This document shows positions 1 to 64,000 of a DNA stretch of 64,000 nucleotides, one piece after another. Location: the IMG/VR virus record IMGVR_UViG_3300050120_000152, positions 276,345-340,344 of that record; one strand, 5' to 3'. The translations under genes were made by a program, and so were the position numbers. How positions within the stretch are numbered: the first letter of the stretch is position 1; each line of letters starts with the position of its first letter. Under the pieces are notes generated by a model. It saw only the letters and a program-made list of their open reading frames with translations. It had not been told where the DNA came from and made no database searches.

Positions 1-3000
1 GTCAACTAACGAATAGGCATATTGATCATGTTGATTTAATGCGGGATTCCATATAGCAATTTGGTTAACGATTACGCCCGCAGTCTTATCTACAAATACT
101 GAAGAATTTTGCGCATTATAGTTATAGATCAAACAACTTATTTGGACATTATTTAATATAGTTGGATCGGTCGAGAACACCACAACTTGATTATTGATCA
201 TGGTATAATCTTGCTGATTAACTAATGATTTAGTATTCCCATTGGCATCCAAATATGTAATGATAACGCCATCATAAATATCACCCAATGATAATATAAT
301 ACGAGAATTTATATATAATAAATCGCTTTCCTGTAATGATATAATTTGTTTTACTGATGCATTAAAGAAATATGATTGATTGGGGGCTATTTTATTTAAT
401 ACATCGGGCTGATCCCACCATCGGGTATTATCGGTTAAAGCAATTCCAGTAAACGTATCATCTAATGCATTTTCATCTGGTGCAATAAACTCTGCTCTAA
501 ACTCTGCTCCTATAGAATCGGAACGTTTTAATTTTAATTCAATATAATCTTTTTCTTTAGAATCGCCAAATCTAGCTAATTTATATACCCAGAATTCATC
601 TAGAGTGGCTTTATTAAACAAGCTTTGGTTAGTATAGGCATCTATAGCTAAGTTTGTGCCTTTATTCTTAATCATACCACGCCAAAAAATGAAATCAGAT
701 TTTGAATTTACATTCAAGTCCGCCATATAATCTGATTGACCAGAATATCCCAAAGACTTTCTTACTTCTTTAATTAAGGGTTTAGATTCTAATACGTTAT
801 AGGTATCATACATGTAACGTAAATCGGTCACTGCAGATTCAAAGTTTTGCATTAAATCATCATTATGTATAATGAATCCGCCTGTATTTGGTCTTAATGT
901 CATTCCGGGCTGGCGATTGAATTCTACAAAGAAACGTGGAGTTCTTAAACCCAAGAAAGAATCATATATTAAATTGTTTGAAACGGAATAATTATTTAAG
1001 GATAAAATATGTTCATATGCATCAATGAAAGCATGTATTCCGGCAATATATGATGGAAATGCTGAAATGGTATTTGATATAATTTGTTCGTTCGTTAATG
1101 ATATTTGACTATATTCATCATGACGAAGTACCATCAATTTATCATGCGTTAACATTTGACCATACTGATTATATATTCTTTGATTAGTTAAAATATCATT
1201 ACGATCATTACCTATCACATCAGATAAAATACCTTGACTATGATTTATACGCATAGCTTTTTTATAAGGATTTATTAAAAATTGTGGGTAATTTATTTGA
1301 GGTCTATAAATTTTGAATGATGATATGCCCGATCCTGATGTACTAAATGGTATAAAGATGCCCGCTAATGCATCGGAATTGGTATAAGCTAACTGAAAAC
1401 CCATTCCATCAGATGATGGAATGACATAATAAGGAACGAACTGCTTTAATGGATTATCAAATGGTTGTGGTAGTATTGAAGCATCAGATGCTGTTATCAC
1501 TACTCGTTGCGCTTTATTGATTTGTGCACTAGGAATTGAAACATTAGAATCAGTATATAGAAATCGACTATTTACATAATCAGATTTTATTTGATATTCA
1601 AGATCGGTAGTTTGTTGTGATGTTGAAAGGACGTATAACCAATCGATAAAATATTCTATTTCTAATTGCCAATCATTTAATCTTCCAGTATTAGGATCAG
1701 AGTTATCAATGTCTTCCGTCATTGTTGAGAACCCGATGCTTGCTAGATAATCGGAATATCCATCAATAAAATCTATCATTTGTTGTATATTTGTAATATA
1801 CAACGGTTGAGAGGCATTTATAATGGTTCTAGTATCTGAGTAATGCTTTCTCCATGAGGTATTAACAGCATTTCCACCCAATGCTTTGAAGGTGGTTTGA
1901 ATACGTCCTACAAATGGTGCAGATAATGATGTAGTCAAAGGTGTTATAGCACCCTTATTAGCTAAAGCTGCATCAGGATTATTACTCAAGGAAAATGAAT
2001 AATTATCCAATCTAATAAGATAATATGGAATGAATTCGTTAAATGGTGCAGGTAATGCCGTATCAGTTGTTAAATATAATTCGGTTCCCGTTACCCAATC
2101 ATCAGGTAATGTTCTACGAACAGATGGATAGATTTGCCCATCTATGGTATCAGAGGTTAAAGTTATAGTTTCATTGACAAATATTTTTGTTGATGAGTTA
2201 GCAATATCATAATAAATTGATTTTATTGTGTATGTACCGTTGAACTGTGTCGAATGGTTGATGACAAATGAAGTTCCTTCGACAAATGAAGTTGTTAAAT
2301 TACCACTCAAATCAAAATATTGTTGGAATAAAAATCCAGTGTTAATAGATGCTGATATACCAGCATAATTATCATGTAAAGTAGAAAATAGACCATTATC
2401 ATTGATGGTGATAGTTGTGTTTGCCTGAATGACGATATTTCCGTTACTTAAGTAAGCTGATGCCGCCGTACCTAATTGGTCATTCAATGTTATAATAGCT
2501 GCACTAATTGTAGGAGCATTAGTAGTATTTAATGTTAATATAATTGAATCAGAGCCGATACTAATTGATGCGGTATATGACATTGTACCAATATAGTTAG
2601 TCGAATTACTTAAATCAGCAGTTTCACTATAATTTATAGTTGAAATAGTAGCAGGGGTAGCAATACCAGCATCAATAATATCATATACGGAAATTTCAAA
2701 TACCGGATTGCCAGTCAAAGATTTAAACCCAAAGTTTTCTTTTGGATAATATAAAATATTGGTATTTGTGGGCGATGTTGATCCAAATTGTACTGTCCAC
2801 CCTGTACCTAAATTACGTGTTTTTGAATATTTTGATGGTGAATTTAATACAGTACCAATCAATGAATCAAAACTTATATCATTGAATCCAAATGTTTTCT
2901 TTACATTTATTGTATAATCTTTGTTTGTAATATCAAAATTTTCATTATCGATATTTAAAGATGGGGTATCAATATATGAACCTATTAGATAGGATAGTTG

Positions 3001-6000
3001 GGTATCCCATGTTTTCCAATATGATCTGAATTGTGATGCCTCGCCATCATAACCATGATATCTATTATAATTAATGTACCATTGATTTAAGCCGTTAGAA
3101 TAGAAAGCTTTTCCATTAGCATCAATGTCACCATGGAAAATAGTATCTTTATGAGAAAATACTCGTTTTGTGGTATCATCTACATTTAAGCAATTTATCT
3201 TTTGTAATTTATTACCATTAAACGTCTCATAATTAAAATTAATAGGATCAATCTTAAATGATACTATCATCTGATCGTACAAATATTGCGCAGAAGTCTT
3301 CCATTCCCATTCATTGGGGTTTCCATCACCAAATGTATAATCTACATTTGGTGTGATAATTTCCTGATTTAAATTGGCATCATATGGTGTTCTAATTTTT
3401 GCGGCCGTAGTATTCGCACTATTCCAAAAGGGTGGTAATAAATCATCAGGATTATAACCATCTAATGTAGGAGTAGCTGCCATATTTACTGGTATGTAAA
3501 GATATGTTATTCCAGCTTGGCCTACTAATCCAGAGGACATATTACCATTAGGTAATATTTTACCTGACGGTACTGTACCATTGATAATATTGTTCCACAT
3601 GAAACCATTCCAATGTCTTATACCAGTATTGTCGTGGTATATAGAATCCCACCATGTTGGTTTATCTTTATAATTTTGTAATTTCCACGGCTCAAGGTTT
3701 GGATATGGGGTTTGGTATAATTTGGTGTACAAACTTTGGTAGCTAGATGCTAAATCATGTGACACGTTTCCTGTAACTGGATGTTCTTGAATTGTTGTAA
3801 ATTCATAGTTCCATGTAAATGCATTGTTTGTTCTGAAATATGTATTCGTCAATGGAGTAGCAATATTACTATATGATGCCCATGCCCCAAATTGAGTGGC
3901 ATTTAAATTTATAAATCTATTATTTGTATTATTTGTAGTAGCGTCATATATTAAATTATCGTATATTGGACAAGCATCATACAAATTCTGTTCAACTTGT
4001 AACATGACATTAGCTAATATTTGATGGAAATCTACCAATTCCCATATAGTTGAAGTTGCTAATCTATATAATTTTCTAGTTTTTGCAACTGTATTAACAC
4101 GAATTATTAAACTCCCAAATGACACGCCATTTGGAAATGGCGTGTCATCTGACGAGACGGTTTGCTGAATTATACTAACCTGTTGTAATAATGTAGCAAA
4201 AAATAATTGAATTACTGATGGTTGAAGAATAATGTCCTGAATATGTCCATCATGGCACGATACGGCATTTAGTTTTAATTTATCGTCAAATAAAGTGTAA
4301 CAAACTTTCTTTTCAGCTAAACCAAAATAGGGAAGTGTTGCAACCCAATTTTCCATACCAACGCCAGTAGATTGATTATAAGTTGTGCTATCGCCAAACC
4401 ATTCATTAAATTTTTCGTTTGATTTGTAAATGGTTATTAACAAATTATTTAAATATGTTTGAAAAGATGATAGCGATGTATATGAAGTTTGATTTACTAA
4501 TGATGATACAATATTTTTTATATATTCTTCTTGAATGAAATTATATCCATTTAAATACTGATCATGGCCGAATTGTATCAATTGTAGCGGGTTTACATTA
4601 TTAACTAATGTAGATGATATAGATAAATCCATCCCATTATTATGTTCTTTAATTGTACCACCTAATCCATAATTTATATTATCACTTAAATGAATTTGAT
4701 TGATGTTTGTAGAATTTGGCACCCCCGGTACTTTTTGTGCTAAAATAATACTATTAAAATGTGATAGACATTCAGACAAATTAATATCTGATCTAAGTTG
4801 ATGATCAATATTATAATACCATGGATTAGGCAATTCCCATGAACCATCAGCTAATAATTGTGGAACATATTGCTCATTGTTTAATCCACGTTTCCATATA
4901 GTTTGCAATGGATAATTTGGTTGTGAAAAGTTTTTATATGAATATAATTCACCTGTATCTGGATTAGATAGTTCTTGTACAAACCCATAATCATTCGTTA
5001 ATGTATTATTGACGATTCGCTTAAGAATATAATTATTAACGGGATAAGTTTGATCTTCACGATATGTAAATATTCGCGATGCTATGGTTTCGGCCTTTCC
5101 TTCTACATCATATACAGTAAACCAAGGGTAAATATTAGTGGTATCCTTGCTTTGTTCAATTTTTCTAAATGATGTTATATTCAACAATTCATACGGAATC
5201 GTAGGGTCTACTAGGTTAGCATTAGTAACCATAGTTACAGCACGACGGCCAATATCACTCAAAGCATATTCGCCCAGTTCAATACGGAGTAAATCATCTT
5301 TACCTAACGATACTGATTGGTCAAAAATGATAGTACCGACATAATCAGGGTAAATATCGGATCGGCTATCTTGATAATTACCGTATTGACGAATATTATT
5401 AATATACACCCGAAGATCGCCTTCCTGATAGTCATCATAAAGAACTAACTGATGTAAGGAATTGTCAAATCTAATAGCAACACCAATATTATAATCATTT
5501 ATATAAGAGAATGTCTGCCACATCAAACCGACATTGGTTTCATAACCTGCTCCTATATTAGAATAGGATGTTACGAAGACTTGTAACATGGGGTTAGGTA
5601 CTGGTGCAATACTTGTTGCAGATACATCTTTAACACCGTAGAACATCCAATGTTTATCATAACCCAACCATTGATCACCGGCTACTGTTTTTTCTGGCCC
5701 AACGGAAGACCCAACCGGAATATCAAATGGATTTGCTATATTCACCGTTAATGTTATATAGGATTGATACATTGAGTTAGGAGTTTGCTGGGTATAGGCT
5801 ACATTGGATACGACATAATATCCATTATTACCTACTGTACCCGATATCTTTATTCTTGAACCAATGGCAATATCATTGGTAACATTACCTAATGAGGGTG
5901 CCAATAAAATAGTATTTTCAGTTACAAAAATATAAGCCGGATTCAATGGATCGATATTAGTGATATCTGAAATTTCAAATAATGTTGGTTCGAAAATAGT

Positions 6001-7674
6001 GTCGGAATAGATGTTAGATGTTAATGTTCTATATTTCCAATTATAAGTCGTTAATGACGTTGTAGATAGCTCTAGGAATGGATCGAACTCTATGATAGGT
6101 AGTTGTGCGCGAATTTTACCAGAGAATGACTGTAACTCATTCTTATGAACCCACTGATTGCTTGCTGACCATGGATCGGTTTGCGTTAATGACAATTTAT
6201 ATCGTTGATGTGCCGCTTCAACTAATAATGAAATATGATATACTTGTGGCACCCAATCGTGTCCAGACCATTGCATAATTACATCATTCACCGAATCTAT
6301 CCATATTTGATAGATTGTGGGGAACGATGGCGCAGTTGCACTTACGAGATAATCATATATGGTTTGTCTTACGATAGTGTAATGTAAATCTTCTTTAGTG
6401 AACATACGAATAGCGGCATCAACACCAATAAAATTATGTTGCACGGAAATAATGGTATATGATCCGCTATTAGCACCATTAGTTAATTGTAAAATATCTC
6501 CCGGTCTGATTTCATTTGTAATAAAATCATAAGTAGTATCGTATATACCATGATTACCTAAGAAAGAATACCCGTTGGTTGAACTCAATAACGGCAAATT
6601 CCTATCCCAGATTAATGATCCTAAATTGATATCATTCCACATGGAATTATATTGAATAATAGAATCATCTGTGATGGAATTATATTCAGCATCCGCCAAT
6701 GATGCCATAGGCATCATTGAAATTGTATGCCATGCGTCTGCGGCTGCAACAAGTTGATTTACTATAATCTTTGTACTATTAGTAGAAACATTGAAGGTTG
6801 ATGTAGTAGTAGACCATAACGTATCATAAATGATATTAGATTTGGTTAAAAATATATAATCTTTAGTAAATATTTCACTTAAATCTCCCGCAACTATGAA
6901 TGAATTATCATTACCTGTAGACAATATAGATAATCCAAAATTACACATTCCGGTGAATGTACTTCCATCCATATTATTCAATACACTAATTTGTGTTAAG
7001 CCTGTGGTAGGATTTAATGATATGGATGATATTTGATTAATCGCTGAGCCTGTAGTATTGTTGTTTTGAGTCAATAATATATAATCATATGCCTTGAAAG
7101 ACGATAAAATGTTTCCTTGGACAGTTATGTTAAAAGAATCGAGTTGGGTAACCGCAAATACTGGATTGACCTTGTTTATAGTATTTTTATATTCTGTACT
7201 TCTACCCAATGCCCAATTAGTTTCATTTTTTATGGTTATATAATCGGGAACATCATTAATATTGGGAGAATTCCAATAATAGTCTTGATAATTAATTAAT
7301 TTATCAATGTCGATAGGTGGCGCATAGTTAAATTGAAGAGTTTTACCCCATTCATTAAATTGGGTAATATCTACATCAAGTCTAGACAAACGTTGTAAAT
7401 AATCTTGAAAAGTTAAATATGCTGTTTCGGAACCTACGGCAACAGATGCCACCGGCTGTAACTGTTCAGTCTGACGATAAATTGTTTTTTCTATGATTTG
7501 CTTTAATGGATTATTTGGATCAACATCACCGATAATACCAACAACATGTTGGTATTCATCCTTTGTTAAAAAACGATTGAACAAATTTTCATTTATATTT
7601 TTAAGAAAAGCCGACTGAAGTTGCGCTGGCAGATAATCATTTAAATTTGTTCGTTGCTTTGTGTAATCACTCAT
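1..7674 (-). CDS. Giant virion structural (baseplate-associated) protein, >2558 aa, 3' end runs off the window
   Basis: ATG at 7674 (MSDYTKQRTNLNDYLPAQLQSAFLKNINENLFNRFLTK...). Frame open wherever spot-checked (e.g. ...EPWKLQNYKDKPTWWDSIY... near 3650, ...HDQYAYSLVD at base 1). TAAATA motif upstream. Absent from the ORF track, presumably because no stop lies in the window. Confidence 0.85.
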   Translation of the reverse strand, partial: MSDYTKQRTNLNDYLPAQLQSAFLKNINENLFNRFLTKDEYQHVVGIIGDVDPNNPLKQIIEKTIYRQTEQLQPVASVAVGSETAYLTFQDYLQRLSRLDVDITQFNEWGKTLQFNYAPPIDIDKLINYQDYYWNSPNINDVPDYITIKNETNWALGRSTEYKNTINKVNPVFAVTQLDSFNITVQGNILSSFKAYDYILLTQNNNTTGSAINQISSISLNPTTGLTQISVLNNMDGSTFTGMCNFGLSILSTGNDNSFIVAGDLSEIFTKDYIFLTKSNIIYDTLWSTTTSTFNVSTNSTKIIVNQLVAAADAWHTISMMPMASLADAEYNSITDDSIIQYNSMWNDINLGSLIWDRNLPLLSSTNGYSFLGNHGIYDTTYDFITNEIRPGDILQLTNGANSGSYTIISVQHNFIGVDAAIRMFTKEDLHYTIVRQTIYDYLVSATAPSFPTIYQIWIDSVNDVIMQWSGHDWVPQVYHISLLVEAAHQRYKLSLTQTDPWSASNQWVHKNELQSFSGKIRAQLPIIEFDPFLELSTTSLTTYNWKYRTLTSNIYSDTIFEPTLFEISDITNIDPLNPAYIFVTENTILLAPSLGNVTNDIAIGSRIKISGTVGNNGYYVVSNVAYTQQTPNSMYQSYITLTVNIANPFDIPVGSSVGPEKTVAGDQWLGYDKHWMFYGVKDVSATSIAPVPNPMLQVFVTSYSNIGAGYETNVGLMWQTFSYINDYNIGVAIRFDNSLHQLVLYDDYQEGDLRVYINNIRQYGNYQDSRSDIYPDYVGTIIFDQSVSLGKDDLLRIELGEYALSDIGRRAVTMVTNANLVDPTIPYELLNITSFRKIEQSKDTTNIYPWFTVYDVEGKAETIASRIFTYREDQTYPVNNYILKRIVNNTLTNDYGFVQELSNPDTGELYSYKNFSQPNYPLQTIWKRGLNNEQYVPQLLADGSWELPNPWYYNIDHQLRSDINLSECLSHFNSIILAQKVPGVPNSTNINQIHLSDNINYGLGGTIKEHNNGMDLSISSTLVNNVNPLQLIQFGHDQYLNGYNFIQEEYIKNIVSSLVNQTSYTSLSSFQTYLNNLLITIYKSNEKFNEWFGDSTTYNQSTGVGMENWVATLPYFGLAEKKVCYTLFDDKLKLNAVSCHDGHIQDIILQPSVIQLFFATLLQQVSIIQQTVSSDDTPFPNGVSFGSLIIRVNTVAKTRKLYRLATSTIWELVDFHQILANVMLQVEQNLYDACPIYDNLIYDATTNNTNNRFINLNATQFGAWASYSNIATPLTNTYFRTNNAFTWNYEFTTIQEHPVTGNVSHDLASSYQSLYTKLYQTPYPNLEPWKLQNYKDKPTWWDSIYHDNTGIRHWNGFMWNNIINGTVPSGKILPNGNMSSGLVGQAGITYLYIPVNMAATPTLDGYNPDDLLPPFWNSANTTAAKIRTPYDANLNQEIITPNVDYTFGDGNPNEWEWKTSAQYLYDQMIVSFKIDPINFNYETFNGNKLQKINCLNVDDTTKRVFSHKDTIFHGDIDANGKAFYSNGLNQWYINYNRYHGYDGEASQFRSYWKTWDTQLSYLIGSYIDTPSLNIDNENFDITNKDYTINVKKTFGFNDISFDSLIGTVLNSPSKYSKTRNLGTGWTVQFGSTSPTNTNILYYPKENFGFKSLTGNPVFEISVYDIIDAGIATPATISTINYSETADLSNSTNYIGTMSYTASISIGSDSIILTLNTTNAPTISAAIITLNDQLGTAASAYLSNGNIVIQANTTITINDNGLFSTLHDNYAGISASINTGFLFQQYFDLSGNLTTSFVEGTSFVINHSTQFNGTYTIKSIYYDIANSSTKIFVNETITLTSDTIDGQIYPSVRRTLPDDWVTGTELYLTTDTALPAPFNEFIPYYLIRLDNYSFSLSNNPDAALANKGAITPLTTSLSAPFVGRIQTTFKALGGNAVNTSWRKHYSDTRTIINASQPLYITNIQQMIDFIDGYSDYLASIGFSTMTEDIDNSDPNTGRLNDWQLEIEYFIDWLYVLSTSQQTTDLEYQIKSDYVNSRFLYTDSNVSIPSAQINKAQRVVITASDASILPQPFDNPLKQFVPYYVIPSSDGMGFQLAYTNSDALAGIFIPFSTSGSGISSFKIYRPQINYPQFLINPYKKAMRINHSQGILSDVIGNDRNDILTNQRIYNQYGQMLTHDKLMVLRHDEYSQISLTNEQIISNTISAFPSYIAGIHAFIDAYEHILSLNNYSVSNNLIYDSFLGLRTPRFFVEFNRQPGMTLRPNTGGFIIHNDDLMQNFESAVTDLRYMYDTYNVLESKPLIKEVRKSLGYSGQSDYMADLNVNSKSDFIFWRGMIKNKGTNLAIDAYTNQSLFNKATLDEFWVYKLARFGDSKEKDYIELKLKRSDSIGAEFRAEFIAPDENALDDTFTGIALTDNTRWWDQPDVLNKIAPNQSYFFNASVKQIISLQESDLLYINSRIILSLGDIYDGVIITYLDANGNTKSLVNQQDYTMINNQVVVFSTDPTILNNVQISCLIYNYNAQNSSVFVDKTAGVIVNQIAIWNPALNQHDQYAYSLVD

Positions 7675-7739
7675 CAAGAGAATCCATCATTAGATTGTAT
7701 GATCTATTTATTCACGGAAACTTAAAGTTTTTTCTGTGT

Positions 7740-10634
7740 TTAAAATTGTTGAAGCATAGAAGGAGTCAGTGAAGTTACTATGTTAATATTATCTACTGAT
7801 ATACTTGGTTGAATAATTTCATTTTCCTTTGCATATACTTGAAACATATCACCGAATATATGTGTGTTATAGGTTGGGACTAACACAATGGAACTTATAT
7901 CATTTGGTAATGTAGTATGAATGTATGTTGCAAGTTCGGTGAAATAAAATGTTTGACCAAATTCCCATTGATTGATATCAAAATATGCGTTGATAGCGTC
8001 TACAATAGCGGTCTTTACCTGATTATTGGTAAGTGTTGTATTTTGTGATCTTATAACCTTAAACGATGCTTGCAAGGTGTTATTTGCGTTAGCACCAAAT
8101 AATACTTTAATACTCCCCGAATGTAATATAATCTCATCACTAATCATTTTACTTTGTAGTAAATATCCATAATCATTTTTCAATTCAAATGGGGTAGGTG
8201 GGGTAGGTTGAATTAATATTTGCCCTGTTAACCATTGACGTAATAAATTATAATATCCACGAGTAATTATATACGAATCTATTATATTCGATGGTGCCGG
8301 GTCAACCAAATGATAACGGGGTGTTCTATGCATCCATAAGAAATTGATATTCTCTCTACCCATCTCAACTTTCCATAGATTGGTACCAGCAGTTTGATCG
8401 GCATTATAGGATGCTACAGTAGCTGTCGAATATGGGACATATGACCATTCACATCCTGATACACACGCTCTATTAAAGTACACTAGTGTAGCCGGGGATA
8501 TCAAATAAGATAATGTGACATAATCTGGTATACCATCACCATTAATATCGCCCGGTAATAATATTAGATCATTGATACTATCTAACCCTTTATTTTCACC
8601 TGTTTCATAGACATATTGACTAACAACATTTAAATTATAATTAGTAGTTAGTATATGGTTATTTGGATCAGTGTTAGCAGATAAAACTACAATTTGGTCA
8701 TAATTACCATTTAAAGTATCATAAGTGATAGTTTTAGCTTCAGTATTGGTAATCCAAAAATCCAATCCACTACTATGCATAATAACGCGTTTAGCTAGAA
8801 ATTGTATATCCCAATAATAATCAGTTTGTGACTCTATAGAAATCCAATAACTTTGTGGTACTGTTAGCGAAACCTGCCATGTATTAGTAGGAACATCGTA
8901 GTTTAAATAAACTGTTTGTGGTAATGCATTAACCGCGTTAGATAATGCAGCCTGTATTTGCATGGCTTCCAGTGTAGTAAATTGTGTGCGGATAAGTTGG
9001 GGTATAACACCAAATAGTAATGATTTTGTATAAAATTCATCTGTTGATAAAATAGGTTGAATATAGTTTGTAACCAATGCCATAGTTAAATTAACATTAG
9101 CGCCAAAATCTGGAGCAGGTAATGATCCGGGTGCTATTAACTTATCAACGGAATAACTATTAAAATATATAACACCATCATCAGAAAACATTTTTACATT
9201 ATCATAATATTCTCGTGGATCATGCCATTCAATATATTTTGAATCACCGGCAAATGTTCTATTAATAGCTCGTAATTTTAATATAGAATTATCTTGTAAC
9301 ATGAATTGATTATAATCTTGACCATTAACCATACGATCTTGAGTATAATATGCTGCTGGTGCTATTCTTCGGATATGTTCTATATCTTCTGATGGTGAAG
9401 CATTCTGGATAGAATCAACAAGTGAAAACGCAAATGTTAGTGTTTGTTTTTTGCCATTATTGTCAGCATAGGCGATACTATTTGACATATTTTGAATAGC
9501 ATTAGCAGGAATGACGGCATCACTATTTGCCGATATTCTTGACCATATTTCAAATGATCCAGATGGAATAGCTGCGAAATTACCGTCACCAAATACTAAT
9601 CTAAATTCATCATTATCTAAGGTTTCAATTTCATACTTATTCATGTTAGTATTAGTATTGAAAATAATGTTTTGACCGTTGGCTACGTCAACCTGCATCC
9701 ACTCGCCTGCACGAAGAGTACTACTACCATCGCCAACAATAATAGCACCATTAGAATCGATATTATTTAACCATACGTCAGTATTATTAGAATTTTCTAT
9801 CAAAACATCAAATGTTTGGTTTGGTGTTACACCATCAAATACAGTTGTAGTGCGCTGTAACTTCCCCTGTTTTGTAAAGAAAAAGAATCCAGTATTATCG
9901 GAGGCGTCACCAAGACCATCTGAAAGATATAGAATATTCGTACCTAAATTCTTTTCAGGCCGTTTTTCGTAAGGCCCATTAACATCCAATGATGCACTAA
10001 CCAATTCCATTGGATAGGTAACCCCAGATACGTTTATATTATATGATATTACATTGTTATTTAATGGGTTATTATTTAATCCATAGAGTTCAAACACCAC
10101 ATCTTGTACTTGAATGCGATCTGATGGTAAAACTGAACCAAAATTTTGTGCTAATACTCGATTGAGGACAATGAGAAATTGATCTTTCCATTGAGAATTG
10201 TTAGGATCATTCCATAAAATAGTAATATTGGTTAAATTATTACCACGAGAATCAAATACCGATTCGGTAGTCGATATAGATGTAATTTTTACTAAACCTC
10301 TAGCTGGAATATTACGCGATGCATTGTATGATAATAATTTAGCTAATCGCAATACAGATTCTTTTCTATCTGCTTGAGTAACAATATTTTCGTGAGCATT
10401 CATATCTTGTCGATATGCTATCAATTCACCAACATAAGCAAATAATTCTAATATAGCAATAAGTTCTGAAGATTCAATATAATCATTAAAATCTTCTTCA
10501 GGATAATATAATTTCAAATAGTCAAGTAATGACTTTTTGATGCTATCAAAATCCCAAGCAGTAAAATTAATTTGTTGGAAGGCTGTGTAAGCCATTTCCC
10601 ATGTTTCTGCTCGGTTAATTACTCTGGCTACCAT
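7740..10634 (-). CDS. Baseplate wedge subunit, T4 gp6-like
   Basis: N-terminal DFDSIKKSLLDYLK..EDFNDYIESSEL..LELFAY, FGDGNF and QDRMVNGQDY motifs typical of gp6/baseplate J-like proteins. Confidence 0.85.
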   Translation of the reverse strand: MVARVINRAETWEMAYTAFQQINFTAWDFDSIKKSLLDYLKLYYPEEDFNDYIESSELIAILELFAYVGELIAYRQDMNAHENIVTQADRKESVLRLAKLLSYNASRNIPARGLVKITSISTTESVFDSRGNNLTNITILWNDPNNSQWKDQFLIVLNRVLAQNFGSVLPSDRIQVQDVVFELYGLNNNPLNNNVISYNINVSGVTYPMELVSASLDVNGPYEKRPEKNLGTNILYLSDGLGDASDNTGFFFFTKQGKLQRTTTVFDGVTPNQTFDVLIENSNNTDVWLNNIDSNGAIIVGDGSSTLRAGEWMQVDVANGQNIIFNTNTNMNKYEIETLDNDEFRLVFGDGNFAAIPSGSFEIWSRISANSDAVIPANAIQNMSNSIAYADNNGKKQTLTFAFSLVDSIQNASPSEDIEHIRRIAPAAYYTQDRMVNGQDYNQFMLQDNSILKLRAINRTFAGDSKYIEWHDPREYYDNVKMFSDDGVIYFNSYSVDKLIAPGSLPAPDFGANVNLTMALVTNYIQPILSTDEFYTKSLLFGVIPQLIRTQFTTLEAMQIQAALSNAVNALPQTVYLNYDVPTNTWQVSLTVPQSYWISIESQTDYYWDIQFLAKRVIMHSSGLDFWITNTEAKTITYDTLNGNYDQIVVLSANTDPNNHILTTNYNLNVVSQYVYETGENKGLDSINDLILLPGDINGDGIPDYVTLSYLISPATLVYFNRACVSGCEWSYVPYSTATVASYNADQTAGTNLWKVEMGRENINFLWMHRTPRYHLVDPAPSNIIDSYIITRGYYNLLRQWLTGQILIQPTPPTPFELKNDYGYLLQSKMISDEIILHSGSIKVLFGANANNTLQASFKVIRSQNTTLTNNQVKTAIVDAINAYFDINQWEFGQTFYFTELATYIHTTLPNDISSIVLVPTYNTHIFGDMFQVYAKENEIIQPSISVDNINIVTSLTPSMLQQF

Positions 10635-10660
10635 TTTGATCCTGAAATTAGTCTAATTAT

Positions 10661-11038
10661 TTATACGGAGCTACTAGCAAAATTAATTTGTATACTCATT
10701 TGATCGCTATAATTCAAATAAGTATAATATACATCGGCAAATACCATCAAAGCATTTTGATCATATAATGGAATGACTCGCAAATCTTGTAATTGTACGC
10801 GAGGCTCATTTTTAAATACTGTGGTGATATCTTCTTCAACTATATACACCGTAGTATCATCCAAGGGATCAAACATAAGATCGGGAATGCTGGTGCCATA
10901 ATTAAACATCATCACACGTTCCCCTCGGCGAGTGTAAATATTATTAAGTATATCTTGTTTAATAATATCCACATTTCGCATTATCAAATCTTTATTATAC
11001 TGATATTGTAATGATGAAAATCCAACGTATGCGTCCAT
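10661..11038 (-). CDS. Baseplate wedge subunit, gp25-like
   Basis: IKQDILNNIYTRRGERVMMFNYGT..LMFDP..EPRV gp25 signature. Confidence 0.9.
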   Translation of the reverse strand: MDAYVGFSSLQYQYNKDLIMRNVDIIKQDILNNIYTRRGERVMMFNYGTSIPDLMFDPLDDTTVYIVEEDITTVFKNEPRVQLQDLRVIPLYDQNALMVFADVYYTYLNYSDQMSIQINFASSSV

Positions 11039-11067
11039 AGTATACTCTATAATCTATTATTTATCTT

Positions 11068-11394
11068 TTATCTGCGCCAGAACTGACCGCGCGGTAAAAT
11101 ATCAATACCTTCAACACGATTAATAGATTTTGATGATTCACCGCCATCATCTACGAATTGTGGATTGTGACTAGTATTATACTTACATTCTGGGTTAGGT
11201 GAATTTGCGGATGGGGTATCTCCCATCATAGTTCTAGGCCATGGTTCATGTGCGGGAACCCTATTAGTCCAAGGTGCAGCATCAGTAAAAGACAAACATG
11301 AAGGTGTTGCGGCAGTAGGCAGTACACCAGCATAGGATGAGCCTAAATTAATTGGAGTAAACCCTGTAACTACATTTTCATTTATGCTTATCAT
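11068..11394 (-). CDS. Hypothetical baseplate-associated protein (RVPAHEPW motif)
   Basis: 108-aa ORF starting 2 nt after the gp5-like stop, in the same operon. Confidence 0.6.
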   Translation of the reverse strand: MISINENVVTGFTPINLGSSYAGVLPTAATPSCLSFTDAAPWTNRVPAHEPWPRTMMGDTPSANSPNPECKYNTSHNPQFVDDGGESSKSINRVEGIDILPRGQFWRR

Positions 11395-11396
11395 AA

Positions 11397-13541
11397 TTAT
11401 CCTCTCACATGATCAAAGACTGTTAACGCTACCGGGTCAATAGATGGTATATGGAATGGAATTACACATTCCATATTAACTTGTAATCCAGTAGTTATTA
11501 ATGGTAATACAACTTCGAATGACGATGGTAAAGTAATATGTATATTTGCTAATGCTCCCAATGTTTGAATAGCATTTTCTGCATAGCTAACATAACCTTC
11601 GATTTCAGAAAGAATAGTAGATGATGGTATATTAAGTTCAGATAACACACCTATTGCCGTACTGATTGTACTTAATGCAGTATTGGCATAATAAGACAAT
11701 GTATCTAACTGTAACCCATTTTCATTAAGTTTACCCAAAATACTACCTGCCCCACCCAATGTAGGCAATGACATATTTAATGATGTAGATATCATATGTA
11801 TGTCATTAGTAGCTTGTAGCATTAATCCACCAGCGCTAAATGATAATGATGGTGCTAATGGATTACATGATATTGCGGATAATAAATTATTATCTCCCAT
11901 AACCATATCGAATGATTCTCTGTTTTTAGCTACTGAAAATAAGTTACTTCCCGGATCAGTAGGTGAGTTACTTGCTAATGTAGTATTTCCACCAGATTGT
12001 ACGTCAAATGTTCCAGTGGTAGAAATGGTTACCGCAATATCAGTTACACCTATCTGACTATTGGGCGATTTTATAATAACTTGTCCAGTTTCCGAATTAC
12101 CGCCCACTGATTGTATGATAACATCACCACCCATAGATTTTAATACAAGATTTTCCCATGATGCTATATTCATGGTTCCTTCATAAGAATATATATTAAC
12201 GTCAGATTTAGATGCCAACCAATATTCATCAATAGCAAACATGTTGGCTTTACCACTAGCAGACATGTTATAATCTCCGGTTACTGATAAATTATAATGT
12301 CCATCATTTGTAATTATATCTATATCATTTTTAACTTGTGTGGAAAAATCACTTCCTACAGTTAAACAATAATTTCCACCTATTTCTGACATAGCATCAC
12401 TCAAGCTCATTTGACGATATATCGTAGACAACAAATGTAAGTCATTTTGTGCTTGAATTCTGACTTGACCAGATAATGGTGCTTCGGACATTTTTTCTAA
12501 ACCATTATCAGTACCGGCGTAGATATACACGCCTTCTTTACCCTGAATTCGAACTGATCCACCAGCATTTATATTAACATCCATATCAGAACTTAAAGAT
12601 ATTCTTCGGCTAGAGTATACGTCTACATTACCCGCAGAATCCATTTCCATCCATGCATTACCCGTATTGGTTTTTACATAAATTCTATCATTAGTATCAT
12701 CCATCAATATCATATGACCAGATGCAGAACGTAATTTAGTTCTACTATTAAAAATTCTATCATCCAAGGTAATAGAAGCAAATCCCGGCGAAGTCAATGC
12801 AATAACTTTAGATGCTTTGAACGATAATCCACCAAATCCACTCCAATCATACCCATTTGATCCAACGATATCTTGATTGAATCCAAATTGTTGGGATTTG
12901 GCGATATCTTCTTGCATTTGATCTAAATATGACCCTTTATCGGGTGTTGGTGGTTGATTAAGTGAACCATCTACTGCAGCAATAGAATAGTCTGCTATTC
13001 TAGCTTGCCATTCAGGTGAATTATTATTACCACCAAATGAGGCTTTAGCATTGTCATATGCTGGCTGAATAGGTTTTCCCGCTGATGATAATGGGCCATC
13101 GGCAGACCCACCAGATGACCATTTAAACCGACCATTACCTAAAGTGTGGGTTTCTTGTTGATCATACATAGTACCAATCCAGTAGCGCCGACGAAGATCG
13201 CCGTCAATACATCCTACTAATACATTAGCCCCTACTTCGGGGATAGCCCAGAATCCATAACTTACAGCACCAGTCGTAGTTTGACCATTACGCTCAAATG
13301 ATGAGTTAGCAATAGTACCACCAAAGGGTGAGATATAAACTGCCCAAGGCAATTGTAATATTTTAGATGGATCATCGCCATGAGACGGACAAAATACTCT
13401 TAATCGACCTTGTTGTAAAGGATCATCCGTATCAACAACAATACCAGCGGTTAATGAAGTAGTAACATGAAAATAATCACCTTTATTATCGGTAGAATAT
13501 CTTTTGTCTAAAATATCTAATAGTTCATCTTGGTTAATCAT
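11397..13541 (-). CDS. Baseplate hub/spike protein, gp5/VgrG-like (OB-fold plus beta-helix)
   Basis: GIVVDTDDPLQQGRLRVFCP, SYGFWAIPEVGANVLV and RSASGHMILMDD motifs. No lysozyme domain seen. Confidence 0.85.
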   Translation of the reverse strand: MINQDELLDILDKRYSTDNKGDYFHVTTSLTAGIVVDTDDPLQQGRLRVFCPSHGDDPSKILQLPWAVYISPFGGTIANSSFERNGQTTTGAVSYGFWAIPEVGANVLVGCIDGDLRRRYWIGTMYDQQETHTLGNGRFKWSSGGSADGPLSSAGKPIQPAYDNAKASFGGNNNSPEWQARIADYSIAAVDGSLNQPPTPDKGSYLDQMQEDIAKSQQFGFNQDIVGSNGYDWSGFGGLSFKASKVIALTSPGFASITLDDRIFNSRTKLRSASGHMILMDDTNDRIYVKTNTGNAWMEMDSAGNVDVYSSRRISLSSDMDVNINAGGSVRIQGKEGVYIYAGTDNGLEKMSEAPLSGQVRIQAQNDLHLLSTIYRQMSLSDAMSEIGGNYCLTVGSDFSTQVKNDIDIITNDGHYNLSVTGDYNMSASGKANMFAIDEYWLASKSDVNIYSYEGTMNIASWENLVLKSMGGDVIIQSVGGNSETGQVIIKSPNSQIGVTDIAVTISTTGTFDVQSGGNTTLASNSPTDPGSNLFSVAKNRESFDMVMGDNNLLSAISCNPLAPSLSFSAGGLMLQATNDIHMISTSLNMSLPTLGGAGSILGKLNENGLQLDTLSYYANTALSTISTAIGVLSELNIPSSTILSEIEGYVSYAENAIQTLGALANIHITLPSSFEVVLPLITTGLQVNMECVIPFHIPSIDPVALTVFDHVRG

Positions 13542-15979
13542 GTTTTATCATCCGTGCGATATAATTGTAGAGATTGTGTAAAAAACGATCCAGTAATAAC
13601 CGATTTTATTACTCCAAGATGATAATATCCTGTATAATAATATTGTAGCGGCATATCTTTTGGTATAGTCAGGCCAATGCTATTAGATGGTTTAATATAT
13701 ACATCCAATTTTGCATACATTGGATAATATTCAGGGAATTTATAAAAATTTGGTGAGTCTGCATCTTCAGCAGATACCTTTATCGGATTTCTAAATAAAT
13801 CTGATAATAAATTAGGATTTCCTATAATAGTAATATATAATTTTGATGTTTGTGTTAAGTTTGTTTTCACTAAATTATCTATTGATATTGGGCCATTAGG
13901 GCGCTCTAATCCAAAGTTTTTAGGATTAGCCATCCCTCTAACACCCGAATAAGCCGTATTAAAAAATCCTATATCAGGATTACGTTCTAACATGATCTGC
14001 TCTCTATTACCATAGATTGATAGATTATTGGTACTATTATTAGGTTGACTCATAATACCTAAATCAGTATCCGAAAATAATGACATTGATAATTTTATGA
14101 TATCTCTATCTCTACCATTTTTTTGGTAAGTAAATTCTAATGGTTTAAAAAACCCCTCCCCAGTTCCCGGCCCAGAATCAGTAGTAGTGCTATTTAATGG
14201 TACAACATATTGTTTAATCGTTATATTAAATTCATATTTCGTGTCACACGTTTTGACGCATGAAATATTACATTTATAGCTTTTTTGTAAGGATGAGGCA
14301 GAGATAGCATCATTACCCACTTGATTTGATAATTTCATTAAGTTATTAACTACTTTGGTAAGCATCTTACCGGGCTTAACTTGATATACCTTTATCCCTG
14401 ATGATGTTTGAGATTGGTCAGGTTGTTCAAATGGCATATTTCTATTATCTATAATATAGTCATTATAGATAGGGTCTAGATTTATATTATAATCTATAGG
14501 TAATATTCCATCAGATTTTTTTTGGTCATTGGGGATAAGCGAATCAACATAATTATTATTTATAGATGCTAACCATTGTGATAATGTCGATGGTGGTGGT
14601 GATTTTAGAGCTTTCAGCGCTGCCTCAAGACCATTCATAACATCTTGAATAGTTTTCATTGTTTTATCACTATTTAATCTGCGGCTTCTATACCCATTTA
14701 ACGCATCGTTTTTAGCCTTTATATCAATGTTTTGGTTTGATCCATGATCTAAATTATTTTGTACTGGTGCTGGTTGATTCCCGGTAGGTGGTGGCAGACC
14801 ACCGAATATAGCAGCTTCAGCAGCGCGACGATTTACTAAGCTTTGATTTACCTTACCTCCAGAATATACATAATCATTAAATGCTTGTTGTGCACCATTA
14901 TAATCACCTGAATTGAGTTTTGCTAATAATCCTTTATATCCATTAGCACCTACGTTATAAGTTAAACTTACTAAGGCATCATATTTACCTTGGTCTAATA
15001 ATACAGTAACCTTGGTACGTACAGCAGCTTGCGCCCATTGTAAATCTTCCAATAAAAATGCATCTGCTTGTGATTGATTAATCACATCACCCTCATGTAC
15101 ACCTTTTCGGTGACCATAACCAATAGCCCATGCATTTACATCCCAATAAGCCGTTAATCGTAATCCTTCAAATTGTTTTATTAAATTTAAACCGGCATCA
15201 CTTATCGAGAACGATGATGCTGGTTGACCATTATTAATAGTTACCGTTGGTGTAGGTGTTAATCCCGGTACTGGAGTTGGAGTTATAGTAACCGTAGGGG
15301 TAACGGTAATAGTTGCTGTTGGAGTAACGGTAGGTGTGGTTACATATGATTGGGCGCTTGCAATGTTAGCAGAGGTATTACTATCTTGATGAGTAATAGT
15401 CATCTGAAACATTTTTGAATAATTTGGTAATAATGAAAATGTATTATAATCTGCAACATATAACATTGTATAAAAATTATTAATAGTATCGACATCATTA
15501 TATGAATGTGTAAGATTATACATATGAAAAATTAGAGGTTTGATCGGTATAATTTCAGTTTTATCGTCATATGTAGTGCCAATGATATATGTTTTTAATG
15601 CAAATATAATATGTGTTTCTGATATATTTAATTTTGATGCGACCTGATCACGTAAAAAATTTTGAAAATATCCACCTACCGAATCGGTAATAGTTAATGC
15701 TCCCGTCATAGATGATGTTGATAAATCAAAAAATGAATGAAAGGAAAATTCATTTTCATGCGAATATATGATGAATGAATTATCGACAAACTCATTTACT
15801 ACTACTATACCGGGTTGACCGCACCCAGTACCCACAAATTCTGTACCAGCTTTACCAATAGTATAATCTATTGTACTATTAACCGCATCAGAGGTAGTGG
15901 TAAATGCGACCAAAATATTTTTGATCACATAACTTCTATATTTCATTAACGGATTTTGTGTATCTGACGTATTAGGCAT
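13538..15979 (-). CDS. Putative baseplate hub protein with inserted GH24 lysozyme domain
   Basis: ISDAGLNLIKQFEGLRLTAYWD..WAIGYGH..DALVSLTYNVG..LVNRRAAE (GH24) after a Thr/Pro linker. C-terminal TIIGNP motif. Located between gp53-like and gp5-like genes. Confidence 0.75.
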   Translation of the reverse strand: MPNTSDTQNPLMKYRSYVIKNILVAFTTTSDAVNSTIDYTIGKAGTEFVGTGCGQPGIVVVNEFVDNSFIIYSHENEFSFHSFFDLSTSSMTGALTITDSVGGYFQNFLRDQVASKLNISETHIIFALKTYIIGTTYDDKTEIIPIKPLIFHMYNLTHSYNDVDTINNFYTMLYVADYNTFSLLPNYSKMFQMTITHQDSNTSANIASAQSYVTTPTVTPTATITVTPTVTITPTPVPGLTPTPTVTINNGQPASSFSISDAGLNLIKQFEGLRLTAYWDVNAWAIGYGHRKGVHEGDVINQSQADAFLLEDLQWAQAAVRTKVTVLLDQGKYDALVSLTYNVGANGYKGLLAKLNSGDYNGAQQAFNDYVYSGGKVNQSLVNRRAAEAAIFGGLPPPTGNQPAPVQNNLDHGSNQNIDIKAKNDALNGYRSRRLNSDKTMKTIQDVMNGLEAALKALKSPPPSTLSQWLASINNNYVDSLIPNDQKKSDGILPIDYNINLDPIYNDYIIDNRNMPFEQPDQSQTSSGIKVYQVKPGKMLTKVVNNLMKLSNQVGNDAISASSLQKSYKCNISCVKTCDTKYEFNITIKQYVVPLNSTTTDSGPGTGEGFFKPLEFTYQKNGRDRDIIKLSMSLFSDTDLGIMSQPNNSTNNLSIYGNREQIMLERNPDIGFFNTAYSGVRGMANPKNFGLERPNGPISIDNLVKTNLTQTSKLYITIIGNPNLLSDLFRNPIKVSAEDADSPNFYKFPEYYPMYAKLDVYIKPSNSIGLTIPKDMPLQYYYTGYYHLGVIKSVITGSFFTQSLQLYRTDDKT

Positions 15980-15981
15980 TA

Positions 15982-16317
15982 TTAATCGCTGGTCAAGTTA
16001 TATAGGGTACGCGCATAAGATGGTAATATAAGAACGCTACCTACAGTAAGCTCTTCATTGATATCTACAATATTATTATATTGTAATACCAGCCATTGAA
16101 AATCATCTCTACCATATAATTTATATGAAATTTTGTCGGCTCGGAATGCATAATCTGATGTTATAGTAAATTTTACATCGGTAATATTATCAGTAGGGAA
16201 CGTAGCTTTATCCCAATATCCTAAGAATTGCCCTGATATTTCTGTAGTACCGCCACGAACCATTCTACAGTTTTTATTATTTAAAGAACTTTTATTTTGA
16301 TAGAGTTTAAATGCCAT
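15982..16317 (-). CDS. Baseplate wedge subunit, gp53/LysM-like
   Basis: RADKISYKLYGRDDFQWLVLQYNNI..LTVGSVLILP. Confidence 0.8.
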   Translation of the reverse strand: MAFKLYQNKSSLNNKNCRMVRGGTTEISGQFLGYWDKATFPTDNITDVKFTITSDYAFRADKISYKLYGRDDFQWLVLQYNNIVDINEELTVGSVLILPSYARTLYNLTSD

Positions 16318-16323
16318 AATTAA

Positions 16324-17181
16324 TTACCATTGGGTCAAATTACCTTTTTTATAGTCAGCATATATAAATGATCCAAGATCATCACTGCTTCTTACTTCTT
16401 TAAGGACTATAGATACATTTTGTATAATAGGTACCCATATAGCTACTCCATTAATATCTTTAGTGTTTATATAATCTATTTCTGATGAATACTCAACATT
16501 AAGAGATTGAATCATTACTGGAATACCTCGTATTACATTACCATAAGCAAACAATCTAAGAGTTTCAGGTTCGGCGCCACCAAGACCTTCGCCTTTCCCT
16601 AATACTGGCATTCTCCATGCCTTCAATGTATTTAAATATGTATTATTGGCCGTGGCTTCTTGCGCTGTTCTAGATATAAACTTAGCATTAATACTAAATG
16701 CCCTAGATGGGCTACCCATATAAAATACGATAGATGCTGCTGCGCGAATATCACCAATATCTACTAATATTACAGTGCCTGCTTCTGACATATCTGGTGT
16801 AGCGTTAAATATTACTGACGAAAATAATGATGTACCCGTTTTACTATCATTTAATGATGATACTGTATCAGTATGACCAAACGCATCACCCGATAATCCT
16901 ATAGTACCCGTGCCAGTTCTACCCACTAATACTACTTTTTGGACAGCATTAGGGTCAACTGACGATAATGCTGATACTCGTGAAACATAATCTTTCGCGC
17001 TATCTGATATAGAATTTGCCTCTTGTTGGGGAGTAGACCCATTAAATGCGGTTCTAAGTTGTTGCGCCTGTGCTGCAGCTGTTTGTACCCCTACCCCTGC
17101 AGCAGCAACATTCACATTAGGCGTATTCGGGGATACCACTGGCTGAACAGCTGGTGTGGTGTGATCTATTGTTTGCGTCAA
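16324..17181 (-). CDS. Putative tail-tube initiator/baseplate protein
   Basis: Position in the baseplate operon. YMGSPSRAFSINAKF and PVMIQSLNVEY resemble tube-fold proteins. Confidence 0.5.
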   Translation of the reverse strand: MTQTIDHTTPAVQPVVSPNTPNVNVAAAGVGVQTAAAQAQQLRTAFNGSTPQQEANSISDSAKDYVSRVSALSSVDPNAVQKVVLVGRTGTGTIGLSGDAFGHTDTVSSLNDSKTGTSLFSSVIFNATPDMSEAGTVILVDIGDIRAAASIVFYMGSPSRAFSINAKFISRTAQEATANNTYLNTLKAWRMPVLGKGEGLGGAEPETLRLFAYGNVIRGIPVMIQSLNVEYSSEIDYINTKDINGVAIWVPIIQNVSIVLKEVRSSDDLGSFIYADYKKGNLTQW

Positions 17182-17294
17182 AGTTCTTTCCTCATTATAC
17201 TAATTCATATATTACCAATATTTATATCGTTTATAGATACAATTTTCTTGCATGTTTTAGAAATATAAATAGTTTAACAAATGAGATATACCAT

Positions 17295-18140
17295 ATGACA
17301 TCAGAAGTCGATCTACAACATAATCCACTTATTCATAAAATGATTAAATCCAATGCTATTCCCGGCACTGTGTTTAGATTACCATCTAAAGGTATCCCTT
17401 ATACTAATGGAGAGTTGGCTGATGAAGTGTTAGGTGGTGAAATTTTGATTTATCCTATGTCAACATTAGATGAAATATATTTAAAATCTCCTGATATGCT
17501 TTTCCAAGGTACTGCAGTTGAAAAAACTCTAGTTAGATGTTGCCCACAGATTATTAAACCTTTAGAGCTATTGGCTAAGGATGTAGATTATATCCTTACT
17601 TGTATGAGACAAGTATCTTATGGAAATATTTTAACTGTTCCATACGAATGTAATTGTCCAAAAGCTAAACCAATTGACCTACAAGTCCCTGTATCAGACT
17701 TTTTATCTAAAACTAAGACCATATCCGAAAAATCTTTAAAACAGCTTACCTTCACTCTTGATAGTTTTTTGATAAAGACTAAGTATGTGCGATTCGGACA
17801 AATGATTAAATTAAATCAAGAAAATCTTACTGAGGGTGATGAAGATACTCCAGATAATATTTTTGATACGTTTATTAAAAATCTAGCAGCAAATATCGAA
17901 TCCATTGATGCTATAGAAGATAATAATATTATTGTAGATTTCTTGAAAGCCCAGCAACGGTCTTTCCAAATGTCTCTTCTTAAGAATATTCAAGATATCA
18001 ATAATTGGGGGGTAAATTTTGAATATAAATTTACCTGTAAATATTGTGATAAAGTTAAAACGACCGCGATTGCATTGAATCCTGTAAGTTTTTTTACGGA
18101 ACCCTCAAATCAGGAACCGGAGAGCAAAAGCGACGATTAA
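17295..18140 (+). CDS. Baseplate hub assembly chaperone, T4 gp26-like
   Basis: FRLPSKG..YPMSTLDEIYLKSPDML, CxC and CxxC motifs. Start reassigned to ATG 17295, downstream of TATAAATA (17264-17271). Confidence 0.8.
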   Translation: MTSEVDLQHNPLIHKMIKSNAIPGTVFRLPSKGIPYTNGELADEVLGGEILIYPMSTLDEIYLKSPDMLFQGTAVEKTLVRCCPQIIKPLELLAKDVDYILTCMRQVSYGNILTVPYECNCPKAKPIDLQVPVSDFLSKTKTISEKSLKQLTFTLDSFLIKTKYVRFGQMIKLNQENLTEGDEDTPDNIFDTFIKNLAANIESIDAIEDNNIIVDFLKAQQRSFQMSLLKNIQDINNWGVNFEYKFTCKYCDKVKTTAIALNPVSFFTEPSNQEPESKSDD

Positions 18141-18331
18141 AAAATGATCTTGAGGGTCAAAGTAGAAAATTATATAAATCAGGTGTAGAAATAATGTACT
18201 TTATGCGTGGCGCACTTAGTCGTGAAAGCATGTTGGATTTAACTTCATGGGAAAAAGATATATTGTCCGAATTCCTTAATGAGCGCATAGAAATTGAGAT
18301 GCAAAAAAAGAATACCCCACCAATTTATTAA
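18095..18331 (+). CDS. gp51-like/tail-chaperone C-terminal segment (-1 frame extension of gp26, or own ATG at 18194)
   Basis: Frame open from the T-run at 18089-18095 to TAA 18329-18331. Encodes ...MYFMRGALSRESMLDLTSWEKDILSEFLNERIE. Confidence 0.65.
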   Translation, partial: YGTLKSGTGEQKRRLKNDLEGQSRKLYKSGVEIMYFMRGALSRESMLDLTSWEKDILSEFLNERIEIEMQKKNTPPIY

Positions 18332-18332
18332 T

Positions 18333-19028
18333 ATGAATATAGTAGCTATTGATCCATCCCTAACCTGTTCAGCCTTAGTTGTAAATGATAAAAAATTTAT
18401 TTACGCTAAAGAAGATTTGGGAATATCTGAAAAAACACAAAAAATTAAGAAATGGTTTGAGTTATGTGCACCATTCATTACCTATCGTTGGATAAATTAT
18501 ACAAAAAATATTATTCATTCAGAATCTGAAATATCTAAGTTAATGGAATATGATGTTATTACGGATAACATCATAAAAGATATATTATCTAATATTAACA
18601 AAGATGAAAAGACGATCATCGGAATTGAAGGATATAGTTATTCATCTGCAGCAGGCCCATTAATTGATTTAGTTACTTTTAGTACATTATTACGAAATAA
18701 ATTATATAAACAAGTATCAACAAATATAAAAGTATTTCAGCCAGCATCATTAAAATTGGAGGCGGCAAAACTAACTTATCCAGTAATAAGAAAGGGTGTG
18801 AAAGTCATAAAATTAGAATATAGAAATAATCAAGGTGTTTCTGGTGGTAAATTTAAAAAACCGGAAATGTTAATGGCATTGACTGATAATACTACTTTAA
18901 TATGTCCATGGGTTGAGTTTTTAAGAGTTCATCAACAACTCATTATGGAACTGAATACGGTTCCTAAACCAATGGAAGATGTTAATGATGCCAAATTACT
19001 ATATGAAATCCTAAAGAACCATAAATAA
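18333..19028 (+). CDS. RuvC-like Holliday junction resolvase
   Basis: MNIVAIDPSLTCS, IEGYSY and DVNDA acidic RNase H-fold motifs. Confidence 0.75.
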   Translation: MNIVAIDPSLTCSALVVNDKKFIYAKEDLGISEKTQKIKKWFELCAPFITYRWINYTKNIIHSESEISKLMEYDVITDNIIKDILSNINKDEKTIIGIEGYSYSSAAGPLIDLVTFSTLLRNKLYKQVSTNIKVFQPASLKLEAAKLTYPVIRKGVKVIKLEYRNNQGVSGGKFKKPEMLMALTDNTTLICPWVEFLRVHQQLIMELNTVPKPMEDVNDAKLLYEILKNHK

Positions 19029-19049
19029 TTACAATAAGAATCATATAAA

Positions 19050-20237
19050 ATGGCTACTTCTCAACAAATCTATAGTGAAATAAATTCAGCAATCAATCCT
19101 GAAAATTCTTCAAAGCGTCCTACTATGGCATGGATTGCTGGTACATTTAAGAAAGCCTATGATTTTGGTAGAATACAACGCGCTGTTGATGAACATTCTA
19201 AAGAACTTGATACAAAGACATTAGAAAATTTTATAAACACCTTAAAATTTAGAGATATTGCTGTAAAGAATGGTTTAATGACTAAAACTGATGAAGGTAA
19301 GTATGTAACCTCGGAAAGAGGAAATCGATTCATTCAGGATTTATCCAAAAATATTAAACAATGGGAGTCGATTAATGATCTTTCATTTAAACAGTTACGT
19401 GGTGAAGTTCAATCTGCAAAAGGTGAAGTAGATCAAGAATGGTATAATAACCTCCCTCCCGTTGAACAGCATGTCATTGACATTTATTCCAGATTGACTC
19501 CAAAAGAGTTTCATTTGTTGACTGGTCTTAAAAATGATCGAGATAACAAACAAAAATATGTTAATCGTATAGAAACTCTTGAAGATAGTGATCCAGAATC
19601 TTATGCTATTTTACGAGATGCCGGAATTATTAACAATAAAAATCAAATAAACAATACTTTACTATCAACATTCTTTGCTACATTGGCTAAGTATGATTAT
19701 CGTCATCTTCGTTCATTCAATCGTAGTATATCAAGTAAATCTGATAGAATAGCTGCCGACAAAGGATTGGCACAAAATTATTTGAATCGTTCATTAGATA
19801 AAAATTCTCCACGTAACTCTGATATTGGTGTTAGAGCTAGGGAGTTCATTGAAGATAGTAATGGATGCACTAAAAGTTGGATTGAGGCCATGGCAAAAGG
19901 GCCGGGTCAAGGTGTAAGATGTTCACAAGTGGATTTTGATGATTTGAGATTACAAGGTATAGTTACTACAGCGGCATCACGAGAATTAACTACTTTTGGT
20001 AAGCTTGTAGCTTCATTAATCAAAACGGGTAGGGGCATGAATTCGTTTGATGAAAAAGAACCGTTGAATTCTAGAATGCCAACTGGTGCTGTAGCTGATA
20101 ATGATCGCCAGCGTCAACGATCTAAAATACTCGGTGGACGTAAGGCTGCATTTAATGATAGAATGCATCGAACAAAAACAGAAGAATCTAAAAACCTTTC
20201 ATTCAAGAAGTATCTCATCGAGCAGCAAGCTTCTTAA
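19050..20237 (+). CDS. Hypothetical late protein, possible head-internal protein
   Basis: ATAAATA upstream. C-terminal SFKKYLIE resembles T4-type prohead-protease/capsid-targeting motifs. Confidence 0.55.
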   Translation: MATSQQIYSEINSAINPENSSKRPTMAWIAGTFKKAYDFGRIQRAVDEHSKELDTKTLENFINTLKFRDIAVKNGLMTKTDEGKYVTSERGNRFIQDLSKNIKQWESINDLSFKQLRGEVQSAKGEVDQEWYNNLPPVEQHVIDIYSRLTPKEFHLLTGLKNDRDNKQKYVNRIETLEDSDPESYAILRDAGIINNKNQINNTLLSTFFATLAKYDYRHLRSFNRSISSKSDRIAADKGLAQNYLNRSLDKNSPRNSDIGVRAREFIEDSNGCTKSWIEAMAKGPGQGVRCSQVDFDDLRLQGIVTTAASRELTTFGKLVASLIKTGRGMNSFDEKEPLNSRMPTGAVADNDRQRQRSKILGGRKAAFNDRMHRTKTEESKNLSFKKYLIEQQAS

Positions 20238-20280
20238 TTTCTTTTTGTTTTATTAAAAAAGGCATAATTAAATAATGTTA

Positions 20281-20323
20281 AATGCACTTGACAGAATTAA
20301 TTAATTCATATATAATGCACTTG
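20281..20323 (+). promoter_or_regulatory. Consensus sigma70 promoter with palindromic spacer
   Basis: TTGACA(20288-93)-N17-TATAAT(20311-16). Spacer palindrome GAATTAATTAATTC. Direct repeat AATGCACTTG at 20281 and 20314. Confidence 0.7.
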
Positions 20324-20545
20324 CTCTTCCAATAAATGCCTTCTATTAAAAGCCATATAATTTCAAATAGAACTTGTTTCTATTTGATATTTCGTGTAAG
20401 CGAAATATTATTTATTTCTATTTAATATTATACAATTATATTTTAATATTGCGTTTTTTGTTATATGTAACGCATTAACAAACGAATGGCAAATAAATCC
20501 CAGATATGATAGCATGGCAATCCCTAAACTAGGTACTTAATTAGC

Positions 20546-22147
20546 ATGGCAACAGAAATACTAAATTATTGGCCGATGGCTAATTTTTCGCCTAGAGATT
20601 CACAGGTGAAAGTATTGGAATGGATTCAAGCATTACCACCAGAAAAAAAATACATATTATGTGAAATACCTGTGGGTGGTGGTAAATCACCTATTGGTGT
20701 TAATCTATCAGCTTATCTAGCTAATTCATTAGGTAACGCATTTATTCTAACACCACAGAAAATATTGCAGAAGCAATATCAAGACTCATTTCCAGAGAAA
20801 ATGCTTTTTTCTCTATATGGAAAGAGCAACTACAAATGTGCACCAAAAGAAACGAATTGCGATATTGGTTCAGATATCAAACCGAAGTGCGCCAGCTGCC
20901 CGCATAGAAATGCAATGATAACCGCACGCACATCACCTAACATTGTTCTTAATTACACATTAGGTCTTTTGTTATTCATGCTCAGTGCTGAATTAAAATT
21001 AGACAAAAGAAAGCTAATGATTTTAGATGAATGCCATACATTAGAACATCACTTGACAGAATTCAAAGCTCTTCAAATAGGTGAAAAGAGATGCCGTCAG
21101 TTCAAAGTAAAATTTGTATGTCCTACGAATGAATATGAAGCTCTTGATTGGATTGAAACAGTTTATCATCCAGCAGTAGTACATGAATACACCATATTAA
21201 AATCAGTGGTGGAAGCTATCATGTCCCGATATGAAGAAAATGAAACCATGGATAAAGCAGATGCAGATGCTATCAATAAATTAAAAGATATTATCAGTCA
21301 TTTGGATGTGTTAAATGACTATAAAGCATTAGGTATTCAAGAGCTAATGGAAAAATATGCTCTTATCCGTGATAAAACATTTTTTAAATTTAAGCCATTA
21401 TATGGAAAAGAATTATTCGTAAAATACATGAAGCCTATGGCAGAACGATTCTTATTCATGTCATCAACTATTTTAGATAAAGATGCGTATTGTCGTGATT
21501 TAGGTATTCCACCAGAGGAAGCAGCATTCATATCCATTGATTCAGAATTTGATCTAGAAAACAGACCAGTTATTTACAGTCCTACTATGAAAATGACATT
21601 CGGTTGGGATAAAGACGATAAACGTGCAGATAGAAAAAGAATGATTGCCAAAATTATTGAAATATGTAATTCACATAAAGAAGATTCTGGCGTTATTCAT
21701 ACGGGAAGTTTTCAAGTAGCTAAATGGTTAATTAGCGAATTGTCCGGCAAAATCCCACAAAAAATAATGGAACATGGCCCAGATTCCGATTCCACTAGAG
21801 ATGCAGTTATTGATGAATTTCAGAAGAATAATAATGCCGAACCTGCATTATTGATTAGTCCAAGTATTACCGAAGGACTTGACCTAAAAGATGATAAGGG
21901 AAGATTTTCTATTATAGCAAAAGTACCTTATCCTTATCTTGGCGATAATTGGGTAAAGCGTCGCCAAGAACTTTCTAAAGAATGGTATACAAGACAAGCA
22001 ATGATTGGTATAATCCAAGCAACGGGTCGAGTAATTCGTACTAAGACTGATTGGGGATATAATTACATTTTAGATGAATCCTTTGGGATGTTATCTAAAA
22101 TGTATTCAAAGAATATTCCTAAGTGGTTCAAAGATTCGATAATGTAA
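20546..22147 (+). CDS. DinG/XPD-family SF2 helicase
   Basis: PVGGGKS Walker A, DECH, Cys cluster, EGLDL, KVPYP, QATGRVIR and ILDE motifs. Confidence 0.9.
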   Translation: MATEILNYWPMANFSPRDSQVKVLEWIQALPPEKKYILCEIPVGGGKSPIGVNLSAYLANSLGNAFILTPQKILQKQYQDSFPEKMLFSLYGKSNYKCAPKETNCDIGSDIKPKCASCPHRNAMITARTSPNIVLNYTLGLLLFMLSAELKLDKRKLMILDECHTLEHHLTEFKALQIGEKRCRQFKVKFVCPTNEYEALDWIETVYHPAVVHEYTILKSVVEAIMSRYEENETMDKADADAINKLKDIISHLDVLNDYKALGIQELMEKYALIRDKTFFKFKPLYGKELFVKYMKPMAERFLFMSSTILDKDAYCRDLGIPPEEAAFISIDSEFDLENRPVIYSPTMKMTFGWDKDDKRADRKRMIAKIIEICNSHKEDSGVIHTGSFQVAKWLISELSGKIPQKIMEHGPDSDSTRDAVIDEFQKNNNAEPALLISPSITEGLDLKDDKGRFSIIAKVPYPYLGDNWVKRRQELSKEWYTRQAMIGIIQATGRVIRTKTDWGYNYILDESFGMLSKMYSKNIPKWFKDSIM

Positions 22148-22187
22148 ACTCACAGTTACTATAAATAGATTAAATACGAGGTAAACC

Positions 22188-23054
22188 ATGTTAATCTATA
22201 AAATAACACATATGAATAGCGGTAAATCATACATAGGACTTACAACGCGTAAAACGGTATATCAACGATATAGAGAACATTTTTACGTTGCAAAACGTCA
22301 TCATAATAAAAAAGGTAGTCCACATAAATTCAAAGATATTTTACATGAAGAAAATTACGATAAATCTAAATTTAATGTTACTATATTAGATACGGCGTCA
22401 ACTTTAATAGAACTTATTGAAAAAGAAGCTTATTATATAAAAAAATATGATACGGTTAATTCTGGATTTAATGTAGTAAATGGCGGAAGTGATACAGTGC
22501 ATAGAGAGGCGGTATCTAAAGGATTGATAAAATATTGGGCAAATGTTGACGAAACCAAAAGACAAGAAAGAATAGATATACTTAAACATATGATATCAGA
22601 AAATAAAGAGAATTATGTCAATAGAGCAAAAAGTTTAGCAATCAAAAACTGTTTACCTATAAAACTTATTTTATATGGGAATGAACACACATTCCAATCT
22701 TTATATTCTAATAATGGCTTAAAAAAATTTTGTGATATTAACAACATTAATTTTTATGATTGTAAACAAAAGGCCAAGGGTACAATAGAGCAAGACCATG
22801 AAATCAAATGTTATTTCTTAGATATTAATGGTAATGAAATTAAATTTAATACAACAAGAAAAAAATTTGAAAAAAGTAAATATACAAAAACGAAATATAA
22901 ATCTTATACTTTATTATCACCAAATAATAAAAAAACTGTTATTACTAATTTAAAACAATTCTGTCATGAACATAGTCTGTGTATAAAAAATATATATGGA
23001 ATATTAAACGGTAAAGAAAAGAGTCATAAAGGATGGAAAATATATAATGCTTAA
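22188..23054 (+). CDS. GIY-YIG (Seg-like) homing endonuclease
   Basis: LIYKITHMNSGKSYIGLT..R..EH..E..GFN. C-terminal KSHKGWK DNA-binding motif. Late promoter TATAAATA at 22160. Confidence 0.85.
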   Translation: MLIYKITHMNSGKSYIGLTTRKTVYQRYREHFYVAKRHHNKKGSPHKFKDILHEENYDKSKFNVTILDTASTLIELIEKEAYYIKKYDTVNSGFNVVNGGSDTVHREAVSKGLIKYWANVDETKRQERIDILKHMISENKENYVNRAKSLAIKNCLPIKLILYGNEHTFQSLYSNNGLKKFCDINNINFYDCKQKAKGTIEQDHEIKCYFLDINGNEIKFNTTRKKFEKSKYTKTKYKSYTLLSPNNKKTVITNLKQFCHEHSLCIKNIYGILNGKEKSHKGWKIYNA

Positions 23055-24090
23055 TAAATGCGCAATGTTTACTGATATTCATTTTGGTGCACATAATAAT
23101 TCAGAACAACATAACAAAGATTGTATAGATTATCTTGAATGGTTTGTGAATAATGTAAAAAGTGATTCAACTATAGATCATATTATGTTTTTAGGTGATT
23201 ATTTTGAACATAGAGCAGCTATATCAGGTCTAACTTTAGATTATGGATATAGAGGGGCTAAAATGGTAAATTCATTAAATATTCCTGTATATTGGCTTAC
23301 GGGTAATCATGATTATTATTATAGAAACAATAGAAATATTCACAATACATTTTCATTTGAATCTTTATCTAATATTACAATAATAAACGATATAACTGTA
23401 TTAGATGATGTAGGATCGCGTGGAGTAATAATGTCACCATTTTTATTTGAAGATGAATATCCTCAACTATTAAATTATATGGAATATCCATATTTGTTTA
23501 TTCATGCAGAATTTAAAGATTTCGTTATTACGGGTGATACTATTGTTAAAGAACATGGGCCTGATCATAAATTATTTAAAAGTTTCAAACGCATTTTTTC
23601 AGGCCATTACCACAAGAGGCAGGAAAAAGATAATATTGTTTATATAGGTAATACATTTCCTACATCATTTGCTGATGCTAATGATATTAAACGTGGTATG
23701 GCAGTCTATGAATATAAAACTGATAAATTGGAATTTAACGATTGGGGGGGTGCACCATCTTATATTAAATGCAAATTATCGAAATTATTAGATCATCCAG
23801 ATGCTATATTAAAACCAAAGGCTACAGTGAGATGTTTAGTTGATATTGATCTATCTTATGAAGAATCATTGGAATTAAAAGCTAGTATGATATCAACGTA
23901 TAAATTGAGAGAACTTTCATTGGATGAAGGTTTTGATTTAAACTTCTTGATTGCAGGTGCCGAATCTGAAGATTGTGATCTTGAAGGTCAAACTATGGAT
24001 AATGTTATTATTGAATTGCTGCAAACTGTATCATCAAAGGATATCGACAATAATACTTTAGTCGAATTATATAAGGATTTAGTCATATGA
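23047..24090 (+). CDS. Recombination endonuclease, gp47/Mre11/SbcD-like
   Basis: TDIHFG, LGDYF, GNHD and SGHYH metallophosphoesterase motifs, adjacent to gp46. Confidence 0.92.
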   Translation: MLNKCAMFTDIHFGAHNNSEQHNKDCIDYLEWFVNNVKSDSTIDHIMFLGDYFEHRAAISGLTLDYGYRGAKMVNSLNIPVYWLTGNHDYYYRNNRNIHNTFSFESLSNITIINDITVLDDVGSRGVIMSPFLFEDEYPQLLNYMEYPYLFIHAEFKDFVITGDTIVKEHGPDHKLFKSFKRIFSGHYHKRQEKDNIVYIGNTFPTSFADANDIKRGMAVYEYKTDKLEFNDWGGAPSYIKCKLSKLLDHPDAILKPKATVRCLVDIDLSYEESLELKASMISTYKLRELSLDEGFDLNFLIAGAESEDCDLEGQTMDNVIIELLQTVSSKDIDNNTLVELYKDLVI

Positions 24091-26342
24091 AAACCCCCAT
24101 TCGATTAATATCAATATCCTTACGTAACTTCTTATCTTATGGTAACGATATAACTACTATAAATTTGGAATTTACCAACCCTACGTTAATTGTAGGACGA
24201 AATTTAGACTCCACTACAGAAGGTGAAATAGATTCGAATGGTGCAGGCAAGACTACCATTGTAAACGCCCTCGCATGGTGCCTTTATGACACCCCCATCT
24301 CTGATATCCCTCAAGATGCTTTAATTAATTTTATCAATAAGAAAAATCTTGAAATAACTGTGATTTTCCAAAAAGATGGATATTTTTATAAAATTGTTCG
24401 GTTTAGAAAACATAAGATTTTTGGTGGTGATGGCATTCGAATCTATAAGTCTGATAAATCCGATTTTACTGATCATGAAATGGACAAAGATAAGGACATT
24501 GCTCATAGTAGCATCGCACAAGCTAACAAGCAGTTGGTACAAATTATAGGAATGCCTTTTGAGATTTTTAGTCGTATCGTTATCTATAGTGCTGGTAGTC
24601 CATCATTCTTCAAGTTGAAAACTACTTCAGCGTCGAATGAACCAAATCAAACAGATATTATGGAAGAGTTGACTGGTCTTACAGACTTAAGTAAGAAAGC
24701 CGATTTGCTTAATGATCGAATGAAAATAAACAAAAAAGAAATTGAATCATTAAAACGTATCCAAGAAGAATTAGATAATCAAAAAGCTCAATATGAAACC
24801 AAAATAAATTCCATAAAATCAAGAATAGATCATTGGGAATCAGTAAAGCGTACAGATATAAAGAATTTACAGAATAAAATAGAAAATCTATCAACTGTTG
24901 ATTATGACTATCAGAAAGAGTGTTTAGTGGAATATGCTAATATTCAAGTTTCTATGACTAAAAATCAAAGTGAACTATCACTTAACAAAGTAAAGCGTCA
25001 AAATTTAGCACAATCATTGAATTCTTCGATTAAATGGGTTGAAGATCATGATATTAAGCTTGAACAAATTAATGAAAAATTGAAAAAATTTGAAAATATA
25101 GATTTTGATACGGAAGAAGCGTTACTGATCAATATTGACGAAAGTACAACAAATGTTAAAGTACAGCGGGATTTGATGTTTGCTGAATCTGCTATTATAT
25201 CTAATAATAGTAAAAAAATGTCAAAGAACGCTCAAGACCTTGAACATTTGCAGGATAATAAATGTCCATATTGCCTGCAACAATTTAAAGACGTTGCAAC
25301 AAAAATTTTAGAATTAGAAGCAGACAATGGTAATCTCTACACCGATAATGTGAAACGTGAATCAGTGGTAAAAAAATATGTTGCATCAATAGAAGCTCTT
25401 GATGATGTAATCAAGCAGGCTCGCTTGATATTATATTTTAAATCAATGAGCGAGTTGAATAATTCTAGATCATCATTACATTCATTAAACAAAGAACTAG
25501 AAATTGTATCAAGTCAAATTAATCCATATGCCGATATTAATGCCGATGCATTAAAGCTACAAATTTCAACCATGGATAGAGAAATAGATAAGCTTGATAG
25601 CACTAATTCAAAATTAATGAATAATTATAATATTTTGAAAACGGAATTGATCTATGATAATGAAGCTACGCTACTACAGGATGTACATAATCTAGACACC
25701 AATAGAATTGATTTGTCAAAACTTGAATCATCAGTCAATCCTCATACTGAAACGTTGGCTGATATGAGTGATATGTCGTTTGATGATAATAATTATAAAA
25801 AAATTGAAGCTCTCGAAAACACCGTTCAGCATCAAATGCTTCTACATAAATTATTAACCAAAAAAGATTCCTTTGTAAGAAAGAAATTATTGAGTAAAAG
25901 TTTAATTTTTTTGAATGAACAATTGAAAAAATATTTGGATCGTTTGGGGCTTCCACATAAGGTGACATTCGTAGAAGATATGACAGCATCTATCAGCCAA
26001 TTTGGGAATACATTACGATTTGGCAATCTATCATCTGGGCAGCAGGCACGAGTGAATATAGCTTTAGCATTCTCATTTAGAGATGTTCTACAGAAGAGAT
26101 ATGGTAAAATATCATTCTGTATTTTAGATGAATGCTTAGATACTGGGTTATCTACAGCTGGTGTTCAGAAGGCAGCTAAATTTATTAAATCTGTAGCAGT
26201 TACCGATAAACTATCTATGTTTATCATATCCCATAAAGATGAAGTAATAAACACGTTCCCTAACATTATGGAAATAGAATTAGAAGGTGGATTCTCACGG
26301 ATACTGCCTTGCAAAATAGTAGACATAAAAAGTGCGGCTTAA
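24087..26342 (+). CDS. Recombination ATPase, gp46/Rad50/SbcC-like
   Basis: NFLSYG, NGAGKTT, CPYC zinc hook, LSSGQ, LDE and ISH motifs. Confidence 0.93.
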   Translation: MKTPIRLISISLRNFLSYGNDITTINLEFTNPTLIVGRNLDSTTEGEIDSNGAGKTTIVNALAWCLYDTPISDIPQDALINFINKKNLEITVIFQKDGYFYKIVRFRKHKIFGGDGIRIYKSDKSDFTDHEMDKDKDIAHSSIAQANKQLVQIIGMPFEIFSRIVIYSAGSPSFFKLKTTSASNEPNQTDIMEELTGLTDLSKKADLLNDRMKINKKEIESLKRIQEELDNQKAQYETKINSIKSRIDHWESVKRTDIKNLQNKIENLSTVDYDYQKECLVEYANIQVSMTKNQSELSLNKVKRQNLAQSLNSSIKWVEDHDIKLEQINEKLKKFENIDFDTEEALLINIDESTTNVKVQRDLMFAESAIISNNSKKMSKNAQDLEHLQDNKCPYCLQQFKDVATKILELEADNGNLYTDNVKRESVVKKYVASIEALDDVIKQARLILYFKSMSELNNSRSSLHSLNKELEIVSSQINPYADINADALKLQISTMDREIDKLDSTNSKLMNNYNILKTELIYDNEATLLQDVHNLDTNRIDLSKLESSVNPHTETLADMSDMSFDDNNYKKIEALENTVQHQMLLHKLLTKKDSFVRKKLLSKSLIFLNEQLKKYLDRLGLPHKVTFVEDMTASISQFGNTLRFGNLSSGQQARVNIALAFSFRDVLQKRYGKISFCILDECLDTGLSTAGVQKAAKFIKSVAVTDKLSMFIISHKDEVINTFPNIMEIELEGGFSRILPCKIVDIKSAA

Positions 26343-26357
26343 AGCCGCATTTTTTTC
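26327..26357. terminator. Bidirectional intrinsic terminator
   Basis: AAAAAGTGCGGCTT-A-AAGCCGCATTTTTT between convergent gp46 and gp55 genes. Confidence 0.75.
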
Positions 26358-26360
26358 ATA

Positions 26361-26876
26361 TTAACCCTCTTCCGGCCCTGCCGAAGCTACGCTTACATCG
26401 TAGGTGGGATCAAAACTCACATCCTGTACAGAATCATTTGAGGATACATGACTATCAAAATCATCGTGCCCATTACGATCCAAGAATGAGAATGACGGAT
26501 TTTCTCCATGAGATATTAAAATTTCATCACGAATATCACGTTGCTTTCTTTCAAGATTATCAAATTGAAAAAACGCATGTTTTATGGTTTGAGTAAAATA
26601 TGCGAATGGGTTATCATATTTTTCAGCATTAAACCCTCGCCATACCTTAACAATGGTCAATAATGCAAAAGCTTGCATATCGTCATTATATGTATAATTA
26701 GAAAATCTACCTTTCATAGCGAACCGATGAGTTAATAACATTAACATTTTGGTTAACTCATTTGTCATCTTATTTTGCTCATTACTTAATCGCAATTCTT
26801 TAAGTAAATCTGCATTGTTAATATAATTTTTCTTCTTTTTCGGTTTTACTTCGAAATTGCTAGGAGTTTCAGTCAT
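26361..26876 (-). CDS. Late-transcription sigma factor, T4 gp55-like
   Basis: NYINNADLL..FSNYTYNDDM..NPFAYFTQ..AF motif. Fits the many (T)ATAAATA late promoters. Confidence 0.9.
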   Translation of the reverse strand: MTETPSNFEVKPKKKKNYINNADLLKELRLSNEQNKMTNELTKMLMLLTHRFAMKGRFSNYTYNDDMQAFALLTIVKVWRGFNAEKYDNPFAYFTQTIKHAFFQFDNLERKQRDIRDEILISHGENPSFSFLDRNGHDDFDSHVSSNDSVQDVSFDPTYDVSVASAGPEEG

Positions 26877-26992
26877 TTATTGTTCTCTTTTTTAAACTTA
26901 TATAAAAGATTAACATAACGTGAATGATATGTCAAATATTTTATATAAGTTTATGGATAAATATCACATATATTTCGGATATTTAGAACAAT

Positions 26993-29905
26993 ATGGCAGA
27001 TTTAACTCCAGCGCAAGCAAAACAGCTTGGTCAATTATTACAACAAGTGATGGGTGGTTCAGGATTCGCTGGCTTCGGCGGTAATGCGAAAAGTTCAGCT
27101 ATGCACAAATATGATAATGATGAAGGTGGCGGCGTTGACTTCACTAAAATGAAGAATATTATTAAAAATAATAGTGATCTTGCCACACAAATGGGCGCAA
27201 CCTATAAAGACCTTAATGCGAGAGGTAAAACTGTAGCAGGATTGTATAAAACATTAGAGGAAGCTACTAGATCACAGGGTAATATTCAGCGTAAAGCTGC
27301 TCAAAGTATGGCCGATATGATCGAAAAAACCAACGATGCCGCCAAAAAGTTAGAACAAATTACTAGAATAGCAAGTAAAGCCAGTGAGAATCTATCTAGA
27401 AGTGAAAAAGTATTTGCTCAGCTTGATAAGATTGCAGCCGAACGCAAAAAATTAAAAACGATTATAACTAAACGTAGAAATAAGGGAGAATCGACTACTA
27501 GTTATGAGAATGAATTAAACACACATAACAAAGAGAATGCAACTAAGGAAAAAAATCTTAGAGGGGAAGCCGATAAAATAATTAATAGTTTCAAATTATT
27601 AAATAAAGTTACAGGAACTCTTTCGGCTGGACAGGTTAAACAGTTATCAAGATTTGCAAAAATGACTGCTAATCAACGTAACAAGTCTGGTGTATTTGAT
27701 ACGGTAAGAAAAAGTGTAGAAGGTTTAGATGGGTCTACTAAAATTGCGGCTAATCATATAATTACTAATTCGAAGGTTGCTGGCGAATCGTTGAAAGCTG
27801 CTGGACAAAGTGCAGTTGCATTTGGAAAAGTTTTGTTAACTATGATTCCCGGCATATATGCCGGGCTTAAAGCCAATCAGAAATATAATGTAAAATCTTA
27901 TAATCCTTTAGAATCTGGCTTAAGGGGTATGAGTGAGCAAGAGCGCGCTCAAGCTATAGGCGAAAACCGAATTGGGTTGCGCGGCCTCGGCAGTGGAAAT
28001 GAGGAGAAGGGGTTTACTAATACTAAGGCATTACAAGAAACTGCGCATATTTTTGGTGTGACTGGCGCAGCAGCATTGCAAAAAGCATTTGATTATCAGA
28101 AAATATCAATGGGGATGGGAGTTTCTACTAGTAATGTCAAAGCACAGCAACAACAAATGTCGCAGATGCACGCTATGTCTAAAGCCGTTGGCAGCACTGA
28201 CGAAGAGTTACAAGATTTTTATGCAACATTGAAAGATACCGGACAGCTTGCTGGTATGAGTGCAAACATGTCTGAAAAGAATGATAAAGATCGCTCACAA
28301 GCAATAAATCAAGAAATTTTTCAACGTTTAGCATTGAATAAAGCTATGGGCATCAGTGTAGATATGTTAAAACGTCAGGCACAAGATGCCGTAAATTCAA
28401 GATATGCCGGATTAGCCAATTCTATAAAATCTGGATTGGGTGAACAGTTAAAAATTAAACAATATAATAAAGATAATCCTAATGATCAGATAAATCCGGC
28501 AGATAGCAAAAGAATGCAACAAATTAAAGCTGCTGGCGTTGGAGGAACTTCCCCAGAGGATCAGGCTTGGTATAATGCCAATGAATTAAAGATAGGCACA
28601 TTCAGAACGGCTAAATTGGCCAAGGATCAGCGGGATTATCCACACGGTGGTAAAGAATTTACGAAAGATTTAGTACAAAATCAGTATATGGGTGCACTTA
28701 ACCCAAACCTTGCACAGGAAGATAAAGATTTTGCTAATGCTCAACAACAAGGTCAAGCACAAGGTAAAGATGCAGTACAAGGAGATTTCAGTAAAGTCAT
28801 TCAGGATGCATCAACAAGTTTAAATGGCCCTACGGGGTTAACTGGTGCGGCAATGGATGCAGCTCAAGCATTGGAAGGGTTAGCAAAATCTCCGCTCGGC
28901 GGTAGTGGTGGGGTGGCATCCTATATCGAAGGTGCTATTGCCGCTAAAGTTGGTGGCATGGTCACTAAATGGGGGGCCGGACAAATAGCTAAAAAATTAG
29001 GAACTAATGCGCTAGGAAAGGCTGCGGCAGATGTTGCAGAACATGGTGTTGCTGGTGCTCTATTGAAACATGCTGCCGGATATGTAGCCAGTAAAACTCC
29101 TGAGTCTATATTGGGTAAGGTTGCAGGGGGTGTTGCTGGTAAATTTGCAACCGGAGCTGCAGGGAATGTAGCTAGAGCAGGATTATTTAGTGGAATTGGT
29201 CGAGGATTACTTAAAACTGGGCTACGTGGGGGCGCTGGTGCATTGGGCGCATATGGGATAAATTCATTATTTGGTGGTGCAGATACTCTTTCAGAAGGTA
29301 ATAAAGATTTAGGTTCCCGTATGTTGCGTGGCGGTGATGAAGTAGCTGACTGGGCTATGGCAAGCGGTTGGAAACCCGCACAAGGAGTAGGATTAGCCTA
29401 TAAAGGTGGGGTACGTACTGGTAATGCCATCCATAATTTTGGCTCCAAGTTTGACGGATATAAGGATTTTACTGATACGCTATTTGGATCAACTGTTGGT
29501 GGCGTTCAAGCGTTAATGGGTGGTGATAAGAGCGGATGGCATCAAGCAGAAAAGAGTGCTAATGAGTTAGCAGGAAAGCTTGGTCTTGGATATAATGATG
29601 ATTCATTTCATTATAATGGTAAATCAGTAGATTCAGGAATATCTATTCCGGCTGATGTAGCAGCATCAAAAATTAGTGATCTTACCAAACAATCGCTTGA
29701 TGATGCCAATGATCCGGTAGCATTAGCTCGTGATCAAGAAACTATAAAAGTATTAAAAGCTATTGCCAAAGCTACTACCGAATCAAATGATAGAGATAAA
29801 TCTAAAGATTTAACCCCAGAAACCCCTGATAATGTTAAAGGCTCGGGTTTCGCAGGTTATAATGGTCACTTGAATCAAGTCCATGCTGGCGCGTTCACTC
29901 GCTGA
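26993..29905 (+). CDS. Tape-measure-like / Ala-Gly-rich virion protein
   Basis: 970 aa, helical N-terminal half, Ala/Gly-rich C-terminal half, late promoter, just upstream of portal. Confidence 0.5.
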   Translation: MADLTPAQAKQLGQLLQQVMGGSGFAGFGGNAKSSAMHKYDNDEGGGVDFTKMKNIIKNNSDLATQMGATYKDLNARGKTVAGLYKTLEEATRSQGNIQRKAAQSMADMIEKTNDAAKKLEQITRIASKASENLSRSEKVFAQLDKIAAERKKLKTIITKRRNKGESTTSYENELNTHNKENATKEKNLRGEADKIINSFKLLNKVTGTLSAGQVKQLSRFAKMTANQRNKSGVFDTVRKSVEGLDGSTKIAANHIITNSKVAGESLKAAGQSAVAFGKVLLTMIPGIYAGLKANQKYNVKSYNPLESGLRGMSEQERAQAIGENRIGLRGLGSGNEEKGFTNTKALQETAHIFGVTGAAALQKAFDYQKISMGMGVSTSNVKAQQQQMSQMHAMSKAVGSTDEELQDFYATLKDTGQLAGMSANMSEKNDKDRSQAINQEIFQRLALNKAMGISVDMLKRQAQDAVNSRYAGLANSIKSGLGEQLKIKQYNKDNPNDQINPADSKRMQQIKAAGVGGTSPEDQAWYNANELKIGTFRTAKLAKDQRDYPHGGKEFTKDLVQNQYMGALNPNLAQEDKDFANAQQQGQAQGKDAVQGDFSKVIQDASTSLNGPTGLTGAAMDAAQALEGLAKSPLGGSGGVASYIEGAIAAKVGGMVTKWGAGQIAKKLGTNALGKAAADVAEHGVAGALLKHAAGYVASKTPESILGKVAGGVAGKFATGAAGNVARAGLFSGIGRGLLKTGLRGGAGALGAYGINSLFGGADTLSEGNKDLGSRMLRGGDEVADWAMASGWKPAQGVGLAYKGGVRTGNAIHNFGSKFDGYKDFTDTLFGSTVGGVQALMGGDKSGWHQAEKSANELAGKLGLGYNDDSFHYNGKSVDSGISIPADVAASKISDLTKQSLDDANDPVALARDQETIKVLKAIAKATTESNDRDKSKDLTPETPDNVKGSGFAGYNGHLNQVHAGAFTR

Positions 29906-29953
29906 CTATAGATACAATTAACATATAAATACTAAAATCGAAGAGATTGTACC

Positions 29954-31681
29954 ATGGCTAATCCAGAAAATGGAAAATTAACTAAAATATACAAAATCAT
30001 AACACCGGAATCGCCGAGAACCAGCGTCACGGATAGTCAAGATTTAGCCGGTAATTATGGGTTGTATGGTAATTATAGTTTTATGAACAAGTTGATGCAA
30101 GGCAGTTCTATGCGCTTGCAACGATATCGCGAATACGACATGATGGATGAAGATACTGATGTGAGTAGAGCATTGGATATCATTGCCGAAGAAATTGTAG
30201 GTAATAACCCAAAATCAGATTTACCATTAATATTAAAAATTACTGCTGGCGAAGAACAGCAAGTTAATTCTCGTACTGTAGTCACATTAAAGGCAGCATT
30301 AAATACATGGTGTAATATCCATAGATGGAATCGTAGACTTTATACTACTGTAAGAAATACAATTAAATATGGTGATACATTCTTTTTTAGAAATGAAAAA
30401 CCAAACCTACCTAATAAATATGTCAATCCTAAACACGTTATAGGTGCAGTTGTAACAAAAACCGATGTTAATGATGTTAAAGGATGGCAAATTCAAACTG
30501 ATTATGACAAAGCATCCCAAAATATAAACTTTGCCATTACAGGAAATTCTTCACAAACTTATAATGTGGAAAACTACACCCCTGAAGAAGTTATACGATT
30601 TGGTTTGCATGATGATATGAGTGATGAAGCCCCATTTAGTCAATCTATTCTTAAAGCAGCATACAAAATTTTCAAACAAAAGCAGATGCTGGAAGATTCT
30701 TTATTAATTTATAGAATACAACGCGCACCAGAAAAACGAGTATTCAAGCTTGAAATTGGTAATACACCACCACATCTAAAATCACAAATTTTAGAAAATG
30801 CTAAGAATGAAATCAAGCAACGTAAAATACCAACTCCTTATGGTGGTGGTAATCAGGTAGAATCCATTTATTCACCAATGTCAATGAATGAAGATTTCTT
30901 TTTTACAATGAAGAATGGTGTTGGGTCTACTGTAGAAACCTTACCGGGTGGTCAGAATCTTGGTCAGCTTGACGATCTTAATTATTTCTATAGCAAAATG
31001 TGGAGAGCTTTAAGAATCCCTCAATCCTATATGGACAATGGAGTCGAAGGTGGCACGCCATTCAATGATGGTAAGGTTGGCATAGCCTATCAACAGGAAA
31101 TCAAATTTACGCTTTATATTGAGTCATTACAAGTACATTTTGAAGATATTCTTGATAGAGAATTTAAAAAATTCTTACGTGATCAAAAAATAAATATTGA
31201 TCCAACTATTTTTAAAGTTGTATTACCTGAACCATCAAATTTCAAAAAGTCTCGTGATAATGAAATTGACCAAACATTAGTAGCTTTAGCAACATCTGCT
31301 GGTGCTATTGATTGGTTATCTAAGAGATATATCGCTATACATTATCTACAGATGACTAAGGCCGATCTTCTTATTAATGAACGACAGAAAGCTGAAGAAT
31401 TGGGTCTTGACCCTAATGATACTATTAAGAATATGGCTAAAATATATTCACCTGAGAATGCCGATTCTGGTGGTTATGATGGTGGTATGACTGGTGGTAG
31501 TGGAGGATCATCAGATTTAAGTGGTATGCCAGCTGATGATATAGGCGGGGATGATGATGGTGCTGATACTGGCGAAGCTGGTACAGGTGAAGAAAATGCT
31601 AAAGGTAGTGCTAATAATGGTGCAGAAACAGGTGGAAATGCTTCAAAAGGACAAAATCCTCCTAAGAATGGCAAAACATAA
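29954..31681 (+). CDS. Portal protein, T4 gp20-like
   Basis: LEDSLLIYRIQRAPEKRVF, EDFFF..GSTVETLPGGQNLG and LRIPQSY motifs. Confidence 0.95.
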   Translation: MANPENGKLTKIYKIITPESPRTSVTDSQDLAGNYGLYGNYSFMNKLMQGSSMRLQRYREYDMMDEDTDVSRALDIIAEEIVGNNPKSDLPLILKITAGEEQQVNSRTVVTLKAALNTWCNIHRWNRRLYTTVRNTIKYGDTFFFRNEKPNLPNKYVNPKHVIGAVVTKTDVNDVKGWQIQTDYDKASQNINFAITGNSSQTYNVENYTPEEVIRFGLHDDMSDEAPFSQSILKAAYKIFKQKQMLEDSLLIYRIQRAPEKRVFKLEIGNTPPHLKSQILENAKNEIKQRKIPTPYGGGNQVESIYSPMSMNEDFFFTMKNGVGSTVETLPGGQNLGQLDDLNYFYSKMWRALRIPQSYMDNGVEGGTPFNDGKVGIAYQQEIKFTLYIESLQVHFEDILDREFKKFLRDQKINIDPTIFKVVLPEPSNFKKSRDNEIDQTLVALATSAGAIDWLSKRYIAIHYLQMTKADLLINERQKAEELGLDPNDTIKNMAKIYSPENADSGGYDGGMTGGSGGSSDLSGMPADDIGGDDDGADTGEAGTGEENAKGSANNGAETGGNASKGQNPPKNGKT

Positions 31682-31707
31682 TAAATAATAATTACCGAAA
31701 GGATGGA

Positions 31708-31998
31708 TTGATGGAATCGAAAGAATATTTAAAGCAAGTAGTTAATGCATTGGTTAACGGCAATGAAACCGAAGCCAAAGAGATTCATCATGCCTATGTT
31801 GAGCAGAAATCTCAAGAATTACTTAAAGAAGATAAAATTTCTTTAAAAGGTGCTGTAGATTTTATCAAAAAAACAAAAGCTGCTATTGCAGCATGTGATC
31901 CAAAAGACATTGAAAAATTAAAAGAATTACGTCATACATTATCATCGGCTGAAGAACAGTTTGAGAATGATGAAAATGAAAATGAGTTTGATAAATGA
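31708..31998 (+). CDS. Small prohead core-like protein
   Basis: Acidic helical ORF between portal and protease. Confidence 0.55.
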   Translation: MMESKEYLKQVVNALVNGNETEAKEIHHAYVEQKSQELLKEDKISLKGAVDFIKKTKAAIAACDPKDIEKLKELRHTLSSAEEQFENDENENEFDK

Positions 31999-32264
31999 AA
32001 ATTCAAGATGTGCTATCCGAGAAGTTTGATCCGAGTGATAGAGACTATCACAAACAGACGGTGGCAGTGAAAAATAGTTCAACTGCAAAATTACCAAATG
32101 CATTTGTAAATAAACATATTACCCCGGTAGCATATCGTAATGGTAATTCTGTGAATGATGAAATTGGATTAGATTTTACCAGCCACGATTACACCAAGGA
32201 TGAACCCATTGCCAAGGATGGCAAACCTAAAAAGAAAAAAGTAAAGGAAGATAGTGAGTCATGA
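31995..32264 (+). CDS. Hypothetical head-associated protein (MKIQDVLSE N-terminus)
   Basis: ATGA-coupled within the head operon. Confidence 0.55.
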   Translation: MKIQDVLSEKFDPSDRDYHKQTVAVKNSSTAKLPNAFVNKHITPVAYRNGNSVNDEIGLDFTSHDYTKDEPIAKDGKPKKKKVKEDSES

Positions 32265-32455
32265 AAATTGGAAGTTTTAAAGAATATAGAAATTCAATAA
32301 AAGGTTCACCATATCATTACTTGGAAACCAATACAACAGAATTTGAACAAGCAGAAATAAAGGATGGGTTAGCACCATCCGAAGACGAAAAAGATATCGA
32401 AAATAAGAAATCCTTATTACAATATTTATTATATGCTAATGCAGCCAACCAATAA
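32261..32455 (+). CDS. Hypothetical head-associated protein
   Basis: ATGA-coupled ORF with MKIGSFKEY N-terminus. Confidence 0.5.
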   Translation: MKIGSFKEYRNSIKGSPYHYLETNTTEFEQAEIKDGLAPSEDEKDIENKKSLLQYLLYANAANQ

Positions 32456-32469
32456 TTGAGGAATACAAT

Positions 32470-33021
32470 ATGAGTATGCAAGACGATCTAAAAACAGTAT
32501 TTGATAGTGTAGTCAAGAAAGATGATGATGCAGCTTCTGCTGCATTCAGCGCCTATATTGATCAAAAATCTGTAGAAGTATTAAAAGGTTTAACTGAAGC
32601 AAAATTTAAATCACCCATTCAAATCAAGGGTAATGATGTATTCGTCAACGGTAAAAAGGTGGGTGGCGTCAAGCATAATGCTGAGGAAAATAAGGGATTG
32701 GAATATACCCCTACAGATGGTGAAAAACAGAAGTTTCCTAAGTTAGGCGATCTATATACTCATTTGGGTAAAGAACATAAATTGAGTGAAAGCGCAACCG
32801 ATTTGAAAGGTATTGTTAAAGATTATGAATCTGAAGTACAATCATTACCAAACCGTCCTAAGTTGTCTAAACTTAAAGCATTTAGTTCAGCTAAGGGCGC
32901 AGGTTTGGATGCCGATGGTGATCATGATGGCGAAGAAGATGGTGCAAGTGCTGATGCTAAGCGTGAAGCGCCTATCAAGAAATTAGTTGCAAAAGTAGAC
33001 GCAGAGAAGAAGGTTAAGTAA
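32470..33021 (+). CDS. Prohead core-like protein
   Basis: GAGG RBS, LTE/LSE motifs, directly upstream of the protease. Confidence 0.55.
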   Translation: MSMQDDLKTVFDSVVKKDDDAASAAFSAYIDQKSVEVLKGLTEAKFKSPIQIKGNDVFVNGKKVGGVKHNAEENKGLEYTPTDGEKQKFPKLGDLYTHLGKEHKLSESATDLKGIVKDYESEVQSLPNRPKLSKLKAFSSAKGAGLDADGDHDGEEDGASADAKREAPIKKLVAKVDAEKKVK

Positions 33022-33650
33022 TGGAACTGTTGATTGAACACTATACCAGTTCTGAAGCTAACGTTATAACCGAATCAGCTAACGGCGGGAAGGATGTATA
33101 TTTGAGTGGTAGATTTTTATCTGGAAATTTAAAGAACCGTAATGGTAGAATTTATCCAGTGAACGAAATCATGCAAGCTGTTATGTCTTTGAATGAAGGT
33201 ATCCGCGAACATGGTTCTATTGCTGGTGAATTAGATCATCCAGCTAATCGTTTAACCACAGAACTTAAATATGCTTCCCATGTTATTACTGAAATTCGTA
33301 TGGATGGTGATAATGCTACTGGTAAGATGAAAATCATGAATACTCCTAATGGATTAGTTGTAAAAGAATTAATCCGTAACGGTTTTCGTCCTGATGTATC
33401 ATCTCGCGGTGCTGGTAATGTTGGTTCTGATGGTGTAGTTGAAGGATTCCTGATTCAAACTATTGACATAGTTAACCAAGCATCTGGCATTGGATGTTCA
33501 CCAGTATCTGTTTATGAATCATTGGAAGATAATAAATTTGGTCGTAGAGCAGTATCATTGGCAGAAGCAGTATTAGAAGACCAAGCTGCACAAAAATATC
33601 TTATTGCCGAAGTGAAGCGATTCATGGATGCATTAAAATATAATAAGTAA
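33021..33650 (+). CDS. Prohead core protease, T4 gp21-like
   Basis: NRNGRIYP, GELDHP, VSSRGAG and DIV motifs. Confidence 0.95.
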   Translation: MELLIEHYTSSEANVITESANGGKDVYLSGRFLSGNLKNRNGRIYPVNEIMQAVMSLNEGIREHGSIAGELDHPANRLTTELKYASHVITEIRMDGDNATGKMKIMNTPNGLVVKELIRNGFRPDVSSRGAGNVGSDGVVEGFLIQTIDIVNQASGIGCSPVSVYESLEDNKFGRRAVSLAEAVLEDQAAQKYLIAEVKRFMDALKYNK

Positions 33651-33671
33651 TACAAAAATGACAGACAAAAT

Positions 33672-33693
33672 AAAGCCCCTTTCGGGGCTTTTT
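33672..33693. terminator. Intrinsic terminator
   Basis: AAAGCCCC-TTTC-GGGGCTTTTT between convergent genes. Confidence 0.85.
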
Positions 33694-33694
33694 G

Positions 33695-34042
33695 TTATTC
33701 TATTTCCATAGATTCATCAGGCTCGCGTTCCATACCTTGAGAACCTTGTTGTCTGAAATTATCTCTAGCCTGACCCAAGTTTCTACGATCAACACTACCA
33801 CCAAGCTTATTAGCATAATTTAATGCCATAGTACCACGTTCTGTAATATCTAAAGCGATATCATCAACTAATCCCAAAGCAGCTAAACCTTCAACTGCAT
33901 CATGTGCTTGAGGGGAAGCATCATCAAAATTAAATTTATTTGATGCAATCTTTCTTAAAATACCAACTTGCAAGGGCGATAACTGTTTATATGCTAATAC
34001 TGCACCACCACCATCTTCTGTTAAAACGTTTTGAATTTTCAT
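33695..34042 (-). CDS. Hypothetical late protein (MKIQNVLTE N-terminus)
   Basis: GGAG RBS and ATAAATA upstream on the minus strand. Confidence 0.7.
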   Translation of the reverse strand: MKIQNVLTEDGGGAVLAYKQLSPLQVGILRKIASNKFNFDDASPQAHDAVEGLAALGLVDDIALDITERGTMALNYANKLGGSVDRRNLGQARDNFRQQGSQGMEREPDESMEIE

Positions 34043-34210
34043 AATACTCTCCGATGTTATTATTTATTTGAGTTTGATGATAAGATGAACATATTTTAAT
34101 GTCAAGCACTTCTTGTAAAATGAAATTAATTATGTTAGACTTGATAAGTTAATTATGAAGTCGAAATATGTCTACAATATTAAAAATAAAAATAACAGCG
34201 AGGGAATTGG

Positions 34211-34777
34211 ATGACTTGTATAGTAGCTTTAAAAGATAAAAATAAAGTATATATGGCTGGTGATTCTCTTGGTACTGACCCAGTAACCTTACAGAAAACC
34301 GTGAGATTAGATGAAAAAGTTTTTATAAAAACTGATATGTTATTCGGATTTACTTCATCATTTAGAATGGGACAAATTATACGTTATGTATTTGATATTC
34401 CCGAGCGAATGGAAGCTATTGGTGATATGGAATATCTTGTAGCACATTTTATACCAGCCTTGATAAAATGTTATGAAGACCAAGGATTCCTTAAAAAACC
34501 TGATGATAATGAATATCAAGGGGGGCATTTTTTGTTAGGATATCGTGGTAATTTTTATGATGTTCTTGATGATTTTCAGATAGGCATTCCAACATTAAAT
34601 TATGAAGCCATAGGATGTGGTGAAGATTATGCCAAAGGTTCAATGTATACCACAGAAACGTTGGAAGATAAACTAGATAAAAAACTAACCCCACAAAAAC
34701 GCCTTACCATGGCATTAGATGCAGCATGCGAGCATTCTGCGGGCGTAGCAGCACCCTATATCATATTGAGTATATAA
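34211..34777 (+). CDS. HslV/proteasome-beta-like Ntn peptidase
   Basis: N-terminal (M)TCIVAL..AGDS..K..AIGCG..A.G motif. Confidence 0.75.
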   Translation: MTCIVALKDKNKVYMAGDSLGTDPVTLQKTVRLDEKVFIKTDMLFGFTSSFRMGQIIRYVFDIPERMEAIGDMEYLVAHFIPALIKCYEDQGFLKKPDDNEYQGGHFLLGYRGNFYDVLDDFQIGIPTLNYEAIGCGEDYAKGSMYTTETLEDKLDKKLTPQKRLTMALDAACEHSAGVAAPYIILSI

Positions 34778-35313
34778 TGAATAAATTTACTGAAGTATTC
34801 TTGACAGAATCAAAAAAACCATCCCGAGTATTTAAAGCTCCTGTAAAAACGATTCTTCCGAAAGATGGAGTTTCTATATTTTTAGCTGGTTCTATTGAAA
34901 TGGGCAAAGCCGAAGATTGGCAAACTAAAGTTACCAAATTACTTACAAGTCATTACGAAAATATTTACATTTTCAATCCTCGTAGAGATGACTGGTCATC
35001 TGACTGGAAACAAGAAATAGAAAATAAACAATTTAACGAACAAGTTACATGGGAACTATCCCATATTGAATCATCTACAATTATGTTAGTTCATTTTGAT
35101 CCAAAAACCCAATCTCCCATTACTCTAGCTGAGTTGGGAATTGCTTGTGGTAAATTCCCCGATAAAGTGATAGTATCGTGCCCTGAAGGCTTTTTTCGTA
35201 AGGGTAATGTGGATATCATATGTCATCGTTACGGGGTTACACAGATTGAATCATTAGATGATGAATTAATTGAAGCTGTAGCAAAAAAATCAAACAAATT
35301 AAAGGAGAAATGA
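34777..35313 (+). CDS. Nucleoside 2-deoxyribosyltransferase-like protein
   Basis: IFLAGSIE..WQ..FNPRR..QVTWE..SPITLAELG. Start moved to TAATG-coupled ATG 34777. Confidence 0.8.
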   Translation: MNKFTEVFLTESKKPSRVFKAPVKTILPKDGVSIFLAGSIEMGKAEDWQTKVTKLLTSHYENIYIFNPRRDDWSSDWKQEIENKQFNEQVTWELSHIESSTIMLVHFDPKTQSPITLAELGIACGKFPDKVIVSCPEGFFRKGNVDIICHRYGVTQIESLDDELIEAVAKKSNKLKEK

Positions 35314-35314
35314 A

Positions 35315-35500
35315 ATTCCAATCCATATCTACCACTGCGATACAGAATCGTGTGAAGCACCAGAAGAAGAACGTTTAGTAAAATTTAGTAATGCTGAAGA
35401 ACAGATATGTAAAGAGTGTGGTGCAATATTACGTATTATTCCTTCTTTTGGCACTTTTCATTTGAAAGGTCATTGGTGGAAAACGATGAAATCTTATTAA
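35315..35500 (+). CDS. FmdB-like zinc-ribbon protein, apparent ATT start
   Basis: (I/M)PIHIYHCDTESC..ICKECG..FHLKGHWW. AAGGAG 7 nt upstream of ATT. In-frame TAA at 35300 and no ATG/GTG/TTG before the motif. Confidence 0.7.
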   Translation: MPIHIYHCDTESCEAPEEERLVKFSNAEEQICKECGAILRIIPSFGTFHLKGHWWKTMKSY

Positions 35501-35502
35501 TT

Positions 35503-35868
35503 ATGACGCGAGTATTTGCATTTGATGTTGATGAAACTTTAGACATATCGAATGGCCCAATTGGAGTAAAAGTAATTGAGCTTTTATATAATGCTGGTCA
35601 TATTGTAGGTATTTGTGGAAATTTCCCACAATTTATACGTGAAGTACCTAATTGGAATAAGATGGTATCATTTATTGGACAATTTTATCCATTATTGACT
35701 AAAGATCAGTTTTTAACGCAAATCAAAACATATGTACAGGCCGATGAATATATTATGATAGGAAATGATCCAGCGCATTATGGTAATTCTAATGACATAG
35801 ATGCTGCATTAAAAGCTGGTTGGACATTTGTTAGAGAAGATAAATTTAGATTAGAGGATTGGATATAA
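35503..35868 (+). CDS. HAD-superfamily phosphatase-like protein
   Basis: FAFDVDETLD motif I, and MIGND..D.DAALKAG. Confidence 0.75.
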   Translation: MTRVFAFDVDETLDISNGPIGVKVIELLYNAGHIVGICGNFPQFIREVPNWNKMVSFIGQFYPLLTKDQFLTQIKTYVQADEYIMIGNDPAHYGNSNDIDAALKAGWTFVREDKFRLEDWI

Positions 35869-36332
35869 TGGAATTTCGCACACGTAAAATGGTCATGGAT
35901 CGCGACCTTAACCCAGCCGGATCATTATTCGGAGGTAGAGCATTAGAATGGATTGATGAAGAGGCCGCAATTTTTGCTATATGTCAACTTAAATATCCCA
36001 CTCATCTTGTTACTAAATTAATGTCAACTATTGATTTCAAGTCACTAGCGTTCAAAGGTGACATTGTAGAAATAGGAATGAATACAGTAAAAGTCGGGAC
36101 AACTTCAATCACTATTGAAGCATGTATTCGTAATAAGAGAACTCAGCATGAGATAGTTAGAGTTGAAAAAATAGTATTTGTTAATCTTGGTGAAGATCAT
36201 AAACCTCAAGCTCATAATGTTTATTATAGTGATCCCGATGCCGTTATAGTAGGGCAGGGAGACTACTTCAAGAAAGATACCTGTATAGGTCATGATGGAA
36301 TACCTTATACATTAACAACTACAATAGGATAA
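35868..36332 (+). CDS. Hotdog-fold acyl-CoA thioesterase
   Basis: DLNPAGSLFGGRALEWIDEEA..VGTTSI..IVFV. Confidence 0.85.
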   Translation: MEFRTRKMVMDRDLNPAGSLFGGRALEWIDEEAAIFAICQLKYPTHLVTKLMSTIDFKSLAFKGDIVEIGMNTVKVGTTSITIEACIRNKRTQHEIVRVEKIVFVNLGEDHKPQAHNVYYSDPDAVIVGQGDYFKKDTCIGHDGIPYTLTTTIG

Positions 36333-36334
36333 GT

Positions 36335-36922
36335 ATGGAAGATATTTTAATTTGGATAGATTTAGAGACAACAGGACTAGATCAAGATGATAAAATGCAT
36401 GGTTGTATTGACCATTGTATTCTAGAAATTGGTTTGCATTTAACCGATTCCAATTTCAATTTATTGGATGAAGGTATACAGATTGCCATTTTCCATCCTC
36501 GTGAATATATTGATATGAAGATGTGCGATTTTGTTAAGCAAATGCATACCGATAATGGATTACTAGAAGATGTAAGTAATTCAGTAGTTTCAACTAATAT
36601 AGCAGATATGATGATTTGTCGATATCTTGAATCACATAATGTACCCAAAGGTAAATCACCAATCTGTGGTAATAATGTAAGTTTCGACAAGAATTTCATT
36701 GCCGCACAAATGCCAATGTTGATGGATTATTTACATTATAGAAAGATTGACGTATCATCCTTTAAAGAAGTCTCTAAAGCATTATCACCAGAAACGGCAT
36801 TAATAGTCAATGCATACAAATATGCTGACGATCAAACTAATCGTGCACACCGCGCTCTTGACGATATTAAAAAATCTATAGGTGAAATGCAAATATATCG
36901 TGACTACATGATTAAAAGGTAA
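36335..36922 (+). CDS. orn: Oligoribonuclease (DEDDh)
   Basis: WIDLETTGLD, MHTDNGL, CGNNVSFDKNF, HYRKIDVSS and HRALDDI motifs. Confidence 0.92.
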   Translation: MEDILIWIDLETTGLDQDDKMHGCIDHCILEIGLHLTDSNFNLLDEGIQIAIFHPREYIDMKMCDFVKQMHTDNGLLEDVSNSVVSTNIADMMICRYLESHNVPKGKSPICGNNVSFDKNFIAAQMPMLMDYLHYRKIDVSSFKEVSKALSPETALIVNAYKYADDQTNRAHRALDDIKKSIGEMQIYRDYMIKR

Positions 36923-36950
36923 TTATGAAAGCATAATTCAAGTATTATAA

Positions 36951-38108
36951 TCAATCATAATACTCTGGTAAGGTATAGTGTATATTATTTATGATTTTTT
37001 TAATAGTAGAACTATCAATTCCGTATAATTTAGCTAATGTGGTTGATCCATACCCTCTACAATTGGGTATATAATCTCGTCTAATGGCTTTTATTATTTC
37101 TATTGGTAGTTTTGCATTATGATTAATTTTTTTAGGTATATTTTTTACTTTCTCCCATTTTCGACCCATGGCAGGCAATCCATTTTCAATAATAAAGTTT
37201 CTAAGAAATAACACTAAAGAAAAATTTAAATTAATATAAAAGTAGCCTCTACTATTTAATTTAGGAATATGTTTTGATGTGATCCCACTTATTTCCTTAA
37301 GTGTTTCATAAAAATATAATAAATTAGATTGCCATGAAGCATGACATTCCACTTTACAATCAACAGTATTATGATGATATTTAATTGATCCATCACCATC
37401 AATAAAACCGATTAACATTGAGATGAATTGTGTTGGAGATAAATTATAATTTTTTATATTGGGTGGGTTATATGTTTTGTTATTTGTAATAAAAAATTTA
37501 TCAATTATTTTAATCATAGCATCTCCAGTCATAATAAACGTCGCAATTCGTTTGGTAGGTTTAATCTGGATTCCTCTTATAAATTTAATTTTATTAGATT
37601 TATTTTCATATATCGTTATAGGGCGTACTTTCCCTAAATATTTTCCTAATTTTTCTAAATGATTAGTGTCAGTTGCCGATATTTTAAGTTGACAACTATT
37701 ATTTTTAAAATGTGCATCTGCTAATAAAAAACCAATCCAATAATAACTCTCTTTACTATCATCTAAGAGTTTTTCAAGATTGAGATTATCTTTAATATAA
37801 AATTTACGTTTTCTTAAATTTAAAAGCTTTACTCTATACATCAAATCGAATCTGGTTACATTAAATTTTAATATAAAATGTTTCTCTGGCATCACAGAAT
37901 ACATTTGAGTCAAATATTCATCTTCGTCACTAGACCATATGCGGGCACTTTTTTTCACCGTAAGATTCAAATATCTTTTCCTAGCTTTAATAGAATTGGC
38001 TGAACGCATTAATATTGATGCTATTTGTGCAATAGGCATATCTTTATTTTCAATAAGAAAATTATTTTCTAGTTCATTCCATTTGCGTATAATCCGATAT
38101 TGTGTCAT
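36951..38108 (-). CDS. LAGLIDADG homing endonuclease
   Basis: YWIGFLLADA and MLIGFIDGDG motifs, N-terminal W-repeats and C-terminal HTH. Inserted antisense to neighbours with its own ATAAATA promoter. Confidence 0.85.
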   Translation of the reverse strand: MTQYRIIRKWNELENNFLIENKDMPIAQIASILMRSANSIKARKRYLNLTVKKSARIWSSDEDEYLTQMYSVMPEKHFILKFNVTRFDLMYRVKLLNLRKRKFYIKDNLNLEKLLDDSKESYYWIGFLLADAHFKNNSCQLKISATDTNHLEKLGKYLGKVRPITIYENKSNKIKFIRGIQIKPTKRIATFIMTGDAMIKIIDKFFITNNKTYNPPNIKNYNLSPTQFISMLIGFIDGDGSIKYHHNTVDCKVECHASWQSNLLYFYETLKEISGITSKHIPKLNSRGYFYINLNFSLVLFLRNFIIENGLPAMGRKWEKVKNIPKKINHNAKLPIEIIKAIRRDYIPNCRGYGSTTLAKLYGIDSSTIKKIINNIHYTLPEYYD

Positions 38109-38141
38109 AATTTTGCTTCCATTTTCAATTTGATATTATTT

Positions 38142-38690
38142 ATGCCAATTATAAAATATTTTGCCGGAATCGGCTCAAGATCGACACCAATAGAGTTAAA
38201 ATCTGTTATTTATGAGATATCTTGTAAGTTGATAGAACATGATTGGGTTTTACGAAGTGGTGGGGCCAATGGTGCAGATGAATTTTTTGAGTCGGCATAT
38301 ACAACATTAAATGGTAATAAAGAAATATATATCCCATGGAAAGGTTTTAATAAAAGCAAATCTACTTTATTTTATACTCCACCAGAGGCATTCAAGGTAG
38401 CTAAACACTTTCATTCACGTTGGAATTATCTATCACAAGCTGCACAAAAATTAATGGCACGAAATGTTTTACAAGTGTTAGGACAGTCTCTTGTACATCC
38501 AGTAGAATTTGTTATTTGTTGGACTGAGGATGGATGCGAATGCCAAAAAACTAGAAACATAAAAACTGGTGGGACTGGACAAGCTATATCTATTGCTGAA
38601 TATTGGGATGTTCCAGTTATCAATATGGCAAATTGGAATTGGAAAGACCGACTTAATGATATTACAGGAATAAACTTATATGAAAGTTAA
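38142..38690 (+). CDS. SLOG/DprA-like protein
   Basis: FAGIGSRSTP..LRSGGANGADEFFE..ARN..GGTGQA. Confidence 0.8.
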   Translation: MPIIKYFAGIGSRSTPIELKSVIYEISCKLIEHDWVLRSGGANGADEFFESAYTTLNGNKEIYIPWKGFNKSKSTLFYTPPEAFKVAKHFHSRWNYLSQAAQKLMARNVLQVLGQSLVHPVEFVICWTEDGCECQKTRNIKTGGTGQAISIAEYWDVPVINMANWNWKDRLNDITGINLYES

Positions 38691-39237
38691 AGAGCCACAT
38701 GTATATCTAGATATAGTAGAATATAATAGAGAATTTAGTGAAATTTCGCAAATAGATATAATGATAGAAAATATAGAAGATTATATGTTTTTCTTTGAAT
38801 GGTATAGAAATGATAGACATATTAGAAAAACATTAATCATAGGTAAATATATAATCGAAAATGTTACTATTCAAAAAATGAACGATAATGTAGCTGAACT
38901 TACTGGTAGAGTCATATATGACTCAAGCATTTCGTATGTTATTTCAAAATATATAAAGAATGAAGTTTGTCTAACAATTGAACAGCTAAGCAAAGCAGTC
39001 AGTCTGTATTCAGGCAAATACATGGATAATATGATTCTAGAATTGCCCGATGAATGCTTCAATGAACGATTATTGAATGTACTAGAAAATAATCCCAATA
39101 ATATTTCATCTAAAATAAAAAATTGGGCATATATGAAAATTAAATTAAACTTGGAAAATTATGAACAGTTCTGTGAAGCACGTTATACTAAACGATACAA
39201 TAAAGGATACAAGTTCGCTGAATTCGATTTTTCTTAA
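38680..39237 (+). CDS. Hypothetical protein
   Basis: 185-aa ORF overlapping both neighbours. Confidence 0.5.
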   Translation: MKVKEPHVYLDIVEYNREFSEISQIDIMIENIEDYMFFFEWYRNDRHIRKTLIIGKYIIENVTIQKMNDNVAELTGRVIYDSSISYVISKYIKNEVCLTIEQLSKAVSLYSGKYMDNMILELPDECFNERLLNVLENNPNNISSKIKNWAYMKIKLNLENYEQFCEARYTKRYNKGYKFAEFDFS

Positions 39238-39538
39238 TATTATAGCACTTGGTAGAACAGTTGATCCTGCCAAATGGTTGCCTTCTGATGTAATAGCAAA
39301 GCTTGCTGAAGAGACTGGTGAACTTGCTAGAGCTATTCAAATTAAGAACGGTAAGCTACCATCTAAAACACAACCAGATGGCGAAGAAATTGAAGAATGT
39401 GCTGATGTAATCAATTGTGCAATTGATGCTATTTCACAGGTGAATCGTGATTTATCTGATCAAGAGTTACTACGTAGATTAATTGTAGCTACGGTAAAGA
39501 AAAATAAAAAATGGGCATCATTAATTAATAAGGTATAA
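39161..39538 (+). CDS. MazG-like NTP pyrophosphohydrolase
   Basis: KLAEETGELA..EECADVINCAID. Confidence 0.8.
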   Translation: MNSSVKHVILNDTIKDTSSLNSIFLNIIALGRTVDPAKWLPSDVIAKLAEETGELARAIQIKNGKLPSKTQPDGEEIEECADVINCAIDAISQVNRDLSDQELLRRLIVATVKKNKKWASLINKV

Positions 39539-39541
39539 TTT

Positions 39542-40039
39542 ATGTTTTTTGGTATAATAGACAAATTAAAGCAACGTAGTGCAAAACGACAGGCTGATTA
39601 TGCTAAATTTATAGCTGATCGTGGGATAGCTAAACAGATATTGATAGTACGCAAAGATTTAAATATGCGTAAGGGTAAGATAGCAGCACAGTGTGCGCAT
39701 GCTAGTCTAGGTGCTATTTTAAAAAATTCTACTACTGAATATATCCATTCGGAATTAAGTTGTCATAGTTTGATGAAACGTATTATTACATATGATTCTG
39801 AAAGTTCTATGGCATCATGGTTAAATCATAGTTTCACTAAAATATGTGTCTATGTAAATTCTGAAGAAGAGTTGTTACAAATACAGTCTCAGGCTATATC
39901 AGCAGGAATATTAAATTGTCTTATAACAGATTCTGGTAAAACTGAATTTAATAATATACCAACTAACACAGTATTAGCATTAGGCCCAGCATGGTCAACA
40001 GATATTGATCCGATAACAAAACATTTACCATTATTGTAA
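39542..40039 (+). CDS. Peptidyl-tRNA hydrolase, Pth2 type
   Basis: VRKDLNMRKGKIAAQCAHAS..KI..DSGKTEF..TVLALGP..IDPITKHLPLL. Confidence 0.92.
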   Translation: MFFGIIDKLKQRSAKRQADYAKFIADRGIAKQILIVRKDLNMRKGKIAAQCAHASLGAILKNSTTEYIHSELSCHSLMKRIITYDSESSMASWLNHSFTKICVYVNSEEELLQIQSQAISAGILNCLITDSGKTEFNNIPTNTVLALGPAWSTDIDPITKHLPLL

Positions 40040-40128
40040 TATCAACTACTATAACACCACAGTCACAAGATAGAAATAATAAATTTAATATCACATTGAT
40101 AAATAATAACAATAAACAGAATCAAACT

Positions 40129-41685
40129 ATGAGCAATACTAATCTTCATAATTATCCATTTCGTGTAAATGATTCAGCGTTCGTAATAAATGAATCGGTT
40201 CTCATACGAGAAGGTATAGTAACGTCTATACCAGCTGGCGAAGTAACATCATATGGTGTTCTTATGAATGATACACAGTCAATAGAAAATTATACTTACG
40301 ATCAATTATTTGGTATAAGAAGTAATGCAGAAATATATATTCAGCAATTTTTAATAACTCCTACTCCAACAATTTCGGTATCCACTACCCCACATCCATC
40401 AAGAACACCAAAAGCATCGGTTACTCCTACTCCAACACCATCATCTTCATTTGTGATATATCCAGATGTTGCTGATAATATTGAATGGACTGCAACAAAT
40501 GGTTCTGTTATTGTACATGATGATAATTCTGTAAAATTTGTATCCAATTCGATTCAAGGTAATGTGGTATCTTTTAGTGCACCAATATCATTGATAGCAT
40601 CTACTAATTATAGGTTTAAATTAAGATTTAATGAAGGAACGTGTAGATATATCACTATAGAATTAGATTTGCAAGATGGAAGTCCTACTACTGTTTATAA
40701 ATTAGATTTGCAATTTAGTGGTACATTTCAATCCGATTTTTCTACATTAAATGATACAACAGGTGGTATTGTTACTATAAAAATGTATGCCGATTCTAAT
40801 TACAAATCTCCTGCATTAAATGCAACAAATTATAGTTTTTATACCTTTGATATAATACAAAAAAAGGATTCTTCACCTGTTCCAACTCCTACCCCATCAG
40901 CAATTGCCCAGACCCCATATACAATTCAATTTGATTCAACAGGAATAGTTGAGGTCGATACCGATTCTGGGATAACTATAGATTGGGGTGATGGTTCAGC
41001 GATAGAGATAGTTGATGGGGATGCATATGCGGAACATACGTATTCATCAGTTGGAACTTATATTGTTAAAGTATATGGTAATGCGACATCCATTGACGCC
41101 TATGAAATGGATGGAACTATCCCACCATCTAATTCAAAAATATTAAGTTTTGGAACCTATAATGTAGAAAATATTCAGGTGCCACATTCAGTGTATGAAG
41201 TTCCCGATCAAATACCTTCTACATTAACTAAGCTGAATTCTATGTTTGGTGGTACATTAGTGTTTAATCAAGACATTAGTTCATGGGATACTAGTAATGT
41301 AACAGATATGTCTTATATGTTTATTAATGCTATAGCATTCAATCAAGATATTAGTTCATGGAACACTAATAATGTAACGAATATGAATTCTATGTTTTAT
41401 AGTGCTAATATATTTAATCAAAATATTGGATCATGGGACACTAATAATGTAGCTGGTATGAGTCAAATGTTTTCTAGTGCTTCGGCATTTAATCAAGATA
41501 TTAGTTCATGGAATACGGGTAATGTAACTGATATGAGTTTTATGTTTTTAAATGCTTCAGCATTTAATCAAGATTTATCTCATTGGTGCGTCACATTGAT
41601 CCCATCAGTTCCTATGAACTTTGATTTGGGTGCTAACGCATGGACTGATCCACAACCTGTTTGGGGGACTTGTCCCGGTGCATAA
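40129..41685 (+). CDS. Surface/virion protein with PKD-like domain and DUF285 (BspA-like) repeats
   Basis: TPTP linkers, IDWGDG..HTYSSVGTY, and 25-aa repeats FNQDISSWNTxNVTxMxxMF. Confidence 0.8.
   Translation: MSNTNLHNYPFRVNDSAFVINESVLIREGIVTSIPAGEVTSYGVLMNDTQSIENYTYDQLFGIRSNAEIYIQQFLITPTPTISVSTTPHPSRTPKASVTPTPTPSSSFVIYPDVADNIEWTATNGSVIVHDDNSVKFVSNSIQGNVVSFSAPISLIASTNYRFKLRFNEGTCRYITIELDLQDGSPTTVYKLDLQFSGTFQSDFSTLNDTTGGIVTIKMYADSNYKSPALNATNYSFYTFDIIQKKDSSPVPTPTPSAIAQTPYTIQFDSTGIVEVDTDSGITIDWGDGSAIEIVDGDAYAEHTYSSVGTYIVKVYGNATSIDAYEMDGTIPPSNSKILSFGTYNVENIQVPHSVYEVPDQIPSTLTKLNSMFGGTLVFNQDISSWDTSNVTDMSYMFINAIAFNQDISSWNTNNVTNMNSMFYSANIFNQNIGSWDTNNVAGMSQMFSSASAFNQDISSWNTGNVTDMSFMFLNASAFNQDLSHWCVTLIPSVPMNFDLGANAWTDPQPVWGTCPGA
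41263..41586 (+). repeat. Four to five tandem 75-nt coding repeats (DUF285)
   Basis: Recurring TTTAATCAAGATATTAGTTCATGG..AATGTAAC unit. Confidence 0.8.
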
Positions 41686-41717
41686 AATATTATAAGTGAA
41701 CTTTTTTCTACAACTTG

Positions 41718-41767
41718 TATAAATAGATTTAAGAAGTGCTTGACAACATCGAAAAATGTGTTAAGCT
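41718..41767 (+). promoter_or_regulatory. Tandem late (TATAAATA) and sigma70 promoters of the tRNA array
   Basis: TATAAATA 41718-25. TTGACA(41740-45)-N16, then extended TGn-TAAGCT(41762-67). Confidence 0.7.
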
Positions 41768-41804
41768 ACATTCCTCAAACAACCAAACACAGAGATTTAC
41801 CGAA

Positions 41805-41894
41805 ATGAACACAATTAATAAGAAAAATTATGATCATAATATTGACTATAAATTTAGTCAAGGTGCTTCTTTGTCTGATAAAGGTGGCTGGTAA
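41805..41894 (+). CDS. Attenuator leader peptide MNTINKKNYDHNIDYKFSQGASLSDKGGW
   Basis: 29 codons after an AGAG RBS, lying between promoter and terminator. Contains the 5' antiterminator strand. Confidence 0.7.
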   Translation: MNTINKKNYDHNIDYKFSQGASLSDKGGW

Positions 41895-41931
41895 GTAAAA
41901 ATACCTCCAACAGAACCAGAAAAAGAAGCCC
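41865..41931 (+). promoter_or_regulatory. Antiterminator helix
   Basis: GCTTCTTTGTCTG (41865-77) is complementary to CAGAAAAAGAAGC (41917-29) at 12 of 13 positions and invades the terminator 5' arm. Confidence 0.7.
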
Positions 41932-41953
41932 GCGAAATGCGGGCTTTTTGTTT
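41926..41953 (+). terminator. Intrinsic terminator upstream of tRNA array (attenuator)
   Basis: AAGCCCGC-GAAAT-GCGGGCTT-TTTGTTT. Confidence 0.9.
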
Positions 41954-41986
41954 AAATGATCTTTAAAAACTTGAAAATATTTATAT

Positions 41987-42078
41987 GGGTAGGCACCGAA
42001 GTTGGAGAGTCGGAGGGCGCTGTAAACGCTCCGCATGAAAATAAGTCTGAGTAGGTTCGAATCCTATACTACCCACCA
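41987..42078 (+). tRNA. tRNA-Tyr(GTA)
   Basis: GGGCG-CTGTAAA-CGCTC arm, long variable arm, GGTTCGAATCC, encoded CCA. Confidence 0.9.
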
Positions 42079-42103
42079 TATTATAAACCTTAGAATACTT
42101 TGG

Positions 42104-42180
42104 GGTAGTTGTGATGGAATGGTAGACATATCGTGCTGTGAACACGATCCTCGTGGGTTCGATTCCCACCTTCTACCCCA
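42104..42180 (+). tRNA. tRNA-His(GTG)
   Basis: TCGTG-CTGTGAA-CACGA arm, G-1/C73, CCA. Two T-T mismatches in the acceptor stem. Confidence 0.85.
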
Positions 42181-42197
42181 AAGTGTTTTAAAAATAT

Positions 42198-42274
42198 ACC
42201 GCGTGGGTCTGCTTGGTGAAGATTTTTGCCTGTCACGCAAAAGATGAGGGGTTCGAATCCCCTACGCGGTGCCA
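42198..42274 (+). tRNA. tRNA-Asp(GTC)
   Basis: ACCGCGT/ACGCGGT acceptor, TTTGC-CTGTCAC-GCAAA, G73, CCA. Confidence 0.9.
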
Positions 42275-42280
42275 AATATT

Positions 42281-42356
42281 GGGAGTATGACAGTGATGGT
42301 TCATGTGCTAGACTGAAAATCTAGAAATTCTGGTTCGATCCCAGATGCTCCCACCA
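42281..42356 (+). tRNA. tRNA-Phe(GAA)
   Basis: CTAGA-CTGAAAA-TCTAG arm, TTCGATC loop, ACCA. Confidence 0.9.
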
Positions 42357-42361
42357 AACAT

Positions 42362-42436
42362 GGGTTACAAGCATTAATAGTGATGCAGGAGACTCTTAAT
42401 CTTCAGAATAGGGAGCATTACCCTAGTAACCCACCA
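42362..42436 (+). tRNA. tRNA-Lys(CTT), non-canonical D/T loops
   Basis: GGGTTAC/GTAACCC, GGAGA-CTCTTAA-TCTTC, T arm TAGGG-AGCATTA-CCCTA, ACCA. Confidence 0.8.
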
Positions 42437-42441
42437 AATAT

Positions 42442-42517
42442 GGGCATCCTACACTATGGAGTAGGCAATTTTGAAACTCAAGATTGGTATTAGGTTCGAA
42501 TCCTATTATGTCCACCA
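42442..42517 (+). ncRNA. tRNA-like gene with closed, elongated anticodon arm
   Basis: Acceptor, D-like and TTCGAAT arms plus ACCA. Anticodon arm is CAATTTTGA-AAC-TCAAGATTG. Confidence 0.65.
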
Positions 42518-42523
42518 AAATAT

Positions 42524-42599
42524 GGGTCATAAACATTAATACGTGATGTAGGAGTCCTTTAAACTTCAAAACTCGGGGCGGTACCGAGATGACCCACCA
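42524..42599 (+). tRNA. tRNA-Lys(TTT), non-canonical (C33, GGCGGTA T-loop)
   Basis: GGGTCAT/ATGACCC, GGAGT-CCTTTAA-ACTTC, CTCGG-GGCGGTA-CCGAG, ACCA. Confidence 0.75.
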
Positions 42600-42606
42600 A
42601 ACATAT

Positions 42607-42684
42607 GGAACGTAGCGCGAAGTGGTAAGCGACTCGACTTTTAATCGAACAGACTACTGGGTTCAAGCCCCAGACGTTCCACCA
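42607..42684 (+). tRNA. tRNA-Lys(TTT)
   Basis: GGAACGT/ACGTTCC, TCGA-CTTTTAA-TCGA, TTCAAGC loop, ACCA. Confidence 0.85.
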
Positions 42685-42690
42685 AAATAT

Positions 42691-42816
42691 GGAGCAGAGG
42701 CCAAACGGTTAGGCAATCGGCTGTGGGAAAAGATGTAAAGGCATCCAAAGCTAGTTCAAGTCTAGTATTCCAAAGGTAACCGATGATATAGGGTTCGACT
42801 CCCTACTGCTCCGCCA
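42691..42816 (+). tRNA. tRNA-Asn(GTT) interrupted by a 52-nt anticodon-loop insertion (42725-42776)
   Basis: GGAGCAG/CTGCTCC acceptor, G73, CCA. ATCGG-CTGT[insert]TAA-CCGAT reconstitutes a typical Asn arm. Confidence 0.75.
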
Positions 42817-42835
42817 TTTTATATGATTTATTTGG

Positions 42836-43108
42836 ATGAAAAATAACATGAATAACGATTTTGAAGTAAAAATCATATCTGATAAGAAAATTAAAGTTTC
42901 TATTGAAGAGATTTTATCTATAAGAAAACGATGTAAAGAGATAAATTCTGTAAAACTTAATGATATTGAATTTACTTTTGATGGAAAAATTATTAATCCT
43001 TCATTAGAAGATATAGAGCATTGGTACTTTACCGGATTAAATAATATTGATTTTGTTAGATGTATATTAGAAGGGGAATATATTCCTTTACAAAATATAG
43101 ATGATTGA
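42836..43108 (+). CDS. Hypothetical protein
   Basis: 90-aa ORF between tRNA genes. Confidence 0.55.
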   Translation: MKNNMNNDFEVKIISDKKIKVSIEEILSIRKRCKEINSVKLNDIEFTFDGKIINPSLEDIEHWYFTGLNNIDFVRCILEGEYIPLQNIDD

Positions 43109-43186
43109 AATATAGTACGTGACCCGAGCATAGTAGCACACTGGTATGATAATGATAAATAGTTATTATCAGAGAGTAAATCTACT

Positions 43187-43798
43187 ATGTCACAGACTAA
43201 TAATTATAGAAATGTTAAAAATTATAGATTAAGAATAAAAGATATTGTTTTATTTTCTATGGGAAATAAATGTCAAATATGTAAGTATGATAAATGTAAA
43301 GCAGCATTAGAAATTCATCATGTTGACCCCACGACAAAAGAATATTCTATTAATGAAATTAAATCTTGGAGTAAGATGTGTGCAGAATTACCAAAATGTA
43401 TCTTATTATGTGCTAATTGTCACCGAGAAGTTCATCATAATGATTTAAAAATTCCTACCGAATATAATAGATTTGATCAAGAAAAAGCAAATGGTTTAAA
43501 AATTGAACAAGCAGAATTAGGTAGAATTATAAGCAATAAAGCGGTGATTAAATATAACAAACAGTTAGCCATCCAGAGAAAAATAGATTATCAAGAAAAA
43601 TTAAAACTTCTTAAAGAAGTTAGAACTAATATAATATTAAATTCTAACATAGATTTTACTAAATTTGGTTGGGGTGAGCAATTGGGAAAATGTTTTGGTA
43701 TAAGTAGACAAAAAGCGTCAGCATGGTTTAAAAAGCATTTACCAGATATGTATTATTCTAATAATATTAAGAAATTTCCACGAAAAACGGTTGTGTAG
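43187..43798 (+). CDS. HNH homing endonuclease
   Basis: CQICKY..LEIHHVDP..CILLCANCHREVH. Stop codon lies inside tRNA-Ile. Confidence 0.85.
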   Translation: MSQTNNYRNVKNYRLRIKDIVLFSMGNKCQICKYDKCKAALEIHHVDPTTKEYSINEIKSWSKMCAELPKCILLCANCHREVHHNDLKIPTEYNRFDQEKANGLKIEQAELGRIISNKAVIKYNKQLAIQRKIDYQEKLKLLKEVRTNIILNSNIDFTKFGWGEQLGKCFGISRQKASAWFKKHLPDMYYSNNIKKFPRKTVV

Positions 43799-43863
43799 CT
43801 CAGTGGTAGAGCGCAGTCCTGATAAGACTGTGGTCGAAGGTTCGATTCCTTCTACAACCACCA
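43789..43863 (+). tRNA. tRNA-Ile(GAT)
   Basis: Canonical cloverleaf, CAGTC-CTGATAA-GACTG, ACCA. Confidence 0.95.
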
Positions 43864-44022
43864 TTTTAAAATAAATATTTTTGATAATTTTATGTCAACA
43901 GAATCAGAAGAGCGTCAGCAAATTATAAATTTGCTAAAAGAATGTATCCAACACATGGATATTCTAAATCAACATCTTGCTAAACTTTATCCAATGGATG
44001 ATGGCGAGAATTAATAATTTAT

Positions 44023-44093
44023 GGGATGTTAGCTAAGTGGTAAAGCATGGGCAAATCGCCCCGAGGTCAATGGTTCGAATCCATTACATCCCC
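44023..44093 (+). ncRNA. tRNA-like gene lacking a valid anticodon loop
   Basis: GGGATGT/ACATCCC, TAGCTAAGTGGTAAAGC, GGTTCGAATCC. Anticodon arm is GGGC-AAATC-GCCC. No full CCA. Confidence 0.7.
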
Positions 44094-44110
44094 ATTACTT
44101 GAGAAATAAT

Positions 44111-44368
44111 ATGTCCTTATCGAAAGAAATAAAAGAGTCCTTATGGGACTTTTATGGTTGTGACAGTTTCAGTCGTTTACATGATTGTTTGATTGAATTT
44201 TACGATGATGTAACCGAAGATCATGTATATAAATTATTTTTAATGTTACCAGATTTTATTATTGGATTAGGCATTAGTTGGTCATTTAACGATACTGAAG
44301 TTGGTGATGCTGTTTATTCATTCATAGAAACTAATACCGAAATGGTAGATACATTATTTAAGGATTAA
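44111..44368 (+). CDS. Hypothetical protein
   Basis: ORF with GAG RBS. Confidence 0.55.
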   Translation: MSLSKEIKESLWDFYGCDSFSRLHDCLIEFYDDVTEDHVYKLFLMLPDFIIGLGISWSFNDTEVGDAVYSFIETNTEMVDTLFKD

Positions 44369-44403
44369 CATGTATTGGATTCTTCAAGATAACCTATTAC
44401 CGT

Positions 44404-44480
44404 GGAGCAATAGCTTAACTGGACAAAGTTTCTGATTCCTAATTGGAAAGATGTGAGTTCGAATCTCACTTGCCCCACCA
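44404..44480 (+). tRNA. tRNA-Arg(CCT)
   Basis: TCTGA-TTCCTAA-TTGGA, GTGAG-TTCGAAT-CTCAC, ACCA. Confidence 0.85.
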
Positions 44481-44530
44481 CTTGACATATCAACGATTCT
44501 GTATTAATCTCTTGTAAAGAGGATTAGATT

Positions 44531-44758
44531 ATGAATGAAGTTAGCGTAGGTATTACTGGCCCAGCAGGTTCAGGTAAGTCAACAATACTATCAATTATTC
44601 AAAAAGCATTATTGGATGCTGGATTTGCTAATGTTGTTATAAGTGATTCGGGTAATTCTATTGACTTGAATACTAGAATTACCACATTACAAAGCCATGG
44701 AACTAAGATTTGGTTAGGCACACATCAAACTATACGAACTCTTCATGGTGCTAATTAA
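44531..44758 (+). CDS. Small P-loop-containing protein
   Basis: GPAGSGKST. TTGACA promoter and AGAGG RBS upstream. Confidence 0.6.
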   Translation: MNEVSVGITGPAGSGKSTILSIIQKALLDAGFANVVISDSGNSIDLNTRITTLQSHGTKIWLGTHQTIRTLHGAN

Positions 44759-44996
44759 ACACATACTTGACAATATCATCACATTGTAGTAATGTATTGT
44801 TATTATGAATGAAGAAATCAGAAAGAAAGAAGCTGAAATTAAAAACCAACAACGATGTAATTTGAAATACAGTAAATCACGTTGGTATAATTCTGGAATA
44901 ACTACTCTTGAGCGGTTACAAAAAGAATTGGAAGAACTTAAAAAGTTATTTTTGAATGATAGTGAAGCTAAATAATTCAACAAGGGTTATTTAGCT

Positions 44997-45245
44997 ATGA
45001 TCAAAAAATTGTGGGGGTTCATAGTTGTTCATAACTATGTGAAGTGTGGACTCAGATATGGTATTGACCAAGAAAGTTCTTGGCAAGTTGGTGATTCCGA
45101 GAACAGATATTATATAAAAACTTTCGCATTCTGGTCTAAATTATATCATAAAATAGGATATAGATGTATATCTGATGATATTTGGGCATCATGTACTTAT
45201 GATATTTCCAGATATAAACCATTTTTCAAAATTAAACGTTTTTAA
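44997..45245 (+). CDS. Hypothetical protein
   Basis: 82-aa ORF. Confidence 0.45.
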   Translation: MIKKLWGFIVVHNYVKCGLRYGIDQESSWQVGDSENRYYIKTFAFWSKLYHKIGYRCISDDIWASCTYDISRYKPFFKIKRF

Positions 45246-45378
45246 TGGGACGTTAGTTCACGAGTCTAACATCTTAGTCCATATGAGTCCATATTGACCT
45301 AGAAATAATATTGTAATAAATTTGTGTTGGCATGCGGAAATATATAAATACCCGTATAATCTATCCAAATCCCCTACA

Positions 45379-46434
45379 ATGAAAAAAACCCTATTTATAC
45401 TTAAGAAGCGTAGTAATAATTATCAATCAGATTTGCCATCTATGACCGGCACACTATCATCTGGATTAATTAATTCAGTTAAATTCGTAGATAATATGTT
45501 GAATGACCATGGTATTGAATCCCACTTCGTAGAAGTAGATGACAATAACGATATCGACCGCGAAGTCACCAAGTACAAGCCAGATGTAGTCATCATCGAA
45601 GCTATTTGGGTTGTGCCTAATAAATTTGAGGTATTGCGTAAGCGTCACCCTAACGTTCAATGGATTATTAGAATTCACTCAGAAATACCATTTATCTCTG
45701 GTGAAGGTAATGCATTAGAATGGCTGTTTGGATATGTTGCATACGATAATGTTCTGATCGCAGCTAATACTGAAAGAATGGAACATGATTTGAAGCATAT
45801 GTTAGCAGCTAGTCATGGAGATGCACTTATTGAAAATAAAGTGATATATTTACCAAATTACTATAAAGAGAAGATCATACATCAGGATGCCGATAGAAAA
45901 ATTGCTTATAAAGATTTCTTGAATGTCGGTTGTTTTGGTGCTATACGACCATTAAAAAATCAATTGATTCAAGCAATGGCGGCAATTGAATATGCTAGAG
46001 AGAATAGTAGACGCTTGAGATTCCATATTAACGGCTCTCGTATAGAACAAGGCGGTAATGTATTAAAGAATATTAGAAATTTATTTGCTAATCTTGATAA
46101 TAAATTTTATGAGTTAGTGGAACATCCATGGTTAAACCATGAAGATTTCTTACAGTTAGTTAGTCATATGGATGTTGGTTTACAAGTTTCATTTTCTGAA
46201 ACGTTTAATATTGTAACGGCAGACTTTGTAAGTAGAGATGTGCCGGTTGTCGTGTCATCTGAGATAACATGGTTATCATCAATATCACATGCTAATACAA
46301 CGTCTATACCGTCGATTGCCAAAGCAATTAAATATTCTTTAGATAATAGAAAAGCTGTGACAGTATCGAATAAAGCTAAATTGAGAGAATTCAATCATGA
46401 TAGCGAACGTAGTTGGATTAAATATTTAGGTTAA
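45379..46434 (+). CDS. GT-B (GT4-like) glycosyltransferase
   Basis: FGAIRPLKNQ..DVGLQVSFSETFNIVTADFVSRDVPVVVS. TATAAATA at 45343. Confidence 0.75.
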   Translation: MKKTLFILKKRSNNYQSDLPSMTGTLSSGLINSVKFVDNMLNDHGIESHFVEVDDNNDIDREVTKYKPDVVIIEAIWVVPNKFEVLRKRHPNVQWIIRIHSEIPFISGEGNALEWLFGYVAYDNVLIAANTERMEHDLKHMLAASHGDALIENKVIYLPNYYKEKIIHQDADRKIAYKDFLNVGCFGAIRPLKNQLIQAMAAIEYARENSRRLRFHINGSRIEQGGNVLKNIRNLFANLDNKFYELVEHPWLNHEDFLQLVSHMDVGLQVSFSETFNIVTADFVSRDVPVVVSSEITWLSSISHANTTSIPSIAKAIKYSLDNRKAVTVSNKAKLREFNHDSERSWIKYLG

Positions 46435-46441
46435 GAAATAC

Positions 46442-46516
46442 GCACCCTTAGTTCAGTGGTAGAATGCTTCTCTGACTTAGAAGAGGTCGAAGGTTCGATT
46501 CCTTCATGGTGTACCA
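46442..46516 (+). tRNA. tRNA-Val(GAC)
   Basis: CTTCT-CTGACTT-AGAAG arm (pyrimidine at 37), TTCGATT loop, ACCA. Confidence 0.85.
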
Positions 46517-46534
46517 AATTAGTTAAATAAATAA

Positions 46535-46804
46535 ATGATAAACAACAGTTATAAAAAGCTTGACTTTGATGGTGAAATTGATTTAACATATCTAAATGGT
46601 AAGGTTAAAGGATTTTCCGATGAAAAGGGTAATAGTAAATTTTATACTAGAGCCGTAGGATTCGTTGATGATCTTGAACATGCAAAATTATTGATATCAG
46701 AATTAGTTGATGATAAAACAATTATTTGTTATGCTTACCTGACAAATGGATCAGATAATATGGAAGAAAAATCATTTTTGACGATTCGATCTAATATTAA
46801 GTAA
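46535..46804 (+). CDS. Hypothetical protein
   Basis: 89-aa ORF. Confidence 0.45.
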   Translation: MINNSYKKLDFDGEIDLTYLNGKVKGFSDEKGNSKFYTRAVGFVDDLEHAKLLISELVDDKTIICYAYLTNGSDNMEEKSFLTIRSNIK

Positions 46805-46852
46805 TTGATTTTCTTATTATAATAAATATAATTATAATAGGATTCGTTTCAC

Positions 46853-47314
46853 ATGGATAGTGAAGTAAAAAATATACCGGATGATTATAGCAACCATCCA
46901 TTAGTACAAAATGCTACTGATGTTCATTATAATGAAATGTCAAAAGTGGAAAAAATATGTGCGTGGGTTTGTGACGAAATTGGATCACCCTTTGCATTAT
47001 TTGCTATTATTGTTATACAGGTATTATGGGTTGTATTAGGACAAACAAGTAATCTTGATCCATATCCATATGTGTTTCTATTAACAATTTCTAATGTTAT
47101 TCAATTGATTTTAATATTTATTTTAGCGGTAGGCCAGCGTCAATCGGTACAGCGATCAGAAATCCGATCACAAACTGATCATGATTCTATATCAAGAATA
47201 ATGCATCATCAAGATTTACAGGAAAAAATACTATTGCAAATTTTACAACATCATGATATAAATAGTGACGAAGTAAAAAATGTATTAGCTGCACTAAATA
47301 TTTCATCGGATTGA
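46853..47314 (+). CDS. DUF1003-like membrane protein
   Basis: GSPFALF..W..LDPYPYVFLL..ILAVGQ with two hydrophobic helices. Confidence 0.75.
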   Translation: MDSEVKNIPDDYSNHPLVQNATDVHYNEMSKVEKICAWVCDEIGSPFALFAIIVIQVLWVVLGQTSNLDPYPYVFLLTISNVIQLILIFILAVGQRQSVQRSEIRSQTDHDSISRIMHHQDLQEKILLQILQHHDINSDEVKNVLAALNISSD

Positions 47315-47356
47315 ACTGACGATAAATACCTACATAACTAGTAGGTTTATTGTTCA

Positions 47357-47998
47357 ATGAGATATAATAATGAAGAAGAGAAATCGAAAGCAATAAAGTT
47401 AAGAACTGAAAATTTTTTGTCTTTATCACAAATCAGTAAAGAGGTAGGATTGTCTGTCGCAACCTTATCCGTTCTATTAAGAGCTTATCCTTTAACTAAA
47501 CAGCGAATAAATGAATTAAAATTGCCTGCGCAAAAATTAGCTGCTAAAGCCAATAAAGATAAGTCAATACTGAGAAAAAATAAATTTAAAAATGAAGGTA
47601 TGGTTTTAGTAAATGAAGACCCTCTTTTTAGAGATTTATGTTTTCTGTATTGGGGTGAAGGTACAAAATTTAAATCCAATACAAGATTTTCTATATGTAA
47701 TTGTGATCCATACATGGTAAAATATATTTACAAAGTTATTTTTCATTTGGGATATATAAATAGTATGGTAACTACTGCCTATTGTTATACTGATTCAAAT
47801 AATACTGAGATAATTAATTATTGGAATGATTTTATTCAATCCCCAATAAATATTTATAAAGTTAAAAATTCTATTGCTAGTAAATTATTAAATACACATA
47901 AGCAACCTTATGGAACTTTACGTATTGATGTTAACTCTGTAGAATTGTATAATAAAGTTTTAGGTGGTATAGAAGCAATAAAGATTTTGGCCGGTTAG
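47357..47998 (+). CDS. Putative HTH plus LAGLIDADG-like endonuclease
   Basis: N-terminal HTH, LYWGEGTK..NCDP..YGTLRI. Late promoter hairpin upstream. Stop lies inside tRNA-Val. Confidence 0.6.
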   Translation: MRYNNEEEKSKAIKLRTENFLSLSQISKEVGLSVATLSVLLRAYPLTKQRINELKLPAQKLAAKANKDKSILRKNKFKNEGMVLVNEDPLFRDLCFLYWGEGTKFKSNTRFSICNCDPYMVKYIYKVIFHLGYINSMVTTAYCYTDSNNTEIINYWNDFIQSPINIYKVKNSIASKLLNTHKQPYGTLRIDVNSVELYNKVLGGIEAIKILAG

Positions 47999-48063
47999 CT
48001 CAGCGGTAGAGCAGGACGTTTACACCGTTCAGGTCGCGGGTTCGACTCCCTCACCGGCTACCA
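47989..48063 (+). tRNA. tRNA-Val(TAC)
   Basis: GGACG-TTTACAC-CGTTC, TTCGACT loop, ACCA. Confidence 0.9.
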
Positions 48064-48065
48064 AG

Positions 48066-48273
48066 TTTTACAGCGTCCACTGTAAAAGGTTCATATCTTT
48101 CCTTAAAGATAGGCTGACCATAATCAGACGCGAAGTATGGGGGTGCCACTGCTACCACAATTGATAAGTGTAGTGGGTCAGTCAGAAGATCACATTCTGA
48201 ATTTCCTCATCAATGATATAAATTTGATGCTCTAATTAGCTGCTGGTGTTGCAATTAGAGTAGGATACCAGCA
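48066..48273 (+). ncRNA. Unassigned structured RNA candidate
   Basis: Several helices and loop-loop complementarities between tRNA genes, with no credible ORF. Confidence 0.5.
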
Positions 48274-48280
48274 AAAATTT

Positions 48281-48354
48281 TGGGAATAAATCAAATAGAG
48301 AGATATCTGGCTTTGAACCAGAGTAAGTGGGAGCATTACCCTCATTCCCATCCA
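48281..48354 (+). tRNA. tRNA-Gln(TTG), non-canonical AGCATTA T-loop
   Basis: TGGGAAT/ATTCCCA (T1-A72), TCTGG-CTTTGAA-CCAGA, CCA. Confidence 0.8.
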
Positions 48355-48359
48355 ATTAT

Positions 48360-48434
48360 GCCCGTGTAGCACAGTGATAGTGCAGTTCTTTGGTAAAGAG
48401 AAGGTCAAAGGTTTAATTCCTTTCTCGGGCACCA
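48360..48434 (+). tRNA. tRNA-Thr(GGT)
   Basis: GCCCGTG/CTCGGGC, loop TTGGTAA, T-loop TTTAATT with D-loop GA, ACCA. Confidence 0.8.
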
Positions 48435-48494
48435 TTTTAAGCTTGACCCCGTTATGCTTGTAGAGATAGCCTTGGATCATCAAGCCAATTTTAT

Positions 48495-48572
48495 TGAGAA
48501 GTCGGCAAGTGGATTAAGCCATCGCTCTCTGAAAGCGATATTTCGTGAGTTCGAATCTCACCTTCTCAGCCA
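48495..48572 (+). tRNA. tRNA-Gln(CTG)
   Basis: TGAGAAG/CTTCTCA, TCGCT-CTCTGAA-AGCGA, GCCA. Confidence 0.92.
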
Positions 48573-48577
48573 TTTTA

Positions 48578-48597
48578 AGCCCCTTTCGGGGCTTTTT
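48578..48597 (+). terminator. Intrinsic terminator closing the tRNA array
   Basis: AAGCCCC-TTTC-GGGGCTTTTT. Confidence 0.85.
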
Positions 48598-48636
48598 CAT
48601 TTCTGAACATAGAATAAATCTTAATTTACTAATCAA

Positions 48637-48664
48637 TTGACATTAATCAAAATCCTGTTAACAT
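48637..48664 (+). promoter_or_regulatory. sigma70-type promoter of the ter-like operon
   Basis: TTGACA-N16 with TGn-TAACAT, the same layout as the tRNA-array promoter. Confidence 0.6.
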
Positions 48665-48697
48665 ATTCACATCTTACAACACAACCAAGGATGTTAC

Positions 48698-49780
48698 ATG
48701 TCAACATTTACCGAGTTTTATAAAAAGCCGACCATTGCTCTTATCGTAGCAATCGTGTTAGGTGGTTTAATTGGATATCACGATTCTGGTGTCATTGGTG
48801 CAGCTATCACGTCTGCTATGACAGTTATAATCCTTTCCATTTTAGAAATATCCATGTCGTTTGATAACGCAGTTTTAAATGCAAAAATTCTCAAGCCCAT
48901 GTCAGATGCCGCTCGTAATTGGTTCATGTTATGGGGTATCCTGATCGCAGTAGTTGGAATGCGCCTGCTAGTCCCTGTATTGATCGTATCAGCGGTTGGA
49001 AGTATGGCACCATGGACAGCATTCATGATTGCACTCACTAATCCATCACAGTATTCAACATTATTAACTTCATCAGCTGATTATGTATCAGCCTTTGGTG
49101 GATCATTCTTGATGATGGTTGCATTGAACTTCTTTCTTGGTGACGAAAAAGAAACCAATTGGTTACACTTTTTAGAAGTTCCTTTAGCTAAATTGGCTAA
49201 ACTTGAAGTAGTTATTACGTTACTAGTTGTAATTTTGGCGGCATTGGGTGTTAATCATGACCGTCAATTTACGTTCGTTATGGCTGGTTCTTTGGGTATT
49301 ATGCTAAACATTGCCATCGGTGTTCTAAAAGAGAAACTTGAAGAACATGCACCAGAAGCTGCTCAAGGCGTTGCAGTTACAATTAAAAGCGCCATCGCAA
49401 GCCTAATTTATCTTGAAGTTCTTGATGCAAGCATGTCATTTGATGGTGTGATCGGTGCATTTGCAATCACTACAGAAATTTTCTTGGTAATGCTTGGTCT
49501 TGGTGTAGGTGCAATGTTCGTTCGTGGTATGACTATTAACTTAGTCAAAAATGATACCATGGCTGAATATCGCTATCTTGAACATGGTGCATTGTGGTCA
49601 ATCGCGGTATTAGCGGCCATCATGTTCATCAAAGTTAATCATCATGTGCCAGAACTCTTTACAGGATTGATAAGTGCTGCTATAATTGCAATTGCAGTAG
49701 TCCATTCTCATATTTTGAACAAACGTGAAGCATCATCCACCGCAACAACTCTAGTCGATTATAAGCCCGAAGTACTTTAA
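48698..49780 (+). CDS. DUF475/TerC-like integral membrane protein
   Basis: LEISMSFDNAVLNA..GMRL and YLEVLDASMSFDGVIGAFAIT..YLEHGA. Confidence 0.88.
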   Translation: MSTFTEFYKKPTIALIVAIVLGGLIGYHDSGVIGAAITSAMTVIILSILEISMSFDNAVLNAKILKPMSDAARNWFMLWGILIAVVGMRLLVPVLIVSAVGSMAPWTAFMIALTNPSQYSTLLTSSADYVSAFGGSFLMMVALNFFLGDEKETNWLHFLEVPLAKLAKLEVVITLLVVILAALGVNHDRQFTFVMAGSLGIMLNIAIGVLKEKLEEHAPEAAQGVAVTIKSAIASLIYLEVLDASMSFDGVIGAFAITTEIFLVMLGLGVGAMFVRGMTINLVKNDTMAEYRYLEHGALWSIAVLAAIMFIKVNHHVPELFTGLISAAIIAIAVVHSHILNKREASSTATTLVDYKPEVL

Positions 49781-49788
49781 GGAAAAAT

Positions 49789-50880
49789 ATGCCAATCCCA
49801 ATTAATATTTTCGGCAACCATGCCATAGTTACGCCAGACGGTTCAACAGTTCCCATTACTGATGCTACTCTTGCCGTTCAATTTACAGCATTAACACCGT
49901 CAGTACAAAACCAACAGATCGCCACCATTACAGAAGATTATATTATGAATATAGGATCAGCATCCTCTAAAGGATTGACTGATCTTACATCCAAGATTTT
50001 ATCATCTGCCAGTGCTACCAGTGGCGGTGAAATGGGGGCTAAATTAGATGAATTAATCGATACTACTAAAGGCATGTCAGTTGATAATTTTCAAGCTAAT
50101 CCCTTAACAAAATTCTTTAACAAAGCATTACGTATGAAAGATCATGCTATGGAAACTTTCCAGACAGCTAATGATCGCGTCAATATTCTTGTTGCGCAGC
50201 TTGAAAAAGAGCGTAATGGGCAAGATAGTGATAGAAAATCTATTGATGCATTGGCACAGCAAAATTACGAATATTGCAAAGCTATTATAGTAGAAATTGA
50301 TGATGCTAAGGAAAAGTATGCCACACTTGGCAATGCTATTGGTAAATTTGGTACCAGCGATCAATCACCAGATTTTGAACAGGCAAAAATCTTAGATGAT
50401 TTACAAACTAAGTATGATATGCTTGAAAAGAAAATTGTAGATTTAGAAGCCAATAAACTTCTTTCTATGAACATGGAACCGAAATTAAAGTTAATGAAGC
50501 AAGGTTCTATCAGTCTTATTGGTACATTCGATAATATCGTAGGTAAAATTGTACCATTATATATGCAACAATTTGCAGCTTATTTGATTATGCAACGTCA
50601 AACTCAAACTGCTGCTGTAGGCGACAAGGCAATTGCTATGTTCAACCAGCAAATTATTGCTGGTAGTAATAAGGCAGCAGCAAACGCAGAAGCTATTGCA
50701 CAATTAAGTCAAAAGCAAATTATTGATGTAGACACTTTGAAGAAAGATCATGAGAATGTGGTTAATTCTCTCGATAAGGTAAAGCAAATTGCACTCGATG
50801 CAAGAACCAACCGCAAGGCCATCATGCAAGAAATCCAAACGATGGAACAAGATACAATTAACGCATTTTCTAAACATTAA
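49789..50880 (+). CDS. Toxic anion resistance protein, TelA-like
   Basis: Coiled-coil protein with IIDVDTLKK C-terminal motif, in ter context. Confidence 0.75.
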   Translation: MPIPINIFGNHAIVTPDGSTVPITDATLAVQFTALTPSVQNQQIATITEDYIMNIGSASSKGLTDLTSKILSSASATSGGEMGAKLDELIDTTKGMSVDNFQANPLTKFFNKALRMKDHAMETFQTANDRVNILVAQLEKERNGQDSDRKSIDALAQQNYEYCKAIIVEIDDAKEKYATLGNAIGKFGTSDQSPDFEQAKILDDLQTKYDMLEKKIVDLEANKLLSMNMEPKLKLMKQGSISLIGTFDNIVGKIVPLYMQQFAAYLIMQRQTQTAAVGDKAIAMFNQQIIAGSNKAAANAEAIAQLSQKQIIDVDTLKKDHENVVNSLDKVKQIALDARTNRKAIMQEIQTMEQDTINAFSKH

Positions 50881-50895
50881 ACTAAGGAATTAAAT

Positions 50896-51708
50896 ATGAC
50901 TGCAACAAATAAAATTAGCCTTTTGAAGGCCCAATCAGATAAAGTTAAAATTTCACTTGAAAAGCGTCAAGTATTAACTGCGCCAATCGTTCGTGTTGGC
51001 GAAGCATTGGATATCAGTGGTTCTATGAATCACGCATATCAGAATGGTGATGTTTCTAAGATCGTATTTCGTACATTAGCATTAGCCAATATCTTCGATG
51101 ATAATGGTGAAATGGATATGTGGGCATTCAATACCGATGTTACTCAACTAGAATCTGCCACCCCAAACAATTTCGATCAGTTTGTTAATGATGAAGTCAT
51201 TCATGGTGTAGGTATTGGTGGCGGCACTCGTTATAGTCCATGTTTAGAAGCTATTAGCGAATTTTATTTCCCCGCACATCCAGCTACTACTTCCGCTACT
51301 TCCGCTACTTCCGCTGTTTCTGCACCAAAGAAAGGATTCTTATCTAAGTTGTTTGGCAAGTCTGCCCCAGAATCGCAGGTAGTCGTACCGATCCTTAAAG
51401 GCACCCCACAGGCTGCTGTTGCGAATGTTGATCCAGCCACTATTCCGGCACTTGCCATCTTTATTACGGATGGTGAAAACGATATTAATGACGTTTCCGC
51501 TGCTGAACGTGTGTTGAAGAATGCACAAAATAAAGAAATCTATTGGCTACTGGTTGGCATTGGGCATAGTAACTTCACATGGTTAGAAAAAATGGCTGAC
51601 AAGTATCCTAATGTTGGATTCTTGAGTTTTGAACATCTTGACATGTCAGATGAAGAGCTTTATGATGGTGTCATCAGCGAAGAGTTTGTGAACTGGATTA
51701 AGAAATAA
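50896..51708 (+). CDS. vWA domain protein (TerF/TerY-associated type)
   Basis: LDISGSM MIDAS motif, FDDNGEMD, GGTRY, FITDGE, VGIG. Confidence 0.85.
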   Translation: MTATNKISLLKAQSDKVKISLEKRQVLTAPIVRVGEALDISGSMNHAYQNGDVSKIVFRTLALANIFDDNGEMDMWAFNTDVTQLESATPNNFDQFVNDEVIHGVGIGGGTRYSPCLEAISEFYFPAHPATTSATSATSAVSAPKKGFLSKLFGKSAPESQVVVPILKGTPQAAVANVDPATIPALAIFITDGENDINDVSAAERVLKNAQNKEIYWLLVGIGHSNFTWLEKMADKYPNVGFLSFEHLDMSDEELYDGVISEEFVNWIKK

Positions 51709-51762
51709 TTCAATTCACTATAAACAATAACATTAAATAAATTATAAATTAGGGAACAAAAT

Positions 51763-52392
51763 ATGAGTATTTCATTACAGAAAAAAGAAAAAATTTCATT
51801 GACCAAAGGTACACCGGGTCTTAAAAATATCCTTGTTGAATTGACATGGAGTGTTGATCCAACTACGATTCCAAAAAATGCAGTAAATCCAAAAGGTCTT
51901 TTTGATGCTGATTTGAGTGCATTCGTTTGCGAAACACGAAATGTTAAAGGTCAACCAACATCACAGGTTATTGATGATGTGTTTACATGTTTCTTCAATA
52001 ATCCTCAGACTGCTGACGGTGCTGTTGTATCGTTGGATGGTGATGATGCCGGTAATGATGGTGACGGTAAGGAAGAAATTGCAGTTGATTTGAGTAAGCT
52101 TGATAAGCGAGCGTCTGAAATTGCATTCGTAGCAACCATTGATAAGGGTGACGTTCGGCATCAATCATATGGTCAGATCACTGGTGGTAGCATCAAGGCT
52201 ATCAATCAGGATACTGGCGACGTGTTGGCCGAATTCAAGTATGGTAATAGTGCATATACTACCGAAACGGCTATTCAGGTTGCTTCCTTGGTAAGTGATG
52301 GTAATGGTGGATGGGAATTTCATGCAAATGGTGACGGTGGAGTAAAAACGTTTATTGATATTGCAACTCAAGATTTTGGGTTCCCAGCCTAA
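51763..52392 (+). CDS. TerD/TerE-family protein
   Basis: ISLQKKEKISLTK..DADLSAF..FFNN..GDD..GDGKEEI..WEFHA. Confidence 0.88.
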   Translation: MSISLQKKEKISLTKGTPGLKNILVELTWSVDPTTIPKNAVNPKGLFDADLSAFVCETRNVKGQPTSQVIDDVFTCFFNNPQTADGAVVSLDGDDAGNDGDGKEEIAVDLSKLDKRASEIAFVATIDKGDVRHQSYGQITGGSIKAINQDTGDVLAEFKYGNSAYTTETAIQVASLVSDGNGGWEFHANGDGGVKTFIDIATQDFGFPA

Positions 52393-52399
52393 AGTTAAC

Positions 52400-52426
52400 A
52401 AAAAGGGGAGTTTACTCCCCTTTTTC
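52400..52426 (+). terminator. Intrinsic terminator
   Basis: AAAAAGGGGAG-TTTA-CTCCCCTTTTT. Confidence 0.8.
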
Positions 52427-52447
52427 ATTTATATAATAAGATAAAAA

Positions 52448-53233
52448 ATGATAATGATAAAATTTAAACCGCCATCCATTGCCGCTCCAATTAATCAAGA
52501 TCATACTTCTCATATAAAGTTTGGTCAAACGCCTAATACGGTTACCGCAATTCCATCAACCCCAGTGCATGAACATGCTATATTTTCATCTTCCATTGAC
52601 CCAACATTTGATAAGGTAATTAATTATATTAAAAATAATTATATCAATATTTTTAATGATAATGAGCGCCGTATTCGCAATATGGTTAAACAGTTGCTCC
52701 CATGTGAATTAAATACTATCATGGGATGGGGTGAAGATGCTTTGATTGAGCAACGTGATATACTTAAAGTTGTAACTTCTCGTATGAGTGAGTTTTCTCA
52801 ATTGAATGGCAATGAATTGCTTCAAGAGGTTTTAAATAGTGCTAATAAGGCTAACCAGACTGGATTATTACAGCGTCTGACGAATACCTTGTATAAGCCA
52901 CAAGAAACTTACGGGAACCGTGTGGCGTCTCTTAAAATTAGACTGAAAGGTATATTTGATCCTATCCAAGACTACAATCAAAAGATCAAGGACAGTACAT
53001 TGCCATTATGGTCAGCAACGATTGCAGCTGTAAATGAATGTACCACTATTTCCGATAATACTACGGATGAAGCTATTCTTAATAGGCGTCAACTGTTGCG
53101 TCAAGCATTACAAAATCTTCAAGTAGCGGAAGCACAATTGGAGCAAACAAAGACTCTAATTGTTAAGCAGCAGACTCAGGTTGACTATATTATGAATGTT
53201 GTGTTACCATCACTTGACTTGGCGAAACCGTAA
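52448..53233 (+). CDS. Hypothetical helical protein, possibly TelA-related
   Basis: Coiled-coil ORF next to the ter cluster. Confidence 0.5.
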   Translation: MIMIKFKPPSIAAPINQDHTSHIKFGQTPNTVTAIPSTPVHEHAIFSSSIDPTFDKVINYIKNNYINIFNDNERRIRNMVKQLLPCELNTIMGWGEDALIEQRDILKVVTSRMSEFSQLNGNELLQEVLNSANKANQTGLLQRLTNTLYKPQETYGNRVASLKIRLKGIFDPIQDYNQKIKDSTLPLWSATIAAVNECTTISDNTTDEAILNRRQLLRQALQNLQVAEAQLEQTKTLIVKQQTQVDYIMNVVLPSLDLAKP

Positions 53234-53571
53234 TGATGGAAAGAGAATGGTCATGGCATAAAAATTCACCCACTATAGTATGTTCAAATGATTTTGAACA
53301 TGATGCATGCTATAGTGTTAGGGGTGATTGGGGTAATGATTCACTACCACCAGCCTATTTGCAATATTTGACTAATGCACTAAATAATTATAATGATTTG
53401 TTATATAAACAAGGAGCAGATATGGCTAGGTTTATGTATGAACGATCACTGATAGATTTAGTGTCAGAAATAAATTACAATGAAAATGACGCTATTAGTG
53501 TTGCTCCTTATGATAATCCAAAAATGTTGGAAGTATGGGTTAAAGGTTTCAAATCAGTTATTGTTAAATAA
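53233..53571 (+). CDS. Hypothetical protein
   Basis: TAATG-coupled ORF. Confidence 0.55.
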   Translation: MMEREWSWHKNSPTIVCSNDFEHDACYSVRGDWGNDSLPPAYLQYLTNALNNYNDLLYKQGADMARFMYERSLIDLVSEINYNENDAISVAPYDNPKMLEVWVKGFKSVIVK

Positions 53572-53574
53572 TAT

Positions 53575-53651
53575 ACTGTTGTCGTCTAGTGGTCTAGGAC
53601 ACTTCACTCTCAATGAAGATAACGCCAGTTCGAATCTGGTCAGCAGTACCA
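53575..53651 (+). tRNA. tRNA-Glu(CTC)
   Basis: ACTGTTG/CAGCAGT, TCGTCTAGTGGTCTAGGAC, CTTCA-CTCTCAA-TGAAG, ACCA. Confidence 0.92.
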
Positions 53652-53752
53652 TATAAAGATGAGAAAGATTTTAAGACATTGAAAGCTATGCACGAAGCAT
53701 ATGCCCCATTGTTAGATAAGATGGTATAAATATTGTAAATGAGATTATAAAA

Positions 53753-54256
53753 ATGAAGATACAGAATATTTTATTTGAACGGTTTAACGACGATGACGAT
53801 TATAGTTCCGAGCCATCAGATTTAAAGTCCGGTTATAGGCGGGGAGAACATCAACAAAATGAGCATACTGTAACAGTAGGAAACTGGCAAATAAAATTTA
53901 AAACATTTCAAGAAACTATCCATTCGCCAACCCGCTATTCATTCCATAGCCCGCCTGAAGGCGAAAGTTATGCTGGTGATGTTAAGTCAATGCAAATTGA
54001 TACAATTATTGTCCCATCTGCAAACTTTGATGTTCCAGATTTAGAATATAAAGTCGATTTTCCAGTGAATAAAAATGAAATCCATGATTTTACTAATTAT
54101 ATGATTTCATATGGCGATGATAATTATGAAGGTGCAGATAAAGACCAATATAATAAATTAATCGGATATACATTCCATAATAACCCTGATACAGCTCAAA
54201 AAATATTTTCGGCAATGGCAAAAGAAGCTAACAATGTGTATAAAGGTGAAGTTTAA
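53753..54256 (+). CDS. Hypothetical late protein (MKIQNILFE N-terminus)
   Basis: TATAAATA at 53725. Confidence 0.65.
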   Translation: MKIQNILFERFNDDDDYSSEPSDLKSGYRRGEHQQNEHTVTVGNWQIKFKTFQETIHSPTRYSFHSPPEGESYAGDVKSMQIDTIIVPSANFDVPDLEYKVDFPVNKNEIHDFTNYMISYGDDNYEGADKDQYNKLIGYTFHNNPDTAQKIFSAMAKEANNVYKGEV

Positions 54257-54266
54257 GTTTTAAATT

Positions 54267-54590
54267 ATGAAATTAAAAACTTTACATGAAGGTCTTCAAC
54301 CTATAAAAAATATAATTTATCAGGATGATATTGGCTACATTAAAGGGTATCTTAAACCAAATGGGTATTGGTTCATAGAAACATTTTATATCAATCCAGA
54401 GTTTAGAGGAAAAGGATTGGCTAAAGACTTGGCTAAGCATATTCCTCAGAAAGCTGAATTATTAGCACAACCATTAATCGTTAAAGGTCAACAAGGATTA
54501 GATCGTCAACTATTAATTAATTTTTATAAAAGCATAGGATTTAAAAAATTCCCAGATTCTAATGATAATATGATCATGCGTCGAGACTGA
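54267..54590 (+). CDS. GNAT-family acetyltransferase
   Basis: FYINPEFRGKGLA..LINFYKSIGF. Confidence 0.85.
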   Translation: MKLKTLHEGLQPIKNIIYQDDIGYIKGYLKPNGYWFIETFYINPEFRGKGLAKDLAKHIPQKAELLAQPLIVKGQQGLDRQLLINFYKSIGFKKFPDSNDNMIMRRD

Positions 54591-54671
54591 ACAAATCCTT
54601 AATACGTTATATAAAAGCCTTGCATCTGCAAGGCTTTTTTCGTATGATTACACCTTCACCAAGGATATTAC

Positions 54672-55952
54672 ATGTCAAAGAAATATGCCATGCTCGTTAA
54701 GGTCAATGTTGGCGATAATAACAATAAATTCTATGAAATCATTTGGAATGATGATGATAGCGTTACAGCCCGATATGGCCGCAATGGCGATAATGGAGTA
54801 ACCGAGCAGAAAGGTTACGGTGAAGCGGCCTTCAATAAGGTGTATAAAGCGAAGACTGGAGCCAGCAAAGGCTATAAAGAAGTTGATGTTCTAACTAATC
54901 AAGGTGGAACGACACCAAAAGCAGTTACTAAATCGGTATCATCCTTGGCAGAAATCGCAAAACGTGACGTAAGCAAAGGTAATCCTTTACTCGCTAACTT
55001 GATGGATCAGTTGGCAAAAATCAATAAGTATCAACTATTACAGGCCACTGGTGACCAGATTGACATTGTTGATGGTGTTGTTCAGACGGTGCTTGGCCCT
55101 ATTACTCTTGATGCCGTTGCGAAAGCACGCTCAGAACTATTACTATTGGATAAGTTTATTACCAATAATGATTTTGGTGATAAGTTCGGCGAGCATTTAA
55201 ATCAATATTTAACTTATGTTCCACAGAAGGTTCCGCGTAAACGTGGATGGGATCAAAACTTTTTTACGGAAGTAACATCTTTCCAAGCCCAGAATGGTTT
55301 ATTAGATCAAATTGAAGGTTCTATTAAAAACTATAAGCCTATTGATCCAGTGGTTGATGGTAGTTTACCTGAACCGGCTAAAATCTTTGGTCATAGTCTT
55401 GAATTGGTGGAAGACGGTGCAACTATTGATCGAATCAAGAAATTCTATGCTTCCAATATGAATAGAAGTCATGCATGTTCACATCTCACATTGAAACGTG
55501 TTTATGCAGTTTCCAACCCTGATGCATTAAACAAATATGAATCAATTTATTCAAAAATAGGAAATGAAAAAGAGTTATGGCACGGAACGCAGGCGGTAAA
55601 TATTTTATCAATTCTTAAAGGCGGATTAATTATCCCTAATTCTGGTGGTAATTATAATATTACTGGACGCATGTTTTATAACGGAATCTATCATTCCGAT
55701 CAAAGCACTAAAGCATTAAATTATGCATACGGTTATTGGAATGGAACTAAAAATAATAATTGCTTCATGTTTTTGTGTCGAACGGCAATGGGTAAAGAAT
55801 ATATCCCAAATGCACCATTTAGTAAACCAATTCCAAAAGGCTATGATTCATGTTTTGCTATTGGTGGTAAAAGTGGTGTACAAAATAATGAAATGATTGT
55901 ATATGATGTTAATCAAACGTATTTAAATTATTTATGTGAGTTTGATTCATGA
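54672..55952 (+). CDS. Poly(ADP-ribose) polymerase-like protein (WGR + regulatory + PARP catalytic domain)
   Basis: NNNKFYEI..YGRNG (WGR), YLTYVP, LWHGT..SILKGGL..GRMFYNGIYHSD..KALNYA..NNEMIVY (H-Y-E triad). Confidence 0.9.
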   Translation: MSKKYAMLVKVNVGDNNNKFYEIIWNDDDSVTARYGRNGDNGVTEQKGYGEAAFNKVYKAKTGASKGYKEVDVLTNQGGTTPKAVTKSVSSLAEIAKRDVSKGNPLLANLMDQLAKINKYQLLQATGDQIDIVDGVVQTVLGPITLDAVAKARSELLLLDKFITNNDFGDKFGEHLNQYLTYVPQKVPRKRGWDQNFFTEVTSFQAQNGLLDQIEGSIKNYKPIDPVVDGSLPEPAKIFGHSLELVEDGATIDRIKKFYASNMNRSHACSHLTLKRVYAVSNPDALNKYESIYSKIGNEKELWHGTQAVNILSILKGGLIIPNSGGNYNITGRMFYNGIYHSDQSTKALNYAYGYWNGTKNNNCFMFLCRTAMGKEYIPNAPFSKPIPKGYDSCFAIGGKSGVQNNEMIVYDVNQTYLNYLCEFDS

Positions 55953-56940
55953 TATTTGATATGATTTTATTAATATCAATATTTTGTGATAATGGGATTT
56001 TGGTTGAAGACGGATTCTCCCAAACCACATTCAATATATAACCTTTTGATTTTATATAATCATGCTTTTCTTTATCCTTATCCCAAATCTCTTGAGCAGT
56101 CATATTCATTTTCTTATTTAAATATGAAGCTTCGTAAATATTTGGGTCTGCATGGTAATAATGACCATTATATTCTAAACAATATTTTATATTAGTGATA
56201 ACGAAATCATAGCTCATATATCTACCAACACCATACAATCCAAATTCTTTATTTAATTCATGAAAATATGTATGTTCTTGTAATTCTTTTGGTAATTTAT
56301 TATATATTTTCCAAAAATATTCTTGTGAAGATTTTGAATGAAATCCCATTTTGTTACCATTGGCAGCTTTGGTCTTTAAACTTTTTTCTATGATTTCTCG
56401 ATTACCAAAAACGCATTCTGATCCATATCGCTCTAATGATGTAACTTTAATTTTATCTCTTACTATTTTAGATGATGATGCATTTGCCACACCATACCGT
56501 TCAAGATTTGTTATAATAGATTTATTTTTAATTTTGTCAGATTGAAACACATTAGAGCAACCATACATATCGGTTACGGTATTTACACGTTTCTGAATAA
56601 TATCTTTATGCATTAAATGGTGTTCTACACCATATTTCTCTTTAGATGTTTCTTTACACAATTGTTGACGACTAGATTTTTTGCAATAGTCTGATGGAGA
56701 TGATTGTATAGGTATGTCATATTCTTTAAGTTTTGATATTACTAATCTTGTTTTCTCTAAACCAAGTAATTTTGCAATAAACATCATAGATTCGCCGCCA
56801 TTGACATAATGTTCAATTAAATATTCTTTTGTCAAAATATATTTGCATTTATTAATAAAGGAATTATACTCCACACATAGTCTATAATGTGTTGGCATAT
56901 TGACTGACACCAATTTTTTGCAATGTTTACATATATTCAT
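55909..56940 (-). CDS. Putative homing endonuclease (EKYG-repeat + PD-(D/E)XK/Vsr-like nuclease)
   Basis: KETSKEKYGV/TNLERYGV repeats and YDF..LEYNGHYYHAD..WDKD..K..VVWE. Antisense insertion with late promoter. Confidence 0.75.
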   Translation of the reverse strand: MNICKHCKKLVSVNMPTHYRLCVEYNSFINKCKYILTKEYLIEHYVNGGESMMFIAKLLGLEKTRLVISKLKEYDIPIQSSPSDYCKKSSRQQLCKETSKEKYGVEHHLMHKDIIQKRVNTVTDMYGCSNVFQSDKIKNKSIITNLERYGVANASSSKIVRDKIKVTSLERYGSECVFGNREIIEKSLKTKAANGNKMGFHSKSSQEYFWKIYNKLPKELQEHTYFHELNKEFGLYGVGRYMSYDFVITNIKYCLEYNGHYYHADPNIYEASYLNKKMNMTAQEIWDKDKEKHDYIKSKGYILNVVWENPSSTKIPLSQNIDINKIISNIMNQTHINNLNTFD

Positions 56941-57070
56941 AATTATTATCCATTCATCATCTATTTATATCTCTACTGGTATAATGTTTGTTGATGGATA
57001 TGATACAAAATAACGCCTTGCATTAATATAGATATCGTAGTACAATTAACTTAACTATAAAGAGAACTCC

Positions 57071-57892
57071 ATGAACGAAAAAATAGCAGCAAACCCAGTA
57101 TTACAAATAGCCAAAGTTGACTTTGGTGGAATGTTCCAGACCTATGAAATGCTACTTAAAGTTTTCAATGAAGCCGTAGCCAATCTATGGTGTGGTAATG
57201 ATGAATTTGAACCTGCTGGATACCATACACGTTTTACCAGTTTGATTAAGAATGGTCGTTTGGATGCTTTTGACATTGTTGAGATAGTCATTGCCCTTGA
57301 AGATGAATTCAGTATTGATATTCCTGAAACTGTATTTGATGAATCTGTTACTGTTTCAGATTTTATTGAAAGAGTAGCGAAAATTACCGGCGATCTTGCT
57401 CCACAGCCAGTCGCAGCACCAGTACCCGTTGCTGTTCCAGTTAACGATACAAGTCACGATAATGATTATGGTATTCTTGTTATTCCTTCATTGGAAGAGC
57501 ATGGACGTTTGATTATTTCTCAGCCGGTATCCATTGCTGAAGCAAAAATTTTGGTTAATGAATTCAATGATCGTGTATTCAATAGTCGAAAAATAAAGGA
57601 TGGCAACCCCGATTCTGATGATCTTGCTGATGACAATATTGAATTTTTCCATAATGTCATTCGTTTTGATCAACTTAATCAAGGTACAGATTTTGATGCT
57701 ATGGATGCAGAATTGGAAGCGTTGAATAACTGTCAAGTTCCAAAGACTCGTGGATTCCGAGCCACCTTTATCTCACCTACGACGATTGGTATTGGTACCA
57801 CGGTAATTTACAATAAGAATTGGGCAACGGTAAACTTCAGTGATCCGACAATGTATGACCAACTAAAGAACATTGCTGACGCCCACAAGTAA
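57071..57892 (+). CDS. Acyl-carrier-protein-like domain fused to unknown domain
   Basis: LDAFDIVEIVIALEDEFSIDIPE..TVSD ACP pattern, but Ala at the Ser attachment site. Confidence 0.65.
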   Translation: MNEKIAANPVLQIAKVDFGGMFQTYEMLLKVFNEAVANLWCGNDEFEPAGYHTRFTSLIKNGRLDAFDIVEIVIALEDEFSIDIPETVFDESVTVSDFIERVAKITGDLAPQPVAAPVPVAVPVNDTSHDNDYGILVIPSLEEHGRLIISQPVSIAEAKILVNEFNDRVFNSRKIKDGNPDSDDLADDNIEFFHNVIRFDQLNQGTDFDAMDAELEALNNCQVPKTRGFRATFISPTTIGIGTTVIYNKNWATVNFSDPTMYDQLKNIADAHK

Positions 57893-57934
57893 CAAAAAAG
57901 GCCGGATTATCCGGCCTTTTTCTAGGAGTTTAAT

Positions 57935-59251
57935 ATGAAAAAAATTATTTTAATTGGTGGTGGAACCTTCTCACATGTGAGAAGCCATTTATCATTGGCG
58001 GCACCAGCATTCGGTACTACGGTAAATATTCTTGAGACGATGTTTAATCATGTTAATACTGATATGGATTATTTTAATAATAAAATGTATGAAGCATTAC
58101 AACACACTTCTGCACTATCACGGGCACCAAATCTTCGTAGTGTAGTTCATGTGGTTAAATATTTGACTAAGATGGCAGACCCAATCTCATCAATTGTAAC
58201 AAATGAGGATGTTTCCGATCTTATCGATAAATTACTTTTAGATACAGATGTTAAGGTCATCGTATTCAACCCAGCATTGGTTGATTATGACGGTCAGACT
58301 GGTATGTGTGAGTCTAATAAGCATGCTAGACGTTTAGAAACTAAGGATGGTAACACGGTCATCAACATTACACCAAGTAAGAAAATTATTGGTAAAATAC
58401 GCAAGGATAGAAAAGATATTTTTGTGGTAGGATTTAAAACTACATGCAATGAATCATCCGATGTTCAATATCTGAAGGGTTTGGAATTGCTAAAGAAGAA
58501 TTCACTGAATCTTGTCGTAGCCAATGATACTGTTACTCATAATAATATGATCATTGCTCCCGAAGAAACACGTTACTGTGAGACTAAGGATCGTATGGAA
58601 TTGCTTACATTCTTGGTTAAGATGATTGAATATCGTTCTACGAACACCTTTACCCGTTCTACAGTTATTCCGGGTGAAGCCATTGATTGGAACGGTGAAT
58701 TAGTATCCTCAACATTACGCGAAGTTGTTAATCATTGTATCAAGGAAGGGGCATATAAAGAATTTTTAGGTAAGACTGCTGGGCATTTTGCAACAAAAAT
58801 TGGCGATAACGAAATTCTTACAAGTATTCGAAAAACAAATTATAATCATTTAGATGAAATTGGGTTAGTTAAAATAGAATCTAAAAATACTGATGAAGTA
58901 ATAGCACATGGATTTAAGCCATCTGTTGGGGGTCAGTCGCAGCGTATTATTTTCAAAGAACATCCTGAAATGGATAGTATCGTTCATTTTCACTGCCCTG
59001 TGAAGGAAGGTGTTGAAGTATCGACAAGACCACAATGGCAAAACTCATGTGGTAGTTTTCAATGCGGTCAGAACACATCTGATGGCTTATGCGAAATAAA
59101 TTTAGGTGATGGTGATAAACTGAAAGTTGTTTATTTAGATAATCATGGGCCTAATATTGTTTTTAATAGTAGAATAAATCCTAAAAAAGTCATTGACTAT
59201 ATTGATCAGACATTTGATCTTAAAAGTAAAACAGGTGGTATGGTTGCATGA
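57935..59251 (+). CDS. CoaB/DFP-like ligase domain fused to class II aldolase-like domain
   Basis: IGGGT..VR..A.GTT, PALVDY, VGFKTT..LVVAND, then C-terminal PSV..IFKEHPEMDSIVHFH. Confidence 0.7.
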   Translation: MKKIILIGGGTFSHVRSHLSLAAPAFGTTVNILETMFNHVNTDMDYFNNKMYEALQHTSALSRAPNLRSVVHVVKYLTKMADPISSIVTNEDVSDLIDKLLLDTDVKVIVFNPALVDYDGQTGMCESNKHARRLETKDGNTVINITPSKKIIGKIRKDRKDIFVVGFKTTCNESSDVQYLKGLELLKKNSLNLVVANDTVTHNNMIIAPEETRYCETKDRMELLTFLVKMIEYRSTNTFTRSTVIPGEAIDWNGELVSSTLREVVNHCIKEGAYKEFLGKTAGHFATKIGDNEILTSIRKTNYNHLDEIGLVKIESKNTDEVIAHGFKPSVGGQSQRIIFKEHPEMDSIVHFHCPVKEGVEVSTRPQWQNSCGSFQCGQNTSDGLCEINLGDGDKLKVVYLDNHGPNIVFNSRINPKKVIDYIDQTFDLKSKTGGMVA

Positions 59252-59499
59252 AAACTTACAATGTAAAAATTATAATACCCGATGATATAGCTGATACAAG
59301 AAAATTAGATAGTGATTTAGAATTTTATGAGGGTTACGGTTCAGTACAATATCAAACGTGGCGCAATTTATGTGAATTAAAACAATTACCTTATAACGGC
59401 GGTTTTGAAGCTATTTTTACTTTTAATAATGAAAAGAACGCGCATACATTTAATAATATTTGGGATAAGGATATAGAAGGTATATCAGATGAAATATAA
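59248..59499 (+). CDS. Hypothetical protein
   Basis: ATGA-coupled ORF. Confidence 0.5.
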   Translation: MKTYNVKIIIPDDIADTRKLDSDLEFYEGYGSVQYQTWRNLCELKQLPYNGGFEAIFTFNNEKNAHTFNNIWDKDIEGISDEI

Positions 59500-59830
59500 C
59501 TTTGTTAAAGCTGGGGATCATTTAGTTAATTTAGATTTTATAGCATCTATTGATACCAAAGAACTTCAAAATTTGAAATTAACTCTAAATTTCTTTAGTG
59601 GTAATACCGAAACCGTAGAGGGTTTAGATGCTATTGAAATTGTTATGAAAGCTAACCCTGCCATGTTTGAAGGCAAACGTATGAATTTCCCTAAGAGGAG
59701 TTGGATCGTACATAATCTTATAGCTCATCCAATCATGCAGATATTGGCTTTGATAGGTCTTAAGCGTCAAGCTATGTGGATACATGACAGCACCATACCA
59801 AGACCATTAGGAATATATAATGCAAAATGA
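59489..59830 (+). CDS. Hypothetical protein (VHNLIAHP..HD motif)
   Basis: Overlapping ORF in the operon. Confidence 0.6.
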   Translation: MKYNFVKAGDHLVNLDFIASIDTKELQNLKLTLNFFSGNTETVEGLDAIEIVMKANPAMFEGKRMNFPKRSWIVHNLIAHPIMQILALIGLKRQAMWIHDSTIPRPLGIYNAK

Positions 59831-60740
59831 TGTATTAGAGCTAGTTAAACAATTATCTCAGAAAGATACCAAGACCCTTTCTCAAAAGGCTTTAAAATTA
59901 GCGAGTGAATGTGGGGAATTAGCTTCGAAAGCATTAGCCTATGACAACCTTGATGGTGATCGTCATCGTTTCATATCGAAGGAAGCTATTCTCGATGAAG
60001 TGGCCGACACTATGCTTGTCGCATTATCGATTGCATATTCATTAGGATATACAGATAGTGATATCTCATCCATGATGAAGGATAAGGCTATCCATTGGTC
60101 ACATCTCAAGGAACAGGACATTTCTGATGGTAATTATCCTTTTGAAATTCATTTTACAGTATTGGCAAAACATTTGGGAGGCTTTATAAAAAATTGTGAA
60201 AAGTGGGGTGATATGAAACCAATTGTTCTTGATTTATATAATCAAGATAGTGGAATAGGTACGCAAGTTACAACATCTACTGTTATATTCGGTACTCTTG
60301 TACAAGCTATATCTAAAATGAATTTTCTTTCAATGAAATTGCGTAATAATGGCTACGAGGTTATTAGAGAAAAAATTGAGACAGTTCCATGGCATCCAGC
60401 TATTGGAAGCATGAATGGAAAATATTTTGAATCGCATATTCCAATATTTTTGGAAAGTAAGGACGTACTTGAAAACTTAAGAAATACGAACATTAACGAT
60501 TTACATATTTCTAAGAATGTATTAAAGCCAGATTTGGATGGTATTAGTAAAATATTTGCTACCATTCGATCAGAAAAGGGTAGTTCTTTAATCAAGCATC
60601 AATTAGTCTTAAACATGAAACTGGCATCATTAGAACTATATGGATTTAAGATGGGTAAAACCATCACTGAATATGCTATTCTAGATTCTAATGAAGAGTT
60701 AGATGCTAGATGGTTAGGTAAAACTATAAATATCATATAA
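59820..60740 (+). CDS. MazG-like domain fused to a His-containing unknown domain
   Basis: KLASECGELA..DEVADTMLVAL, then FEIHFTV..REKIE..YFESH. Confidence 0.7.
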   Translation: MQNDVLELVKQLSQKDTKTLSQKALKLASECGELASKALAYDNLDGDRHRFISKEAILDEVADTMLVALSIAYSLGYTDSDISSMMKDKAIHWSHLKEQDISDGNYPFEIHFTVLAKHLGGFIKNCEKWGDMKPIVLDLYNQDSGIGTQVTTSTVIFGTLVQAISKMNFLSMKLRNNGYEVIREKIETVPWHPAIGSMNGKYFESHIPIFLESKDVLENLRNTNINDLHISKNVLKPDLDGISKIFATIRSEKGSSLIKHQLVLNMKLASLELYGFKMGKTITEYAILDSNEELDARWLGKTINII

Positions 60741-60754
60741 TAAATGATATTAGT

Positions 60755-61132
60755 ATGTTTGATTTAATACAACAATTGAATGAACAATTAGCTGAAGCAT
60801 TAGAGCGTCGAGTTCCTATTGTTAAAGTTACTAGCACGGATGCGCCTACTACAATGGTAATTAAACCAATGACTACTGTAATTGATGTTCAGCACTTGAC
60901 AGATAAGGATGTTGTAGGGCAGAGTATACGTCTGATTAAACAAATTTTGTCACAATATAAAACATCATTTAATTTTAATTTTGAAACTAATGAATCTGGA
61001 TTATTTAATAATTTGATTTTGTCAGCTGAATCAGATGGTAATCCAACAAAATATTTACAATTTGATTTTAATGAACTTACTTCTGATGATATTGCAGGAA
61101 TAAAGAAGCGAATTGGTTCGATTGGGACTTGA
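60755..61132 (+). CDS. Hypothetical protein
   Basis: 125-aa ORF. Confidence 0.55.
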   Translation: MFDLIQQLNEQLAEALERRVPIVKVTSTDAPTTMVIKPMTTVIDVQHLTDKDVVGQSIRLIKQILSQYKTSFNFNFETNESGLFNNLILSAESDGNPTKYLQFDFNELTSDDIAGIKKRIGSIGT

Positions 61133-61170
61133 CAAAAAATATTTGTTTGATAATATAAATAGAATCATAC

Positions 61171-61253
61171 GCTAGGTTGGCTGAGCGGTCGAAAGCACCT
61201 GTTTTGTAATCAGGTATACAACATCGTAGGTTCGAATCCTATGCCTAGCACCA
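61171..61253 (+). tRNA. tRNA-Thr(TGT), enlarged variable loop
   Basis: GCTAGGT/GCCTAGC, loop TTTGTAA, 11-nt variable region, ACCA. Confidence 0.85.
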
Positions 61254-61314
61254 CATTGGTTCAGTTCATAAACACAGCACCATTTATTGTATAAATAAAA
61301 TGAATGGTGCTTAT

Positions 61315-62031
61315 ATGAATATTGAAGATAAAAAGAAAAAGATTGTAAATGAAATAAATGATTTTATAAAAGTGTACCAAAGGTATCCTTCTAAAAATGA
61401 ATATAATAATAGAGATGATTTACCCCACCAAAATACAGTATTAAGAATTATTGGAACTCATTCTGAATACCAATCAAAGGGTATTATTAACCCTAGCCCC
61501 AACCCTATACCTAAACCATCTCACTATTGCATAGCATGTGGAATAGAATTATTAAATAATAGTAATAAATTTTGTAATCGTTCATGTGCGGCATCATTCA
61601 ATAATAAAAAGCGTGACATGGCTTGTAATACTAGGGGTACATGTAAACAATGTTTTGCTACCTTAAGAAATCGTGCTGGTAAATGGTATTGTAGTAAATC
61701 ATGTCATCATGAATATAGATTCTTAGAATTAATAGATAATTGGATAATAGATGGTAATACCACTGGTGATCCTATCACATTAAAAAAGATGATAACCAGA
61801 TTACATGGATATAGCTGTGCTAACGCTACCTGCCAATTATCGGATTGGGATGGTAAATCTATTGTTTTACAATTGGAGCATAAAGATGGTAACAGTGAAA
61901 ATAATAGTGTAACAAATTTATGTTTATTATGTCCTAATTGTCATAGTCAAACATCAACATTTACAGGTAAAAATAGAGGTAATGGTAGACACGTTCGTCG
62001 TCAACGTTATAAAGATGGCAAAAGTTACTAA
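61315..62031 (+). CDS. HNH homing endonuclease with Cys-rich N-terminal modules
   Basis: LQLEHKDGNSENNSVTNLCLLCPNCHSQT. Start probably 61315 (GGTG RBS, TATAAATA at 61290). Confidence 0.88.
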   Translation: MNIEDKKKKIVNEINDFIKVYQRYPSKNEYNNRDDLPHQNTVLRIIGTHSEYQSKGIINPSPNPIPKPSHYCIACGIELLNNSNKFCNRSCAASFNNKKRDMACNTRGTCKQCFATLRNRAGKWYCSKSCHHEYRFLELIDNWIIDGNTTGDPITLKKMITRLHGYSCANATCQLSDWDGKSIVLQLEHKDGNSENNSVTNLCLLCPNCHSQTSTFTGKNRGNGRHVRRQRYKDGKSY

Positions 62032-62041
62032 ATAAAATTAT

Positions 62042-62124
62042 GCTGGATTGGCTGAAGGGTTGAAAGCGCCTGTTTCGTATACAGGAATACCACATTGCAG
62101 GTTCGAATCCTGTGTCCAGCACCA
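62042..62124 (+). tRNA. tRNA-Thr(CGT), enlarged variable loop
   Basis: GCTGGAT/GTCCAGC, CCTGT-TTCGTAT-ACAGG, 11-nt variable region, ACCA. Confidence 0.85.
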
Positions 62125-62130
62125 TCATAT

Positions 62131-62232
62131 ATCAGCTTAACTTAAAGAAGTATTAGGTAAAGCGTACATCCCGATAGTTAGTACCCGCTTAAACCTAATG
62201 GTACAAAGCTAACTATAAGCAGTTAGGCTGAT
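62131..62232 (+). ncRNA. Unassigned pseudoknotted RNA candidate
   Basis: 12-bp closing stem, nested stems and a 9-bp loop-to-3' pairing. Confidence 0.6.
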
Positions 62233-62291
62233 TATTCATTTGACATTCAGATTATAATCTGATATCTTGTCTCTATAACAGAGGAAAAATT

Positions 62292-63023
62292 ATGACAAAA
62301 CCTAAAGACAAAAAAGTATTCAATTTAGAATTACCTGATAATTTATCAAAAGATCAATTGAATGACTTGCTTTCCGAAGTGAAAGCCAAAATAAAAGAAA
62401 AAAGTTTATCAAGCACTGACATTCATATCACTTGTATATTAGATATTTCTGGATCAATGAGTTCTATCAGAGACGATTCCATAGGTGGCTTCAATACCTT
62501 CATTCAGGAACAGAAAGAATCAAAAGATGGTGACGCATTTTTAACTGTTCATTTATTTGATGATAAATTTGAAACTTTATATGAAAATGTTCCTATTGCA
62601 AATGTTAAACCATTAACCAGAGATGATTTTGTTCCTCGTGGTAGTACAGCATTAACAGATGCATTGGGCAAGACATTAATGCAGTTATTAAAGACCGATA
62701 ATAAAAATAATATTATTGTTATTCTTACTGATGGTGGCGAAAATTCTTCAAAAACTTTTACTACACATGATGTTAAGAAATTAACCATGCGATGCGAAGA
62801 AAAGAATTGGCAGTTTGTCTATTTGGGTGCAAATCAAGATTCATTTGGTGTTACACAGCATTATGGTATGTTAGGCGCACATACAGCAAATTATGTTGCA
62901 GATAGTGCGGGTACTAGAACAGCGTATGCATCAGCTTCAAATTATACAAAAATGACACGATCCAAGATGGCAGCAACGGATACTTCAGCAGGAATGTCAG
63001 ACAAAACAGCGAAAGCGTCGTAA
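62292..63023 (+). CDS. vWA domain protein
   Basis: ILDISGSM, PRGSTALTDA, ILTDGGENSS and YLGAN motifs. Confidence 0.88.
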   Translation: MTKPKDKKVFNLELPDNLSKDQLNDLLSEVKAKIKEKSLSSTDIHITCILDISGSMSSIRDDSIGGFNTFIQEQKESKDGDAFLTVHLFDDKFETLYENVPIANVKPLTRDDFVPRGSTALTDALGKTLMQLLKTDNKNNIIVILTDGGENSSKTFTTHDVKKLTMRCEEKNWQFVYLGANQDSFGVTQHYGMLGAHTANYVADSAGTRTAYASASNYTKMTRSKMAATDTSAGMSDKTAKAS

Positions 63024-63071
63024 ATCAAAAATCCCCTCAAAACTGAGGGGATTTTCTTATGGAGGTATATA

Positions 63072-63316
63072 ATGGGTTATCATAAAGCAAAAATTAAGAA
63101 AGGAATGTTAGGTGAATTATCTAAAATACAAGAAGAATTGGATGAAGTCAAAGATGCTATGGATCAAAACGCATTCATTATGGCTTTGGTTGAGTTATCT
63201 GATTTGTATGGTGCTGTGGAGTGTTATTTGAAGCGTAATTTTAGAGGAATGACAATGGGTGATCTTAAAATCATGTCAGACTTAACCAAATCAGCCTTTT
63301 TAGATGGAGAGCGATA

Positions 63317-63317
<1 letters not shown>
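63072..63317 (+). CDS. Small MazG-like protein
   Basis: SKIQEELDEVKDA..VELSDLYGA. Confidence 0.65.

Positions 63318-64000
<683 letters not shown>

Follow-up and report, generated by a model that had tools for sequence, protein, structure and literature searches.

Region 41718-41953 of an uncultured jumbo phage sequence appears to be the regulatory leader of the phage's first tRNA operon, in which a 29-codon mini-gene built almost only from the codons read by the tRNAs just downstream is coupled to a terminator/antiterminator switch. We consider it more likely than not that this element works as a ribosome-mediated transcription attenuator that makes phage tRNAs when the cell decodes those codons slowly, although all evidence is computational and translation of the mini-gene, its coupling to transcription and the response to tRNA supply are inferred. 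The element lies in a 64,000-nucleotide stretch of IMG/VR record IMGVR_UViG_3300050120_000152, hereafter the window, and coordinates below refer to its plus strand unless another sequence is named. A first-pass annotation of the sequence had proposed a leader-peptide attenuator whose regulatory codons match the tRNAs it controls, and this central reading is supported by our comparisons, since the ORF, the antiterminator pairing and the codon/tRNA match are conserved in homologous loci, which was the test that the annotation had named.

We first examined the individual parts of the element, and all stated coordinates were confirmed. A T4-type late-promoter-like motif, TATAAATAG, lies at 41718-41726 and occurs 8 times in the window against 2.9 expected. 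It is followed by a sigma-70-type promoter at 41740-41767, consisting of TTGACA (41740-41745), a 16-nt spacer and a TG-extended TAAGCT (41762-41767), with a predicted transcript start at about 41774. The leader ORF runs from ATG at 41805 to TAA at 41892-41894 and encodes MNTINKKNYDHNIDYKFSQGASLSDKGGW; it was also called as a gene, a singleton, by IMG. A 14-nt DNA palindrome within the ORF, ATTATGATCATAAT, is unlikely to be an operator because it is not kept in a homologous sequence (L002, see below). Downstream of the ORF lies an intrinsic terminator at 41923-41953 with the core GCCCGC/GCGGGC (41928-33/41939-44), extended to an 11-bp stem (41923-33/41939-49) with a GAAAU loop and followed by a T-tract, and an energy of -18.0 kcal/mol. 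The terminator is located 33 nt before tRNA-Tyr, and no promoter-like site lies between them (41954-41986).

The tRNA list of the first-pass annotation is largely right, but two of its members are non-canonical or ambiguous. ARAGORN with default settings calls only tRNA-His (GTG, 42105-42180), tRNA-Asp (GTC, 42198-42274), tRNA-Phe (GAA, 42281-42356) and a canonical tRNA-Lys (TTT, 42607-42684) in this block. Rfam and relaxed ARAGORN searches add tRNA-Tyr (GTA, 41987-42078; Rfam tRNA 30.7 bits) as the first gene of the operon, tRNA-Lys (CTT, 42362-42436) with a non-canonical T-loop, and tRNA-Asn (GTT, 42691-42816) with a 52-nt insertion in the anticodon loop, which folds as a cloverleaf. The segment 42524-42600 folds as a Lys-UUU cloverleaf with C33 and an odd T-loop, while 42442-42517 is tRNA-like but has no normal anticodon loop. 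The seventh isotype, tRNA-Ile (GAT, 43789-43863; 73 bits), lies 1 kb further downstream after two ORFs.

We next asked whether the codon content of the leader exceeds what would be expected from its AT-richness. Of codons 2-17 (41808-41855), 15 of 16 belong to the isotypes of the downstream tRNAs, namely Asn, Ile, Lys (AAG and AAA), Tyr, Asp, His and Phe, with one Thr as the exception. Composition-matched, stop-free shuffles reach this count with P=0.0027, and only 3 of 799 AT-matched stop-free 16-codon windows in the 64 kb reach 15; the enrichment exceeds composition with P=0.0027 to 1e-4. However, the enrichment over the whole ORF is marginal in the window (P=0.06), and the signal lies in the N-terminal run, which was delimited after seeing the data.

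The codons following this run are part of the predicted RNA switch. Segment 2 (41862-41877, GG-U-GCUUCUUU-G-UCUG, codons 20-25) can pair with segment 3 (41917-41931, CAGA-A-AAAGAAGC-CC), which overlaps the 5' arm of the terminator: 41865-77 pairs with 41917-29 as 8 bp, one G/A mismatch and 4 bp, and GG 41862-63 additionally pairs with CC 41930-31. The duplex energy is -17.8 kcal/mol, and the whole antiterminator hairpin is -20.1 against -18.0 kcal/mol for the terminator. A perfect 8-mer complement of AAAGAAGC appears in only about 4 of 10,000 shuffled leaders, whereas the interior of the antiterminator hairpin is not significantly more structured than shuffles in any single sequence (z = -0.8 to -1.5).

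To ascertain whether the element is conserved, we compared it to related sequences. Searches of cultured phages found nothing homologous, as megablast and blastn hit only tRNAs and generic terminators and tblastn with the peptide hit nothing meaningful, and a single metagenome scan returned only sequences that we had already identified. Among uncultured phage sequences, however, the whole unit is conserved in six further distinct ones, designated L002, L090 (identical to L091 and L094), L092, L106, L108 and L109. Together with the window, these seven distinct homologues share the promoter, an ORF with the same start position (ATG in six, GTG in one), invariant GCTTCTTT and AAAGAAGC cores and the terminator, followed 15-45 nt later by the first tRNA. 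TTGACA and TGTTAAG of the sigma-70-type promoter are conserved, with L002 scoring 10/12 with TG, and the late-promoter-like motif is conserved at the same place in 5 of the 6 other family members in which it can be read; L092 has ACTAAATAG and L109 lacks it. The upstream neighbour differs, being a DUF285 gene, a 146-aa ORF, a 503-aa ORF or PTH2; the element therefore belongs to the tRNA block. The tRNA blocks likewise match the leader, since L002 has 12 tRNAs of exactly the seven isotypes and a second terminator (16223-16250) that closes the block, L106 has 14 tRNAs, 13 of them assignable and all of the same seven isotypes, and L090 and L092 carry the same set. The seven family members are related, and their agreement does not represent seven independent observations.

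Within the family, the leaders of the homologues score 16/16, 16/17, 16/16, 15/16, 15/16 and 15/16 for the seven-isotype set, and variable positions interchange chemically unlike residues (I/K/F, N/F, K/I/N, K/H) but stay in the set. A 3-nt indel preserves the reading frame, the C-terminal tails of the four sequences examined in detail are 18, 27, 21 and 27 nt, and the other frames carry 1-10 stops. This evidence of translation is only indirect; the substitution pattern by codon position (7, 9 and 13 minimum changes) is only weakly coding-like, L002 starts with GTG, and the ribosome-binding site is weak, with only GAGA at -10 to -14 where the phage's genes mostly show AGGA/GAGG.

The comparison also supports the predicted RNA structures. 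A hairpin inside the ORF (H1, 41842-41861, UUGACUA/UAGUCAA) is part of the RNAalifold consensus and shows two compensatory double changes, U-A to A-U in L002 and U-A to C-G in L092, both of which change the amino acid, and the terminator shows a compensatory C-G to U-A change in L090. The GCTTCTTT core of segment 2 is invariant in all seven homologues, including its synonymous sites. Since the 8-nt cores of both antiterminator strands never vary, the key helix has no covariation of its own, and only its flanks give modest support: they vary among homologues but keep pairing, UCUG:CAGA against UCUA:UAGA is a compensatory change, and the shuffled-flank test gives a combined P of about 0.01 from non-independent sequences. 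In transcripts truncated before the 3' arm of the terminator, segment 2 pairs with segment 3 in all four sequences tested, and its pairing probability is 0.97 at window lengths 41931-41942. The antiterminator is as stable as the terminator or more so (-17.4 to -25.9 against -14.1 to -18.9 kcal/mol), but that it acts as an antiterminator is inferred.

We further modeled the influence of a ribosome on the choice between both structures. With a ribosome footprint at codon 5 or 15 of the window, the terminator state is favored by only 1-3 kcal/mol, while at the stop codon the gap is 11 kcal/mol in the window and 3-9 in the relatives, which is a shift in the expected direction. Nevertheless, at equilibrium the terminator wins in the window, L002 and L092 in every ribosome position modeled, and in L090 in most, and the switch would have to be kinetic. 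The first-pass annotation had also claimed that the absence of translation leads to read-through, which is not supported as written. A purine-rich 5'-UTR stretch next to the weak ribosome-binding site (segment 1, 41789-41801, ACAGAGA..UACC) pairs with 41862-41874 in the full-length MFE and in terminator-constrained folds of the window, and analogous pairing occurs in L002, L090 and L092. Without a ribosome, this candidate anti-antiterminator, which is inferred only, pairs with the antiterminator strand in the window, L002 and L092 and the terminator forms, so that the predicted default is termination.

A terminator directly in front of the tRNA genes requires read-through, and we analyzed how common this arrangement is. 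Only 11 of 492 tRNAs in the loci analyzed have a terminator within 90 nt upstream, and six of these 11 are the leader cases described here. In L092 the terminator stem ends 21 nt before the first tRNA, and in two sequence-unrelated phage loci, L023 and L025, the distances are 10 and 14 nt, which leaves no room for a promoter. Of other loci with a terminator before a tRNA, L006 and L008 are ordinary gene-end terminators, with a promoter after the terminator in L006. L020/L021 has a 31-aa ORF, a terminator and an amber-suppressor tRNA, but no in-frame TAG, so that a codon match cannot be tested.

Three sequence-unrelated cases show the same logic with other isotype sets. L023 has a 43-codon ORF in which 23 of the first 25 residues are in {I,L,M,N,R,T,V}, the isotypes of its 17-tRNA block. 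This match holds at codon level (AGA/Arg-TCT, CTA/Leu-TAG, TTA/Leu-TAA), and an exact 11-nt copy of the terminator 3' arm lies inside the ORF. L025 has the leader MTNEKSESFKMYESYSIESKQRDSFV before Ile, Phe, Glu and Ser tRNAs, and its last codons and stop codon pair with the upper 5' arm of the terminator. Searches for relatives of the L023 and L025 leaders found only chance hits or the sequence itself, and both remain singletons. Finally, the cultured phages XacN1 and Xoo-sp13 carry a conserved mini-ORF, MNK[PL]YYKRYY.., before Lys and Tyr tRNAs, although the XacN1 case lacks a canonical terminator; within XacN1 1-50000, the only terminators just upstream of tRNAs are an intra-array hairpin before tRNA-Cys and a block-end terminator. 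Permuting isotype sets among 71 tRNA blocks gives P=0.003 for the mean of the six top scores.

Taken together, we propose that transcripts start at the sigma-70-type promoter, and late in infection at the TATAAATAG promoter, and carry an ORF whose codons 2-17 sample the codons read by the tRNAs encoded just downstream. If the ribosome runs quickly through these codons, it covers segment 2 and the stop-codon region while RNA polymerase transcribes the terminator, the terminator forms and the tRNAs are not made. If the ribosome waits for any of the respective aminoacyl-tRNAs, segment 2 stays free and pairs with segment 3 as soon as the latter emerges, occupying nearly all of the terminator's 5' arm, and polymerase reads through into tRNA-Tyr and the rest of the operon. 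Without any ribosome, segment 1 probably pairs with segment 2 and termination is the default. The result would be a negative feedback in which phage tRNA output is set by how well the infected cell decodes exactly those codons. The suggestion of the first-pass annotation that this could be an inducible anti-defence circuit has no specific support, as the analogues sense sets such as {I,L,M,N,R,T,V} and {E,F,I,S}, which we do not know as a nuclease-target set. The design rather looks like general sensing of decoding capacity, which would also respond to nuclease damage.

Other explanations have to be considered. It is possible, but in our view unlikely, that the conserved 190-nt transcript is an independent small gene or small RNA with its own promoter and terminator, that the tRNAs are made by constitutive leaky read-through, and that the codon/tRNA match is a by-product of AT-richness, RNA-structure constraints (H1, segment 2) and shared ancestry. 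The high nucleotide-level conservation, including synonymous sites, and the amino acid-changing covariation of H1 are typical of a functional RNA, and the weak ribosome-binding site and the lack of direct covariation in the antiterminator cores are in line with this reading. Moreover, attenuator-derived RNAs can act in trans (PMC6614838), so a separate RNA function is possible even alongside attenuation. On the other hand, the codon enrichment survives composition-matched controls, variable residues stay in the set, start codon and frame are kept through indels, and three sequence-unrelated leaders track different tRNA sets with a significant permutation test. Nor does this reading explain why a segment inside the ORF mimics the terminator 3' arm, both here and as an exact 11-mer in L023.

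It is more doubtful that the element is a regulated terminator which responds not to ribosome speed but to a phage or host antitermination protein, to direct binding of uncharged tRNA to the leader RNA, or to a change in polymerase properties between early and late infection. The conserved tandem early-type and late-type promoters, the conserved terminator that must be read through, the alternative structures and the lack of direct evidence for translation would all be compatible with this possibility. Yet, no T-box match was found at E<=1 in 41000-50000 and no other riboswitch or leader family scores above threshold in Rfam; Trp_leader reaches 24.2 bits on the plus and 26.7 bits on the minus strand against a cut-off of 41, and thus reflects only the hairpin. 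The isotype-matched codon runs in this family and in L023, L025 and XacN1 would also remain unexplained. Very unlikely is the view that the hairpin is simply the terminator of the upstream DUF285/PKD gene (40096-41685) and that the ORF and pairing are chance features of an AT-rich spacer. The terminator does lie 240 nt after the stop codon of this gene, and the window contains 181 ATG ORFs of 25-40 aa, but promoter motifs lie between that gene and the ORF, both the 8-mer complement (about 4e-4) and the codon enrichment (P of about 0.003) are improbable by chance, and the reading is contradicted by synteny, since the element is conserved with the tRNA block while the upstream gene differs in each relative examined.

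About as likely as not, in our estimation, is the broader hypothesis that jumbo phages and megaphages widely head their tRNA operons with such sampler leader peptides, mini-ORFs with roughly one or two codons for each tRNA in the operon, so that each operon is switched on when, and only when, the infected cell decodes those codons poorly, possibly due to codon-usage mismatch, host shut-off, starvation or cleavage of tRNAs by host anticodon nucleases. Codon-usage compensation, replacement of host tRNAs degraded during infection and escape from tRNA-cleaving defences have been proposed to explain why large phages carry tens of tRNA genes, and a built-in sensor would show that phages measure decoding capacity codon by codon and make tRNAs on demand. 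It would also provide a compact multi-input part (seven isotypes in 16 codons) for synthetic biology and a rule for delimiting tRNA operons in phage genomes.

When compared to characterized systems, the element shares with cellular tRNA operons, and presumably with the T4 tRNA cluster, the organization as a multi-tRNA transcription unit processed from a precursor, but E. coli pheV has a plain promoter about 35 nt upstream and no leader ORF or terminator. We are not aware of a tRNA operon shown to be controlled by a leader peptide, and our literature searches found none. In drug-inducible attenuators of resistance genes (erm, cat, vmlR, msrD; PMC8274638, PMC9226507, PMC10314930), ribosome stalling on a short leader ORF likewise remodels downstream RNA structure, but the stall is caused by a drug together with a specific nascent peptide and not by the supply of cognate tRNA, and many of these systems act on translation rather than on termination. 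The pheST (pheM) and other aminoacyl-tRNA-synthetase leader attenuators and T-box riboswitches also control translation-apparatus genes according to tRNA charging by terminator/antiterminator choice; however, pheM controls a synthetase through Phe codons only, and T-boxes, of which no features are present here, bind uncharged tRNA directly without an ORF. The element further resembles the leader-peptide attenuators of amino-acid biosynthesis operons such as trp, his, pheA, leu, thr, ilvGMEDA and ilvBN (PMC1183508, PMC3082878), with a short ORF in the 5' leader, regulatory codons cognate to the operon's product, an intrinsic terminator before the first regulated gene, an antiterminator whose 5' strand lies inside or next to the ORF, a possible anti-antiterminator and a thermodynamically favored terminator that would make the decision kinetic. 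Multivalent leaders exist among these as well (ilv: Leu/Val/Ile; thr: Thr/Ile). In contrast to them, the element described here is viral and matches no Rfam leader model, its leader samples seven isotypes in 16 codons, about one or two of each, instead of runs of one or two amino acids, and the regulated genes are tRNAs and not enzymes, so that the molecule sensed, aminoacyl-tRNA, is nearly the direct product of the operon.

The 64-kb window has a G+C content of about 33% and forms the end of the 340-kb uncultured viral contig IMGVR_UViG_3300050120_000152. It encodes a T4-type portal protein whose closest cultured relatives are the Xanthomonas jumbo phages XacN1 and Xoo-sp13, at 51% identity, of which XacN1 carries 56 tRNA genes in its terminal repeat (PMC5852040). 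No tRNA gene lies in the window before position 41987, and from there on tRNA genes are interspersed with ORFs. A PTH2-type peptidyl-tRNA hydrolase gene (39542-40039) is located just upstream of the tRNA region. We found 218 relatives of it in IMG/VR viral contigs, and many of the 80 loci retained sit next to tRNA arrays. A second strong terminator on the + strand (48577-48594, AAGCCCC-TTTC-GGGGCTT followed by T's) lies immediately after tRNA-Gln (48495-48572) and closes the tRNA-rich stretch 41987-48572, just before a TerC/DUF475 membrane-protein gene (48698-49780).

All elements that the first-pass annotation had described for the leader region, i.e. tandem promoters, a 29-codon leader ORF, a strong terminator and a pairing between the ORF and the terminator 5′ arm, are present. 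The motif TATAAATAG, the T4 late-promoter motif plus G, lies at 41718-41726. It is over-represented in the window with 8 occurrences against 2.9 expected (other copies lie at 17264, 22160, 47257, 47755 and 61154-61162), and the copy at 61154-61162 ends 8 nt before tRNA-Thr (61171), so that some tRNAs may have their own late promoters. TTGACA, a 16-nt spacer and a TG-extended TAAGCT follow at 41740-41767. The ORF runs from 41805 to 41894, and the terminator consists of an 11-bp stem (41923-33/41939-49) and a T-tract with an energy of -18.0 kcal/mol. Positions 41865-77 pair with 41917-29 at 12 of 13 positions, and GG at 41862-63 additionally pairs with CC at 41930-31. Fifteen of codons 2-17 encode N, I, K, Y, D, H or F.

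The list of downstream tRNAs, given by the first-pass annotation as Tyr, His, Asp, Phe, Lys-CTT, two Lys-TTT, Asn and Ile, needs qualification. Default ARAGORN calls only His, Asp, Phe and Lys-TTT, while Rfam and relaxed ARAGORN add Tyr, Lys-CTT and an Asn-GTT (42691-42816) with a 52-nt insertion in the anticodon loop. The latter is found by ARAGORN only with the intron option and relaxed thresholds and folds as a cloverleaf carrying an extra two-hairpin insert, which is too short for a group I intron. Three tRNA-like genes in the Lys part of the block (42362-42600) are unusual: Lys-CUU (42362-42436) has the T-loop AGCAUUA instead of the canonical T-loop, a cloverleaf at 42442-42517 lacks a normal anticodon loop and has an anticodon arm of 9 bp with a 3-nt loop, and 42524-42600 folds as a Lys-UUU cloverleaf with C33 and the non-canonical T-loop GGCGGUA. 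These genes, which are followed by a canonical Lys-UUU at 42607, may be decoys or nuclease-resistant variants. Ile-GAT is located 1 kb further downstream, and its start (43789) is overlapped by the last codons of a 203-aa ORF (43187-43798) with Cys/His motifs (CxxC..HH..CxxCH) and no Pfam hit, which is possibly HNH-like. L109, one of the homologous loci described below, has a Pfam HNH gene inserted between tRNA-Tyr and tRNA-Asp. Homing-type endonucleases may be invading the tRNA arrays.

We next asked whether the codon content of the leader exceeds what is expected by chance. The seven amino acids make up 40% of the residues in the long ORFs of the phage and 42% in its short ORFs. The 48-nt stretch of codons 2-17 is 85% A+T, and shuffles with the same base composition and no stop codon reach 15/16 with P=0.0027. 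Only 3 of 799 AT-matched, stop-free 16-codon windows in the whole 64 kb reach 15. A perfect complement of AAAGAAGC occurs in about 4 of 10,000 shuffled leaders. Over the whole ORF, however, the enrichment is only marginal (P=0.06); the signal is a sharp N-terminal run whose limits were chosen after seeing the data.

Peptide-pattern scans and a profile search of 1.84 billion protein representatives identified six further distinct versions of the element, designated L002, L090 (identical in three samples), L092, L106, L108 and L109. All versions share the TTGACA promoter, with TGTTAAG in six of the seven, an ORF starting at the same position (ATG in six, GTG in one), the invariant segment GCTTCTTT inside the ORF, the invariant AAAGAAGC at the foot of the terminator, the terminator itself and a first tRNA 15-45 nt later, while the TATAAATAG motif is present in five of the six other members. 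The gene upstream differs among the four versions examined: it is a DUF285/PKD gene in the window (40096-41685), a 146-aa ORF in L002, a 503-aa ORF in L090 and PTH2 in L092. The gene in the window encodes a 529-aa protein with a Thr/Pro-rich linker, a PKD domain and DUF285 repeats of the 'Mycoplasma protein' type, and the gene in the same position in L002 has a very long Thr/Pro/Ser/Val repeat region; the 529-aa protein is probably a surface or fibre protein. The differing neighbors show that the element travels with the tRNA block and is not the terminator of a neighboring gene.

The tRNA blocks are made of the same seven isotypes. L002 has 12 tRNAs of exactly this set, closed by a second terminator at 16223-16250, L106 has 14 tRNAs, 13 of them assignable and all of this set, and L090 and L092 carry the same set. 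In the leaders, 15-16 of 16-17 codons are in the set. Variable positions swap chemically unlike residues (I/K/F, N/F, K/I/N, K/H, Y/F, I/N, F/N) but stay in the set, and this restriction disappears after codon 18. This pattern fits selection on codon class and not on peptide chemistry.

We then analyzed the RNA structure of the leader. The RNAalifold consensus contains a hairpin inside the ORF (H1, 41842-41861) with two compensatory double substitutions, both of which change the encoded amino acid, as well as the terminator with one compensatory change. In transcripts cut before the 3′ arm of the terminator, the minimum-energy fold of all four sequences tested closes a long hairpin, which holds the stop codon, by pairing GCUUCUUU with AAAGAAGC. 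In the window, this pairing has a probability of 0.97 for RNA ending at 41931-41942, and at equilibrium the terminator replaces it from 41944 on. Standing alone, the antiterminator hairpin is as stable as the terminator or more so (-17.4 to -25.9 against -14.1 to -18.9 kcal/mol), and in five of the seven sequences it occupies the 5′ arm of the terminator up to its last two bases. The two 8-nt cores never vary, so the central helix has no covariation of its own. The non-coding flank of segment 3, the 3′ strand of the antiterminator, differs among homologs (CAGAA, CAGA, UAGA, UUAGA, GGAC) yet keeps pairing with the coding flank (UCUG, UCUA, GUCU), and UCUG:CAGA against UCUA:UAGA is a compensatory change. 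Shuffling of the flank gives a combined P of about 0.01, although the sequences are related.

To ascertain how a ribosome might influence these structures, we modeled different ribosome positions on the leader. Without a ribosome, the terminator state is favored by 5-8 kcal/mol in the window, L002 and L092 because a purine-rich 5′-UTR segment next to the start codon (41789-41801) pairs with segment 2, the 5′ strand of the antiterminator. Hence, the predicted state without translation is termination and not the read-through that the first-pass annotation had proposed. With a footprint at codon 5 or 15 of the window the gap falls to 1-3 kcal/mol, whereas with the ribosome at the stop codon it is 11 kcal/mol in the window and 3-9 kcal/mol in the relatives. 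The direction of these changes is as the attenuator model predicts. Because the terminator wins at equilibrium in nearly every case modeled, the choice would have to be kinetic.

The terminator and tRNA-Tyr are separated by 33 nt with no promoter-like site. The terminator stem ends 21 nt before the first tRNA in L092, and 10 nt and 14 nt before it in L023 and L025, respectively, two analogous loci described below, T-tract included. The first tRNAs can therefore only be made by read-through. Such an arrangement is rare: of 492 tRNAs in all loci analyzed, 11 have a terminator-like hairpin within 90 nt upstream, of which six are leader cases and two more are ordinary gene-end terminators. A similar layout was observed in L020 (1747-1998) and likewise in L021, where a 31-aa ORF with a GGAG ribosome-binding site is followed by a terminator and, 16 nt later, by an amber-suppressor-type tRNA (anticodon CTA).

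The first-pass annotation had proposed to test whether leader content tracks the tRNA set of each array, and we searched for independent analogs. L023, from a 508-kb contig, has a TTGACA-17-TATATT promoter and a 43-codon ORF, MKTLTVNMNLNNTMTTVVNITLCNIRPESGLVPICLKEKDIMR, which is followed by a strong terminator, and tRNA-Leu begins one or two nucleotides after the T-tract. Of the first 25 residues, 23 are in {I,L,M,N,R,T,V}, the isotypes of the 17-tRNA block, and the match holds at codon level (AGA with Arg-TCT, CTA with Leu-TAG and TTA with Leu-TAA). Codons 27-31 contain an exact 11-nt copy of the 3′ arm of the terminator, which makes a perfect antiterminator. This leader ORF (2492-2623) is already called as a 'hypothetical protein' on a 711-kb contig in the protein collection; such leaders are hidden in existing annotations as tiny hypothetical genes. 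L025, from a 228-kb contig, has TATAAATA, an AGGA ribosome-binding site and the ORF MTNEKSESFKMYESYSIESKQRDSFV, followed by a 16-bp terminator and by tRNA-Ile a few nucleotides after the T-tract. Its block is Ile, Phe, Glu, Ser, with Tyr further on, and 13 of 25 residues are in the set (P=0.002), or 15 of 25 with Tyr. The last codons and the stop codon pair with the upper 5′ arm and loop of the terminator.

The cultured phages XacN1 and Xoo-sp13 carry a conserved mini-ORF, MNKPYYKRYYAKA in XacN1 and MNKLYYKRYYKKLP in Xoo-sp13, directly before Lys and Tyr tRNAs in a 53% G+C genome (P=0.0013). The hairpins that follow are conserved, but there is no T-tract terminator. In XacN1 (AP018399.1, 30283-30397 and 30490-30540), there is an unannotated tRNA-like gene with a long insertion, and the first tRNA-Lys (CTT) of the block is truncated by a 44-nt deletion relative to Xoo-sp13. 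We further performed a systematic scan of 71 tRNA blocks, in which every ATG or GTG mini-ORF in the 260 nt upstream was scored for enrichment in the isotypes of the block. The mean of the six top scores is 2.98, against 1.83 when isotype sets are permuted among blocks (P=0.003), and the top scores come from unrelated lineages.

The best-supported reading of these data, in which we have moderate confidence, is a ribosome-mediated transcription attenuator that places a phage tRNA operon under feedback control by the supply of the very aminoacyl-tRNAs it provides. It rests on the anatomy of the element, its conservation as a unit attached to the tRNA block, the codon/tRNA correspondence beyond composition, the mutually exclusive structures and the recurrence of the same design with other isotype sets. 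Translation of the ORF, its coupling to transcription and the response to tRNA supply are, however, inferred; the ribosome-binding site is weak and the substitution pattern is only mildly coding-like. Alternatively, the region might represent a separate small RNA or small protein combined with a leaky terminator, or a terminator regulated by some other factor, while a chance ORF next to a gene-end terminator is contradicted by synteny. The anti-defense function raised in the first-pass annotation is possible as a consequence, because any depletion of these tRNAs would open the switch, but it has no specific support, since the analogs sense quite different isotype sets.

When compared to known systems, the element matches no Rfam leader or T-box model. 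Our literature searches found no report of attenuation of tRNA genes by a leader peptide, in phages or in cells, and E. coli pheV, which we examined as a possible precedent, has no such leader. The proposed mechanism is that of the classical leader-peptide attenuators, and the element fulfills every sequence-level criterion for that class that we tested. What is new is the target, namely tRNA genes, the multi-isotype sampler leader and the viral setting.

Follow-up and report, generated by a model that had tools for sequence, protein, structure and literature searches.

Introns in bacterial and phage tRNA genes are, in the textbook view, group I ribozymes, which interrupt anticodon loops in bacterial, cyanobacterial and phage tRNA genes and need a catalytic core of about 200 nt or more. 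Short, protein-dependent tRNA introns are instead considered a hallmark of archaea and eukaryotes, in which a bulge-helix-bulge is cut by the EndA/Sen endonuclease and the halves, held together by the tRNA body, are rejoined by the RtcB or Trl1 ligase. The closest published relative of the element examined here is the group of "enigmatic" introns in tRNAs of Lak megaphages (Devoto et al., 2019; PMC6784885), which lie in the anticodon loop at 36/37, are 79–114 nt long, match no Rfam ribozyme or intron, and are highly conserved between divergent genomes. No mechanism was proposed or tested in that paper, and in the library searched we found no follow-up to it. These introns begin with a small hairpin and an A/U-rich linker, followed by a tRNA-like part in which an acceptor-like stem of 7–9 bp closes a canonical T arm, often with D and closed anticodon arms as well; the authors noted that the Thr intron "may encode a tRNA".

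Here we examine a tRNA-Asn gene of a XacN1-like jumbo myovirus from peat, whose anticodon is interrupted by a 52-nt insert shaped like a miniature tRNA. The gene lies in a 64,000-nt stretch of IMG/VR record IMGVR_UViG_3300050120_000152 (positions 276,345 to 340,344, hereafter the window), and all coordinates for this gene are those of the window, on the plus strand. The element had first been noticed in a sequence-only reading, and that observation is confirmed: 42691–42816 is an intact tRNA body carrying 59 nt where a 7-nt anticodon loop belongs. The first exon (42691–42724) comprises the acceptor 5' strand GGAGCAG (42691–42697), the D arm (42700–42714, with 42700–42702 pairing with 42712–42714), the 5' strand of the anticodon stem, ATCGG (42716–42720), and the loop bases C32, U33, G34 and U35 (42721–42724). 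The second exon (42777–42816) comprises U36, A37 and A38 (42777–42779), the 3' strand of the anticodon stem, CCGAT (42780–42784), the variable loop, the T arm (42789–42805), the acceptor 3' strand CTGCTCC (42806–42812), G73 (42813), and an encoded CCA (42814–42816). Neither ARAGORN, with or without its intron option, nor the Rfam tRNA model calls the gene, but a split-tRNA scanner that we wrote finds exactly this one element in the window (relaxed versions were too noisy to use). An identical 239-nt contig spanning 42597–42835 is present in a second peat metagenome from another study, and so the insert is not an assembly artefact.

Upon removing 42725–42776, ARAGORN calls a 74-nt tRNA, and, as the sequence-only reading had listed, the choice of junction gives Asn (GTT), Thr (GGT) or His (GTG). 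That reading took the product not to be fixed by sequence alone, and on this point it needs correction. The anticodon GUU and the discriminator G73 belong to the E. coli identity set for Asn, and G73, G1-C72/G2-C71 and T at position -1 fit Asn, whereas the phage's own tRNA-His has G-1/C73 and its own tRNA-Thr(GGT) has C2-G71/A73; the split gene has none of these His or Thr features. Furthermore, the tRNA-Asn of the cultured relative XacN1 has G1, G2, G73 and the loop CTGTTAA.

The intervening sequence (42725–42776) is predicted to fold as the three-way junction that had been described from sequence alone. G42725 is left unpaired in front of a closing, acceptor-like stem, GGAA (42726–42729) with TTCC (42768–42771), although a register shifted by one appears in the minimum free energy fold. 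Within it lie a D-like hairpin, GATG-TAAAGG-CATC (42732–42745), which forms the GG-bearing connector, and a nested T arm, GCTAG-TTCAAGT-CTAGT (42750–42766), with A42767 as a spacer before the 3' strand of the closing stem. A 5-nt tail, AAAGG (42772–42776), reaches to the 3' junction and can pair imperfectly with C32–U35 of exon 1. The folding energy is only modestly better than that of shuffled sequences (z = -1.7 to -1.8, with 13 of 200 shuffles folding as well). What is beyond chance is the nested T arm, with its 5-bp stem, G53-C61 equivalent and TTCAAGT loop: from 2 × 2.2 Mb of large-phage DNA, such a motif outside called tRNAs would be expected at most 0.0011 times in a 52-nt insert, and most of those background hits are themselves uncalled tRNA-like genes. 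Two T arms 26–62 nt apart on one strand occur in 2.2 Mb only here, in the Lak-A1 Phe and Thr introns, in one tRNA followed by a free minihelix in another big phage (contig L079), and in four motif-only matches with no nested tRNA-like element, of which two were inspected.

The absence of homologous inserts with compensatory changes had been named in advance as grounds for refuting the finding, and the search for them came out in its favor. Matching inserts occur at the same site of tRNA-Asn in seven other phage contigs, from two unrelated phage groups. Type B, of 46 nt, is found in cyanomyovirus-like contigs (L316, with the insert at 3562–3607 of a gene at 3528–3645, and also L244, L309 and L314), and type C, of 49 nt, in contigs L322 (with the insert at 2845–2893 of a gene at 2811–2931), L312 and L320. 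With ours as type A, the family thus comprises eight contigs including the source contig, and two alignments and a table of pairs show that its members share the insertion site (CUGU | UAA), a purine-rich GG(G)A start, a GG-bearing connector, a T arm with loop TTCRANT, and a closing stem. Both nested stems show compensatory double changes: T-stem pairs 3 and 4 read T-A/T-A/G-C and A-T/G-C/A-T, and the closing stems read GGAA/TTCC, GGAAAAG/TTTTTCC and GGAGA/TCTCC. The D-like hairpin is not conserved in form, types B and C keeping only an A-rich stretch ending in GG. The three variants were retrieved with a pattern that fixes the anticodon stem, so that family size and diversity are under-sampled. 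A blastn search with types B and C against GenBank phages found no cultured phage with the insert, but Bacillus phage Moonbeam has an uninterrupted counterpart of the type C tRNA-Asn, with the same anticodon arm and the loop CTGTTAA (a further hit, in LR756504, is an ordinary tRNA).

Other searches for relatives returned little. Megablast and blastn against GenBank phages, exact 34-mer and 25-mer scans of IMG/VR, and searches with neighboring proteins in IMG/VR and JGI metagenomes found no close relative of the phage, the best PTH2 relative being 57–60% identical; covariation among orthologues was therefore not assessed. An IMG/VR scan with a pattern demanding GG-R-AAAAG, which excludes type B, gave 17 hits outside the source contig, all by chance, and a scan of a collection of genome contigs with the family pattern gave 83 hits, none in a tRNA context, at or below our chance estimate of about 137. 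The ORFs just downstream of the three variants are not homologous, so there is no intron-linked protein.

The sequence-only interpretation is in part supported. A tRNA-Asn split at 35/36 by an elbow-shaped insert, which is neither a group I intron nor a bulge-helix-bulge intron, is borne out, and the first role that had been suggested, excision by elbow-recognizing nucleases plus an RNA ligase, gains real support from type B. Here the insert runs exactly from the first base of a 7-bp acceptor-like stem to one discriminator-like nucleotide past it; stacked on the T arm, this stem makes a 12-bp minihelix, and so RNase P and RNase Z sites coincide with the two junctions. A type C contig, L312, also encodes an Rnl1-family RNA ligase (6936–8027; PF09511, E 6e-13), whose gene starts 6.4 kb downstream of the 3' end of the split tRNA, together with a metallophosphoesterase and an HNH nuclease. 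XacN1 has three Rnl2 ligases and a Pnkp/Hen1-like set (PMC7824862; PMC5852040), although its Hen1 used as a query found nothing in IMG/VR. A ligase elsewhere in the genome had likewise been proposed as something to look for; among the ORFs of the window there is no RNA ligase, kinase-phosphatase or splicing endonuclease, the other 276 kb of the contig (into which a giant first ORF runs off the window start) not having been examined. Every Lak-type intron that we checked places its 3' junction right after the base that follows the nested acceptor stem, namely the published Lak Tyr, Phe, Thr and Gly introns (Table S6 of PMC6784885), Lak-A1 Phe and Thr as read from contig L171, and two further introns of that type that we found in IMG/VR, in L201 and L222. 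We considered whether the published split Lak "Tyr(GTA)" gene is really Asn; Lak-A1 has uninterrupted copies of both, which leaves the point undecided.

Our preferred, though still tentative, explanation is that the insert is a protein-dependent intron cut out through its tRNA mimicry and sealed by a ligase, of the same general kind as the tRNA-like introns of Lak megaphages. In this view the precursor cannot decode, because its anticodon is split and partly paired; the tRNA-like module would recruit the cell's tRNA end-processing enzymes, with RNase P cutting at its 5' end (U-1 | G+1), which is the 5' junction, and a 3'-end maker such as RNase Z cutting at its 3' end. These cuts would leave a 3'-OH on exon 1 and a 5'-phosphate on exon 2, the halves would stay together through the acceptor, D/T and anticodon stems, and an ATP-dependent RNA ligase of the phage Rnl type would seal the nick to give the loop CUGUUAA. 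The analysis itself establishes the gene anatomy, the Asn identity, the homologous family with its compensatory changes, the intron-less counterpart, and the exact fit of RNase P/Z geometry in type B; that splicing happens, which enzymes carry it out, and how the 3' cut is placed in this particular variant are inferences. A mature RNA lacking the insert was not measured here: only DNA runs hold this phage, and in two run searches and one mapping of reads no RNA coverage of the gene was found, the one "RNA" run matching only the neighboring tRNA-Lys. The geometry is also less tidy outside type B. In our variant and in type C the closing stem is only 4–5 bp, G+1 is unpaired, and the junction lies 5 nt past the stem (type C has the tail GAGAT, type B a single nucleotide), so that a plain RNase Z cut after the discriminator would leave four extra bases. 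The fit then needs either a helix extended by imperfect exon-tail pairing or a cut at the position-76 equivalent. In the Lak-type introns, moreover, the 5' junction is about 30 nt upstream of the nested tRNA, so RNase P cannot make it there.

These same observations leave room, though we think it unlikely, for a true intron removed by another route, for example by a phage-encoded or unknown endonuclease that measures from the host tRNA body, cutting four bases after and three bases before the anticodon stem, or by single-strand nucleases such as RNase E followed by trimming; the tRNA-like module would then be a chaperone or handle rather than the cutting signal. Both junctions sit at a fixed distance from the anticodon stem in all three variants while their distance from the nested stem varies, and the window encodes an RNase T-family exonuclease (36335–36922). 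On the other hand, no candidate endonuclease was found in the window, no bacterial enzyme with such a ruler mechanism is known, and the exact minihelix geometry of type B would be coincidence.

Equally unlikely, in our judgment, is that the RNA is never spliced, the 126-nt molecule being itself a non-decoding, two-elbow product that acts as a decoy or sponge for host tRNA-targeting defense nucleases or tRNA-binding factors, or as a stored inactive precursor. The gene does sit in a cluster rich in the usual targets of anticodon nucleases (Tyr, His, Asp and Asn with G34-U35, plus several Lys genes), which also holds other non-canonical, probably non-decoding tRNA-like genes, for example 42443–42518 with a closed 9-bp "anticodon" hairpin; G34 and U35 are partly paired in the predicted precursor fold, and the free-standing minihelix of L079 offers a parallel. 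However, removing the insert restores a perfect 7-nt Asn loop in three independent variants, both junction flanks (CUGU and UAA) are kept exactly, an uninterrupted counterpart exists, and no other tRNA-Asn is present in the window or in the parts of the type B and C arrays examined. Were the RNA not spliced, it would still be a conserved two-elbow tRNA mimic of unknown role.

A selfish DNA element that spreads between tRNA-Asn genes, perhaps helped by neighboring homing endonucleases, and is not removed from the RNA, leaving a pseudogene, is somewhat less likely again. The insert family sits in very different tRNA-Asn bodies sharing an identical anticodon arm, although the search pattern itself required that arm. 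L309 and L316, which are otherwise 62–88% identical, share a region of near-identity around the tRNA. That the insert is as conserved as the exons between these two contigs speaks for the preferred reading, but the identity extends about 400 nt upstream of the tRNA, and so may reflect recent transfer rather than selection on the insert. HNH-type nucleases lie nearby (a faint match at 43187–43798, a motif read by eye in 61300–62031, and a clear HNH in L312), and the Lak introns are likewise identical across divergent genomes (PMC6784885). Against this, all exon stems are intact in all three variants and the nested stems keep pairing through compensatory changes, which points to selection on an RNA structure rather than decay; there is no target-site duplication or terminal repeat, and the insert is single-copy in the window; a repeated MITE-like element was rejected. 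Mobility of the DNA and splicing of the RNA are, in any case, not exclusive.

If such splicing does occur, it would add a further route of tRNA splicing, show that tRNA mimicry can serve as a splicing signal, explain why tRNA finders miss a share of phage tRNAs, and bear on how phages protect or gate tRNAs that host anticodon nucleases attack. A more far-reaching possibility, which we hold to be doubtful though not ruled out, is that these inserts are a new mechanistic class of tRNA intron in the bacterial world, excised by the universal end-processing enzymes (RNase P, and RNase Z or an equivalent) and sealed by an Rnl-type ligase without any healing step, so that splicing would be neither self-catalyzed nor dependent on a bulge-helix-bulge. 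Phages might use it to make a tRNA active only in infected, ligase-containing cells, or to install a protective mark at the junction through a Pnkp/Hen1-type repair system; either way, the anticodon of a nuclease-targeted tRNA would be shielded.

Compared with the Lak introns, the present insert likewise lies in the anticodon loop of a phage tRNA and has an acceptor-like stem closing a canonical T arm, but there is no sequence similarity. At 52 nt it starts directly with the nested module, lacking the 5' hairpin and A/U-rich linker, has a 4-bp closing stem, a 5-nt tail and no anticodon arm, and sits inside the anticodon. Its 3' junction does not follow the single base after the nested stem, as it does in the Lak introns and type B, unless the imperfect exon-tail helix is counted. 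With the two sister variants, it gives the smallest and cleanest examples so far, and type B, as nothing but an acceptor/T-arm minihelix whose ends are the junctions, turns the vague "enigmatic intron" into a concrete and cheaply testable biochemical proposition.

A group I intron is excluded by size, by the absence of any Intron_gpI match at E up to 10, and because the terminal G, which the sequence-only reading had remarked on as group I-like together with the preceding U, is replaced by T in types B and C. More generally, a self-splicing or self-cleaving ribozyme is very unlikely: HDV-like ribozymes do occur next to phage tRNAs, but no hammerhead, twister, pistol, hatchet or HDV-like family, nor any other ribozyme or intron family, matched 42380–42840 at E up to 10, and the conserved elements are those of a tRNA T arm and not of any known small ribozyme.

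An archaeal-type intron is the least likely of the readings considered. Our variant does show a 3–4-nt bulge (UAA or GUAA) on the 3' strand next to the anticodon stem and a roughly four-layer imperfect helix between the junctions, but there is no second 3-nt bulge, the 5' junction lies inside a helix, and the between-junction helix is absent in type B and weak in type C. The position is 35/36 and not 37/38, and the phage is of a bacterial type (XacN1-like, with CCA encoded). No EndA or RtcB was found among the window ORFs scanned, which, with the remainder of the contig and the host unexamined, leaves the availability of EndA undecided. The predicted ends, 3'-OH and 5'-phosphate, are the opposite of the 2',3'-cyclic phosphate and 5'-OH left by EndA.

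A parallel for the proposed cuts is provided by tRNA-like modules released from longer transcripts by RNase P and RNase Z, such as mascRNA from MALAT1 and minihelix model substrates, in which an embedded acceptor/T-arm minihelix is enough to define both ends. Rfam's mascRNA model gave only a chance-level match here, to the host T arm, and in those systems the flanks are not rejoined, whereas here they are the two halves of a tRNA and would need ligation. Such sealing has its counterpart in phage break-and-repair of anticodon loops, as with T4 Pnk plus Rnl1 against PrrC and with bacterial Pnkp/Hen1, where a nick is closed by an ATP-dependent RNA ligase. Repair, however, responds to damage by a host nuclease, while in the present case the break would be programmed by the gene's own structure.

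The window, the last 64 kb of the 340,344-bp IMG/VR contig IMGVR_UViG_3300050120_000152 from a peat metagenome, encodes T4-like baseplate, portal and prohead-protease proteins and has a GC content of about 33%. Its portal is 51% identical to those of the Xanthomonas jumbo phages XacN1 and Xoo-sp13, although no GenBank phage is close at the DNA level. One open reading frame of more than 2,562 codons (window 1-7686, minus strand) runs off the start of the window and is probably a giant tail or fibre protein next to the baseplate genes. ARAGORN and Rfam each find 14 tRNAs, all on the + strand, and among the tRNA genes lie a tellurite-resistance-type gene set (TerC/DUF475, TelA, TerF-like vWA, TerD), a PARP-WGR protein, a PTH2 peptidyl-tRNA hydrolase and an RNase T-family exonuclease (window 48698-52392, 54672-55952, 39542-40039 and 36335-36922).

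The observation made in the sequence-only reading, of a tRNA-Asn gene at 42691-42816 whose anticodon is split by a 52-nt insert, is confirmed. The sequence has a perfect 7-bp acceptor stem, a 3-bp D stem, a 5-bp anticodon stem (ATCGG/CCGAT), a 5-bp T stem with loop TTCGACT, G73 and an encoded CCA, with 59 nt lying between the two halves of the anticodon stem. Neither ARAGORN, also with its intron option, nor Rfam calls it, even at E up to 10, whereas a scanner written to ask for a T arm, acceptor, D stem and an anticodon stem separated by more than a normal loop finds exactly this one element in the window. The minimum-energy fold is the three-way junction that had been proposed, but its energy is only about 1.7 standard deviations better than shuffles, so that thermodynamics alone would not carry the claim. 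No bulge-helix-bulge is formed in these folds, which speaks against an intron of that type, and no small ribozyme family is matched in Rfam.

It is the nested T arm at 42750-42766 that does carry the claim, with five pairs, the inner one G-C, and a loop, TTCAAGT, that fits the T-loop consensus. In 2 x 2.2 Mb of large-phage DNA such a motif occurs 139 times outside called tRNA genes, which gives at most 0.0011 expected per 52-nt insert, and most of those 139 are plainly uncalled tRNA-like genes. The insert is single-copy in the window. A second peat metagenome, from a different study, contains an identical 239-nt contig across it, and it is therefore not an assembly artefact.

Deleting 52 nt makes ARAGORN call a 74-nt tRNA, and the eight possible junctions give Asn (one choice), Thr or His, as had been pointed out from the sequence. 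The product, however, is not really open, as that reading had left it. G73, G1-C72, G2-C71 and a T at position -1 fit Asn, while the phage's own tRNA-His (42105) has the extra G-1 and C73, and its tRNA-Thr(GGT) (48360) has C2-G71 and A73. The tRNA-Asn of XacN1 also has G1, G2, G73 and the loop CTGTTAA, and no other tRNA-Asn is present in the window. For this variant, only a junction between positions 35 and 36 gives GUU. The interpretation offered from sequence alone is supported in part.

Because no close relative of the phage exists in the collections, the architecture of the insert was sought instead. When the scanner was run on 1.5 Mb of PTH2-bearing large-phage loci (these and the other loci compared are designated here by L-numbers), it found other interrupted tRNAs, at L015 14107-14224, L042 6082-6184, L057 11111-11208 and L055 3499-3640 (the same gene also at L057 3215-3356). 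These (Leu-like, two Gly UCC, one class II) carry 27-61-nt inserts in the anticodon loop made of plain hairpins without a T arm, and the two Gly inserts are homologous, with a compensatory change (AACATC/GATGTT against AATATC/GATATT). Short inserts in phage tRNA anticodon loops are therefore not unique. The literature led further to the "enigmatic" introns reported in Lak megaphage tRNAs, one of which, its authors remark, may encode a tRNA (Devoto et al., 2019; PMC6784885). Table S6 of that paper and the Lak-A1 sequence (L171, MK250016) show that every Lak intron contains an acceptor-like stem closing a canonical T arm.

A search of 2.2 Mb for two T arms 26-62 nt apart on one strand recovered our gene, the Lak-A1 Phe and Thr introns, one tRNA followed by a free minihelix, and four other matches that show no nested tRNA-like element (L014, L039, L043 and L069). 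The minihelix, at about 9776-9822 of L079, a 224-kb phage contig, is free-standing and lies directly after a normal tRNA, with a 5-bp stem, a T arm with loop TTCAAAT, and then CCA. Of the four other matches two were inspected: L043 is the anticodon arm of an ordinary tRNA-Leu, and L039 is a tRNA end followed by a truncated T arm. An IMG/VR scan for two common T loops 18-34 nt apart gave 119 loci, among them two more Lak-type introns, in tRNA-Thr(UGU) genes of 235-kb and 99-kb contigs (L201 3871-4022, plus strand, and L222 5773-5936, minus strand), each with a 5' hairpin, an A-rich linker, and then a nested tRNA-like part followed by C and then AA. Also among them was a tRNA-Asn, in L244, with the same anticodon stem as ours and a 46-nt insert beginning with the same bases.

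A scan for the shared flanks then gave eight contigs holding three variants. Type A is ours; type B is in contigs L244, L309, L314 and L316, two of which are 116 and 172 kb, and L314 carries psbA, so that they look like cyanomyoviruses; type C is in contigs L312, L320 and L322. The same pattern found nothing in a tRNA context among 185,579 bacterial and archaeal genomes. All three variants interrupt tRNA-Asn at CUGU | UAA, and all start with GG(G)A, carry an A-rich connector ending in GG, then a T arm with loop TTCRANT, and then the 3' strand of a closing stem. The host tRNA bodies, by contrast, differ almost completely in their acceptor stems. A group I intron is excluded by the size of the insert, by the lack of any Rfam match, and because the terminal G is not conserved.

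A search for homologous inserts with compensatory changes had been named at the outset as a test of the finding, and such changes are indeed seen. The nested T stem shows double compensatory changes at two of its five pairs (T-A, T-A, G-C and A-T, G-C, A-T), and the closing stems are GGAA/TTCC, GGAAAAG/TTTTTCC and GGAGA/TCTCC. The exons of type C are 93% identical to the uninterrupted tRNA-Asn of Bacillus phage Moonbeam, which has the identical anticodon arm and the loop CTGTTAA, and in the alignment the insert is one clean 49-nt gap inside the anticodon. Between L309 and L316 the gene, including the insert, is 100% identical, while the flanks more than about 400 nt upstream and beyond the 3' end of the tRNA are 62-88% identical; as the 400 nt upstream are also 95-99% identical, this may be selection or recent transfer. 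A selfish DNA insertion that merely inactivates the gene is also possible, but it fits poorly with intact exon stems and compensatory changes. Probable HNH homing endonucleases do lie between tRNA genes, at 61300-62031, which shows an HNH motif by eye, and at 43187-43798, which gives a faint Pfam match, and mobility at the DNA level with such neighbours is compatible with RNA splicing. The two 83-nt tRNA-Thr genes in this region (61171, 62042) have long variable arms, like several XacN1 tRNAs.

An unspliced decoy likewise remains possible, since the gene lies in a cluster of tRNAs that anticodon nucleases typically attack, next to other non-canonical tRNA-like genes. An uncalled class II tRNA-Tyr(GUA)-like gene with a long variable region (41986-42078) follows a strong terminator hairpin at 41926-41946, and with His, Asp and the split Asn all four G34-U35 tRNAs sit in one 0.8-kb cluster. 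An uncalled tRNA-Lys(CUU)-like gene at 42362-42436 folds as a clean cloverleaf (z = -4.35) and ends in CCA, but has a short D loop and a non-canonical T loop, AGCAUUA; a tRNA-Gln(UUG)-like gene at 48281-48353 has the same odd T loop. A further uncalled tRNA-like gene, at 42523-42600, has the anticodon loop CCUUUAA (C at position 33, UUU anticodon) and T loop GGCGGUA, and folds as a cloverleaf (z = -2.9); together with the canonical tRNA-Lys at 42607, the cluster holds three Lys-type genes. The tRNA-like gene at 42443-42518, finally, has a canonical T loop and GG in the D loop, but its "anticodon arm" is a closed 9-bp hairpin with a 3-nt loop, so that it cannot decode; the nested tRNA in the Lak-A1 Thr intron has a similar closed 9-bp arm.

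Type B is the informative case as to how such an insert may be removed. It is a 7-bp acceptor-like stem stacked directly on the T arm, plus one further base. The first base of the stem follows U35 (U at -1, G at +1, the usual RNase P context), and the 3' junction follows the single discriminator-like base, which is the RNase Z site of a precursor lacking CCA. Cutting there would leave CUGU with a 3'-OH and UAA with a 5'-phosphate, ends that a T4-type RNA ligase accepts without healing. The Lak-type introns obey the same rule at their 3' junction (nested stem, one C, then A37 A38), but their 5' junction lies about 30 nt upstream of the nested part, so RNase P cannot explain it. By the rule that the junction follows the nested discriminator, the published split "Tyr(GTA)" gene of Lak-A1 (L171, about record 499950-500120, minus strand), which has a class I body and G73, could equally be read as Asn (CUGU + UAA); as Lak-A1 also has uninterrupted Tyr and Asn genes, we do not choose between the two.

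RNA ligase genes had also been singled out beforehand as something to look for. A type C contig, L312, encodes an Rnl1-family RNA ligase, whose gene starts 6.4 kb downstream of the 3' end of the split tRNA, together with a metallophosphoesterase and an HNH nuclease. XacN1, the cultured relative of our phage, has three Rnl2 ligases, a Pnkp/Hen1-like set, two Thg1 homologues and a CCA-adding enzyme. Several XacN1 class I tRNAs (Lys, Gly, Thr, Cys, Asn) carry long variable arms, and an unannotated 2.5-kb gap in that genome (L009, AP018399, 36560-39053) holds a tmRNA (37177-37596), a GOLLD RNA (38570-38983) and further T-arm-bearing tRNA-like sequences. In our own phage, no ligase, kinase-phosphatase or splicing endonuclease is encoded in the window; the other 276 kb of the contig were not examined.

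Our variant does not fit this scheme neatly. Here and in type C the closing stem is only 4-5 bp, with a one-base spacer after the T stem, the first G is unpaired, and five bases, not one, separate the stem from the 3' junction. Two readings rescue the model, neither of them demonstrated. If the unpaired G is counted as a mismatched first pair, the insert runs from +1 to the equivalent of position 76 of a mature tRNA; alternatively, the tail pairs imperfectly with C32-U35 of exon 1, as in the minimum-energy fold, which leaves G42776 as the first unpaired base.

Splicing itself is inferred and not shown. The route via RNase P, RNase Z and a ligase is the best-supported hypothesis, but one held only tentatively, at somewhat less than even likelihood once the claim that splicing occurs is included in it. 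The closest published precedent is the Lak megaphage tRNA intron, an observation without a mechanism and one for which no follow-up was found in the literature we searched. As compared with that known but unexplained intron, the element studied here is smaller, is differently built and sits at a different position, and with types B and C it defines a distinct family.

What the first reader, a model, noticed from the sequence alone, without database searches (positions are those of the whole stretch)
43187..48063. Two unrelated endonuclease ORFs borrow their stop codon from tRNA positions 8-10
The HNH gene ends at TAG 43796-98 inside tRNA-Ile (43789-). The LAGLIDADG-like gene ends at TAG 47996-98 inside tRNA-Val (47989-). 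In both, the stop is the conserved U8-A9-G10. RNase P maturation of the tRNA would cut the stop codon off the mRNA, giving non-stop mRNA and a built-in limiter of a toxic nuclease. The overlap also ties each nuclease gene to its tRNA. T4 SegB is the precedent for tRNA-region homing.
Basis: partly seen in the sequence, partly recalled or inferred. Interest (0 to 1): 0.6.

Follow-up and report, generated by a model that had tools for sequence, protein, structure and literature searches.

The report
Homing nuclease genes ending inside tRNAs
Two selfish nuclease genes in a 340-kb phage from peat are packed so tightly against tRNA genes that each uses the tRNA's conserved U8-A9-G10 as its stop codon; this recurs in many phages and looks mainly like a by-product of packing, with a possible and already-proposed side effect on nuclease dosage.

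Summary
ORF 43187-43798 is an HNH endonuclease gene and ends at TAG 43796-98, which is positions 8-10 of tRNA-Ile(GAU). ORF 47357-47998 has an HTH domain plus a LAGLIDADG-like domain and ends at TAG 47996-98, positions 8-10 of tRNA-Val(UAC).

Both belong to families that live almost only in phage tRNA arrays.
- At least 8 nuclease genes abut tRNAs in this genome.
- In 65 unique IMG/VR loci of the HNH family, 17 ORFs run into a same-strand tRNA. Nine of these stop at positions 8-10, against 17-33% expected by chance.
- Close relatives differ at the junction. Some keep their own stop 1-13 nt upstream. Others stop at tRNA positions 2, 4, 6, 15, 21, 26 or 49, or overlap an opposite-strand tRNA.

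So U8-A9-G10 works as a default stop for cassettes squeezed between tRNA genes, which are probably their homing targets.

Loss of the stop codon on RNase P cleavage follows from the geometry but is untested: no RNA data exist. The same idea was published for T4 SegB and the T5 F-Tfl enzymes in 2008.

Verdict: real and recurrent, moderately interesting, a variant of a known kind.

The parts
43187..43798 (+). HNH homing-endonuclease gene (203 aa). HNH/zinc core at about residues 24-90, C-terminal HTH-like tail. Its last 10 nt are tRNA-Ile positions 1-10.
   Evidence: ORF list; sequence; PHROG HNH 1.5e-24; invariant C29, C32, H44, H45, N77, C78 and H79 in alignment A3; relatives in tRNA arrays
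43789..43863 (+). tRNA-Ile(GAU), overlapped at its 5' end by the HNH ORF
   Evidence: ARAGORN; Rfam RF00005 73.1 bits, model 1-71
43796..43798 (+). TAG serving as the HNH stop codon and as tRNA-Ile U8-A9-G10
47318..47354 (+). RNA hairpin ending 3 nt before the ORF2 start codon. It covers the purine-rich putative ribosome-binding site, and could also act as the terminator of the upstream DUF1003 gene.
   Evidence: strand folding -11.9 kcal/mol, z -3.48, 0 of 200 shuffles as stable; terminator-like scan
47357..47998 (+). Gene of the uncharacterised 'YWGEGTK' family (213 aa): N-terminal HTH (about 1-45), long helix, and a C-terminal LAGLIDADG-like domain (86-213). Its last 10 nt are tRNA-Val positions 1-10.
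   Evidence: homologs and alignments; AF2 models with pLDDT 82 and 88; VIA-align best hits I-DmoI at Z 7.1 and 6.9 plus other LAGLIDADG chains; homodimer model ipSAE 0.56 against best control 0.00
47989..48063 (+). tRNA-Val(UAC), overlapped at its 5' end by ORF2
   Evidence: ARAGORN; Rfam 59.3 bits
47996..47998 (+). TAG serving as the ORF2 stop codon and as tRNA-Val U8-A9-G10
48577..48594 (+). Strong intrinsic-terminator-like hairpin after tRNA-Gln, the first on the + strand downstream of ORF2 and tRNA-Val. This fits ORF2 and the following tRNAs lying on one transcript.
61300..62031 (+). Third nuclease gene of the window (HNH, a different PHROG family), lying between tRNA-Thr(UGU) 61171-61253 and tRNA-Thr(CGU) 62042-62124. 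It has its own stop 10 nt before the tRNA.
   Evidence: PHROG 6.4e-22

Best explanation
Both ORFs are free-standing homing-endonuclease genes that colonise the spacers of phage tRNA arrays. One is an HNH enzyme of a lineage tied to tRNA-Ile(GAU) and tRNA-Asn(GUU). The other belongs to an undescribed HTH + LAGLIDADG-like family often found beside tRNA-Val(UAC). Most likely the tRNA genes are their cleavage targets and also supply the conserved homology arms for copying the cassette into other phages, as shown for T4 SegB (inferred here). The cassettes fill the whole spacer. When the ORF's own 3' end is lost or pushed against the next tRNA, translation runs on to the first in-frame stop in the tRNA. 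The nearly universal U8-A9-G10 (UAG) is the first such triplet and the commonest one, adding only two or three junk residues; the other two frames run a median of about 30 nt into the tRNA. So the shared 8-10 stop is a recurrent default outcome of tight packing, not a device specific to these two genes. One consequence follows from the geometry but is not shown: if ORF and tRNA are co-transcribed, RNase P cleavage at tRNA +1 leaves an mRNA without a stop codon. Only unprocessed precursors could then give normally terminated nuclease. Processed ones would go to tmRNA rescue, and this phage encodes a tmRNA itself. A translating ribosome would also unfold the acceptor and D stems.
For: - Geometry and identities.
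- The HNH family sits in tRNA arrays in very different phages: Lak megaphages, a 735-kb phage, Sinorhizobium phiM7/M12 and Yersinia fHe-Yen9-04.
- 75 of 80 IMG/VR loci have tRNAs within 2 kb. 58 of 69 distinct proteins have a tRNA within about 150 nt. 34 flank tRNA-Asn(GTT) and 11 flank tRNA-Ile(GAT).
- The closest relative (71% identity) lies between two tRNA-Ile(GAT) genes.
- Ten of the eleven ORF2-family loci have a tRNA within about 100 nt of the gene (L016 only has one about 930 nt away). Four lie just downstream of tRNA-Val(TAC), and the window and L010 lie upstream of it.
- Junction survey: 17 unique same-strand overlaps, 9 at positions 8-10 and 16 of 17 within 26 nt; 10 more with gaps of 1-13 nt.
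- Null model: 8-10 is the modal first stop (16.7%) and the median end position is 30.
- The junction changes quickly: members of clades with 96-100% support differ in state.
- Other nuclease families do the same. A GIY-YIG gene (phrog_314, 1.6e-36) ends 15 nt into tRNA-Glu in L015, and another HNH (phrog_6050, 6.6e-28) ends at positions 9-11 of tRNA-Ser in L060.
- This genome has at least 8 nuclease genes abutting tRNAs, in both orientations.
- The C-terminal tails are not conserved. The ORF2 family's conserved core ends at '...IEAIK', and only 'ILAG' follows in the window.
- There is no terminator between the ORFs and their tRNAs; the first strong one follows tRNA-Gln.
- Permuted tmRNA RF04321, 88.9 bits.
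Against: - No closely related phage lacking either gene was found, so presence/absence polymorphism and a target site are not shown for these two genes.
- No nuclease activity has been tested.
- 9 of 17 at positions 8-10 is above the 1/3 expected for random frames (binomial P about 0.08; 0.04 if the window is counted). Some selection for this exact arrangement, or against longer read-in, is therefore not excluded.
- The tree backbone is weak (34 of 66 inner branches unresolved; quick search only).
- The LAGLIDADG assignment rests on middling Z scores (6.9-7.1) with no sequence-family hit.
Confidence: 0.6

Rival explanations
1. One reading: the stop-in-tRNA overlap is a selected regulatory device. 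RNase P maturation removes the stop codon. The resulting non-stop mRNA is handled by tmRNA (host or phage), the nuclease is tagged and degraded, and a toxic enzyme is kept at low dose and coupled to tRNA expression.
For: - The RNase P site lies 7 nt upstream of both stops.
- There is no terminator between ORF and tRNA.
- The arrangement recurs at 8-10 in at least five separate places in the HNH tree and in unrelated nuclease families.
- 8-10 is over-represented relative to random frames.
- The phage carries its own permuted tmRNA with a tag ending in ...YSLAA.
- Precedents: the same idea for SegB and T5 F-Tfl (PMC2330249), and arfA, whose RNase III-made non-stop mRNA is repressed by trans-translation (PMC10107115).
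- ORF2 also has a hairpin over its putative ribosome-binding site, another known way of restraining T4 homing nucleases.
Against: - Close relatives switch freely between borrowed and own stops and between tRNA positions.
- Ten same-strand junctions keep their own stop.
- Both families also overlap opposite-strand tRNAs.
- The third HNH of the same window keeps its own stop 10 nt upstream.
- ORFs with no nuclease annotation also end at 8-10 (L033, L064, L088).
- There are no RNA data at all.
Confidence: 0.2
2. The two ORFs are decaying relics. Deletions removed their native 3' ends, and the borrowed stop merely marks truncated, inactive nuclease genes on their way to loss.
For: - The C-terminal tails are unconserved.
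- Several IMG/VR members of the '+10' class are short, HNH-core-only ORFs of 99-113 aa that end a few residues after the last motif histidine.
- Homing-endonuclease genes are known to cycle through decay (general knowledge).
Against: - The window's HNH aligns over residues 4-203 with the phiM7/M12 proteins and keeps all invariant motif residues.
- ORF2 keeps every conserved column up to I208, and its model folds with pLDDT 82-88.
- Neither ORF has an internal stop or frameshift.
Confidence: 0.12
3. The TAGs are not the real ends. The phage's own tRNA(CUA) suppresses TAG, so the proteins would be extended by 8 residues (HNH, to TGA 43820-22) or 29 residues (ORF2, to TAA 48083-85).
For: - A well-scoring tRNA with anticodon CUA exists (66 bits, genome 152454-152540, minus strand).
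- TAG is the rarest stop in this genome, ending 16 of 272 ORFs of 150 aa or more.
Against: - The genome shows no sign of TAG recoding. Reading TAG as sense barely raises coding coverage (0.858 to 0.884). No pair of long ORFs is separated by a single TAG, against 17 for TAA and 7 for TGA.
- The extensions would be tRNA-encoded junk.
Confidence: 0.05

Closest known systems
T4 SegB (GIY-YIG homing endonuclease in the T4 tRNA gene cluster; PMC2330249)
   Same: A free-standing nuclease gene lies between tRNA genes on the same strand and the same precursor transcript. The enzyme cuts inside tRNA genes of segB-less relatives. The authors already proposed that tRNA-Arg maturation severs the mRNA between the last sense codon and the stop codon and so lowers expression, and that a hairpin covers the translation start.
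   Different: It is a different nuclease family. In the T4 record the TAA lies 5 nt upstream of tRNA-Arg, not inside it. In the window the stop lies inside the mature tRNA, so RNase P cleavage at +1 would necessarily remove it. Activity and homing were shown for SegB and have not been tested here.
T5 F-TflI, F-TflII, F-TflIV (HNH endonucleases in the T5 tRNA gene region; Akulenko et al. 2004, as cited in PMC2330249)
   Same: They are HNH nuclease genes inside a phage tRNA cluster. Lowering of their expression by precursor processing has been suggested.
   Different: I did not read the primary paper, and I did not check how these ORFs lie against their tRNAs. Many tblastn hits of the window's HNH fall in Escherichia and Salmonella phages, but I did not establish which phages these are.
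E. coli arfA (non-stop mRNA made by RNase III, repressed by tmRNA; PMC10107115)
   Same: An endonucleolytic cut upstream of the stop codon makes a non-stop mRNA whose product is held down by trans-translation. This is the mechanism the limiter reading needs.
   Different: The nuclease is RNase III acting at a hairpin, not RNase P at a tRNA; it is a cellular gene; and it has been shown experimentally.
Single-domain LAGLIDADG endonucleases and LAGLIDADG-fold proteins (I-DmoI, I-Tsp061I, I-MsoI, intein endonucleases, WhiA)
   Same: The ORF2 C-domain model matches them best: I-DmoI at Z 6.9-7.1, rmsd 2.5-2.7 A, 81 residues, 18-21% identity. Most chains with Z of 5 or more have the LAGLIDADG fold. 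The invariant 'LYWGEG' sits at the end of the first helix. The predicted homodimer packs these helices and brings E101 next to E101.
   Different: There is no hit to any Pfam or PHROG LAGLIDADG model, nor to PDB sequences. Foldseek finds nothing. The Z scores are in the range that can reflect a common arrangement. It carries an extra N-terminal HTH and a long helix.
Animal mitochondrial 'tRNA punctuation' (established knowledge; non-stop mRNAs in PMC9674279, seen only as title and abstract)
   Same: tRNA excision defines mRNA 3' ends, and coding sequences abut or overlap tRNAs.
   Different: There, polyadenylation completes the stop codons. Here, excision would remove a complete stop, and no completing mechanism is known in bacteria.

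Membership tests
HNH (beta-beta-alpha-Me) endonuclease - ORF 43187-43798 | Sequence match to HNH family models | tested here: met
   PHROG HNH families score 1.5e-24, 5.5e-24 and 1.1e-21. Pfam HNH and AI2M-like_HNH match only below their curated thresholds (E 0.03 and 0.0056).
HNH (beta-beta-alpha-Me) endonuclease - ORF 43187-43798 | Conserved Cys/His metal-binding residues and the catalytic His/Asn | tested here: met
   C29, C32, H44, H45, C75, N77, C78 and H79 are invariant, and H83 is nearly invariant, across 23 homologs (A3).
HNH (beta-beta-alpha-Me) endonuclease - ORF 43187-43798 | DNA cleavage activity | not testable with these tools
   Needs the purified protein.
Free-standing homing endonuclease gene (both ORFs) | Sporadic presence in otherwise syntenic, closely related genomes | tested here: inconclusive
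   No close relative of this phage was found. X2 and X3 hold only identical fragments. At family level the genes move between different tRNA spacers and different phages.
Free-standing homing endonuclease gene (both ORFs) | Cleavage site in the nuclease-free allele close to the insertion point | not testable with these tools
   Needs an enzyme assay on tRNA-array DNA from nuclease-free phages.
Free-standing homing endonuclease gene (both ORFs) | Insertion next to a conserved target gene | tested here: met
   58 of 69 distinct HNH relatives have a tRNA within about 150 nt, as do ten of the eleven ORF2-family loci (within about 100 nt).
LAGLIDADG endonuclease - ORF 47357-47998, residues 86-213 | Alpha-beta-beta-alpha-beta-beta-alpha core fold | tested here: met
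   AF2 domain model has pLDDT 88. Best VIA-align hits are I-DmoI Z 6.9, Tli intein endonuclease 6.4, WhiA 6.1, I-Tsp061I 5.7 and E-DreI 5.4. Only 8 of 48,161 chains reach Z 5. The Z values are middling and Foldseek finds nothing.
LAGLIDADG endonuclease - ORF 47357-47998, residues 86-213 | Motif helix ending in a conserved acidic residue (G-D/E-G) | tested here: inconclusive
   G100, E101 and G102 are invariant, and Y98 and W99 nearly so, at the end of helix 89-97. The offset of the I-DmoI alignment (model 86 to chain 5) puts E101 near the catalytic Asp. No residue-level structural alignment was available.
LAGLIDADG endonuclease - ORF 47357-47998, residues 86-213 | Sequence membership in LAGLIDADG_1/2/3 or related models | tested here: not met
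   No LAGLIDADG model was hit in Pfam or PHROGs at E of 0.1 or below. Profile searches against PDB sequences were also empty. I therefore describe it as LAGLIDADG-like rather than file it as a member.
LAGLIDADG endonuclease - ORF 47357-47998, residues 86-213 | Homodimer through the motif helices (single-domain enzymes) | tested here: met
   Complex prediction with 2 copies of residues 84-213: ipSAE 0.56 (runs 0.55-0.58), best of 3 controls 0.00. That mark was reached by 20 of 30 solved homodimers and 1 of 23 solved monomers. Runs agree in at least 95% of contacts and the partner's pLDDT is at least 83. The interface is residues 92-101, including E101 against E101. This is a model, not a measurement.
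Processing-made non-stop mRNA under tmRNA control (arfA-like; proposed for SegB) | ORF and cleavage site lie on one transcript | tested here: inconclusive
   There is no terminator between the ORFs and their tRNAs. Promoter-like sites are no more frequent than in shuffled sequence (44 against 39.7 +/- 6.2). No RNA runs exist.
Processing-made non-stop mRNA under tmRNA control (arfA-like; proposed for SegB) | Cleavage upstream of the stop codon and tmRNA tagging of the product | not testable with these tools
   The geometry predicts an RNase P cut 7 nt before each TAG. A tmRNA gene is present in the phage. Nothing has been measured.

The most novel reading that the evidence does not exclude
Use of U8-A9-G10 as the stop codon is a selected, widespread coupling device in phage tRNA arrays. 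Each precursor transcript would allow at most a few rounds of properly terminated nuclease synthesis before RNase P removes the stop. Later ribosomes would be rescued and their products tagged by tmRNA, including the phage's own. Ribosome transit would in turn delay folding of the downstream tRNA. Nuclease dose and tRNA supply would then be set by one shared 10-nt overlap.
Probability: 0.2. Interest if true: 0.7.

Novelty: new variant of a known kind. Interest (0 to 1): 0.42.

Why it matters
Homing nucleases in phage tRNA clusters are known, and so is the idea that tRNA processing restrains them. Three points go beyond that.
1. The arrangement is general. Several unrelated nuclease families in many uncultured phages end inside the next tRNA, most often at positions 8-10. 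This gives a simple, testable model of how selfish genes fit into tRNA arrays without destroying them.
2. It offers a clean natural system for asking whether RNase P-made non-stop mRNAs occur in bacteria and phages, and whether phage-encoded tmRNAs act on them.
3. It flags an unannotated HTH + LAGLIDADG-like family as a probable new group of homing enzymes associated with tRNA genes.

There is also a practical lesson for annotation. Gene callers that forbid CDS/tRNA overlap will truncate or miss such genes, and tRNA-array spacers are hotspots for nuclease genes.

Tried and rejected
- Close relatives of the phage, to find nuclease-free alleles. Megablast of 43000-48200 against 50,697 phage records gave no match.
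- Sequencing runs. All three listed runs are peat metagenomes and none is on record as RNA. Laying their contigs showed only identical low-depth fragments in X2 and X3, no nuclease-free variant and no joints of interest. Loose matches of other organisms' tRNAs to 43795-43890 were ignored.
- tblastn of ORF2 against phage records: no match.
- Foldseek against PDB with both models: nothing at E of 0.001 or below.
- Profile searches of A1 and A4 against PDB sequences: only chance hits, for example a 'YWGEG' string in a beta-lactamase-like protein.
- The ESM Atlas gave only unnamed or HTH-only clusters.
- TAG recoding was considered because of the tRNA(CUA) and rejected.
- tRNA mis-calls and assembly artefacts were considered and rejected.
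- A loose regular-expression scan for HNH motifs over the genome was uninformative. It was replaced by a list of ORFs abutting tRNAs plus PHROG and Pfam scans.
- The careful tree search did not finish within the time limit, so the quick tree was used.
- The large representative-protein search and the metagenome-contig scan were not run, because they were not needed for the verdict.
- Lak-phage relatives show no ORF of 60 aa or more under table 11 across the match. I did not read them under another genetic code.
- The search for homologous proteins sees only proteins of 0.55-1.75 times the query length, and the ORF2 domains were not searched separately with it.

Full report
**Setting.** The window is the last 64 kb of a single 340,344-bp contig. 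GC is about 33%. It carries a T4-like baseplate wedge, portal, helicase and SbcC-like genes, and comes from a peat metagenome. It is a jumbo phage with 39 ARAGORN tRNA calls. The standard genetic code fits. Stop-to-stop frames of 100 codons or more cover 86% of the genome. TAG is the rarest stop, ending 16 of 272 ORFs of 150 aa or more.

**The observation.** ARAGORN and Rfam agree on tRNA-Ile(GAT) at 43789-43863 (73.1 bits) and tRNA-Val(TAC) at 47989-48063 (59.3 bits).
- ORF 43187-43798 (203 aa) ends ...ACG GTT GVG-like codons GTG TAG in the sequence as read, that is ...ACG GTT GTG TAG.
- ORF 47357-47998 (213 aa) ends ...TTG GCC GGT TAG.
- In both, the TAG is tRNA positions 8-10.

These are the only two ORFs of 100 aa or more in the whole genome that run into a same-strand tRNA. 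A 229-nt contig from a different peat study is identical across the HNH/tRNA-Ile junction.

**What the two genes are.**

*ORF 1* is an HNH endonuclease. PHROG HNH families score 1.5e-24, and the Cys/His/Asn motif residues are invariant across 23 homologs.

*ORF 2* hits no nuclease family in Pfam or PHROGs. It defines a small family with an invariant 'LYWGEG.K' motif.
- AlphaFold models (pLDDT 82 for the whole protein, 88 for the C-domain) show an N-terminal HTH, a long helix and a C-terminal alpha/beta domain.
- The best structural neighbours of that domain are LAGLIDADG proteins: I-DmoI at Z 7.1 and 6.9 (rmsd 2.5-2.7 A over 81 residues), E-DreI, intein endonucleases, WhiA, I-Tsp061I and I-MsoI.
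- These Z values are middling, and Foldseek and sequence profiles find nothing.
- A homodimer model of residues 84-213 passes its controls: ipSAE 0.56 against a best control of 0.00. That mark was reached by 20 of 30 solved homodimers and 1 of 23 solved monomers. Runs agree in at least 95% of contacts, with pLDDT of at least 83.
- The interface is the motif helix (residues 92-101), with E101 facing E101, as in single-domain LAGLIDADG enzymes.

I therefore call it LAGLIDADG-like, not a family member.

**Both families live in tRNA arrays.** Relatives of the HNH lie among tRNAs in very different phages.
- In Lak megaphages and a 735-kb phage they lie between tRNA genes.
- In Sinorhizobium phiM7/M12 the gene lies between tRNAs on the opposite strand, and its 3' end overlaps one of them.
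- In Yersinia phage fHe-Yen9-04 the HNH ORF runs 24 nt into tRNA-Ser.

A profile scan of IMG/VR returned 80 loci, 75 of them with tRNAs within 2 kb. Of 69 distinct proteins, 58 have a tRNA within about 150 nt. Thirty-four flank tRNA-Asn(GTT) and 11 flank tRNA-Ile(GAT). The closest relative (71% identity) sits between two tRNA-Ile(GAT) genes.

Ten of the eleven ORF2-family loci have a tRNA within about 100 nt; L016 has its nearest one about 930 nt away.
- Four lie just downstream of tRNA-Val(TAC): L008, L009, L011 and L015.
- One lies upstream of tRNA-Ile and tRNA-Val(TAC): L010, with a 14-nt gap.
- One has a TAG whose G is position 1 of tRNA-Val(GAC): L012.
- Two have 3' ends running 45 and 36 nt into opposite-strand tRNAs: L013 and L014.

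The genome itself has at least eight nuclease genes (HNH, GIY-YIG and the LAGLIDADG-like one) abutting tRNAs in both orientations. They include a third one in the window at 61300-62031, between two tRNA-Thr genes, with its own stop 10 nt before the tRNA.

**Is the stop at 8-10 more than chance?**
- Among 65 unique HNH junctions, 17 ORFs overlap a same-strand downstream tRNA.
- Nine of these stop at positions 8-10. One of the nine is counted after correcting an ARAGORN start by one base.
- The others stop at positions ending at 2, 4, 6, 15, 21, 21, 26 and 49.
- Ten more keep their own stop 1-13 nt upstream.

For random frames reading into 500 distinct phage tRNAs, the first stop falls at 8-10 in 16.7% of cases. 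That is the mode. The median end is position 30. For tRNAs that carry a stop triplet at 8-10 the expectation is 1/3, and 9 of 17 against 1/3 gives P about 0.08. So 8-10 is the preferred landing place and short read-ins are favoured, but the excess is modest and the loci are related to one another.

On a quick tree, the '+10' state appears in at least five separate places. Strongly supported sister genes differ in state:
- L087 at +4 against L096 at +10.
- L079 at -62 against L091 at +10.
- L080 at +21 on tRNA-Thr against L085 at +10 on tRNA-Asn.
- L064 at +2, L083 at +21, L060 at -49 and L063 at -83, all within one clade with 99% support.

Other nuclease families do the same, and so do some unannotated ORFs.
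- A GIY-YIG gene ends 15 nt into tRNA-Glu.
- A different HNH ends at positions 9-11 of tRNA-Ser.
- The unannotated ORFs are those in L033, L064 and L088.

**Interpretation.** The simplest account is that these are homing-nuclease cassettes that target tRNA genes, use them as homology arms, and fill the spacers completely. When the ORF abuts the next tRNA, the universal U8-A9-G10 is the first available stop in one frame and costs only two or three extra residues. In the ORF2 family the conserved core ends at '...IEAIK', and only 'ILAG' follows in the window.

Loss of the stop codon on RNase P cleavage follows directly from the geometry, provided ORF and tRNA share a transcript. No terminator separates them, and the first strong one follows tRNA-Gln at 48577-48594. 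But no RNA data exist.

The idea is also not new. The SegB paper proposed that tRNA-Arg maturation cuts segB mRNA between the last sense codon and the stop, and proposed the same for T5 F-TflI/II/IV (PMC2330249). In the T4 record the segB TAA lies 5 nt upstream of tRNA-Arg, so the window shows a tighter version of that arrangement. arfA shows that processing-made non-stop mRNAs can be held down by tmRNA (PMC10107115).

Three things argue that the overlap itself is a by-product rather than the selected feature: the changeable junctions, the own-stop relatives and the antisense overlaps. The limiter effect may still be a real consequence.

**Extras that bear on the question.**
- The phage encodes a permuted tmRNA (RF04321, 88.9 bits; tag ending ...YSLAA).
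- It also encodes a tRNA with anticodon CUA (66 bits). There is no sign of TAG recoding.
- ORF2 is preceded by a stable hairpin covering its putative ribosome-binding site. This resembles the translational occlusion described for T4 homing nucleases.

**Verdict.** The best explanation is tight packing of homing cassettes that target tRNA genes, with U8-A9-G10 as the default stop. Novelty: a variant of a known kind. The undescribed LAGLIDADG-like family is a side finding.

Noticed in passing
outside the window: genome 89806-90109 (L097:507-810, + strand): The phage encodes a permuted (two-piece) tmRNA: Rfam RF04321, 88.9 bits against a gathering score of 47. ARAGORN reads the tag as ASNDAIYSMEYSLAA. 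This is relevant to any non-stop mRNA made in infected cells.
   Followed up: partly
outside the window: genome 152454-152540, minus strand (L098:455-541): A tRNA with anticodon CUA (amber suppressor type), about 87-90 nt long and so probably with a long variable arm; Rfam 66 bits. The genome shows no TAG recoding: no pair of long ORFs is separated by a single TAG, and TAG ends only 6% of long ORFs.
   Followed up: partly
window 61171-62124: A third nuclease gene (HNH, PHROG 14736/10822, 243 aa, 61300-62031) sits between tRNA-Thr(UGU) and tRNA-Thr(CGU). It has its own stop 10 nt before the second tRNA. ORF 62292-63023, just after that tRNA, matches phrog_7371 (unknown function, 1.6e-60).
   Followed up: partly
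outside the window: genome 3882-4574(-), 8581-9273(+), 126681-127325(+), 129815-130507(-), 164610-165161(-): Five more nuclease genes abut tRNA genes: three HNH genes lying tail to tail with tRNA-Ser, tRNA-Met and tRNA-Leu at 1-15 nt, and two SegE-like GIY-YIG genes just downstream of tRNA-Ala and tRNA-Gly. The tRNA neighbourhoods of this phage are heavily colonised.
   Followed up: partly
window 47318-47354: A stable hairpin (-11.9 kcal/mol, z -3.5) ends 3 nt before the ORF2 start codon and covers the putative ribosome-binding site. It may block translation, as in T4 homing nucleases, or terminate the upstream DUF1003 gene.
   Followed up: partly
window 44023-44093: The tRNA that ARAGORN calls Ile(AAT) is only 71 nt long. 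In the Rfam alignment its anticodon region is one base shorter than the model (8 positions against 9). Its decoding identity is unclear.
   Followed up: no
outside the window: genome 165789-165863, 117396-117492, 181716-181809, 126481-126568: Several odd ARAGORN tRNA calls: one with a two-base 'anticodon' and several unusually long ones (88-97 nt) that might carry introns or be mis-calls.
   Followed up: no
L001/L003 (Sinorhizobium phages phiM7 and phiM12), locus 1974-2096: The same stretch is annotated as a 123-nt tRNA-Thr in phiM7 and as a 77-nt pseudo 'tRNA-OTHER' in phiM12, while ARAGORN calls an 88-nt tRNA-Leu(CAA). The HNH ORF on the other strand ends inside it. The tRNA annotation there looks unreliable.
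   Followed up: no
window 46853-47314 and L010:6083-6517: A DUF1003 membrane-protein gene lies next to the ORF2-family gene both in the window and in the distant metagenome contig L010. This hints that these phages are remotely related or share a module.
   Followed up: no
L004, L005 (Lak phages): The HNH relatives in Lak phages show no ORF of 60 aa or more under table 11 across a 160-175-aa tblastn match, so they contain in-frame stops. I did not read them under another code.
   Followed up: no
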